Counted from the stretch's first letter, positions 1-36,375 are shown. The stretch: DNA of 36,375 nucleotides from Candidatus Micrarchaeota archaeon (GCA_964548595.1 CAZJQO010000015.1:1-36375), one strand, 5' to 3'. Notes: generated by a model from the letters alone, not told the origin. A program made the numbers and translations.

Positions 1-545
1 TTCTCTGTCTTGGCTTTGCCACTAATCTTTGCTTTCAGGCTTTCCAATACACCCGTATTTTGTTTCCCCATCCTAATTCACCTTTCTCATATACTTCTTC
101 AATATCTCCTCCGCACCCGTCGGAGGCCTCTGCAGGCGCCTTCGTAGTCAGTGTCGCTGAGGACGCTGAACAGGCGCTGCAGCCTCGCCTTGGTGTAACC
201 TATGTCGATTATCCTGCCCTCGATATATCTGCGGCCACATGGTAGCCTTGAATTGCGAAGCCGTGGCGGTGGGTGTTGGAGGAATAGCATGTCCTCCAAA
301 GGTTCCACGGCTCGCCTGCCAGCAGCATGAGCGGGCTGAGACCGGAGGCAAGTTAGAGCAAACGCTCCAGTAGAGGGGTGTCACAAATAGATTCTTGTCA
401 GCGTCTCCCATTCTCTCCCATCCCAACCCGTTGAAGAGTATTATGCACTTCTCTTTATTTAAAAACAAGCTAATGGGAAATAGCTTTTGGTATGGCTAAA
501 GGCAAGATGTAATGATATTTTATCATCTGGTTATAGGCTGCACTG

Positions 546-583
546 TGTTACATTGAATTTTGTAACATAAATTTATATATATG
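546..583 (+). promoter_or_regulatory. Candidate operator plus TATA-like box upstream of the regulator gene at 603
   Basis: There is a perfect 7-bp inverted repeat, TGTTACA-N8-TGTAACA, at 546-567. It is followed directly by the A/T run ATAAATTTATATATAT (567-582), centred ~28 nt before the ATG at 603. That spacing fits an archaeal TATA box and a near-leaderless mRNA. Confidence 0.35.
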
Positions 584-602
584 GAGAATCATTATACATA
601 GC

Positions 603-1991
603 ATGGTGGGAACGCCTGAGAAAGTGGGGGAGGCATTCAGGAGGCTAACAAAACAACAGAAGCACCTCTACCTGAAGAAGATAAGAGAGAGCTACTATGT
701 ATACAAGCAGACCTACGAGTGGCAGCCCGATACGAAAAAGAGCAAGACGTTATACGAGTATATGGGTAGGGTACTCGCAGACGGGACATTCGTAAGGAGA
801 ATAAGCTCCTACAAGGACCAGCTGGCAAAAGCAGAGGCGTTGATAGTATCGCGTGGTGGGGAGATAACATGGCATGAGAAGGCCGAGCCGGAGGAGGCAG
901 TGCCTACAAAGAAGGAGCTTGCGCTCAAGGAGCCGGACCTCAATATCCTGATGGCGCTCAGCATGAACTCGAGGATTCCGGTGCCGAGGTTGGCGGAACT
1001 CGCCGGGTTAAACGAGCAGACCGCATATTCCAGGCTGAAGTCTCTGGAGACAATGCTCCGTATGGAATATCTGCTCGAGATAGATGTAGAGAAGCTTGGA
1101 TACCTGAGGTACCTCATCCTGATAAAGTTCGAGGATAAGAAGCCAACAAGAGAAGAGATTGAAGAGGCAATTAAAGACGAGTACAACATACAGTTTGCAG
1201 CGATGACTAAGGGTGACTATGATGTCGCGATGCTCGTTGTAGACCAGTCGCCGCTCAAAGCGTACGATAACCTTCTGAAGTTGAGACAGAGAGAGCCGCT
1301 AAAGAAGTACAGGGCGTCATGGGTGTTCACAAATTTTGCACAGAACTACTCTTTCATACCGCTAAGAGACCAGTTCATAGAGAAGATAGTAAAGGAAAAG
1401 GTATGGCAGAGGACCAAAGAAACGCCTCGCCCTGAGAGACATCAGCTCAAACAGAGGGAGTTCCTGGTTTTGAGGGAGCTGAACAACAATGCAAACGGCA
1501 ATTTTGCCTCGATAGACCAAAAACACGACCTGAGTAGGGGAACGTCGAGATATGCTTACCAATCATTGAAGGAAAGAGGGATAATAACGAGACCAACTGT
1601 ATCCCTGACGAACCTGCCGATTAAATATGTAGGCATAATTTTGTTCTCAATCATAGACTATAGTATCTTTGACGAAAAAAGATACAAGTATGTTATGGAT
1701 CGAATTGAGTACGACAAAATATCAAACAAGTACTGTCTTTCCGGAAATATAGGCGCACCAGTTCAGGGAACAATCTCATTTCTGCCAGTCTTTGAAGAGG
1801 GCTACCTCGACAGACTAACTGCCAACATGGAAAAGGAGTTCCAAGGAAGCATCGCCAGAAGCTTGGTGATTACGGACCTGATAGTTGGAAAGCTGTGTTA
1901 TAGAAGGTTTGATAATGTGTACTCACGTCAGTACAGGCTTCTTGTGGAATTCAAAAAAATAGAACCAACAAAACCAACATTTTATGGTTAG
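603..1991 (+). CDS. Tandem (duplicated) Lrp/AsnC-like transcriptional regulator with a ~105-aa N-terminal extension
   Basis: The 462-aa ORF contains two successive HTH-plus-RAM-like modules. Module 1 has LNILMALSMNSRIPVPRLAELAGLNEQTAYSRLKSLE, then YLILIKF...GDYDVAMLVV. Module 2 has REFLVLRELNNN...SRGTSRYAYQSLKERGII, then VGIILFSI. The 342-aa ORF at 12549-13577 has the same architecture. Confidence 0.55.
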   Translation: MVGTPEKVGEAFRRLTKQQKHLYLKKIRESYYVYKQTYEWQPDTKKSKTLYEYMGRVLADGTFVRRISSYKDQLAKAEALIVSRGGEITWHEKAEPEEAVPTKKELALKEPDLNILMALSMNSRIPVPRLAELAGLNEQTAYSRLKSLETMLRMEYLLEIDVEKLGYLRYLILIKFEDKKPTREEIEEAIKDEYNIQFAAMTKGDYDVAMLVVDQSPLKAYDNLLKLRQREPLKKYRASWVFTNFAQNYSFIPLRDQFIEKIVKEKVWQRTKETPRPERHQLKQREFLVLRELNNNANGNFASIDQKHDLSRGTSRYAYQSLKERGIITRPTVSLTNLPIKYVGIILFSIIDYSIFDEKRYKYVMDRIEYDKISNKYCLSGNIGAPVQGTISFLPVFEEGYLDRLTANMEKEFQGSIARSLVITDLIVGKLCYRRFDNVYSRQYRLLVEFKKIEPTKPTFYG

Positions 1992-2073
1992 GCAGTGTTT
2001 TGCCTAGTGTGGAGTCCATGTGGCTTGCGTCAACAAAAAGACAACGTCAAGGATTAGGATTCATTCAACACGG

Positions 2074-2565
2074 CTACCTGAACCTTTTATCTTTATTCTC
2101 AATTAAGCTTTTTTCCAAAACCAACCGCGGTTCTCCAGTTCCGTGATAATTCTCTATGCTACCAACTTTCTCAAAATCTAGTTTATTATAGAGGTTAAGC
2201 GCATGCTTGTTCTCAGGATGCACTGTCAGTCTGGCTTTCTCGAAGCCTAGGTCTTTTATCATGTCGAGCAGTAAATGCATAGTCTCTGTTCCGATTCCTT
2301 TTTTCTGATGTTCTTGCAATATTGCCAGACTACGAATAAGAGTGGTGTTGCTATTTTCTTCATCCAACCTAAAAGAGACAGTTCCTACAGCATCTTCACC
2401 CGCCTTTATGAGAAAAATATTGCCTATCTTGGAAAAATCATGCACGTCTTTCTCATCCCTAAAACCGCCATACATCTTGCTTTTAGATGCTGCGTTGATC
2501 TTTAGCACTGTACCCAGATCTTGCGCGTCATCTACTTTTACTAAGGTAATCTTAGGTCCAATCAT
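2074..2565 (-). CDS. GNAT family N-acetyltransferase
   Basis: The 163-aa ORF carries the acetyl-CoA binding motif A, QEHQKKGIGTETMHLLL, followed by HPENKHALNLYNKLDFEKVG. Both are typical of the GNAT fold. Confidence 0.8.
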   Translation of the reverse strand: MIGPKITLVKVDDAQDLGTVLKINAASKSKMYGGFRDEKDVHDFSKIGNIFLIKAGEDAVGTVSFRLDEENSNTTLIRSLAILQEHQKKGIGTETMHLLLDMIKDLGFEKARLTVHPENKHALNLYNKLDFEKVGSIENYHGTGEPRLVLEKSLIENKDKRFR

Positions 2566-3035
2566 GTTTTTCCTCTCTGCTCAACATGAAAATCAAAGGA
2601 AAAGTCTATTTTACTTTCCTTGCGAAAAACGTCTGTGAAAGTCCTTAAAAACAAACTAATTAAGTACGTATTATAGTCAATCAACAATTAAATTTAAGCC
2701 TGAATTATGTGCATATTTTAGCATTTACCGTGTTACAAGCCTCATATCAACATGGATTTTGTTTGAACAAAGTAGTATGTTACGCAACATAGTAAAGATA
2801 AAGCAATACTTCCTCTCCCGCACGCAACCCACCCGCACACCGCCCAAAACCCATGCTGCGGCTACCACGACGACAGGGACGTAAACGCCGCAATGAACAT
2901 ACTCAACAGAGCTAGGGCGGGACACGCCCGAAGTGACGCCTGTGGAGATACAGCCTCTGCAGTCCAGCGGGGATTGCAAGCAGCGTTGCCGAAGCAGGAA
3001 CATACCGGCAAGGAGTATCCACAATGTCGAATGCC

Positions 3036-3072
3036 GGGAAGCCCACTGTCTTTAGGCGTGGGAGGATGTCAC
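3036..3072. repeat. Copy 3 of the palindromic element GGGAAGCCCAC-N11-GTGGGAGGATGTCAC
   Basis: The 11-nt left arm and 15-nt right arm are identical to the copy at 16448-16483. Only the interior differs. The element lies 10 nt beyond the stop codon of the minus-strand gene 3082-3630. Confidence 0.6.
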
Positions 3073-3081
3073 TAAGGTGCA

Positions 3082-3630
3082 TCAGCGCTTGCGCCTATGC
3101 CTTGCTTCAGCCCGTTCCTCCTTCCCCTCCACCTCCTCGACGCGCAACCTGTCTGCTAGCGCACGCAGCACCAGCAGCATCGCAGCCGCTATTATCACTA
3201 CCAGTATTCCAAGCGCGTCTATCCTGAAGAGCACAAAAGTGAAGGCTATGCCCAAAGCAGGAGCGTGCTCGCTCCTGGTGGCTATCAGTAAAGCGGAAAC
3301 GACGAAGATTACTGTGCCCACGACCAAATATTCCGGAAGGAACGCGAGCAGGTAGTAGCTGGCCGCGCCAACGACGCCGGCTATTATGTAGCTCTTGATG
3401 AACTTGAGCGGGTTGGCCATAGTCGACAGAGGCATGATGAAGAGTATGAACGCGCTTGCAGCGACCGAGGCGAAGAGCACCGCCGACGAGCCTATGCCGT
3501 AGCTGAGCTCGAACCTTACCGCTCCGAACACTATCACAAGGAGCGAGACAGACAGCGCTACGAAGAAAACAGGCAGTATCCTATTCCGTACGTGCCTCTT
3601 CCATCTGCTGTGCAGGTCATCACCACGCAA
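3082..3630 (-). CDS. HPP-family-like integral membrane protein
   Basis: The 182-aa ORF has about 4-5 hydrophobic helices. SSAVLFASVAASAFILFIMPLSTMANP and SEHAPALGIAF resemble the two conserved HPP-family blocks, with the HPP motif degenerate as HAP. The C-terminal tail is charged. The apparent start codon is TTG. Confidence 0.5.
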   Translation of the reverse strand: MRGDDLHSRWKRHVRNRILPVFFVALSVSLLVIVFGAVRFELSYGIGSSAVLFASVAASAFILFIMPLSTMANPLKFIKSYIIAGVVGAASYYLLAFLPEYLVVGTVIFVVSALLIATRSEHAPALGIAFTFVLFRIDALGILVVIIAAAMLLVLRALADRLRVEEVEGKEERAEARHRRKR

Positions 3631-3680
3631 AAAGCAAGCTAACGTGCAAATTCAAGCTTATAAAAATTACTGCCAGCGGT

Positions 3681-4424
3681 TCACTCTTCCACATACGGAG
3701 CCAGGTAATACGTTACCGTGGCCTCTCCTATCTTGTAGGATATCCTGAGGGGCTGGTCCGACTTGAGCGAGAGCGTAAGCGCGTTGCCTACCGGATTCGA
3801 GCGCACCATGTTCTCCAGGAATTCGAGGTTGAATGTGGCCGATGCGTCCTTGGACACGTCAAGCTTCTTAACAGAGACGCCATCAACTTCGTTGGTCTCT
3901 TCCAGGTCGCTCGAGTCGCCTTTCGCGTTTATGGCGAACTGGTCCTTTGCTGCCTTGAACACTATGTATGAAGAGAATATGGAAGCGTCTTTGAGCACGT
4001 TCTTGAGGTGCTCGCCGTCAAGCTCTATGCTGGCGTCGAACTCAACCTTTGGCTCCTTGTCCTCCTTCTTCCTCATGTCTATCAGATGGAGCCTATACCT
4101 GCGCCTGCTCTTCTCGCCTATGAATTCCATCAGGAGCCTGCCGTCGTTCTCCTTCATCACAAGCGCTTCATTGTCCCTCGTCCTTGACATTATCTTGCTC
4201 AGGTTGTCCACGTTGAGACCTAGATCGGCTTGCTTGTCCACATCGTACTTGGAAAAGGCCTTGCTCGGCATGAAGAACGAGATCATACTTATGCCGCTCG
4301 GGTCCATGGCGTGGAGTCCTATGCCGTCTTTGCTGACTGTGAATATGCCCTCGTCAACCAGGCTCACGATAGCCTCTACACAGTCCCTCCAGTACTTCGC
4401 GTTGTCAAGCTTAAGTTCGAACAT
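3681..4424 (-). CDS. pcn: DNA polymerase sliding clamp (PCNA)
   Basis: The ORF is 247 aa, the typical archaeal PCNA length. The N-terminus is MFELKLDNAKYWRDCVEAIVSLVDEG and the C-terminus is VTYYLAPYVEE, both PCNA-like. Confidence 0.9.
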   Translation of the reverse strand: MFELKLDNAKYWRDCVEAIVSLVDEGIFTVSKDGIGLHAMDPSGISMISFFMPSKAFSKYDVDKQADLGLNVDNLSKIMSRTRDNEALVMKENDGRLLMEFIGEKSRRRYRLHLIDMRKKEDKEPKVEFDASIELDGEHLKNVLKDASIFSSYIVFKAAKDQFAINAKGDSSDLEETNEVDGVSVKKLDVSKDASATFNLEFLENMVRSNPVGNALTLSLKSDQPLRISYKIGEATVTYYLAPYVEE

Positions 4425-4556
4425 CTAACCCCCTTGTTACACTATTGTCGAAAGGTATTAATATATAGTTTGCTCGTCTGTCGTTGCCCGCCTCCTATGT
4501 TTTCGATGCCTGAAAATGTATTAAGCTTGAGGATAAAATACTGCTGAGGCGATGTA

Positions 4557-5366
4557 ATGATTGGCATAGTCTACTCCAGTCGGGACGATACCGCTGTGCG
4601 CATGGCGAGGCACATGGTGCAGTCGAATGGCCTGGAGGAAGCGGGCCCGGGCAGCATGAAGTATAAGGGAGACAAACTGGGCGTATATGAGCTAGACGGG
4701 CCCCTGCTGGACAGCAGCGTTCCTGACTCGCTTGGCTGCGATGCCATAATTTTCCTTAGCAAGCACGTGAGTGAGGCAGGAGTGGCATCTTTCACCACGC
4801 ATTCCCTTGGCAATTGGGGCAATAGGGCAAAGTTCGGAGGCAGGCCAGGAGAGCTCACTACAGCGTCTCCGCTGCTCATGCTTCAGGCACTGCGCGGGCT
4901 CGCAAGCAAAGACTCAGATGCGGAGAAGACATACGAGGCTACGCATCACGGTCCCCTGCTGAAGACACCATGCCTCTTCGCGGAGCTCGGTGGCAACGCG
5001 CAGATAACGGGCAACGAGCAGGCTGTAGATCGTGTGGCAGACGCTGCGTATGAGGCTGCCGTTCTCTTCGCTGACGGGCCAGTTGATTACAAAAAGGTGG
5101 TGATAGGGATAGGCGGAACCCATTACCCGAGCAAGTTCACCAAACAGGCTCTTGAATTTGGCTACGCCTTCTCGCACATAATGCCCAAGCATGCGATATG
5201 GAACGAGGACGGCACCAGCAACCTCGGCATGATAGCGCAGGCGATGGAAAGGAGCCAGGTGAAGCCAGAGGCAGCTGTTGTGGACTGGAAGAGCCTGAAC
5301 GCAATGACAAAGGCGGAAACAATTAAGAAGCTGAACGAGGTAGGGCTTGAGTATGAGAGGGTATAG
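4557..5366 (+). CDS. dtdA: D-aminoacyl-tRNA deacylase, archaeal DTD2 type
   Basis: The 269-aa ORF carries the DTD2 blocks FLSKHVSEAG, THSLGNWG, YEATHHGP and IGIGGTHY. Confidence 0.8.
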   Translation: MIGIVYSSRDDTAVRMARHMVQSNGLEEAGPGSMKYKGDKLGVYELDGPLLDSSVPDSLGCDAIIFLSKHVSEAGVASFTTHSLGNWGNRAKFGGRPGELTTASPLLMLQALRGLASKDSDAEKTYEATHHGPLLKTPCLFAELGGNAQITGNEQAVDRVADAAYEAAVLFADGPVDYKKVVIGIGGTHYPSKFTKQALEFGYAFSHIMPKHAIWNEDGTSNLGMIAQAMERSQVKPEAAVVDWKSLNAMTKAETIKKLNEVGLEYERV

Positions 5367-7131
5367 GGTCTGTTTCTCTACCATGCTGCTGGTTTTCCTG
5401 CTTGCAGCCTATCCTGCCCACGCGCAGTATTGGTTCCAGAGCGGCGCGACCGCCTCCTCGCTCTCTGCCAGTGGCAACAGCGGCGCAAGCGTGCAGATAG
5501 AGACGGTGCTGCCGCAGAGCATCACTTCGGGCTCTGTGGCCTTCTGGGTAGGCGAGGACCTGCCTAACGGCGCATTCCTGCAGATCGGCTACAGTATATA
5601 CAACGAGACTGGGAATGTGCCAAGCGACTGCACGCAATCCGGCTGCAGCAGCAGCCAGTTCGTCAAGGCCGGGGATGCGGAATGGTTCTTCGAGTATTTC
5701 CCTGCAGACAGGAACAATTCGTTCTACGGCTCCGTGGGCCCTGACGGCTCCGCAGGCCCTGACGGCGCATTCAACACCTATTCCTTCTATTCGCAGGGCA
5801 ATACCTGGTACTTTGAGGTCAACGGCACGGTAGTCGGCAGCGCCAACCTCGGGACCAGCACATCCGGACCCTACACCCCGAGCGCTATGGGGGAGATGGC
5901 GAACACGAGCACGAACAGCGCATACATGGTGCCTGTGATTTTTGCCAATCTGTCGGCTTACAAGGATGACGAGTTCCTGCCGGCGCAGAGCGCGTACGGC
6001 ACAGTATCGTACGGCGTAGGGAGCGAGACCAGGCTCCCGAATCCTTACGGAGTCAAGGAGGTAGACAGCAGGGTTAACTATTTCGAGGTAGGTTCCGGCC
6101 TGCCGACATCAAACAACAACACGCAGCTCTGGAGCCTGGGCTACAGGCTTCGTATAGTCTCGCCATACGGTGGCATAGCCAGCAGCAACGAGTACCTCGC
6201 ATACGCATCGACGTCTATTTCAGCACCGGGCAGGGTGAGCATAGGACCGGGTGCGATTGCAATATTCAAGGGCTGGACAGGCAAGGGCGCGGGCTCCTAC
6301 ACGGGCACGTCACCTACCGAACCACTGCTCATGTCGTCTAACATAACAGAGACAGCGAGTTGGGAAGTGGAGTACTTCGTAAACGTATCTTCGCAGTATG
6401 GAACAGCCAGCGGCACAGGCTGGTACCAGAACGGCACAACAGCAGCATACGGCATAATCAACACCACCTTCATAAAAGAAGGCAAGACGTTCAGGTTCTC
6501 GGGCTGGAGCAACGGCAACGCCAATTACACCGGAGTGCAGGAGGTCACTGCTCCGATAAACATAACAGCAGACTGGCAGTACGGGGTGCAGTTGTCAGGC
6601 AGAGACGCGTACGGCAACAGCATACCGATATCATATGTGATAATAGACGGCAGCACAGTAAACGCCACCACCTTCCTGAACGCCAATTCGGTATCCAGGC
6701 TTACCGGCGTCTACTACAGGGGCCAGCTACTTGCGGCCACGCAGAACATAACTCAGAATTCTACGCCGCAGATAAGTCTGCCGCTGCCAGTTTACAACAT
6801 CGACATAAAGGCGACAGGCATACTGAGTATGGTGCCTGTGAACGCGCTTGCCACAATAAGCTTTGAGAACGGCAGCAGCGAAACAGCATACACCGGGGCA
6901 TCAGGCACCATAACGATACCGGATGTGGCGTACGGGTATGCCAACGTGACGCTCAGTTACCTTGGCCAGACTATGCAAAGGTCAGCAAGTGGCGGCAGCG
7001 GAGTCGCTTTCGTATTTGTATCGCTGCCAGACCTGGCTGTGGTGGCGCTGGTGTTTGCAATAGCTATAGTGGTAGTGCTTCTGCTTGCAAGGCGCATCAG
7101 GAGCAGTAACCGGCAGTATGGGCAGCAATAG
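5353..7131 (+). CDS. Secreted, C-terminally anchored cell-surface glycoprotein with InlB B-repeat-like modules
   Basis: An N-terminal signal peptide (MRGYRVCFSTMLLVFLLAAYPAHA) is paired with a C-terminal TM helix and basic tail (VVALVFAIAIVVVLLLARRIRS). I count at least ~17 N-x-S/T sequons by eye. FKGWTGKGAGSYTG...ASW and FSGWSNGNANYTG...ADWQ resemble divergent InlB B-repeats. The ATG at 5353 is preferred over the TTG at 5347. Confidence 0.6.
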   Translation: MRGYRVCFSTMLLVFLLAAYPAHAQYWFQSGATASSLSASGNSGASVQIETVLPQSITSGSVAFWVGEDLPNGAFLQIGYSIYNETGNVPSDCTQSGCSSSQFVKAGDAEWFFEYFPADRNNSFYGSVGPDGSAGPDGAFNTYSFYSQGNTWYFEVNGTVVGSANLGTSTSGPYTPSAMGEMANTSTNSAYMVPVIFANLSAYKDDEFLPAQSAYGTVSYGVGSETRLPNPYGVKEVDSRVNYFEVGSGLPTSNNNTQLWSLGYRLRIVSPYGGIASSNEYLAYASTSISAPGRVSIGPGAIAIFKGWTGKGAGSYTGTSPTEPLLMSSNITETASWEVEYFVNVSSQYGTASGTGWYQNGTTAAYGIINTTFIKEGKTFRFSGWSNGNANYTGVQEVTAPINITADWQYGVQLSGRDAYGNSIPISYVIIDGSTVNATTFLNANSVSRLTGVYYRGQLLAATQNITQNSTPQISLPLPVYNIDIKATGILSMVPVNALATISFENGSSETAYTGASGTITIPDVAYGYANVTLSYLGQTMQRSASGGSGVAFVFVSLPDLAVVALVFAIAIVVVLLLARRIRSSNRQYGQQ

Positions 7132-7171
7132 CAACTTTTATCTTTTTTGACAGATAACTAGTTTCGATACC

Positions 7172-7690
7172 ATGAAGGTTGCTATAATACTGGCGCCCAG
7201 GGATTTCAGGGATGAGACAGTATCGCAGCTCGGGCTCTTTTTCAGCAAGAAGGATGTGGAGGCGAAGCTGGTGAGCACCACGCTGAAGCAGTGCACCGGC
7301 TCCCACGGGGCTGTGGCGAAGCCGGAGCTGGAGATTGACGCGCTCAACCCGCTGGATTTCGACGCCGTGCTGGTAGCCGATGGCTCTGGCGTGGACTCGC
7401 TCAAGATGTTCGACCACAGGCCGCTGCTTGACCTAATCAAGCTCTTCAAGGATGCGAACAAGGTGGTGATAGGCATAGGCAACGGCATCAAGGTGGTGGC
7501 AAGGGCCAACATAATCAAGGATGTAAAGATAGCCGATTCAGACGCGGAAACGAAGAAGCTGGTCTCGCTATACAGGGGCAAGCCTGTGGACGAGCGCGTG
7601 GTCAGGGATGGCAACATAATAACAGCAACGGGCAACGAAGACATTGCGGAGCTGGTTTCGGCTATGCTTGCGCAGCCCGCTGAAGCCTAG
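7172..7690 (+). CDS. DJ-1/PfpI family protein lacking the nucleophile cysteine
   Basis: The 172-aa ORF has a DJ-1/PfpI-like layout (MKVAIILAPRDFRDETV, FDAVLVADGSG, VVRDGNIITATG). At the nucleophile elbow, where the family has (A/I)ICHGP, this protein has GIGNGI. Confidence 0.65.
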   Translation: MKVAIILAPRDFRDETVSQLGLFFSKKDVEAKLVSTTLKQCTGSHGAVAKPELEIDALNPLDFDAVLVADGSGVDSLKMFDHRPLLDLIKLFKDANKVVIGIGNGIKVVARANIIKDVKIADSDAETKKLVSLYRGKPVDERVVRDGNIITATGNEDIAELVSAMLAQPAEA

Positions 7691-8006
7691 CGGCGGGCTT
7701 GTAGAAAGAATGAGTCTCTGCGCCGCAGTCGCAGATGTAGACAAGGTAGCCGTGCGAGCTCGAGAGCCTGACTTTGCAGTTCACTCCGGGCACCATGAAG
7801 CTGCCGCACTTTTTGCATATCCTGTGCTTCAGCCCATCAGGGATGCGCACCTTGTAGTGCGTGCTTATTCGCCTCGCTATCATGACGTAGCGCTTTTCGA
7901 GCTTTTTTGACATATCTGTTAGTTCCTTTGCACGCTCCTCCGCCATGCCGAGCAGTCTTCGCATCCTGTCCGCTGCTACTTTCTCCACGATCGGAGGCTT
8001 ATTCAT
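7662..8006 (-). CDS. rnp4: RNase P protein component 4 (Rpp21/Rnp4)
   Basis: The 114-aa ORF has an N-terminal helical part (RMRRLLGMAEERA...RYVMIARRISTHYKVRIP). A zinc ribbon follows: CKKCGSFMVPGVNCKVRL...ICDCG. Its 3' end overlaps the DJ-1 gene by 29 nt in convergent orientation. Confidence 0.8.
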   Translation of the reverse strand: MNKPPIVEKVAADRMRRLLGMAEERAKELTDMSKKLEKRYVMIARRISTHYKVRIPDGLKHRICKKCGSFMVPGVNCKVRLSSSHGYLVYICDCGAETHSFYKPAARLQRAAQA

Positions 8007-8052
8007 AAAATTGCCCTATGCCTGAGAAGCGCGCAGGCGCTGTGCCAAGAGA

Positions 8053-8127
8053 TGGGCCCGAGGAGATTTGAACTCCTGACCTACGGCTTATAAGACCGCC
8101 GCTCTAACCAGGCTGAGCTACGAGCCC
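8053..8127 (-). tRNA. tRNA-Ile with anticodon UAU
   Basis: The reverse complement reads GGGCTCG-TA-GCTC-AGCCTGGTTA-GAGC-G-GCGGT-CTTATAA-GCCGT-AGGTC-AGGAG-TTCAAAT-CTCCT-CGGGCCC-A. This folds as a full 75-nt cloverleaf with U33, anticodon TAT and A37. CCA is not encoded. Confidence 0.85.
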
Positions 8128-8175
8128 CTTGACGCTTTATATATCTGCAATCTTTAATAATATCGAGTCGGTCGA
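8128..8175. promoter_or_regulatory. Compact divergent promoter region for tRNA-Ile and srp54
   Basis: The 48-bp spacer holds two A/T boxes. CTTTATATAT (8135-8144) lies ~36 nt before the srp54 ATG. CTTTAATAATAT (8152-8163) lies ~30 nt upstream of the tRNA 5' end on the other strand. The two promoters therefore interleave. Confidence 0.35.
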
Positions 8176-9483
8176 ATGGACCTGGGCGAAGGGCTGCGCA
8201 GGGCTGTTGCAAGGCTTAGCGGAGCCACCATAATAGACGCCAAGGCGATAAGGGAATTCAACAAGGAGCTCCAGCGAGCCCTCATATCTGCGGATGTGAA
8301 CGTGGAGCTGGTGCTCGGGCTTACGCAGAAGCTGGAGCACGCTGCGCTGAGCGAGAAGCTGCCGCAGGGCGTCACTGCCAGGGACTACATAACGAACATG
8401 CTCTACGAGGAGCTGATAGGGCTGATGGGTGCTGGCTTCGAGCCAGTTCTGAAGCCCAAACGCGTGCTACTGCTTGGCCTCTACGGCTCCGGCAAGACCA
8501 CAACATCAGCCAAACTGGCCAAGTTCTACCAGGAAAGGGGGCTGAGCAGCGCGCTGATAGCATGCGACGTCTCAAGGCCCGCGGCCTATGAGCAGCTTGA
8601 GACACTGGCAAAGCAGGCAGGCGTGGGCTTCTTCGGCATCAACCACGAACGTGACGTTAGGGAGATAGTGAAGCAGGCTGTTTCAGCGCTCAAGGATAAG
8701 AAGGTGCTGATCTGCGACACCAGCGGCAGGAATGCGCTTGACAACGGGCTGATCAATGAGCTTAAGGCAATAGTCGATGAATTCAAGCCGGATGAGAAGC
8801 TGCTTGTGATAAATGCCGACACAGGCCAGGTGGCGGGCAGGCAGGCCAGGGAGTTCAACGAGGCTGTGAAGCTCACCGGCGTGGTAATAACAAAGTTGGA
8901 CGGCTCTGGCAAGGGCGGCGGCGCATTGAGCGCTGTAAGCGAGGCGAAGGTGGGCATAGAGTTCACCGGCACTGGCGAGAAGCTCAACGCACTGGAGCTC
9001 TACGATGCGAAGAAGTTCGTGGGCAGGCTGCTGGGCATACCGGATCTTGAATCGCTGGTGGAGAACGTCCAGAAGGCGATAAAGGAGGCGGAGGTGAAGC
9101 CTGAGCAGATGGCGAGCGAGGAGCTGAACTACAGCACCTTCTACGCGCAGCTCAAAGCGCTGAACAAGATGGGCCCGTTAAAGAACGTGATGAGTATGAT
9201 GGGTATGAGCGACGTGCCCAAGGAGACTTTTGAGCAGAGCGAGGCAAAGCTTGGCAAGTACAAGGCGATTATAGACTCGATGACGCCCGAGGAGAGGACA
9301 AGCACGGGCGGATTGTTGAGCAGCGCGAGCAGGATAAGGAGGATAGCAAAGGGAAGCGGCTGCAGCGAGAAGGAGGTGAAGTCTATGGTGAGTGACTTCA
9401 ACAAGATGAAGCGCCTTTACGCCAAGATGCAGAATGACAGGAACCTGAGAAAGCAGATGTCAAAGTTCATGCCGAAACAGTAG
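8176..9483 (+). CDS. srp54: Signal recognition particle protein SRP54
   Basis: The 435-aa ORF carries the GTPase motifs GLYGSGKTTT, DTSGR and TKLDGSGKGG. The C-terminal M domain is Met-rich (MGPLKNVMSMMGM). Confidence 0.95.
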   Translation: MDLGEGLRRAVARLSGATIIDAKAIREFNKELQRALISADVNVELVLGLTQKLEHAALSEKLPQGVTARDYITNMLYEELIGLMGAGFEPVLKPKRVLLLGLYGSGKTTTSAKLAKFYQERGLSSALIACDVSRPAAYEQLETLAKQAGVGFFGINHERDVREIVKQAVSALKDKKVLICDTSGRNALDNGLINELKAIVDEFKPDEKLLVINADTGQVAGRQAREFNEAVKLTGVVITKLDGSGKGGGALSAVSEAKVGIEFTGTGEKLNALELYDAKKFVGRLLGIPDLESLVENVQKAIKEAEVKPEQMASEELNYSTFYAQLKALNKMGPLKNVMSMMGMSDVPKETFEQSEAKLGKYKAIIDSMTPEERTSTGGLLSSASRIRRIAKGSGCSEKEVKSMVSDFNKMKRLYAKMQNDRNLRKQMSKFMPKQ

Positions 9484-9530
9484 GTGTTGTAGTGGGTCTC
9501 TGGAAAGATCAGGCAACGGCGCTTACCCAA

Positions 9531-9578
9531 GAGGCGCTGCGGGCTGAAGCCCGCAGAGGTTCATAGAGCCAGCGCCTC
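9531..9578 (+). other. Nested GC-rich hairpin downstream of srp54 (possible 3' structure or small RNA)
   Basis: The outer 9-bp stem GAGGCGCTG / CAGCGCCTC encloses a perfect 8-bp hairpin, CTGCGGGC-TGAA-GCCCGCAG. The structure starts 48 nt after the srp54 stop, inside a 250-bp ORF-free spacer. Confidence 0.3.
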
Positions 9579-9733
9579 TGCAAAGTGTTATATAGGACTT
9601 CGTGCCAAGGGCATACGCGTCGTATCTGTTTTAGCAGTATGATGACTAAAAGGAAAGTGTGTGCGTCTTGAACAAGGCGCCTGGCCAGCAGCCTCAGTAC
9701 GCTACTCCTTTTGTGTTTTAAGAAAGTGTCAGA

Positions 9734-11029
9734 ATGAAGCAATTTTCAGAGATGAATCTGAAGCCTGAGGTAGTGGAGACGCTGCGAAGGATGGGCTTCA
9801 CAACAGCGACTGAGGTGCAGGAGCATGTTATACCTGTGGCGATGCAGGGCAAGGACCTTATAGTAAGGGCGAAGACAGGCACAGGCAAGACCTTCGCGTT
9901 CCTTGTGCCCATAATGCAGCGCAACGTGGAAACAAAGACACCCGCGGCTCTGATCATAGTGCCTACAAGGGAGCTGGCGCTGCAGATACACAGAATAGCG
10001 GCTAAGATGAGGCTTGGAAACGAGAAAGAAGTGGCTGTGGTCTACGGAGGGGCGTCGATAAACGTCCAGATGCAGAATCTGGCCAGGAATCCGGCGCTGG
10101 TAGTTGGCACTCCAGGCAGGATAATAGACCTCTTCAAGAGGAGGGCGCTCATGCTTGGCGACATAAGATTCGTGGTGCTTGACGAGGCCGATACGATGTT
10201 CGACATGGGCTTCATAGACCAGATAGAGCAGATACTGTCAAAGACGCCAAGGACAAGGCAGACACTGCTCTTCTCCGCCACCATGCCTCAAAGGATAATA
10301 AGCGTAGCAAGAAAGCACATGAACGAGCCCACGCACATAAGCATAGGCAGCGAGGAGGAGCCTGTGGTAACGCAGATACAGCACTTCTACGCAGACTCGG
10401 AACGCGAGATGAAGTTCGCCACCCTGCTTGCTTACATAAACAAGTTCGCGCCCAGGAAGGCTATAATATTCGTGCAGACGCAGCGCGCTGCAAGCATGGT
10501 CTACGAGACGCTGACCGGGCAGGGTATCGGTGCCACGCTGATACACGGCGGCCTGACGCAGTCCAGCAGGGAGCGCGCTCTCAGTGAGTTCAGCGCCAAA
10601 GGCAGGTTCCTTGTGGCAACCAACATCGCGGCCAGGGGCATAGATATAGCTGGCATTTCAGACATAATCAACTTCGACGTGCCCAACGATCCGGTTGTTT
10701 ACGTGCACAGGGTCGGCAGGACCGCCAGGATGGACGCGAACGGAAGGGCGTTCACCATAGTCTGCCGCGAAGAGAGGTATCTGATCAGCGAAATAGGGCA
10801 TGAGAACAACATACTGATGAACCAGGTCAACCTTGACATTGCGCCGTATGCCGGCATCAGGATGTTCAGGCATAGGGGAGGTTCGGGCAGGGAAGGCAGG
10901 GACAGGCACGGCGATTCGCGCCGGCATGGGCAGAGACAGGGGCACTACGACAACGAGAGGGGCCGGGGCGGTTACCGCCGCGGAGGCGGTTCGCACGGCT
11001 GGAGCAGACCCACGTGGGCAGCCAGATAA
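9734..11029 (+). CDS. DEAD-box ATP-dependent RNA helicase with an RG-rich C-terminal tail
   Basis: The helicase motifs are present: AKTGTGKT (I), PTRELA (Ia), VLDEAD (II), SAT (III) and HRVGRTAR (VI). The tail is RGGSGREGRDRHGDSRRHGQRQGHYDNERGRGGYRRGGG. Confidence 0.9.
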   Translation: MKQFSEMNLKPEVVETLRRMGFTTATEVQEHVIPVAMQGKDLIVRAKTGTGKTFAFLVPIMQRNVETKTPAALIIVPTRELALQIHRIAAKMRLGNEKEVAVVYGGASINVQMQNLARNPALVVGTPGRIIDLFKRRALMLGDIRFVVLDEADTMFDMGFIDQIEQILSKTPRTRQTLLFSATMPQRIISVARKHMNEPTHISIGSEEEPVVTQIQHFYADSEREMKFATLLAYINKFAPRKAIIFVQTQRAASMVYETLTGQGIGATLIHGGLTQSSRERALSEFSAKGRFLVATNIAARGIDIAGISDIINFDVPNDPVVYVHRVGRTARMDANGRAFTIVCREERYLISEIGHENNILMNQVNLDIAPYAGIRMFRHRGGSGREGRDRHGDSRRHGQRQGHYDNERGRGGYRRGGGSHGWSRPTWAAR

Positions 11030-11092
11030 GCGTCGGTAAAACGAGCCCTTTTAAGCTCTGCGTTCCAAAATGATATTGAAAGATGTGATAGA

Positions 11093-11284
11093 ATGAGAGG
11101 AAAAGTAAAGATGTTCAATGCTGCCCGCGGTTTTGGATTCATCACAGGAGACGACGGCAAGGACGTGTATGTGCACGTCTCTGTGATTGATGGCGGAGCC
11201 GCACTTGCTGCAGGAGATGTAGTGGAGTACGACGTCGAGGAGAGCGAACGCGGCCCCCGCGCAAAGAACGTCAAGAAAGCCTGA
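11093..11284 (+). CDS. csp: Cold-shock domain protein (CspA family)
   Basis: The 63-aa ORF reads MRGKVKMFNAARGFGFITGDDGKDVYVHVS. It contains the RNP1-like GFGFI and RNP2-like VYVHV motifs. Confidence 0.85.
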   Translation: MRGKVKMFNAARGFGFITGDDGKDVYVHVSVIDGGAALAAGDVVEYDVEESERGPRAKNVKKA

Positions 11285-11609
11285 AGGCCCGAGAAATCGC
11301 AAGGGGCTGCTAGAGTCTGCCTTTGAGCTCTGTGATCTGTATTAGGGCATGAGCGTACGCCCCTTCCAGACTGGGATTTGTCCATTCTGCCGCATACTAT
11401 GACGTGGCGCAGAAGTGGCGCGCCGGAATCAAGAGGCATGATGCCCCAAAGTTTCAGAAGATCGAGCGACGCGTGTGGAAATCCACCATTTGCGCAAGTG
11501 GAAAAGGTACGTGTTGGCATACTCCAGCGACTAAAGGTCAGGCCTGTCGCTGAAGGAGCGAAATGTAGCCTGCTGTCTCCAAATCTATGGAAAAGGTTAA
11601 AATCCTATA

Positions 11610-12101
11610 ATGCGTCAGGTATTCATGGCGATCAGATATTGGGAGTTTGAAGACGCTCCGCTCAAGGAGAAGCTGAAGATGCCCAACGTAAAAGAGGTAT
11701 CGAGAATATTCTTCGACAACGAGACCAGGGCTTATAGGTTCTCCAAGGCGCTGCTGGCTGTAAAAGGGAAGCAGGCTACACAGCAGGCGCTCCGCCTGAA
11801 GGACTGCGACAAGTCGCTGCCCCTAGCTACCTGGAAGCGCTACCTTGATTTCGGAGTTGCTGTTGGTATGCTGAAGCACGAGGGTGGCGCTTACGCCTTT
11901 ACCGACAGGTACTCGAAGCCCTTCAAGAACATGACCACTTACATAAAGAGCTGGATGGAGGCGAAGGAGCAGGAGGACATAGATCTGCTCTTCGCTCAGG
12001 CACGCACAGGCAGGCAGCAGAAGCGCGGCGGCAGGCCCACGGCAGATGGAACCGCTGGAGATTCGGTCACAGCAGTGGATCCAAAAGGGCCGGAAACCTA
12101 A
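11610..12101 (+). CDS. Hypothetical protein, possibly winged-helix
   Basis: This is a 163-aa ORF. The segment ATWKRYLDFGVAVGMLKHEGGAYAFTDRY looks like the recognition helix and wing of a wHTH. The C-terminal tail appears disordered and is rich in R, G and Q. The start could instead be the ATG at 11625, about 25 nt after the A/T box TTAAAATCCTATAA. Confidence 0.45.
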   Translation: MRQVFMAIRYWEFEDAPLKEKLKMPNVKEVSRIFFDNETRAYRFSKALLAVKGKQATQQALRLKDCDKSLPLATWKRYLDFGVAVGMLKHEGGAYAFTDRYSKPFKNMTTYIKSWMEAKEQEDIDLLFAQARTGRQQKRGGRPTADGTAGDSVTAVDPKGPET

Positions 12102-12356
12102 TGTCAGGTATTTAATCCTGTTGCATGTGTTTTGAGCTATTAAAAGTTACGTAATTTACAAAATTATAATGCGAATTGCTTTTAATATATTACAGATCGT
12201 CATTCGTTGGTTTCCTACAGGTGCGCAGGCAGGCGCAGGCATGCGGAAGCCAAATGGCCGGTGGCGCTGGGCGTAGCTGGCCATATACCTGTGTATGAGC
12301 CTATAATGGTAATATTTTTTAAGTTAAGAGATTTATTGTTTTTGTAAGGTGAAAGA

Positions 12357-12539
12357 ATGGGCACAAAAATAGGGGCATTCGGAAGGATGTATGTGAGCAC
12401 CAATAAAGTAGTGTTTGTTGCGTCAAATCCTAACTGTCCTAAGATGGTACTTGCAGGCAACAGCAGTAAGCTCAGAGACGACTATAACAAGGAAATGCGC
12501 ATAGGCAGGAATCTGTTGAAGAAGTTTGCCGTTCTCTAA
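12357..12539 (+). CDS. Small hypothetical protein (60 aa)
   Basis: The ORF is preceded by the SD-like AAGGTGA 4 nt upstream and by an A/T-rich box (TTTTTAAGTTAAGAG). I recognise no domain. Confidence 0.3.
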   Translation: MGTKIGAFGRMYVSTNKVVFVASNPNCPKMVLAGNSSKLRDDYNKEMRIGRNLLKKFAVL

Positions 12540-12548
12540 TCTTCCTTG

Positions 12549-13577
12549 TCAGCGATTTTCCTCGCCAGCGTTAAGTTCGCTTCTGTAATGTTCGTAACTT
12601 TCTAAATGTAATGGCCATTGGCCGACTAGAACGCCGCTCAATATGGCCTTCTCTATTTTTGGCTTTTCAGGAGCCCACAACGTGCCCAACAGCTCCGGTC
12701 CCCTTTTTATCATCTCTTCTCCGTTTCTGAACGAACAGATATAGAAGGCATCAAAACCACCGTTAGTATCTGCAACCAAACAGTAATCGTTGCTAGCTTC
12801 GTGCAAATCCTCTTTTATTATTTCCTGCACAAATTTGGCCAAAAGCTCGCTGTGCTGTTTTATAGGGAAGAGCTGAAGGCTATAGGCAAGCAGCAATTTC
12901 TTATCCGTATTCTGCGTAAGCATAGAAAATTTCCTGATTATTCCTTTCTCTTGTAGTGCCTTCATTGCGTATATTACGCGCATCTGCGTGCTTTTGCTTT
13001 TTGCTGTGAGATCCTTAAGTTTCATTCTGGAATTCTCATTGAGCAAGCAGAGCACCTCTTTCTCCATCTTGTTTATCGCTGTGCTTTCCTGTATCAGCTC
13101 TCTGCGCAACGGAAAGAAGCCTGTGGCGCTGAGATTAAGTGTTGATATCTTAAAGAGAGGCACGTATTCGCTGAGATCCTTCCTTATGTTGAATTGCCAT
13201 GCCTGGAAATCGTTGGGGTTTAGCCCGACTATGTATAGCAGGAGGTCAAAATCACCCGTAGCAAGATAAGCATCTTGTACAAAAATATCTTTTTTAAGCC
13301 TGTTTTTAAGGTAACCAATTTCTGGCACTTTCTCAAACTTTACCGTTATTATCCTACCCTCGCTGAATCCAAGCCTCTGCTCGTCTAATTCCAGCGTGTA
13401 TGTGAGCCCGTACTTCTCCTCCAGTTTCTTCAACGTCTCTGCCACTGTGTGGTAGCTTATGTTGAACTGTCTGCCCAATCTCTTCAACGGCGCCCTCGAG
13501 TCGTTGTACAGGTACATTAGCAGCTTGTACGGCAGTTCGCTCTTCACGAATTCCTGCGTCTTCCTCGATGCCGGCAT
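12549..13577 (-). CDS. Tandem (duplicated) Lrp/AsnC-like transcriptional regulator
   Basis: The 342-aa ORF has two HTH-plus-RAM modules. Module 1 has YKLLMYLYNDSRAPLKRLGRQFNISYHTVAETLKKLEE, then IITVKF...GDFDLLLYIV. Module 2 has EKEVLCLLNENSRMKLKDLTAKSKSTQMRVIYAMKALQEKGII, then LLLAYSLQLF. It is a paralogue of 603-1991. Confidence 0.6.
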   Translation of the reverse strand: MPASRKTQEFVKSELPYKLLMYLYNDSRAPLKRLGRQFNISYHTVAETLKKLEEKYGLTYTLELDEQRLGFSEGRIITVKFEKVPEIGYLKNRLKKDIFVQDAYLATGDFDLLLYIVGLNPNDFQAWQFNIRKDLSEYVPLFKISTLNLSATGFFPLRRELIQESTAINKMEKEVLCLLNENSRMKLKDLTAKSKSTQMRVIYAMKALQEKGIIRKFSMLTQNTDKKLLLAYSLQLFPIKQHSELLAKFVQEIIKEDLHEASNDYCLVADTNGGFDAFYICSFRNGEEMIKRGPELLGTLWAPEKPKIEKAILSGVLVGQWPLHLESYEHYRSELNAGEENR

Positions 13578-13849
13578 ATATACATCTCTAAATCATAACA
13601 TGTATCTATCATAATGAACTAAGTGTGTATTATGTGGTTCTTTTAATCCAATAAGTATAAATATCCCTAACGCCATATACTATAGCATGGGAAAGGGTAA
13701 CAGGGTATGGTTTGGTGCGCTTAGCACCTCTGCTTTTAATTATGTATCCCACCCACAACAGAGCATGCCTGCCCTGTCTCTTTCCCATCCCACCCTTCTC
13801 CTTTCACAGAATTCTTCCTGATATATTAACGCTTATCGGAGTGGAGCGT

Positions 13850-14134
13850 ATGGCCGCAAACAAAAAACAATATGCGGGCAAGAGCACAGGTGGCTCTTCG
13901 ATGTGTTTTCTGATGCTGGAGCCGAAAGGTATGACCGACAGCGGTGCAATAGCCAGGCGCATAACCAAATGCGAAGGCGTCAAGGAGGTGCATCTAACTA
14001 GCGGAAGGTACGGTTTCATCGTGACTGCGCAGTCGCAGGATGAGAACGGACTAGGCAGCATAGGCAGCTCGGTGAAGATGGCCTCTGGCAGCAAAAGCGT
14101 CAGCATTGCAGTAAGCCACATGATCTATAGGTAG
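13850..14134 (+). CDS. Stand-alone RAM (Lrp/AsnC ligand-binding) domain protein
   Basis: The product is 94 aa from the ATG at 13850, which has an SD-like GGAGTGGAG and the A/T box ATATATTA ~29 nt upstream. CFLMLEPKG...CEGVKEVHLTSGRYGFIVTA matches the beta-alpha-beta-beta pattern of RAM domains. It is transcribed divergently from the tandem Lrp gene. Confidence 0.55.
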   Translation: MAANKKQYAGKSTGGSSMCFLMLEPKGMTDSGAIARRITKCEGVKEVHLTSGRYGFIVTAQSQDENGLGSIGSSVKMASGSKSVSIAVSHMIYR

Positions 14135-14142
14135 GTGATGTA

Positions 14143-14274
14143 GTGCTCAATGTACTACTAAGGAAGCTCGCCAAGAAGCAGGTCAGCGAGGCTAACAACG
14201 ACAAAAGGCCAATCAAGTTCGTGCCCGACGGCGAGAATTCGTGGCGCATCGTCTGGGCCGATGGGCGAAACTGA
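14143..14274 (+). CDS. Possible 43-aa ORF translationally coupled to the RAM-domain gene
   Basis: A GTG start lies 9 nt after the upstream stop and is preceded by GGTGAT, complementary to an archaeal 16S 3' end. The translation is VLNVLLRKLAKKQVSEANNDKRPIKFVPDGENSWRIVWADGRN. The ORF falls below the ORF-track cut-off, and I recognise no homology. Confidence 0.2.
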   Translation: MLNVLLRKLAKKQVSEANNDKRPIKFVPDGENSWRIVWADGRN

Positions 14275-14536
14275 TTTTAAGCCCATCACAACAGCGTGTG
14301 GGTAGGCGTTCTTAATGGGAATAATGACATTCAATATAGCACGCTACGATTTTGATTGGAATACAAGGAAACCAAAGATAACAGCTGCTGCTTTGAAAGA
14401 AAACTAGCTATTCTCTTTATGCGAGAAGTGTATGATAGTCAGAGATATCAGAGCAAAGATGGGCGAAACCAATTTGAATAATTAATAGGCTGGGCGTCTC
14501 TGTCTTCCAATGTAGTTCTGGAATAGCGCCCGCCCC

Positions 14537-15313
14537 CTATGTGGAGTTTATAGTCTGGTTCACTGGCTGCGTAACGTCATTGCCTGGTTCGCTGCCTGTG
14601 TAGAAGCCCGTTACCGCTATGTAGTTCTTGCCGCTGGCGGAGCTGCCCGTTATGCCGGCCACCACCTTTATGCTTACGTTCTTGCAGAGCAGGCTCGCTA
14701 TCGGTATGCTGGCGTTGACGAACGTGCTGGCCGCGTTCGCCACTCCTGTTGGGGAGACGTAGGTGTTGTAGTGCGTCGTTATCACCGGTACTCCGTTGCT
14801 AAGCACCTGTACGTAAAGGAGCGAGCTCTGCGACGATATGAGCTTGAAGTCCAGGTATGGCTCTGTTACAGTGAACTGGGATGATGTGAGGTTGCCCGGC
14901 GACACAGAGAGTCCGCGGCTGTAGGTTGTGGCAGCATAACCTCCGCTGTAGCCGCTCCAAGGCGCGGCGTAGTACTCTCCGTACTCGTTGGCATAGGTGA
15001 GGTTGAAAGGAACTGTGCCGAAGCCTGCGCCTGTGGCGTTCCATGATGTGTATGTTCCGCTGGAGAAGTTGCCGCCTGGTATCGGTTCGATGGCGTTGGG
15101 GCTTATGCAGCTGCTGTACTTTATGGTAGAGGTGCTGAGGCTAACAGGCTCTGCGGTACTGGTTCCGTGGCTTGCCAGCGTTGTGGTGGAGGTGCTGTTT
15201 AGTGTAGTCGAGGATGTGCTGGCACTAGTGCTTGTGTAATGCTGGTAAAGGGCAGCCGCAACTATAACAATTATGATGAAAATTGTTATGTATGTCAGTA
15301 TGCTTTTTTGCAA
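14537..15313 (-). CDS. Membrane-anchored or secreted S/T-rich glycoprotein
   Basis: The 258-aa ORF starts with TTG. It has an N-terminal hydrophobic anchor (ILTYITIFIIIVIVAAALY) followed by an S/T-rich linker. I count ~9 N-x-S/T sequons. Confidence 0.5.
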   Translation of the reverse strand: MQKSILTYITIFIIIVIVAAALYQHYTSTSASTSSTTLNSTSTTTLASHGTSTAEPVSLSTSTIKYSSCISPNAIEPIPGGNFSSGTYTSWNATGAGFGTVPFNLTYANEYGEYYAAPWSGYSGGYAATTYSRGLSVSPGNLTSSQFTVTEPYLDFKLISSQSSLLYVQVLSNGVPVITTHYNTYVSPTGVANAASTFVNASIPIASLLCKNVSIKVVAGITGSSASGKNYIAVTGFYTGSEPGNDVTQPVNQTINST

Positions 15314-15421
15314 CGCAGCACCAGCAAACTAACCTTTTATAATATAAGTAGTAATAAATAGCTGCTTAGGATCGGTGCTCGTTTGGGAAGTATACCCAGG
15401 AAATGGAAGAAGAAGGGAAGG

Positions 15422-15496
15422 ATGCGATGGAAGTGGGTGAAGAAGCGCAGGAAGAGACTCAAGAGGGCACAGAAGCGCAGGGTAGGAGAGCTCTAG
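15422..15496 (+). CDS. rpl41e: Ribosomal protein L41e (24 aa)
   Basis: ATG CGA TGG AAG TGG GTG AAG AAG CGC AGG AAG AGA CTC AAG AGG GCA CAG AAG CGC AGG GTA GGA GAG CTC TAG translates to [24 protein letters not shown]. This matches the L41e pattern M-x-x-KW-x-KKR-x-x-RLKR. The ORF is too short for the ORF track. Confidence 0.65.
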
Positions 15497-15506
15497 AGGT
15501 GCTTTT

Positions 15507-16124
15507 GTGCGCGTAGTGGGCCTGGATCTCGCAGGCAGCGAGAAACGAACCACAGGTTTTTGCTTCATGACCGAGAGGATGGACTGCAAGACACTGCCTC
15601 TCCATACAGATTCCGAAATAATGAAGTCCACGCTAGACTCAAAGCCTGATGTGGTAAGCATAGATGCGCCTCTCTGCCTGCCCAAAGGGCGCAAAAGCCT
15701 CGAACAGCGCGGCCCTCCACACCTCAGAGCCTGCGACAGGGCCTTGTTGAAGATGCACATACGCTTCTTCCCGATAACGCTTGGCCCCATGCGCATGCTC
15801 ACGGCCCGGGGCATCGCGCTGAAGAAGAAGCTCGAGCGGAAGGGGCTGGAAGTGATAGAGAGCTTCCCCGGGAGCGCGCAGGACGTGCTGGGCATGCCCA
15901 GGAAGCAGCAGGGCTTGGAGAAGCTCAGGAAGGCGCTGATAAAATACGGGATAGGGGGAGACACGAGGAAGAAGGAGATGACGCACGACGAGCTCGACGG
16001 CATAACCTGCGCCATAGTGGGCCTGAAGTACCTGCAGGATGACTACACCGCGCTTGGCGACGCCTCTGAGGGCTACATGATACTGCCCAAAATAAGTAAA
16101 AGATTCGAGAGGCTTTTGCGATAA
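15507..16124 (+). CDS. DUF429-like predicted RNase H-fold nuclease
   Basis: The 205-aa ORF starts with GTG. VVGLDLAGSEKRTTGFCF...PDVVSIDAPLCLP...THDELDGITCA resembles the DUF429 pattern. It starts 10 nt after rpl41e. Confidence 0.5.
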   Translation: MRVVGLDLAGSEKRTTGFCFMTERMDCKTLPLHTDSEIMKSTLDSKPDVVSIDAPLCLPKGRKSLEQRGPPHLRACDRALLKMHIRFFPITLGPMRMLTARGIALKKKLERKGLEVIESFPGSAQDVLGMPRKQQGLEKLRKALIKYGIGGDTRKKEMTHDELDGITCAIVGLKYLQDDYTALGDASEGYMILPKISKRFERLLR

Positions 16125-16187
16125 CCGCCTGCCAATATCAATTCTTATAGAGCAGGCAATGCACTGACTACTTATAAGATGGCGAGC

Positions 16188-16220
16188 GGGAAAACCCACG
16201 ATTTCAATCGTGGGATGAGA
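16188..16220. repeat. Copy 1 of the palindromic element (GGGAAAACCCACGAT-TTCA-ATCGTGGGATGAG)
   Basis: The 8-bp stem CCCACGAT/ATCGTGGG has a TTCA loop. Relative to copy 2, the closing pair is swapped (T-A versus A-T), so pairing is preserved. Confidence 0.55.
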
Positions 16221-16273
16221 GCGAGCCGAGAAGCAGAAGCCCCTTTGCCTTCGGGGGCTGATGACATCAATAC

Positions 16274-16289
16274 CTTGTTTGCAACTTGG
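16274..16289. repeat. 16-bp direct repeat CTTGTTTGCAACTTGG (copy 1)
   Basis: An identical 16-mer occurs again at 16434-16449, 160 bp away. The sequence is partly self-complementary around the TTGCAA core. Confidence 0.5.
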
Positions 16290-16433
16290 TATGTTCCTAG
16301 TTCAATGAAATCCGCCACATGGAATTGTGGTCTTACGAAATCTCCGAAGGCGTTGATTCGGACGTGTCCCGCCCTATACAATTCCTCTTTGGAAACGCAC
16401 ATATAAACATCTTTTCCTTCCATATTCAATCAA

Positions 16434-16449
16434 CTTGTTTGCAACTTGG
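16434..16449. repeat. 16-bp direct repeat CTTGTTTGCAACTTGG (copy 2)
   Basis: It is identical to 16274-16289 and abuts, with a 2-nt overlap, the palindromic element at 16448-16483. Confidence 0.5.
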
Positions 16450-16483
16450 GAAGCCCACGAATTCATTCGTGGGAGGATGTCAC
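16448..16483. repeat. Copy 2 of the palindromic element GGGAAGCCCAC-GAATTCATTC-GTGGGAGGATGTCAC
   Basis: The 8-bp stem CCCACGAA/TTCGTGGG has a TTCA loop. Its flanks are identical to the copy at 3036-3072. Confidence 0.6.
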
Positions 16484-16559
16484 GGAACGGGTCATGGAAA
16501 GCAGGAAAGGCGAGAGCGACAGGGTCACGTGTATTTAGGCTTCTGCACCGGCAAATGCG

Positions 16560-17216
16560 TCATGCCAGCGTCCTTATCTGGTACCTGCCGCGCCTCTCTA
16601 TGCCCGCAAGCCTGTCGAGCACCTGCTTTGCGTCCCGGTACGCCTTGGAATACGCTTCCAGCATGGATTCGAAATCATTCCTCTTTATCGCACGCTTCAT
16701 CAGCAGCAGGTCTATCGCCTTCTCTTCTATGCTCTTTGTTATATCGGAGAGGCCGAAGTCTATCACGCACACGTCTCCGCGCCTCAGAAGTATGTTTGCC
16801 GGGGTGAAGTCGCCGTGCGCGATATCAGCAGCATGAAGCTTGGCGAGTTCGGCGCCTATGCGCGCGTAAGCCGCGCCTCCCTTCCCGGCGTCTTTCAGCA
16901 GCGTGCCTTCTATCTTCTCCATGTATATGGTGAACTCACCGAGCGCAAGCAGAGCCGGAGCGTTTACGCCGTTTTCCCTGGCCCTTAGCATAGCCCGCGC
17001 CTCTTTCTTTGTCCTGCTCCTCCTCAACATAACATCAAGTTCCTTTATCCTGTAGGCCTTGGGCTGCCTTGCCTTTGCTATCACCCTGCTGCCAAACATG
17101 CCTGTCTCGAATATCTGCGCCTCAGCGCCTTCTCCGATCTTGTTTGCGGTGCCTTTTATGCAAACACCTACGGCACCAGCGCCGCCTCTATCCTGTAGCG
17201 TTGCTTGATGTAGCAA
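16560..17216 (-). CDS. bud32: Bud32/PRPK-type atypical kinase (KEOPS subunit)
   Basis: The ORF carries IGEGAEAQIF (P-loop-like), IAHGDFTPANILL (catalytic loop) and VIDFGLS (DFG). The start codon is uncertain. The only upstream in-frame start is the TTG at 17216, which overlaps kae1 by 49 nt. Confidence 0.8.
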   Translation of the reverse strand: MLHQATLQDRGGAGAVGVCIKGTANKIGEGAEAQIFETGMFGSRVIAKARQPKAYRIKELDVMLRRSRTKKEARAMLRARENGVNAPALLALGEFTIYMEKIEGTLLKDAGKGGAAYARIGAELAKLHAADIAHGDFTPANILLRRGDVCVIDFGLSDITKSIEEKAIDLLLMKRAIKRNDFESMLEAYSKAYRDAKQVLDRLAGIERRGRYQIRTLA

Positions 17217-18142
17217 TCCGCGATGTTTTCTCTTATTCCTTTCTCCAGCAGCCGTTCAGCCACGTATGCTATCATTGCTCCGTTGTCTGCGTTGTACTCG
17301 TTTCCTGCGTATCCGAACCTTATCTTGTGTTCCTTGCACATAGTACCCAGCATCTCCTTCAGCCTCTCGCTCTGCGCCACTCCGCCGCAGACGCACAATT
17401 CACTGTTGTTTGTGAGCAGCAGAGCGCGCTCCGTGGCTTCGCAGAGCATCGCAAAAGCCGTTTCCTGTATCGAGTAGCAAAGATCCCTTCTGCTCTTCTC
17501 CTTTGCCAATCCGGATGCATAGGTCAGAAGGCCTGTGAACGAGAAATCCATGCCCTTCACAGTGTAGGGCATAGGAACATATCTGCCCAGCTTCGCCTCC
17601 TTTGCCACACTAGAACCCCAGGCCGGATTGAGTCTTATGCTTCTTGCAAACGCGTCGAGCATGTTGCCTATGCCTATGTCAAACGTTTCGCCGAGCACAG
17701 CGTAGTGCCTGCCGGGCTTCTCCTCCAGCCTTAGTATCTGGGAGTTGCCGCCGCTCACGTAGAGTGCGATCGGTTTTTTGAGCCCTGCTTCTTTCCTGGC
17801 TATCTCCACATGAGCCACCGCATGGTTGACTGGCGCTATTGGTATGTGGAGCCTGCTAGCGATTGTCTTTGCAGAGAGCATGCCGACCTGCAGGCACGGT
17901 CCCATGCCAGGTCCCATGGTGTAGCCCACGCCATCCAGGTCACGGGCCTTTATGCCTGCATTTTCTAGTGCAGCCTTTATTACTGCGGCCGCGTTCTTCG
18001 AGTGCAGCTCTGCCACCCTTGCGGGTATCATGCCCTTGGTGGTTATACTGTACATGCGTTTCTCGTTGGACAGCACCCTGCCCTGCTCCACTACGCCTGC
18101 TCCGAACGTGTGAGCGCTGCTTTCTATTCCCAGCACAAGCAT
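17168..18142 (-). CDS. kae1: Kae1, tRNA N6-adenosine threonylcarbamoyltransferase (KEOPS catalytic subunit)
   Basis: The 324-aa ORF has MLVLGIESSAHTFGAGVV, the metal-binding VNHAVAHVE, YVSGGNSQ and GGVAQSERL. Confidence 0.9.
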   Translation of the reverse strand: MLVLGIESSAHTFGAGVVEQGRVLSNEKRMYSITTKGMIPARVAELHSKNAAAVIKAALENAGIKARDLDGVGYTMGPGMGPCLQVGMLSAKTIASRLHIPIAPVNHAVAHVEIARKEAGLKKPIALYVSGGNSQILRLEEKPGRHYAVLGETFDIGIGNMLDAFARSIRLNPAWGSSVAKEAKLGRYVPMPYTVKGMDFSFTGLLTYASGLAKEKSRRDLCYSIQETAFAMLCEATERALLLTNNSELCVCGGVAQSERLKEMLGTMCKEHKIRFGYAGNEYNADNGAMIAYVAERLLEKGIRENIADCYIKQRYRIEAALVP

Positions 18143-18270
18143 TATGCCACTTCCAACTCCCCGGACCTCCTATTTAGTGGAAGTTCAGCTTCCAGCTACC
18201 ATTTAATAAATGTTTCATACATAAATGCATGCTGTACTCCTTCCAGTTAGCCCAGCTTTTCTCAGGTTAA

Positions 18271-18507
18271 GTGGTGTTCTTGAATAGGTCCTCCAACGAG
18301 CTCGTACCACCACACAAGGTACTGAGCGCCAGCGAGGCAAACGCGCTCTTCAAGAAGATGGGCCTTACTGCAGCAAATCTGCCGAAGATATTCACCACCG
18401 ACCCGCAGGCCGTAGCGCTGGGCGCGAAGTCGGGAGACATAATAGAGATAGACAGGAACGACTTCGGCAAGAAGTACAAGTACTACAGGCACGTGGTAGA
18501 GGAATAG
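18271..18507 (+). CDS. rpoH: RNA polymerase subunit H (Rpo5)
   Basis: The 78-aa ORF reads ELVPPHKVLSASEANALFKKMGLTAANLPKIFTTDPQAVALGAKSGDIIEIDR. The start is GTG or TTG. It is the first gene of the rpo operon. Confidence 0.85.
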   Translation: MVFLNRSSNELVPPHKVLSASEANALFKKMGLTAANLPKIFTTDPQAVALGAKSGDIIEIDRNDFGKKYKYYRHVVEE

Positions 18508-19989
18508 GTGATTATTGTGTCTAAGAATGTATTGCTAGAGTCGTTTCTTGCGTCGAATTCTCTGGTGCAGCACCAGGTAGAGAGCTACAACAGGTTCGTG
18601 GCCAATGACCTTCAGAAGATAATAGACCAGCAGGGCCTGATAGAGCCCAGCGTCGAAGGGTTTGCGCTGAAGCTTGGCAGGATAAGGCTGGACAAGCCGT
18701 CGGTGATAGAAGCAGACAGCTCGAGGCGCTACATACTGCCCAACGAGGCCAGGCTCAGGAACCTCACCTATTCGGCTCCTATGTTCCTCGAGTTCGTGCC
18801 TGTCATAAGGGGCATAGAGAAAGAGGCCAGCTACGGAGAGGTGTTCATAGGCGAGCTGCCGGTGCTGGTGCGCAGCAGTCTGTGCCATTTCAGGACGATG
18901 ACAAGGAACCAGCTGATCGAGAACGGAGAGGATGCTGATGATCCCGGCGGCTATTTCATAATAAAGGGCACAGAGCGAGTGCTGATAGGCCTTGAGGACA
19001 TCGCGCCGAACAGAGTAATAGTGAGCAAGGAGCGCAGCGGGACAGAGGTGGTGGGCAAAGTGTTCTCCACGGCTACTGGCTTCAGGGCCCCCACTTCCGT
19101 GGTGAGGAACCAGAACGGTCTGCTTAGCGTCGAGTTCCCTACGCTGCACAAGCCAGTGGGCTTCGTGCTCCTGCTGCGCGCTCTCGGCATATCTGTGGGC
19201 GATGCGCTGGAAGTGACAGGCGACCTGCTCGTCTACAAGAACGACATGCTGCTGAACATGGAGCTAAGCGAGGCCAAGGACATGGGGCCGAGCGACGCTC
19301 TTCTCGAGCTCGGCAAGTTCTCCGCGCCAGGCCAGGCAAAAGAATACCAGATCAAGAAGGCGGAGACGCAGCTCGATACGTATCTGCTGCCGCACATTGG
19401 CATGAAGCCGGATTCGAGGAAGGAGAAGGGCAGGTACCTGCTCCAGATGGCGCGCAGGGTGAGCATGACAGCCAACAACCTGGCTAGCGTAGACGACAAG
19501 GATCATTATGCAAACAAGCGGGTGAAGTTCGCGGGGCAGCTTATGGAGGAGCTCTTCGCGTACGCCTTCAAGTTCTTCGTCAAGGATGTAAAGTACCAGA
19601 TAGAGCGCGCCAGCGCCAGAGGAAGGAAGCTCAGCATAGCGACGCTCATAAGCCCGGAGACTATGACAGAGAAGATGCTCTACGCCATGGGCACCGGCAC
19701 ATGGGTGGCTGGCCAGACCGGCATATCGCAGGTGCTGGACAGGACCAATTTCACAAGCACGTACACTAATCTGCGCAGGGTAAAATCACCGCTGGCGAAG
19801 AGGCACCCTCACTTCAACGCCAGGGACGTGCACGGCACGCAGTGGGGCAAGATCTGCGCGATAGAGACGCCCGAGGGCCTTGACGTCGGCCTTACCAAGT
19901 ACCTGGCGCTGATGGCAAAGATAAGCGTGGGCGCGGAGGAAGGGCAGGTGGAGTCGAAGCTGAAGGAGATAAAGGGATTGGTGGATTAG
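18508..19989 (+). CDS. rpoB2: RNA polymerase subunit B'' (N-terminal half of Rpo2)
   Basis: The 493-aa ORF has LVQHQVESYNRF and GYFIIKGTERVLI. It ends where the split-B C-terminal half begins. The GTG start abuts the rpoH stop. Confidence 0.95.
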   Translation: MIIVSKNVLLESFLASNSLVQHQVESYNRFVANDLQKIIDQQGLIEPSVEGFALKLGRIRLDKPSVIEADSSRRYILPNEARLRNLTYSAPMFLEFVPVIRGIEKEASYGEVFIGELPVLVRSSLCHFRTMTRNQLIENGEDADDPGGYFIIKGTERVLIGLEDIAPNRVIVSKERSGTEVVGKVFSTATGFRAPTSVVRNQNGLLSVEFPTLHKPVGFVLLLRALGISVGDALEVTGDLLVYKNDMLLNMELSEAKDMGPSDALLELGKFSAPGQAKEYQIKKAETQLDTYLLPHIGMKPDSRKEKGRYLLQMARRVSMTANNLASVDDKDHYANKRVKFAGQLMEELFAYAFKFFVKDVKYQIERASARGRKLSIATLISPETMTEKMLYAMGTGTWVAGQTGISQVLDRTNFTSTYTNLRRVKSPLAKRHPHFNARDVHGTQWGKICAIETPEGLDVGLTKYLALMAKISVGAEEGQVESKLKEIKGLVD

Positions 19990-21822
19990 ATGGCAAAGGT
20001 GCAGGTAAGTGAGAAGTGCTACGTTCTGCTTAACGGAAGGTCCATAGGCGTGGCCTCAGACCCACAGGCATACATCAGCGAGGTTAGGTCATACCGCAGG
20101 AAGGGCCTCATATCGGGCGAGGTCAACGTCGCCTACATAAAGAAGCTCAACGAGGTGCATGTCAACACGGACAGGGGCAGAGTGAGGAAGCCTTACATAA
20201 TAGTAGAGGGCGGGAAGAGCAGGCTCACCAAGGAGCTTCTTGAGAAGCTGGAGAAGAAAGAGATAGACTTCAACTACCTTGTTAGGAACGGCGTGGCAGA
20301 GTTCCTGGATGCCGAAGAGGAGGAGAACGCGCTCGTGGCCATGGACGAGAGCAAGATAACGCCTGACAGCACCCACCTTGAAGCCGATCCTTCATCCGTC
20401 TTCGGATTCACTATTAGCACCAGCCCGTTCCCGGAGACGAACGCAGCTCCTAGGCAGCTCATGTCAGCAAGCTACATAAAGCAGGCGCAGGGCATGTACG
20501 CCACCAACTTCAACAGGAGGTACGAGTCAAGGGCGTACGTGCTCTACTATCCGCAGGCGCCGATAGTGTCAACCGCAACTTACGAGTCGCTGAAGCTGGG
20601 CAGGCACGCTTCAGGCCAGAACTTCGTGGTCGCTATTTCTACTTACTACGGCTACAACATGCAGGACGCTATCGTGTTGAACAGGGGCGCGGTTGACAGG
20701 GGCCTTGCAAGAAGCATGTCCTTCAAGACATACGGTGACGAGGAGAGAAGGTACCCCGGGGGCCAGAAGGACGCTTTCAAGATACCGCCCGCGACAACAG
20801 AGGGCTACATGGGCGAGCACGCGTACGCGAAGCTGAGCGAAGACGGAGTGATAGAGCCAGAGACAAAGGTAGGCGAGGGTGACGTGCTTATAGGCAAAGT
20901 GGCTCCTCCAAGGTTCCTCGAGGAGAGCATAGGCACGGGCGGCCTGGAGGCGAAGATGCGCGACGACTCAGTGGCGCTGAAGCCCGGAGAGAGCGGCGTG
21001 GTGGATGACGTTGTGTTCAGCGAGTCGCCTGGCGCCACAAAGATAGTGAAGGTGAGGGTGAGGAGCGCCAAGGTGCCCGAGATCGGGGACAAGTTCGGGA
21101 GCAGGCACGGGCAGAAAGGAGTTGTGGCGCTGGTGGTACCTGAGGAGGACATGCCGTTCACCGAGCAGGGCGTCAAGCCTGACCTCATGCTGAACCCGCA
21201 TGCGATACCCACCAGGATGACCTTCGGCTACCTGCTCGAGACCTTCGGAGCCAAGGCCGGCGCGCTGAAGGGTATGAGACAGGACGGAACACCGTTCACG
21301 CAGAGGGGCAGGAGCAGGGTGGAGGAATACGGGAAGATGCTTGAGGCGCACGGCTTCGACAAATCTGGAGAGGAGACGATGTACGACGGCATAACGGGCA
21401 AGGCGTTCGGCGCGAAGCTGTTCACTGGCATATTGTACTACAACAGGCTGCATCACATGGTGAGCAACAAGCTGCAGGTGAGGAGCAGGGGCACTGTGCA
21501 GATACTGACGCACCAGCCTACCGAGGGCAAGGCGAGGCTCGGCGGCCTGAGGTTCGGAGAGATGGAGCGAGACGTGCTGGTGGGCTACGGCGCAAGCATG
21601 GCGGTCAAGGAGCGAATGCTGGATCAGAGCGACAAGGCGCCCATACTGATATGCAAGGACTGCGGCAGCACAGGCTACAGGGACTTCGCCAAGCGCGCCA
21701 ACGTCTGCCCGCTCTGCGGCAGCACCAAGCTCGTCGAGGTCGAGATAAGCTACGCTTTCAAGCTGCTGCTCGACGAGATAAGGAGCCTGCACATAAGTCC
21801 GAGGATAAGGGTGGAAGAATGA
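19990..21822 (+). CDS. rpoB1: RNA polymerase subunit B' (C-terminal half of Rpo2)
   Basis: The 610-aa ORF has GDKFGSRHGQKG and GGLRFGEMERD. The C-terminal zinc ribbon is CKDCGS...CPLCGS. Confidence 0.95.
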   Translation: MAKVQVSEKCYVLLNGRSIGVASDPQAYISEVRSYRRKGLISGEVNVAYIKKLNEVHVNTDRGRVRKPYIIVEGGKSRLTKELLEKLEKKEIDFNYLVRNGVAEFLDAEEEENALVAMDESKITPDSTHLEADPSSVFGFTISTSPFPETNAAPRQLMSASYIKQAQGMYATNFNRRYESRAYVLYYPQAPIVSTATYESLKLGRHASGQNFVVAISTYYGYNMQDAIVLNRGAVDRGLARSMSFKTYGDEERRYPGGQKDAFKIPPATTEGYMGEHAYAKLSEDGVIEPETKVGEGDVLIGKVAPPRFLEESIGTGGLEAKMRDDSVALKPGESGVVDDVVFSESPGATKIVKVRVRSAKVPEIGDKFGSRHGQKGVVALVVPEEDMPFTEQGVKPDLMLNPHAIPTRMTFGYLLETFGAKAGALKGMRQDGTPFTQRGRSRVEEYGKMLEAHGFDKSGEETMYDGITGKAFGAKLFTGILYYNRLHHMVSNKLQVRSRGTVQILTHQPTEGKARLGGLRFGEMERDVLVGYGASMAVKERMLDQSDKAPILICKDCGSTGYRDFAKRANVCPLCGSTKLVEVEISYAFKLLLDEIRSLHISPRIRVEE

Positions 21823-24380
21823 CGCTGCAAGCGGAAGTAATAAAGCAGATAAAGTTCGGCGTGTTCTCAGAGGAGCAGATAAAGCGCATGAGCGTGGCCA
21901 AGCTGACTGTACCGGATACGTACAACGAGGATGGCTACCCCATAGACGGCGGACTTCTGGATCAGCGCCTCGGCGTGGTTGATCCGGGCCTGGTCTGCAA
22001 GACCTGCGGAGGCAGGGCGAAGGTCTGCCCGGGCCACTTCGGCCACGTGGAGATGGTCAGGCCTGTTGTGCACGCTGAATTCGCTAAGATAATATACATG
22101 GTGCTCCAGGCTACGTGCCAGAAGTGCCACAGGATACTGCTGAACGACGAGCAGCTCACCGTATTCAAGAAGGAGAGCAGCGAGGAGCTGATCAGCGACG
22201 AGCAGCCGCAGGAGCAGAGCGACACAGAGAAGCACGCCGAGCAGGCGATGCTGAAGAAAGTAAAGGGGGTAAAGAAGTGCCCACACTGCGGCACGGTGCA
22301 GGAGAAGCTAAGGTTCTCCATGCCCACATATTTCAACCTGGGCGAACGCAGGCTGAAGCCTGACGAGCTTAAGGACATGCTCGCGAAGGTGAGCGACGGC
22401 GACCTCGCAGTGCTTGGCATAGATCCTGCTACGAGCAGGCCCGAAAGCTTCATACTAACCACGCTTCTTGTGCCCCCGGTAACTACGAGGCCCAGCATAA
22501 CGCTTGAGACAGGAGAGAGGAGCGAGGACGACCTGACGCACAAGCTCGTGGACATAATGAGGATAAACCAGAGGCTGGAGCAGAACATAAATGCAGGAGC
22601 GCCGCAGATAATAATCGACGACCTCTGGGAGCTGCTGCAGTACCATATAACCACCTATTTCAACAACGAGACTTCGGGCATACCGCCGGCGAGGCACAGG
22701 AGCGGGCGGGCCCTCAAGACGCTGGCGCAGAGGCTGAAGGGCAAGGAGGGCCGCTTCAGGTACAACCTCTCCGGCAAGCGAGTCAACTACTCTGCGAGGA
22801 CGGTGATCAGCATCGAGCCTGCCATAGACATAGACGAGGTGGGGGTGCCGAGGGAAGTGGCGGATGTAATGACGGTGCCTTTCTACGTCACCGAATGGAA
22901 CTTCGAGGCTGCGAAGAAGCTGCTCGCAAACAACGAGTACCCTATGGTAATCAACGTGATAGCGCTGGACGGCAAGCGCAAGCGAATCCTTGACACCAAC
23001 AAGGAGGAGATAGCAAAGGAGGTCAGGCCTGGCTACGTGCTCGAGAGGCAGCTGCAGGACGGCGACCTTGCGCTGTTCAACAGGCAGCCTTCGCTGCACA
23101 GGATAAGCATAATGGCCCACAGGGTCAAGGTGCTGCCTGGCAAGACGTTCAGGATAACGTACCCGGCGACAATACCGTACAACGCAGACTTCGACGGGGA
23201 CGAGATGAACCTGCACATACCGCAGACGCTGGAATCGCAGGCGGAGGCCAAGTATCTGATGGAGGCCCAGTACCAGATATTCTCGCCCAGGGACGGGATA
23301 GTGATAATGGCCAACGGGGAGGACAGCATAATGGCGCTCTTCATGCTCACCCAGGACAGCACCAGGATGAGCAAGGAAGATGCTTGCTATTTGCTCAGCA
23401 CAGCGCAGATAAGGGGACTTCCGAAGCAGGAGCGCGACGGCACATACTCGGGCAAGGCTGTATTCTCTATGCTGCTGCCCGAGGACTTCAACATGGAGTA
23501 CGGCTCTGGGGACAGGAAGATAGTGATAAAGAAGGGCCAGCTGGTGGAGGGAGTTGTTGACAAGAAGGTATATGGGGGCGGGGCCAGCAACAGGCTGTTT
23601 GCAGAGCTTACGATGCAGTACGGGTTCGCGGGCCTGCGAGAGTTTATGGCCAAATCGTCAAGGCTCTCCTATGCTTATGCAACCATTAGGGGTATCTCGC
23701 TTGGTGTCAAGGAATACATAGGAACGGCCGATATATCCAAGAGCAAGGAAGAGGTGCTCGCCGCTACTCACAAGAGGGTAGATGAGCTGATAAGCCAGTA
23801 CAAGGCGAAGAAGCTGGAGCCGCTCCTGGGCCTTACGCTGAGGCAGACGCTCGAACAGATGATAACCGTTGAGCTCGACCTTTCCAGGAGCAAGGCGATA
23901 CAGGAGCTGAACAAGCGCGTGCCGAAGGAGAATGTGACGCTCCTCATGGCCAACTCGGGCGCAAGGGCCAACATACTGAACATGGAGCAGATGAGCATGT
24001 TCCTGGGCCAGCAGACTACGCGAGAGGGAGGCAGGGTGAAGCGCGGCTACTACAGCGGGCGCGTGATACCGCACGTCAGGTCCGGCGACAACAGTCCGGA
24101 GGCGCACGGATTCGTGGAAAGCGGCTTCGTGGACGGCATGATGCCGATAGAATTGCTGATGCACGCCACGGCAGGAAGGGCAAGCATAATGCAGAAGGGC
24201 CTGGTGACGCAGAGGAGCGGGTATTTGCAGAGGCGCCTGGCAAACGCGCTCCAGGATTACTATGTGGCTGAGGACAAGAGTGTAAGGGACGTGGGCAACA
24301 ACCTGGTGCAAACAATCTATGGCGGCGATGGAATAGACCCCACCAAGGTGTTGATGGCCAAGCTGGCGGCAGAGGAATGA
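21819..24380 (+). CDS. rpoA1: RNA polymerase subunit A' (Rpo1N)
   Basis: The product is 853 aa from the ATG at 21819, which overlaps the rpoB1 stop as ATGA. The zinc motif is CKTCGGRAKVCPGHFGH and the catalytic motif is NADFDGDEMN. The 56 upstream codons in the track ORF overlap rpoB1 and are rejected. Confidence 0.95.
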   Translation: MTLQAEVIKQIKFGVFSEEQIKRMSVAKLTVPDTYNEDGYPIDGGLLDQRLGVVDPGLVCKTCGGRAKVCPGHFGHVEMVRPVVHAEFAKIIYMVLQATCQKCHRILLNDEQLTVFKKESSEELISDEQPQEQSDTEKHAEQAMLKKVKGVKKCPHCGTVQEKLRFSMPTYFNLGERRLKPDELKDMLAKVSDGDLAVLGIDPATSRPESFILTTLLVPPVTTRPSITLETGERSEDDLTHKLVDIMRINQRLEQNINAGAPQIIIDDLWELLQYHITTYFNNETSGIPPARHRSGRALKTLAQRLKGKEGRFRYNLSGKRVNYSARTVISIEPAIDIDEVGVPREVADVMTVPFYVTEWNFEAAKKLLANNEYPMVINVIALDGKRKRILDTNKEEIAKEVRPGYVLERQLQDGDLALFNRQPSLHRISIMAHRVKVLPGKTFRITYPATIPYNADFDGDEMNLHIPQTLESQAEAKYLMEAQYQIFSPRDGIVIMANGEDSIMALFMLTQDSTRMSKEDACYLLSTAQIRGLPKQERDGTYSGKAVFSMLLPEDFNMEYGSGDRKIVIKKGQLVEGVVDKKVYGGGASNRLFAELTMQYGFAGLREFMAKSSRLSYAYATIRGISLGVKEYIGTADISKSKEEVLAATHKRVDELISQYKAKKLEPLLGLTLRQTLEQMITVELDLSRSKAIQELNKRVPKENVTLLMANSGARANILNMEQMSMFLGQQTTREGGRVKRGYYSGRVIPHVRSGDNSPEAHGFVESGFVDGMMPIELLMHATAGRASIMQKGLVTQRSGYLQRRLANALQDYYVAEDKSVRDVGNNLVQTIYGGDGIDPTKVLMAKLAAEE

Positions 24381-24384
24381 TTTC

Positions 24385-25434
24385 ATGCAGTACAAACGAA
24401 GTGATTTGGAGGTACAGCCAGGAGAACCGGTAGGGGTAGTTGCCGCACAGTCGCTTGGTGAGCCGGGAACCCAGATGGTGCTCCAGACTTTCCACTTCGC
24501 AGGCATAGCCTCGTATGCCACCATCACCACTTCGGGGCTTCCAAGGCTGATAGAATTGCTCGACGCGAAGAAGGCGCCATCGGTGCCACTGATGCGCATA
24601 ATGCTAAAGGAGAGCTATGCGAAGAGCTTCTCGAAGGCCGAGGAAACAGCGAAGAAGATGAGCGAGATAGAGCTCAGGAGCATAATGAAGCGCATAGTGG
24701 AGAACTTCGCCAAGGGCAGGATACTGGTGATACTCAACCGGCAGGCGCTGCAGATCGCTGAGCTTACGCCAGGGCAGGTCGCTGCAAAGCTCGCCAAGCA
24801 GCTCGGGGTAGAGGCAAAAGCGGGAGAGCACGGCAACGTGATAATATACGCGCACACGAAGAACCTGAAGGAAGTCAGGAGCATGTCGGTGAAGGCGACG
24901 AAGACGCTGATAAACGGCATAGAGGGAGCCGGCAGGGCCATGGTGATGCAGGACCAGAAGACAGGCGAGTTCTACATAGAGTCTACCGGCAGCGGCATAG
25001 AGGCGGTGATCGAAGTGGAGGGCGTGGACCCGGGCAGGATATACACCAACGACGCCTTCGCCGCTTACAGGGTCTTCGGCGTGGAAGCAGCGAGGAACGT
25101 GCTAGTGTCAGAAGTGAGCAAGACGCTGAAGGACCAGGACATAACAGTCAGCGACAGGCACCTAACGCTCGTTGCCGACGCCATGACCGCAGGCGGCTCC
25201 ATCAAGAGCATAGGCAGGCACGGGATCGTGGGCAGCAAGGAATCGGTTTTGGCAAAGGCAGCGTTCGAGGAAACGGTCAAGCACCTGATTAACGCGGCAG
25301 CGTTCGGCCAATCCGACTACATGAGGGGCGTCACCGAGAACATACTCGTGGGCAAGCAGATACCCCTTGGCACCGGCACTGTGAGGCTGGCGATAAAGAA
25401 AGACATCGCGGGGAGCAAGAGGAAAAAGCAGTAG
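24385..25434 (+). CDS. rpoA2: RNA polymerase subunit A'' (Rpo1C)
   Basis: The 349-aa ORF has GEPVGVVAAQSLGEPGTQM and GVTENILVGKQIPLGTG. Confidence 0.95.
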   Translation: MQYKRSDLEVQPGEPVGVVAAQSLGEPGTQMVLQTFHFAGIASYATITTSGLPRLIELLDAKKAPSVPLMRIMLKESYAKSFSKAEETAKKMSEIELRSIMKRIVENFAKGRILVILNRQALQIAELTPGQVAAKLAKQLGVEAKAGEHGNVIIYAHTKNLKEVRSMSVKATKTLINGIEGAGRAMVMQDQKTGEFYIESTGSGIEAVIEVEGVDPGRIYTNDAFAAYRVFGVEAARNVLVSEVSKTLKDQDITVSDRHLTLVADAMTAGGSIKSIGRHGIVGSKESVLAKAAFEETVKHLINAAAFGQSDYMRGVTENILVGKQIPLGTGTVRLAIKKDIAGSKRKKQ

Positions 25435-25440
25435 CGCGCG

Positions 25441-25466
25441 TTTTGCTTGTGTTTTGTTGTGGTTTT
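25441..25466 (+). terminator. T-rich tract after rpoA2 (possible partial archaeal terminator)
   Basis: TTTTGCTTGTGTTTTGTTGTGGTTTT contains three T4 runs between the rpoA2 stop and the Sm gene ATG. Confidence 0.3.
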
Positions 25467-25691
25467 ATGCAAGAGAGGCCTTTTGACCTGCTGAACAAGA
25501 CCATCGGGAAGAAGGTAATGATAAGGCTGAAGGGCGGCGACGGGATAAGGGGCACTGTATCGTCGTTCGACGCTCACATGAACCTGGTGCTCGACGACGC
25601 AGAGGAGCTTGGCGAGGACGGTTCTTCGAAGTCCAAGCTCGGCACCATACTGCTGCGCGGCGGCAATATACTGTTCGTGAGCCCCGTCTAG
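25467..25691 (+). CDS. Sm-like archaeal protein (SmAP/LSm)
   Basis: The product is 74 aa from the ATG at 25467. Sm1 is VMIRLKGGDGIRGTVSSFDAHMNLVLDDAEE and Sm2 is ILLRGGNILFVSP. Confidence 0.8.
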   Translation: MQERPFDLLNKTIGKKVMIRLKGGDGIRGTVSSFDAHMNLVLDDAEELGEDGSSKSKLGTILLRGGNILFVSPV

Positions 25692-25736
25692 CCTTTCAGA
25701 AGGGCATTTAAACATAAAGCAGCTAGCTTTATCGTT

Positions 25737-25808
25737 GGGCTCTTAGCGCAACGGTAGCGCGTCTGCATGGCATGCAGAAGGTTGCGGGTTCGAATCCCGC
25801 AGAGTCCA
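25737..25808 (+). tRNA. tRNA-Ala with anticodon GGC
   Basis: The sequence folds as GGGCTCT-TA-GCGC-AACGGTA-GCGC-G-TCTGC-ATGGCAT-GCAGA-AGGTT-GCGGG-TTCGAAT-CCCGC-AGAGTCC-A. The G3:U70 wobble, the alanine identity element, is present. An A/T box (CATTTAAACATAAA) lies ~25 nt upstream. Confidence 0.85.
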
Positions 25809-25831
25809 CGTTCCGGAGGGCATCGAGTCAA

Positions 25832-27373
25832 ATGGCTGGGCGCAAGACTACCAGGTCGCAAAACTTTCCAAGAGTTGCATTGTTAGCCGTAATACTGATC
25901 CTTGCAATTACCTTCATGGCCTTAAACTTTTACGGGCCCAGCATGCAGGGCGACGACTGGGAATACTCTGCGCTTGCTTTCTGTACAGCGAATCAGTGCG
26001 GCAGCCATCTTGTCACCACCTCGTTCTTCAACATCAGGTACCTGGAAGTGCTGCCCATCGCGCTTTCCTACGAACTTTTCGGAGTCACGCCATTGGCAAG
26101 CTCGCTGTGGGCTGCGCTCGCGTACCTGCTCACCATAGTGGTGGTGTTTTACATCTCCATCGAGCTCTTCGATGACGTGCGCACGGCCGGCCTTGTTGCT
26201 CTGCTCTTTGCGTTCTTCCCGCTTGTCTTGAAGTATGCCACTACCGTAGATGACGACGTAGCGCTGATGCTGTTTCTCGCACTCTCCACATACTTCCTGG
26301 TGCGCGGAGAGAAGAGAAACTCCAACAATCAGTTCCTGCTCTCCGGTTTCTTCGCCTTCATCGCTTTCCTCGCCACGCCGTCGGCGCTTGGTTTTATAGT
26401 AGTGATGCTAGTTTACTGGATCGCGCTTGTGCTCATGAAGAAGCGCAGTTCAAGGAGCTTCTGCATTTTCCTTGTTGGCATACTAGTGGCTGTAGGCGTC
26501 ATGATGCTGATGGACACGATCATGTTCCATAATCCGCTTACCACAGCACAGGAAAGCATTGCGTGGTACGAGTCGCCGGTGAGCGACATCAACACAAACA
26601 CCTTCTACTATTATCCTATCATCTTCGCCAATCCGCTGGTCATCAATTCCGCCGGCCTCTACTTCTTCGCGCTCGTGCCTGCCGCAGCCTATCTGGTGGT
26701 GAAGAAGGAGAGGAAATCGTATTTCTTTATCCTCTGGGCTGTGCTGGGCTTCTTGCTGATGGAATACGGCATAAACAAGATAACACTAGGAGCTCCCAGC
26801 TACCTGCCCGTCTTTGCGCAGGAGAGGTATCTGCTGTTCATAGCGGTGCCGGTTGCAGCAACTCTGGGCATCGCGATAGCGAAGCTCTACGGCTCTTTGA
26901 AGAAGAACAGGGCAGCGAGACTGGCGCTGGCAATGCTGGCAGCCGCGGTGCTGGCCGATGGGGTGGTGATGGGGATAGGCCTGCACCAGCAGAGCCTTTT
27001 CGCTGTGTACGACCAGGCGCAGATCGCGAATTACCTGAACAACGCCAGCAGTGCCGTGCCTGTCTACTACCTCGGAGGCGATTATGCAGACGCGCTGATC
27101 TACATGCACTTCAACAATCCGGGCAGGTTCTACAGCTACGCGTCCCTCAACTGCTCAAGCATACAAGCCAACTCCTACGTGCTGGTGCCAGACGATCCAG
27201 GCTACTACGGCCTCAACTATCTCATAAACACGCAGGAGTACTGCCCATCGTGGACCCTGGTGCTCCAGCCCAACGCAGTCGCAGCATTTCCCAAATGGGC
27301 GTCGGACTACTACTTCTACAACCAGAACAACGGCAGCGCGTACACTGGGGAGCGGCTTTATTACGTGACCTGA
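25832..27373 (+). CDS. Polytopic GT-C-type glycosyltransferase (ArnT/PMT, family 39-like)
   Basis: The product is 513 aa from the ATG at 25832; the track ORF start overlaps the tRNA. It has at least 10 hydrophobic helices. An acidic motif (GDDWEYS) sits in the first extracytoplasmic loop, and a soluble domain occupies the C-terminus. There is no WWDYG motif, so it is not AglB. Confidence 0.5.
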   Translation: MAGRKTTRSQNFPRVALLAVILILAITFMALNFYGPSMQGDDWEYSALAFCTANQCGSHLVTTSFFNIRYLEVLPIALSYELFGVTPLASSLWAALAYLLTIVVVFYISIELFDDVRTAGLVALLFAFFPLVLKYATTVDDDVALMLFLALSTYFLVRGEKRNSNNQFLLSGFFAFIAFLATPSALGFIVVMLVYWIALVLMKKRSSRSFCIFLVGILVAVGVMMLMDTIMFHNPLTTAQESIAWYESPVSDINTNTFYYYPIIFANPLVINSAGLYFFALVPAAAYLVVKKERKSYFFILWAVLGFLLMEYGINKITLGAPSYLPVFAQERYLLFIAVPVAATLGIAIAKLYGSLKKNRAARLALAMLAAAVLADGVVMGIGLHQQSLFAVYDQAQIANYLNNASSAVPVYYLGGDYADALIYMHFNNPGRFYSYASLNCSSIQANSYVLVPDDPGYYGLNYLINTQEYCPSWTLVLQPNAVAAFPKWASDYYFYNQNNGSAYTGERLYYVT

Positions 27374-27451
27374 GCCGGTGTGCCTGCCAAATATAACGAA
27401 AGCTAAAAGCAAGCGGTGCTAGCAGGCGTTATCTTTTGATCCGCTTTAGCT

Positions 27452-28354
27452 CTATGTCCTCTCCAGGCTGGCTATTATGGCGTCTCGTATTCTGTCTGCC
27501 GCAGCCAAACTATCCTCGCTAGTTCGCGGAATAGCCATTGTAACTTGCACAGGCTGCATTGGCGGCATTGGTACAGTGACATACGGGTTAAAGACAAGTT
27601 TTGTTTTGAATATCTTGCGCGTCTCATCGCTCACATCGATGTTGTATGCCCTTTTTATGCGCCTCTCTGCTGAGGGTAGCAAGGAAACTATGTATTCAAG
27701 CACCTCATCGCGTCTCAGGAGCTTAAATTCCTTTTGCAGTTCCTTATTTTCTATGGCTAGAACGTTGTCCCTTTCTTCTTTCGGCATCGCATCCTTATTC
27801 CACGTGCGTTCGATGGGCAAGAGGATGCGATCATAAACACGGGCGTCCATCCGCCTCCATGATCTGTTGCTTTCAATCTCCCGTATCCTACCTACCCTAG
27901 AGATTTCCTGTTCTGCGTCACTTTGCCCTATCACCGCGACGCTTTGGACGCTTCGCAGCGGTTCCAAAAAACTATAGTCGACATATATCTGCAGCCTATC
28001 TTCGTAAACGCCTATGGACACCTGGTTTCCCCAAGAAGAATCCACGTCCACTCTGTGTTCAGGGGGCAGCAGCTCCCAGTCGCCTCTGCATTTTATCACG
28101 TCGTAGCCTTGCACTTCTCCCCTTCCGCTAAAACCAAAACCCCTCTTATCTCGAGCAGTGAGAGCGAGTCCGAGCGCAGCGTCCCTGAATCCTTCCTGAT
28201 TTTCCAGTGCACGAAAATACTCTGAAATAGAGGGTACACTGCCGCCAAAGTGGTGTGCAATTATTTTGGCCTCACTTGGCATAGCCAGGTAGTCCAGAAT
28301 AATTATCTTGTTTTGTTTGAATTCAACGTAGCTTCTAGTGCTTTCGGCTGTCAT
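27452..28354 (-). CDS. Hypothetical protein (300 aa, no recognisable domain)
   Basis: This is a long ORF with no TM segments. It is transcribed divergently from the dnaK-operon regulator gene across an A/T-rich spacer. It looks AT-richer than its neighbours. Confidence 0.5.
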   Translation of the reverse strand: MTAESTRSYVEFKQNKIIILDYLAMPSEAKIIAHHFGGSVPSISEYFRALENQEGFRDAALGLALTARDKRGFGFSGRGEVQGYDVIKCRGDWELLPPEHRVDVDSSWGNQVSIGVYEDRLQIYVDYSFLEPLRSVQSVAVIGQSDAEQEISRVGRIREIESNRSWRRMDARVYDRILLPIERTWNKDAMPKEERDNVLAIENKELQKEFKLLRRDEVLEYIVSLLPSAERRIKRAYNIDVSDETRKIFKTKLVFNPYVTVPMPPMQPVQVTMAIPRTSEDSLAAADRIRDAIIASLERT

Positions 28355-28504
28355 ACTCTCGCTATACTGCTTTTCTTGGGCCCTTAATATAATTTTGTAT
28401 TGGTTTGTGCCATGCGGCCTCCTTTTATGTATGTTTGATTATTTCTAACATTTTGTTGCAATAAAGCAAATATTTTTATATTAGTTATAGCTATATGTTA
28501 GAAT

Positions 28505-28951
28505 GTGCCCAAGGCAGAGAAGATAGTAGTAAAGACAGTGACGAAGCCAAGCGTCGAGAGCGCGCGGGCGCTTACTGACTGGTTCTTCGACACCTTCGAC
28601 CTCTCGAGCAAGAGCGACAGGCCGGAGCGAGAGATGTTCCAGATGATAGTGGGCAACAGCCTGAAGGGCGCAGGAACTAGCAGCAAGGAGATAAGCAAGT
28701 CGCTCAGGCTGCCGCTCAGCACAGTCATATACAATCTCAACAAGTTCATAGACTCCGGGCTGGTGGTCAGGAAGGGCAGGGAGTACTTCCTGCGCGCCAG
28801 CGACTTCGAGAGCACGATACAGGAGCTTCAGGCAGAGATGCTGATGGAGTTCAACAGGATGATGCAGTTCGCGAGCAAGCTCGACGAGCTTATAGAGAAT
28901 GAGATGTATGGCAGAGGAAGAGGAAAAGAAGGAGAAGGAGCAGAGGAATGA
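28505..28951 (+). CDS. Winged-helix DNA-binding protein at the head of the grpE-dnaK-dnaJ operon
   Basis: The 148-aa ORF starts with GTG. SSKEISKSLRLPLSTVIYNLNKFIDSGLVVRKGREYFL looks like an HTH plus wing, followed by a helical C-terminal part. Its 3' end overlaps grpE by ~44-53 nt. Confidence 0.5.
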   Translation: MPKAEKIVVKTVTKPSVESARALTDWFFDTFDLSSKSDRPEREMFQMIVGNSLKGAGTSSKEISKSLRLPLSTVIYNLNKFIDSGLVVRKGREYFLRASDFESTIQELQAEMLMEFNRMMQFASKLDELIENEMYGRGRGKEGEGAEE

Positions 28952-29429
28952 GGCCAAGCAGCCCGATGCCGGGAAGCAGGAGGCTGCCGAAGAGCTGAAG
29001 GACCGCCTGCTTAGGCTGGCCGCAGAGTTCGACAACTACAAGAAGCGCTCCGGAGATGACATCTACAATGCAAGGGGTATTGGCAAAGCGGAGCTTGCAA
29101 AGGCGCTGCTCCCCGCGCTCGACGAGTTCGAACTGGCACTCTCGAGCTTCAACACCGATGCCAAGGAAGCGGAGCACATCAAGGGCATAGAGCTTGTCTT
29201 CTCCAACATACTCGGCGCGCTGAAGGGCGCGGGCATGAAGGAGATAGAGGCGAAGGGCCGGTATGATCCTTACAAGCACGAGGTCATAATGACCAGGGAG
29301 AGCGCAGAGCCGGAGGGCACGATACTGGAAGTGGTGAGGAAGGGCTATACCTTCAACGGCACGCTGCTGAGGCCAAGCGCCGTCATAGTCTCTAAGAGCG
29401 CGGAGAAGGAGAAGCAGGGCTCAAAATGA
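28908..29429 (+). CDS. grpE: Nucleotide exchange factor GrpE
   Basis: The ORF has RLLRLAAEFDNYKKR, LLPALDEFELAL and YDPYKHEVI. The start could be the ATG at 28899 or at 28908. Confidence 0.85.
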   Translation: MAEEEEKKEKEQRNEAKQPDAGKQEAAEELKDRLLRLAAEFDNYKKRSGDDIYNARGIGKAELAKALLPALDEFELALSSFNTDAKEAEHIKGIELVFSNILGALKGAGMKEIEAKGRYDPYKHEVIMTRESAEPEGTILEVVRKGYTFNGTLLRPSAVIVSKSAEKEKQGSK

Positions 29430-29452
29430 TTATGCTATAGAGGACCGATGGA

Positions 29453-31309
29453 ATGGCAAGCGAGAAAATTTTAGGCGTGGATCTGGGCACATCAAACAGT
29501 GCGGCTGCTATATTGCAGGGAGGCAGGCCGGTTCTTGTGCCAAGCGCAGAAGGCACTTCGCTCTACGGCAAGTCTTTCCCGAGCTACGTGGCATTTACAA
29601 AGGACGGGCAGCGCATAGTCGGCGAGCCAGCAAGGAGGCAGGCGGTAGCAAACCCAGAGGGTACTGTGACCGCTTTCAAAAGGAAGATGGGAAGCGGCTT
29701 CAAGTACAAGCTCTACGGCAAGGAGTACACTCCGCAGGAGCTCTCAGCAATACTGCTGCAGAAGATAAAGGCGGACGCTGAAGCATTCCTGGGCGAGGAG
29801 GTGAAGAAGGCAGTAATAACGGTGCCCGCTTACTTCAACGACAACCAGCGCCAGGCCACAAAGGACGCGGGCGAGATTGCGGGACTTGAGGTAGTAAGGC
29901 TGGTGAACGAGCCTACCGCCGCAAGCCTGGCGTACGGCCTTGACAAGGCGAACAAGGAGCAGAAGATACTTGTCTACGACTTCGGGGGCGGCACGCTCGA
30001 CGTTACCATAATGGAGTTCGGCAACGGCGTATTCGAGGTCAGGTCTACCAGCGGCGACACGCAACTTGGCGGCACCGACATGGACAACGCGCTTGTAGAC
30101 TTCCTGAAGGATGAGATAAAGAAGAAACACAGCCTTGACATAAACAAGGACATACAGGCGCTGCAGAGGGTGCGCGAGGCAGCGGAGAGGGCCAAGATAG
30201 AACTCTCGACAACGCTTACGAGCGAGATAAACCTGCCGTTTCTTGGCACGGTCTCCGGCAAGCCGGTAAACTTCGTATACCCGCTGACACGTGCTAAGCT
30301 TGAGGAGCTCGTATTGCCCATAGTGGAGCGCACCAGGATACCAATGCAGCAGGCGCTCAAGGACGCAAAACTGCAGCCGAACGACATAGGTAAGGTAATA
30401 CTGATAGGGGGCCCCACGCGCATGCCAATAGTGCAGAGGTACGTGGAACAGCTCTACGGCAAGAAGATAGAGCGCGGAGTAGACCCGATGGAAGCTGTCG
30501 CGTTCGGCGCGGCTGTGCAGGCAGGTGTACTCACCGGCGAAGTCAAGGACATAGTGCTGCTTGACGTTACCCCGCTCTCGCTCGGCATAGAGACGCTCGG
30601 GGGCGTATCCACGGTGCTAATACCGAGGAACACGACGGTGCCGATAAGGAAGTCGCAGACCTTCTCTACAGCTTCGGACAGCCAGCCCGCTGTAGACATA
30701 GTAATACTGCAGGGCGAGAGGCCCATGGCGAAGGACAATGTAAGCCTTGGCAAATTCAGCCTGACTGGCATACTGCCCGCGCCCAGGGGGGTGCCACAGA
30801 TAGAAGTGACTTTCGATATCGATGCCAACGGTATACTGCACGTCAACGCGCAGGACAAGAAGACCGGCAAGGAGCAGAGTATGCAGGTCGTGGCTCCAAA
30901 CAAGATGAGCAGGGGCGACATAGACAAGAAGGTGAAAGAGGCAGAAGAGTATGCGTCGCAGGACAAGGAGGAGCTGGAACGCGTCCAGGTGAGGAATGAG
31001 GCCGAATCCATGGTTTACACAACCGAGAAGACGTTGAAAGACAACAAGGACAAGATACCGGGCGAGGTTGCGGAGCGCGTTGAGCAGGCCAAGAACGAGC
31101 TCAGCGACGCCCTCAACAAGAACGATGCCGCCGAGATAAAGGGGAAGCTCGACAGCCTGAAGAGCGTGCTGCAGGAGATAGGCTCAAGCGTCTACGGCAA
31201 CGGGCAGCAGGGGCAGGGAGGGCAGGGTCCGGAACCTGGCTTTGGGCCAAGCGGGCCCGGCGACTCCACAGATGCAGGAGACAGCGCTGACGCGAACTTC
31301 AGGGGCTGA
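29453..31309 (+). CDS. dnaK: Hsp70 chaperone DnaK
   Basis: The 618-aa ORF has [28 protein letters not shown] and the substrate-binding [10 protein letters not shown]. Confidence 0.97.
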
Positions 31310-31333
31310 GTCAGGGAGCGGGATTGGCTAACC

Positions 31334-32038
31334 ATGTCGGCAGACTACTATAGCATGCTCGGGGTACCGAAAAATGCCAGCGAGGTGCAGATAAAGGACG
31401 CGTACAGGCGCCTGGTGCTGCAGTTCCATCCTGACATAAACAAGGATCCCAAGGCGTCGGAACGCATGCGCGAGATAAACGAGGCATATGCGGTGCTCGG
31501 CGACCCTGCCAAGAGGAGGCAGTACGACATGATGGGACCCGGCGCGTTCAGCCAGAGGTTCAGCGAGGACGACATATTCCGCAACTTCGACATGGAGAGC
31601 ATACTGAGGAGCTTCGGCATGAACATGTCGGACATGAGCAACTTCCAGAACATGTTTGGGTTCGGGCAGCAACAGCAGCGCCCAAGCGCATACCAGCAGC
31701 AACAACTCAGCCTCAACATACCGCTGGCAGACCTCGAGAGGGGGCTGAACAGAAGCTTTACCGTGCAGTACTACAAGCGCTGCTCAAACTGCAACGGCAA
31801 GGGAGGCGAGCCCGGCTACAAGGACGCGCGATGCCCGGAGTGCAACGGCACCGGAGTGGTGCGGAGGAAGAGCGCCAATTCAGCCTTCGGCTTTCCCTCT
31901 TTCTTCATGATAACGAGCACGTGCAGCAGGTGCGGCGGCGCTGGCGTGATTCACGAGAAAGTGTGCCATGTCTGCAGGGGCAGGGGCCAGGTGCTAGTAA
32001 AGGAGAAGTTCAGGGTGAAGGTGGAGAAGGAAGAGTGA
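31334..32038 (+). CDS. dnaJ: Short DnaJ: J domain plus zinc-finger region, without the C-terminal domains
   Basis: The J domain reads DYYSMLGV...FHPDINKD. Four CxxCxGxG motifs follow (CSNCNGKG, CPECNGTG, CSRCGGAG, CHVCRGRG). The protein ends ~16 aa after the fourth motif, giving 234 aa in total. Confidence 0.85.
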   Translation: MSADYYSMLGVPKNASEVQIKDAYRRLVLQFHPDINKDPKASERMREINEAYAVLGDPAKRRQYDMMGPGAFSQRFSEDDIFRNFDMESILRSFGMNMSDMSNFQNMFGFGQQQQRPSAYQQQQLSLNIPLADLERGLNRSFTVQYYKRCSNCNGKGGEPGYKDARCPECNGTGVVRRKSANSAFGFPSFFMITSTCSRCGGAGVIHEKVCHVCRGRGQVLVKEKFRVKVEKEE

Positions 32039-33091
32039 TCAGCCTATCCTTGCGCTCTGCCCCGCGTTGTGCCTTCGTATCACTGTGACGAGCATTAGTG
32101 CCAGTATGGCGACTGCGGCCGCGAAGAGCAGCAGAGAGAGCGGCCAGTTTATCAAACCTTTGGTGAGCAGCTCTATGCCCAATCCGACGCACGCGAAGGC
32201 AAAGAGCGGGGGTATTGCGGGCAGAGCAGTGTCGTAGCGCTTCGACACATGCATGGCGAATATAAGGCCGAAGCTCGCCGATGCTGTGAGCACCACGCTG
32301 AAGAAGAAGCTGAAGTACGTGGTGTATGCGCTCACAGCCAGCATAAGCGGTATTGCAAGGTCGCCAGTGCCAAGGGCCGAGAGCGCGGGCACAGGCACGA
32401 TGCCGCTCCTCATAAGCTTCCTCACTTCGCTGTTCTTCGTGTTCTTGAATAAGCCGAGCATCCTTTTGGCCTCGCTCTTCTTCAGCGAGCTTTGCGGAAC
32501 CAGCTCCACATCGTAGCTACCAACCATCAGTGCCGTATTGCCCTGTATGCTTGCCTTTGCCAGCGTGAGCATGTGCTTTGTCACGAAGACGGCAACGTAA
32601 TCGTATACGGCGATGAGCGCCATGAGCACGAGCGCGACGAAGAAGGTGAAGAAGAGGCCCAGCACCAGGCCCACGCCTATGCTTGCTATTATGGCGGTTG
32701 TGTTCCTCAGCCACTGCCATCTGTTCTTCGATAAGATGAGCACTACCGCCAGCAACGCCGCAATGCCTACGGGAAGCGCCACGCTGTTAGGGAAGACGAA
32801 CGAGAGAATTATCAGGAACAGGTAGAACGAGGCTATGCCCACCACTATGGCCTCGATTCCCTTGAACAGCACCGGCCCGTGCCTGGAGCGGAAAAGAAGC
32901 ACTAGTGCAATACCGCCGGCAACGATATACGCAAAGTACAGGAATACCTCACCAGAGAAGCCGGTGCCCATGCTCGTAGCCTGCACCTCGCTCGGCGTTA
33001 TCAGCCCGAAAGCGACCAGCACTCCGGCAAGCTGTACGATCAGGAAGAAAGCGAGTATGTTTGTGAGCTGCCTGTACTCTATGAGCTTCAT
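32039..33091 (-). CDS. Presenilin / signal-peptide-peptidase-like intramembrane aspartyl protease (A22 family)
   Basis: The 350-aa polytopic ORF has the catalytic signatures LIAVYDYVAV (YD) and LGTGDLAIP (GxGD). The downstream ALPAIPPL is PAL-like. Confidence 0.6.
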   Translation of the reverse strand: MKLIEYRQLTNILAFFLIVQLAGVLVAFGLITPSEVQATSMGTGFSGEVFLYFAYIVAGGIALVLLFRSRHGPVLFKGIEAIVVGIASFYLFLIILSFVFPNSVALPVGIAALLAVVLILSKNRWQWLRNTTAIIASIGVGLVLGLFFTFFVALVLMALIAVYDYVAVFVTKHMLTLAKASIQGNTALMVGSYDVELVPQSSLKKSEAKRMLGLFKNTKNSEVRKLMRSGIVPVPALSALGTGDLAIPLMLAVSAYTTYFSFFFSVVLTASASFGLIFAMHVSKRYDTALPAIPPLFAFACVGLGIELLTKGLINWPLSLLLFAAAVAILALMLVTVIRRHNAGQSARIG

Positions 33092-33207
33092 CGACCACGA
33101 CCCGACAACCTAACTTTTGCGCAGGCGTTTAGATAAGCGTTTCGGATATGGCGCTGCTGTTCAGGGACCACGTTGCCCTTTCTCAATAAAGTAAATGTTT
33201 ACTACGC

Positions 33208-33312
33208 AGGGCGGGAAATATCACCACCTCAACGACCCTTTCACTGCGAGGTTGCGAGTTTAAGCCCTCGTGAGCCTTGCAAAGCAAGGCGATAGAGCTG
33301 GCATAAGGAAGA
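33208..33312. repeat. Direct repeat A (~70-nt core plus weaker ~30-nt extension)
   Basis: AGGGCGGGAAATATCACCACCTCAACGACCCTTTCACTGCGAGGTTGCGAG (51 nt) is identical to 35133-35183. The next ~20 nt are near-identical. After a divergent insert, GAGCTGGCATAAGGAAGAGAT aligns with GAGCTGAACTTAAGGAAAGAAT in copy B. Confidence 0.8.
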
Positions 33313-33316
33313 GATG

Positions 33317-33880
33317 CTAGCGTCCTGTTCTAAGGACAACTTCACTGTTTTCGAAGTCAATGAGTATGTGTTCCTTGCATGCAGTCCTCAGCTCTGTGGA
33401 ACTGCCTTGATAGAGGTGGAGGTTTATTGTATCTGTTTTGAGTTCATCTTCAATAAACCGCACAGCAGGAACGAAGTCCGCATCTCCTGACAGTATAATT
33501 ATCTTCTCGGCCTCTTTGTTTAGGGCAGTTTTTATTGCGTCAATGACAAGCAGTATGTCTATGCCCTTCTCGACAGGCAGCAGGTCTTTGTTTTTGTCTA
33601 TGCGCCTGTATTTCAACTTCCTTGTCCGAATTTTGATGGGCCACTTTGCGACTAGGTCGCGTATGCCTTGATGGAATCTCTGCTGTAGCGAATACTGCTG
33701 AGGCTCGATTGCTATGTCTTTCATAGCGTCGTAGAGGCAAATGAGCTTCAGTTCTAAGCCCATTTTCTCAAGCTCGCTGAAGAGCTTGCCGTAGTCCGCC
33801 GGCGCGAAAGGCAGCCTTCTAGATGTCTTGAGTGAATGATAGAAGTTCGAGTTATCGATAAACAATGCGGCTGTGGGCAT
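33317..33880 (-). CDS. NYN-domain (LabA/DUF88-like) predicted RNase
   Basis: The 187-aa ORF has AALFIDNSNFYH, EKGIDILLVIDA and IILSGDADFVPAV. These match the acidic-residue blocks of NYN/LabA nucleases. Confidence 0.7.
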   Translation of the reverse strand: MPTAALFIDNSNFYHSLKTSRRLPFAPADYGKLFSELEKMGLELKLICLYDAMKDIAIEPQQYSLQQRFHQGIRDLVAKWPIKIRTRKLKYRRIDKNKDLLPVEKGIDILLVIDAIKTALNKEAEKIIILSGDADFVPAVRFIEDELKTDTINLHLYQGSSTELRTACKEHILIDFENSEVVLRTGR

Positions 33881-34057
33881 AGAATCAGCAAGTAGAAGCC
33901 CAGCTTTACCGAGCTTGCGCCCGGTAACTCTGGGGACGCTATCTGAATAATCTTGTGAATGTGGTGGTTTATAAAGCTTCTTAGAGATGCAGGTTTTGTG
34001 GAATAATGAGGCCGGCTAGAGGCTTAGTTTGTAGGAGGGACGAATTAATAAAGTGTT

Positions 34058-34160
34058 CTGTCGTCGAGGGACCTTGCCAAAATAACGAACTTCCGTGTGG
34101 GAAACGCTTATCAAGTCAAGGTTAATTAAGGGGTTTCGGCATAAGCAATAGCGTGAGGAA
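34058..34160 (+). promoter_or_regulatory. Conserved promoter/5' leader, copy C (upstream of orphan X)
   Basis: It aligns along ~100 nt with 35748-35849. The shared blocks are CTGYCGWCGARGRAC, GCCAAAATAACG and TAATTAAGGGGTTYCG(G)CAKAAGYAATAGCGTGAGGAA, running directly into the ATG. The last block holds a TATA-like TTAATTAAGG and an SD-like GTGAGG. Confidence 0.65.
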
Positions 34161-34889
34161 ATGTCTGCTACACAAACAAGGGAAAGAGAGATATCCAAGG
34201 CAAGTTCTGAGATGGGGGTTCTTACTAAAGTAGGCACCAGCTATCAAGACTTTCCAGAGGGAACAAAATGGAGCCAAAGAATCCGTATTTATGATGAAGC
34301 TGTGGAAGTTTTGAACAAGGCTACTGAAGCGCCTCTGGTCGCGTTCGGCTACTGGAGCAGGGTCGAAGTCTATTCGCGTTTCGGGGGGGGCTGTCGTGCT
34401 CGGGTGGCGCTGGAGGACGAGAAGGGAAACGTCAGCCTGTCTGATTGGAAGGTAAGTTCGGTAGAAGAAGCAGAGAAGATAGCGAAGGAAAAGGACCTGA
34501 AGCTTGCGGGAACAAACATGCTTTTAAACACTGCATTTATAGAAAAGTATGCAGGCGTAGTCGTCGTATTTAGTTCCAGAAATGCGTCAGCATTGAATGC
34601 CGGGGAATTCCAAGATGCATACTACTTGGTCAGTGCTGCAAGAGATGCTCTTTCATCGAAAGCAGGTGGCCTGACAAGTGCAATAGACGCCGAATTGAAG
34701 AAAGTGCAGAGCAGAAGGGCCGAGATAAAGGAGGAGGACGAGAAGCTTGCTAAGAGGGAAAAAGAGCTTCAAGAACTGAGGCCAAAGGCTGAGAAAGCAG
34801 AGAAAGACGAGGTACAGGCTAAAGAACTCCTAAAGGGTGCCGCAGACAGCAAGGAAACCGTACTTGAGGAACTGCAGCGAAGCGCATAA
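34161..34889 (+). CDS. Orphan protein X: globular N-terminal half plus K/E-rich coiled-coil tail
   Basis: This is a 242-aa ORF. The C-terminal ~70 aa (KKVQSRRAEIKEEDEKLAKREKELQELRPKAEKAEKDEVQAKELLK) look like a coiled coil. I recognise no domain. The ORF contains a G8 homopolymer at 34383-34390. Confidence 0.5.
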   Translation: MSATQTREREISKASSEMGVLTKVGTSYQDFPEGTKWSQRIRIYDEAVEVLNKATEAPLVAFGYWSRVEVYSRFGGGCRARVALEDEKGNVSLSDWKVSSVEEAEKIAKEKDLKLAGTNMLLNTAFIEKYAGVVVVFSSRNASALNAGEFQDAYYLVSAARDALSSKAGGLTSAIDAELKKVQSRRAEIKEEDEKLAKREKELQELRPKAEKAEKDEVQAKELLKGAADSKETVLEELQRSA

Positions 34890-35132
34890 ATATCTGAAAT
34901 ATCCTTATTCCTCTACCTGGGTTTGTGCGGAGAAATCCCGCAGGCTGCGAGCAATCGCAGGTGCAGACTTGGGTCCACACATCCGTCTATAGTGCTGATT
35001 GGCTTAAGAAGCAGATCAGCCATGAAATTCAACAGCGACACTGGGTAGTCCCAGGCTGAAATCGTGAAGCTGTGGTGCCGCCACGGAAGTGGCCTGACGT
35101 TGCTGCTCGGGTGGCTGAGGTCAGGCAAGAAG

Positions 35133-35232
35133 AGGGCGGGAAATATCACCACCTCAACGACCCTTTCACTGCGAGGTTGCGAGCTTAGAGCCCCTCGTGA
35201 GCCTGCGAACGAGCTGAACTTAAGGAAAGAAT
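35133..35232. repeat. Direct repeat B (partner of 33208-33312)
   Basis: See repeat A for the alignment. Copy B sits directly upstream of the A/T box (GAAAGAATTTAACA) and start codon of the RelB-like gene. Confidence 0.8.
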
Positions 35233-35260
35233 TTAACACCAGTCTTGACACAATACTAAC

Positions 35261-35461
35261 ATGGAAATGACTGCTACGGAAATGAAGATGATAGGCAGGA
35301 AGCTTGACAGGCTTGAGGTTGAGGTCACGAGGCTAAGGGCTAGGCTGATACCCACAGAGAAGATAAGTGAGAAGGAGAAAAGGGAGCTGAAGGCTGCCGA
35401 GAAGAGGATCGCCAAGGGCGAGTGGATCAGTTTCGAAGAGCTTACCAAAGAGTTCAGTTGA
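35261..35461 (+). CDS. RelB-like / ribbon-helix antitoxin candidate
   Basis: The 66-aa ORF sits immediately upstream of a RelE/ParE-like ORF. The C-terminal EKEKRELKAAEKRIAKGEWISFEELTKEF is typical of small archaeal antitoxins that pair with RelE. Confidence 0.5.
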   Translation: MEMTATEMKMIGRKLDRLEVEVTRLRARLIPTEKISEKEKRELKAAEKRIAKGEWISFEELTKEFS

Positions 35462-35471
35462 TTGGTTATTC

Positions 35472-35729
35472 TTGATAAAGACCGACAGGAAGGTCGAGAA
35501 ATCATACAGGAAACTGCCGGAATTCTACAGGAGGCGTATTTTTGGGCTGGGCCAGGTACTTGCAATCAAACCCGTACCAGTTCACGACTATGACGTTACA
35601 AAACTTGGAGGCACGGAGGATACCTATAGGGTAAGGATAGGCGATATACGCATCTCATACGTTGTCTTTTGGGCAAAGCAGGAGATACACATATCTGAGA
35701 TCAAGTGGAGAGGTAAGGCTTACAAGTAG
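35472..35729 (+). CDS. RelE/ParE-family toxin
   Basis: The 85-aa ORF starts with TTG, 10 nt after the antitoxin stop. TYRVRIGDIRISYVVFWAKQEIHISEIKWRGKAY matches the C-terminal RelE/ParE signature (YR-R-GDYR-I-Y...I..I.HR). Confidence 0.65.
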   Translation: MIKTDRKVEKSYRKLPEFYRRRIFGLGQVLAIKPVPVHDYDVTKLGGTEDTYRVRIGDIRISYVVFWAKQEIHISEIKWRGKAYK

Positions 35730-35747
35730 TGCATACCGGGCGAAGGC

Positions 35748-35849
35748 CTGCCGACGAAGAACGCGGCCAAAATAACGGTACAGTGTGTAGAAACTGCAAA
35801 TAAAGCATATGCTAATTAAGGGGTTCCGCAGAAGTAATAGCGTGAGGAA
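35748..35849 (+). promoter_or_regulatory. Conserved promoter/5' leader, copy D (upstream of orphan Y)
   Basis: See copy C for the alignment. This copy ends at the ATG at 35850. Confidence 0.65.
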
Positions 35850-36375
35850 ATGGACCCGAAAATGAGAACACAGGAAAATCTTGCGTTCAAGGAATACAAG
35901 GTTGAGGGACTGTGCCACTCCTACTCCCTATCCGTGGCCTTTCCGACCGAGAGCGTTAATCTGGAAGAGACGGACAAGGCGCTGAACCTAAAGGGGCTTG
36001 TGCGCGCTCCCACCAGCAAGATACTGCGTGTTCTGTGCGATAATTACGACCTTAAAAGCAGGATAGTAGGAAAATGGGGCTATGCTGCCGAAAAGGGACT
36101 CGAGAAATCTGGCTGGTATCTTTTCAACATGGAGACCGGCGAACTGGAGGAACCCAACGGTGGTGGTGGGCCTGCAAAAGATCTGGTGCGTACACAGTCT
36201 GGTGATCGGACGCGCAAGGTCGGCGTCCGCCCGGACTTCGTCGCCCAGGTCGGCAGCAGGCGCTTCGGCCTTCTTGGCGTCGGCACGCCCGACGATGCTG
36301 CTTCGGTGGTTTTCGGAATCAAGCCTGATGGCGCCGCGCCGGTTGCGAAGGAACTGCGCGTGGAGAATGGGGAAA
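35850..36375 (+). CDS. Orphan protein Y (partial; open to the end of the window)
   Basis: I read this frame by hand and found no stop for 175 codons: MDPKMRTQENLAFKEYKVEGLCHSYSLSVAFPTESVNLEE...GVRPDFVAQVGSRRFGLLGVGTPDDAASVVFGIKPDGAAPVAKELRVENGE. It is absent from the ORF track because it has no stop. It is preceded by the conserved leader, including the GTGAGG SD. Confidence 0.45.
   Translation, partial: MDPKMRTQENLAFKEYKVEGLCHSYSLSVAFPTESVNLEETDKALNLKGLVRAPTSKILRVLCDNYDLKSRIVGKWGYAAEKGLEKSGWYLFNMETGELEEPNGGGGPAKDLVRTQSGDRTRKVGVRPDFVAQVGSRRFGLLGVGTPDDAASVVFGIKPDGAAPVAKELRVENGE

Follow-up and report, generated by a model that had tools for sequence, protein, structure and literature searches.

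A Candidatus Micrarchaeota locus with two adjacent cassettes of putative DGR target genes, one of them apparently decayed

Overview of the locus

Positions 33208-36375 of the window (the whole stretch of DNA analysed, 36,375 nt from a Candidatus Micrarchaeota archaeon, GCA_964548595.1, CAZJQO010000015.1:1-36375) hold two adjacent target-gene cassettes, which form a modular accessory locus beside housekeeping genes. The genes X and Y in these cassettes are read as target genes of diversity-generating retroelements (DGRs, a known kind of element for mutagenesis by reverse transcriptase) with a probability of about 0.85, the first cassette (module 1) being decayed and the second (module 2) probably continuing past the window end. 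The two target genes are not related to each other but have near-identical promoters; their relatives belong to a DGR lineage that is common among Ca. Micrarchaeota and further DPANN archaea. That DGRs are active in this genome is predicted from those relatives, the window itself carrying neither reverse transcriptase (RT) nor template repeat (TR).

The first-pass annotation of this DNA had placed the repeats, leaders, NYN gene, RelBE pair, X and Y, and each of these was confirmed at the place it had given (Table 1). Module 1 runs from repeat A through the NYN gene, leader C and X to an RT-16 RNA, and module 2 from repeat B through RelBE and leader D to Y; in the window, the NYN gene (module 1) or RelBE (module 2) separates the upstream element from the leader. 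The direct repeats A and B enclose a 1.9-kb unit, and the locus follows a presenilin gene. The impression that the block following the housekeeping genes is richer in AT was borne out by a G+C fraction of 0.48-0.50 at 33-36 kb, as compared with 0.56-0.59 at 29-33 kb. RT-16, a conserved structured RNA, and the adenine-poor blocks in X and Y are absent from the first-pass annotation.

Table 1. Features of the two cassettes; positions are counted from the first nucleotide of the window.
Feature	Position	Strand	Basis
Repeat A, DGR-cassette upstream element, copy 1	33208..33312	+	54/55 identity to 35133-35187
NYN-domain protein, 187 aa	33317..33880	-	Pfam PF01936, E 1.7e-16
Leader C, promoter-like, with short 5' UTR, before X	34053..34163	+	homologous leaders before DGR targets
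X, putative DGR target (variable-protein) gene	34161..34889	+	55% identity to P0002
X VR-homologous block, aa 57-84	34329..34412	+	adenine depletion, TR-adenine variability
RT-16 RNA (Rfam RF03019), apparently 3'-truncated	34915..35093	+	43.1 bits, E 1.8e-5
39-nt junction, truncated RT-16 to repeat B	35094..35132	.	no similarity to any fetched locus
Repeat B (35133-35232) and RelB-proximal promoter region, upstream element copy 2	35133..35260	+	
RelB-like antitoxin, 66 aa	35261..35461	+	1wmi_B, E 4.5e-3
RelE-family toxin, 85 aa, TTG start	35472..35729	+	1wmi_A, E 3.2e-14
Leader D, same predicted promoter/5' UTR as leader C, before Y	35742..35852	+	
Y, putative DGR target gene, ~175 of ~197 codons inside the window	35850..36375	+	41% identity to P0005
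Y VR-homologous block, aa ~117-154	36198..36311	+	adenine depletion, TR-adenine variability

X and Y had been proposed to share a near-identical promoter and leader, and leaders C and D are indeed about 79% identical across about 105 nt. Within the window, TTAATTAAGGGGTT and AATAGCGTGAGGAAATG, a 17-mer whose last letters are the start codon, are each confined to these two places. Leader C carries TTAATTAAGGGG about 35 nt before the ATG, together with a short 5' UTR containing GAGG, and is a predicted promoter as judged from archaeal TATA spacing. Homologous leaders precede the DGR targets of the related loci L003, L008, L086, L034 and L090/L091.

Target genes X and Y and their relatives

As the first-pass annotation had stated, X and Y belong to no recognised family, since searches of Pfam, NCBIfam and PADLOC gave no family match for either. 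X shares 55% identity with the protein P0002, whose gene in L003 holds the variable repeat (VR) of a TR/VR pair beside an RT, in the order X homologue, 357-nt spacer and RVT_1 RT; the TR differs from the VR inside the gene mainly at TR adenines and by one 3-nt indel. This VR lies at residues 48-82 of P0002, corresponding to residues 57-84 of X. For Y the homologue is P0005 (41% identity), encoded in L008, a locus of Ca. Micrarchaeota, by a gene that holds the VR (10342-10453) of a TR at 10841-10952 adjoining the RT; the VR, at residues ~114-151 of P0005, corresponds to residues ~117-154 of Y. The complete order in L008 is RelB (66 aa), RelE (85 aa), leader, Y homologue with VR, RT-16, TR and RT. 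The RTs found directly downstream of the homologues in L003 and L008 are RVT_1 members (E 1e-20) with the motif IGNLTSQ. Furthermore, TR/VR pairs were detected in L003, L008 and 40 further relatives, and in these 42 of the 63 related archaeal loci the TR precedes the RT by 30-130 nt and is itself preceded by a VR on the same strand, the distance from VR to TR being mostly 350-560 nt and nearly always 290-660 nt.

The corresponding blocks in the window are poor in adenine, with a fraction of 0.10 at 34325-34415 versus 0.32 for the whole of X, and of 0.13 at 36190-36300 versus 0.28 upstream in Y. With the relatives' TRs, not this genome's own, as reference and with some flanking columns included, the VR block of X conserves 7 of 27 adenine positions of the L003 TR but 55 of 78 non-adenine positions (Fisher p 8e-5), and that of Y 6 of 32 adenine and 62 of 96 other positions of the L008 TR (Fisher p 9e-6). 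The VR block of Y is also the most variable block in alignments of its family. The X homologues, 31 cluster representatives among 1.84e9 proteins, carry their variable block near the N terminus and a coiled coil at the C terminus. On sequence grounds, X is thus assigned to a small family of putative DGR target (variable-protein) genes. Y is likewise a putative DGR target gene, truncated by the window end ~65 nt before its expected stop.

The first-pass annotation had suggested a comparison of predicted structures with Foldseek, which yielded a weak C-type-lectin-like signal for P0005, the Y homologue, and nothing usable for X, the model of which was too poor (pLDDT 54). The first 21 matches in the PDB to the AlphaFold model of P0005 (pLDDT 83.6) were all C-type-lectin-like but weak (E at least 7.6e-3, TM 0.31-0.54), the best of them having a probability of 0.99, E 7.6e-3 and TM 0.39/0.47; the fold of Y, as predicted from P0005, is probably C-type-lectin-like, a fold known from classical DGR targets. 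A sequence search of the PDB for a C-type-lectin or Ig-like fold of the target genes returned no match.

Adenine-mutagenic retrohoming is the established mechanism of DGRs in general. The intact cassette of the relatives comprises the upstream element, leader/promoter, target with VR, RT-16, TR and RT. Its RT would reverse-transcribe the TR RNA, with misincorporation opposite adenines, and the resulting cDNA would then replace the VR and so rewrite a ligand-binding surface of the target protein.

RT-16 RNA and the missing TR and RT

The motifs RT-1 to RT-19 were defined near reverse-transcriptase genes, and only RT-10 was tied to a DGR, the others being merely the subject of speculation (Weinberg et al. 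2017, PMC5737381); RT-10 is located between TR and RT, whereas RT-16 (RF03019) is positioned here 5' of the TR. In all seven loci tested (L003, L008, L034, L037, L015, L047 and L086), an intact, full-length RT-16 extends between the target stop and the TR and ends at the TR, with scores of 53-79 bits, above the gathering score of 50, and of 72.3 bits in L003. The window copy, 86% identical to that of L003 at the DNA level, aligns to all 158 model positions (34915-35104), but its 43.1 bits are below threshold because the closing helix is broken and pairs are mismatched. All DNA homology of this copy to the relatives ends at 35093, the complement of CCGTCTAT was not found downstream of it, and the closing-helix 3' strand, TR and RT that follow in the relatives are absent. 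As judged from these alignments, it is a truncated member of RF03019. No RT was found in the window by Pfam scans of all large ORFs or by tblastn with the L003 RT, module 2 being visible only as far as the window end, and when the whole window was scanned against 33000-36375 with tolerance for differences at adenines, no TR was found for X or Y.

From module 1 the 3' end of RT-16 appears to have been lost together with TR and RT, which leaves a decayed, RT-less cassette and makes X an orphan that is probably no longer diversifying; the VR in the sole independent copy of X (Logan contig L120) is identical, and thus gives no sign of ongoing diversification. Module 2 matches the first half of the intact L008 DGR, and its RT-16, TR and RT would most likely be found just beyond 36375.

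It is unlikely that X is instead a remote target still diversified in trans by a TR and RT elsewhere in the genome, for instance past the cassette of Y, with the truncated RT-16 as debris. Such an arrangement would accord with the intact reading frame of X, with its promoter being conserved as well as that of Y, with the strong adenine depletion of its VR block and with the documented occurrence of remote or non-adjacent DGR targets (PMC5758913). However, each of the 42 relatives in which a pair was detected has a VR ahead of its TR, on that TR's strand and at the spacing given above, the RT-16 following X is broken exactly at the expected start of the TR, and similar RT-less decay is seen in L090 and L089. 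The TR expected for Y cannot serve X, since the X-type and Y-type TRs are unrelated.

Upstream repeats

The repeat pair A/B described in the first-pass annotation is real, 33208-33262 and 35133-35187 being identical at 54 of 55 positions; a 30-mer taken from it occurs exactly twice in the window, versus no match in 100 shuffles. The similarity extends to ~33312 in A and ~35232 in B, with an 11-nt hairpin in A only. The 3' part of repeat A (~33250-33312) is conserved in other genomes, and the first ~40 nt, which are common to repeat B only, have no counterpart in any other locus compared; a 24-mer from them matched nothing in genome, metagenome and viral collections. Positions 33267-33302 are 97% identical to L034 8656-8691, directly 5' of the leader and target of that DGR, and a weaker match to this 3' part was found in L086. 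In both of these loci the repeat-like sequence is contiguous with the leader, 5' of the target gene, and present as a single copy on that side only. Furthermore, 35162-35443 has 88% identity to both L090 1704-1985 and L091 211-492, and 35219-35757 is 85% identical to L008 9370-9908, the repeat-like element in L008 and L090 being the region upstream of RelB. The alignments indicate that the repeats are the common 5' flank of this DGR-cassette subclade, not parts of a new defence system. The likeness of A to B, and of leader C to leader D, is best explained by common descent or gene conversion between both cassettes. An integron or gene-cassette array is not supported, there being no tyrosine-recombinase integrase in the window and the predicted folding of the repeats not exceeding that of shuffled sequences (z -0.9 to +0.4; -0.9 for A).

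Recombination sites, either att sites of a tandem mobile element or attC-like ones, with the modules as mobile cassettes carrying DGR targets, would also appear as near-identical direct repeats of 55 nt bracketing a unit such as that observed here. Cassettes do occupy different chromosomal places in different genomes, IS110 and IS605 genes adjoin relatives, and a fragment weakly resembling a tRNA (20.7 bits, E 0.88) is found in L090 ~50 nt from its repeat-like sequence. This origin is nonetheless improbable: no integrase or transposase was found in the window, the fold analysis of A and B gave no signal of a hairpin or other fold, and the element is single and 5' in L034 and L086 and, in L008 and L090, simply the 5' flank of RelB.

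Tandem order of the cassettes

In L090/L091 the order is X-like gene, repeat-like sequence, RelB/E, leader and Y-like gene, and deletions have joined a piece of RT-16 to a piece of RelE; tandem occurrence and decay by deletion are thereby shown for cassettes of this kind. As L090/L091 are independent ENA assemblies, this shared order also speaks against an assembly chimera in which two loci or strains were joined via shared repeat, leader or RT-16 sequences. The metagenomic source of the DNA and the ends of independent Logan contigs (SRR12217122, SRR12217123) in repeat A (33229) and at 35084, beside the RT-16 breakpoint, would be compatible with a chimera, but the junction at 35094-35132 is unique sequence and not a repeat, Logan contigs also break from coverage, and L120 begins with adapter, so that a chimeric origin is considered very improbable.

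NYN and RelBE genes

The NYN gene is confirmed by its Pfam match (Table 1), and PADLOC gave matches to HEC-09 (E 9.5e-7) and NYN (E 9e-4). Its suspected co-occurrence with X-like genes was not found, as tblastn with the NYN protein gave no match in ~90 related loci, and there is no supported link between NYN and the DGR. The RelB and RelE genes, 10 nt apart, form what is on sequence evidence a genuine pair, each matching one chain of the Pyrococcus horikoshii aRelE-aRelB structure 1WMI (RelE chain A, RelB chain B); RelE is weak in Pfam (ParE_toxin, E 0.088), and neither gene matched in PADLOC. The pair resembles that of P. horikoshii in protein sizes (85 and 66 aa), antitoxin-first order and sequence, and differs from it in being embedded in the 5' flank of a DGR cassette. 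RelB is identical at 63 of 66 residues to the product of the gene 5' of the Y-type DGR in L008, and RelE is 85% identical to its L008 counterpart. At the DNA level, RelBE is 85-88% identical in L008 and L090/L091, with an adjacent target protein of only ~40% identity, and in L090/L091 it has degraded to a RelB-RelE fusion.

The expected association of RelBE with Y-like genes was upheld in part, since it is found in only two other assemblies (L008; L090/L091) and Y-like genes occur without RelBE in L086, L089, L074 and L045. With so few instances, RelBE has the look of a passenger or stabiliser, not of a partner of X or Y, and it probably stabilises the cassette as an addiction module. A new defence or addiction island, with the NYN RNase or RelE acting together with co-regulated effectors X and Y, could appeal to the real NYN gene and its HEC-09 match, the real RelBE pair recurring with Y-like genes and the lower G+C, but it is already largely refuted and hardly credible, given that both X and Y have homologues that are targets of DGRs, complete with TR/VR pairs and RTs, that NYN is missing from all other X-like loci, that four loci have Y-like genes without RelBE and that X and Y, when checked in PADLOC as had been proposed, had no match. 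Of the first-pass reading, the modular accessory locus, the genuine RelBE and NYN genes and the shared leader stand, and the proposal that X and Y belong to an undescribed system of defence or addiction falls.

Comparison with known DGRs and significance

The Bordetella phage BPP-1 DGR (mtd-avd-TR-brt) is the prototype of these elements. The mechanism in the lineage described here is presumed to be the same, namely adenine-specific mutagenic retrohoming into a C-type-lectin-like target. Unlike in BPP-1, no avd was found, 18 hand-picked small ORFs flanking eight relatives giving no match to an Avd family; the structured RNA is upstream and not downstream of the TR, the context is chromosomal and archaeal, and the closest viral RT relatives are at most 44% identical.

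DGRs of DPANN archaea and CPR bacteria are reportedly also treated by Paul et al. 2017 (Nat Microbiol 2:17045), cited in a survey of these elements. In comparison with the DGRs of that survey (PMC5758913), the relatives of X and Y have a layout like architecture A1 (target-TR-RT, no accessory gene), with a same-strand VR target, a TR just 5' of the RT, the motif IGNLTSQ, A-to-N differences, small target proteins and, for Y, what is probably a C-type-lectin-like fold. The window differs from them in holding target halves only, one cassette being without TR and RT, and in having RelBE or NYN between upstream element and promoter; the X family differs in its N-proximal VR followed by a coiled coil.

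It is conceivable, although doubtful, that RT-16 5' of the TR substitutes for Avd and that repeat A/B is a target-swapping site, the array serving as a platform for target exchange and retirement. If so, different targets, with RelBE or NYN as passengers, would be swapped before one RT-16/TR/RT core; RT-16 would recruit the RT or define the template in an Avd-less archaeal DGR lineage, and the upstream element would act as a site of recombination or regulation.

This locus leaves the present understanding of DGRs unchanged. Two orphans that could not be annotated would become members of two DPANN DGR target families, one probably C-type-lectin-like and the other with an unusual N-proximal variable block, and the orphan Rfam motif RT-16 gains a genomic role, placed as it is between the target gene and the TR of an archaeal DGR lineage near which no Avd was found. 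The locus also documents tandem occurrence, pickup of a toxin-antitoxin passenger and decay by deletion of DGR cassettes, and it advises caution, in that retroelement remnants should be checked for before arrays of repeat, toxin-antitoxin or nuclease gene and orphan gene are called new defence systems.

X and Y belong to families of DGR target genes

The first-pass annotation placed X and Y in no recognised family and proposed them as components of an undescribed defence or addiction system. Neither protein indeed matched any family in Pfam, NCBIfam or PADLOC, and an exact-protein look-up of X returned no record. Three close relatives of X were found among 5.8 billion proteins, one of which (P0002, 55% identity) comes from an uncultured archaeon, on a contig of 490 kb (L003), where a spacer of 357 nt separates its gene from an RVT_1 reverse transcriptase (RT) downstream. 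A template repeat (TR) of about 100 nt lies just upstream of this RT and matches a block within the X homologue (aa 48–82), the variable repeat (VR), from which it differs mainly at template adenines, plus a 3-nt indel. Such adenine-biased differences together with a downstream RT are the signature of a diversity-generating retroelement (DGR), in which the RT copies the TR RNA with adenine-specific misincorporation and the resulting cDNA replaces the VR. A retron reading of the X–RT pair was dropped, since a TR/VR pair with adenine-specific differences was found. The relative of Y (P0005, 41% identity), from a Ca. Micrarchaeota MAG (L008), lies in a locus where genes of 66 and then 85 aa precede, in this order, a leader, the Y homologue that contains the VR, a structured spacer, the TR and the RT. 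The homologues of X and Y are thus DGR targets with TR/VR pairs and RTs, and the proposed defence system found no support.

The blocks of X and Y homologous to these VRs are the most variable regions in the respective family alignments, and their adenine fraction is 0.10 versus 0.32 for X and 0.13 versus 0.28 for Y. Compared with the TR of the relative, that is, of another species, the X block is conserved at 7 of 27 adenine positions versus 55 of 78 others (p 8e-5); for Y, likewise against another species' TR, the figures are 6/32 and 62/96 (p 9e-6). The structure model of the Y family was confident (pLDDT 83.6), and its first 21 Foldseek matches in the PDB were C-type-lectin-like domains, at weak scores (best E 7.6e-3, TM 0.39/0.47). 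Variable proteins of DGRs classically have this fold. The AlphaFold model of X (pLDDT 54) was unusable, and PDB profile searches with X and Y gave coiled-coil noise only. The X family is small (31 cluster representatives among 1.84 billion proteins) and combines an N-proximal variable block with a C-terminal coiled coil. A scan of metagenome contigs for the Y family gave 600 pattern matches, none of them confirmed.

An adenine-tolerant scan of the whole window detected no TR for either X or Y, and neither an integrase nor an RT was found there. Because the window holds neither RT nor TR, the two features that define a complete DGR, X and Y are classified as target modules of DGRs, of which the first is truncated and the second runs off the end of the window.

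Positions of the features in the window and in the loci compared with it
Feature	Sequence	Position	Remark
Repeat A core	window	33208–33262	54/55 identical to repeat B core
Repeat B core	window	35133–35187	
VR-homologous block of X	window	34329–34412	
VR-homologous block of Y	window	36198–36311	
RT-16	window	34915–35104	43.1 bits
RT-16	L003	10743–10943	
RT-16	L008	10640–10844	
RT-16	L034	9721–9879	
RT-16	L037	9655–9864	
RT-16	L015	9676–9876	
RT-16	L047	9673–9874	
RT-16	L086	9704–9864	
VR of Y homologue	L008	10342–10453	
TR	L008	10841–10952	
Run of ten G in RT gene	L008	~11420–11445	frameshift
Tandem Y-like targets	L086	8341–9000, 9036–9626	
VRs of these targets	L086	8676–8758, 9380–9447	
TR	L086	9872–9954	
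RT remnant, 44 codons	L089	1639–1770	aa 266–309
Decayed-cassette array	L090	1–3014	
Decayed-cassette array	L091	1–1684	
tRNA-like fragment	L090	1610–1655 (minus)	20.7 bits, E 0.88
23S rRNA gene	L003	5450–8299	
IS110-family transposase	L003	8564–9562	
tRNA-Ile, anticodon TAT (UAU)	window	8053–8127 (minus)	
Low-G+C patches	window	1001–3000, 12001–14000	0.42–0.45 vs ~0.55
ORFs without Pfam family	window	5347–7131, 7138–7644, 14537–16015, 27452–28354	sizeable; housekeeping region

An RT-16 RNA follows X and is broken at its 3' end

Over the 200 nt downstream of X, the window shares 86% identity with the L003 spacer behind the X homologue; this stretch also resembles the L008 spacer after the Y homologue, although X and Y are unrelated. 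This spacer, overlooked in the first-pass annotation, corresponds to Rfam RT-16 (RF03019), one of the "RT motifs" seen near reverse-transcriptase genes by Weinberg et al., with no role assigned (PMC5737381). In the seven other loci listed for it, RT-16 scores 53–79 bits, the gathering score being 50 bits; it lies between the target gene and the RT in all seven, and in the six with a mapped TR it extends at its 3' end as far as the TR. Similarity to RT-16 was detected by blastn at the corresponding position in about 30 loci. From this placement RT-16 looks like an integral RNA component, 5' of the template, of these Micrarchaeota/DPANN DGRs, near which no Avd gene was found. An RT-16 20-mer had a single match in viral contigs, a chance occurrence inside a phage gene (L119).

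The copy in the window spans the whole model and remains below the gathering score because the 3' strand of its closing helix is missing; no complement of the 5' strand occurs downstream in the window. All DNA homologies with other loci end at 35093, and at the position expected for TR and RT, X is followed by 39 unique bases and then by repeat B. X would be a retired target, the 3' end of RT-16 and all that followed it having been lost from its cassette; with its promoter intact, X may still be expressed. Y would be the live target, with the RT-16, TR and RT of its cassette lying just beyond 36375.

In exact-protein look-ups, matches to the NYN protein, DnaK and an X fragment were confined to short Logan contigs (runs SRR12217122 and SRR12217123). 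The independently assembled contigs L001 and L120 are 100% identical to the window, including the VR of X, and have ends at 33229, 34274 and 35084, of which the first falls inside repeat A and the last 9 nt before the RT-16 homology breakpoint. Contigs would be expected to end in this way were another, intact copy of RT-16 present in the same sample.

Repeat and leader form one 5' flank

All repeats, leaders, NYN and RelBE genes described in the first-pass annotation are present at the positions it gave. Beyond their cores, repeats A and B can be aligned to ~33312 and 35232, interrupted by an 11-nt hairpin in A only; the window has exactly two occurrences of a 30-mer taken from the repeat, and 100 shuffles had none. 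Leaders C and D agree at ~79% and have in common TTAATTAAGGGGTT and an identical 17-mer ending on the start codon, both motifs being confined within the window to these two sites. A TTAATTAAGG box ~35 nt before the ATG and GAGG just upstream of it are compatible with a putative archaeal promoter whose 5' UTR is very short; transcription is predicted to start ~10 nt ahead of the X and Y start codons.

In L003, L008, L086, L034 and L090/L091, too, the leader is followed by a DGR target gene, regardless of target family. The 3' part of the repeat immediately precedes the leader in L034 (97% over 36 nt) and L086, and it lies upstream of RelB in L008 and L090/L091, so that repeat and leader constitute a single contiguous 5' flank of this DGR subclade, interrupted in the window by NYN in module 1 and by RelBE in module 2. 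Profiles of the repeat and of the leader, run with nhmmer against ~85 loci, recovered only the sequences used to build them; conservation of both elements is therefore limited to a narrow subclade. In the repeat, the first ~40 nt are common to the two window copies only and gave no fold signal, and a 24-mer of repeats A/B had no match in genome, metagenome and viral contig collections; the only explanation we can offer for this portion is recent duplication or gene conversion. Reading the repeats as tRNA/att sites was rejected, as no tRNA lies near them in the window and the tRNA-like fragment in L090 is sub-threshold only. That fragment comprises an anticodon arm and a T arm ~50 nt upstream of a repeat-like sequence, and may be an integration-site remnant or due to chance.

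The NYN gene (Pfam PF01936, E 1.7e-16) has no relative in the other loci compared and, on gene content, no supported link to the DGR. The RelE-like gene, weak in Pfam, matches Pyrococcus horikoshii aRelE (1wmi_A, E 3.2e-14), and the 66-aa gene upstream of it matches the partner aRelB (1wmi_B, E 4.5e-3). The 66-aa and 85-aa genes of L008 are the window's RelB (63/66) and RelE (85% identity). RelBE recurs next to Y-like genes in L008 and L090/L091 only. RelBE may be a passenger that stabilises the cassette.

The locus is AT-richer than the preceding housekeeping genes, as had been surmised, G+C dropping from 0.56–0.59 to 0.48–0.50. The remaining window is ordinary archaeal chromosome, with PCNA, SRP54, Kae1, RNA polymerase subunits, GrpE-DnaK-DnaJ and presenilin. 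Its two other low-G+C patches, encoding a 462-aa AsnC-type HTH protein with a GNAT acetyltransferase and a 342-aa double winged-helix protein, may be further accessory insertions. It also carries a tRNA-Ile with anticodon UAU; in most archaea, AUA is read by a tRNA with a modified CAU anticodon.

Tandem cassettes and their decay in relatives

The order found in the window (X-like gene, repeat, RelBE, leader, Y-like gene) recurs in the decayed-cassette array of two ENA contigs (L090/L091), which argues against an assembly chimera. This array starts at its left end with an IS605 OrfB (TnpB-like) gene, followed by a leader, a 187-aa X-like gene, a repeat-like sequence, a RelB-RelE fusion, a leader and a Y-like gene; then come the initial 100 nt of RT-16, joined to RelE at codon 43, and another leader. 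The RelB-RelE fusion is in-frame and arose by an internal deletion with loss of RelE codons 1–43, and the join between RT-16 and RelE codon 43 lies at a short CTT.G.GGGA microhomology; the array shows repeated deletions between neighbouring cassettes. In L089, a Y-like gene (P0008) lies downstream of ribosomal protein S2 and has only an RT remnant behind it, with neither blastn similarity to the RT-16 spacer nor a TR copy, and on this gene content L089 is another decayed DGR. In L086, the VRs of two tandem Y-like targets both match a single TR.

The wider DGR lineage

An RT scan with one genome per species yielded 80 loci, mostly from DPANN archaea, including Ca. Micrarchaeota. Of the 63 archaeal loci scanned, 42 have a TR 30–130 nt upstream of the RT and a same-strand VR, mostly 350–560 nt upstream of the TR. 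The locus belongs with the DPANN/CPR DGRs, which have been surveyed previously (PMC5758913), and its architecture is the simple one of target, TR and RT. None of 18 small ORFs, hand-picked from the flanks of eight relatives, matched an Avd family. Even the closest RTs of viruses are no more than 44% identical, so the lineage appears cellular.

The X-type DGR of L003 adjoins a 23S rRNA gene and an IS110-family transposase, with a PIN/antitoxin pair 4 kb downstream. The RT gene of the Y-type DGR in L008 is frameshifted at a run of ten G within a glycine-rich insertion that reads CGGGGGQ in the L003 RT; candidate explanations are a sequencing error, a pseudogene and a tract prone to slippage.

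The locus is of modest interest for where RT-16 sits in a DGR lineage near which no Avd was found, for an X target family with an internal variable block and a RelBE pair within the 5' flank of the cassette, and for tandem cassettes that are visibly decaying.
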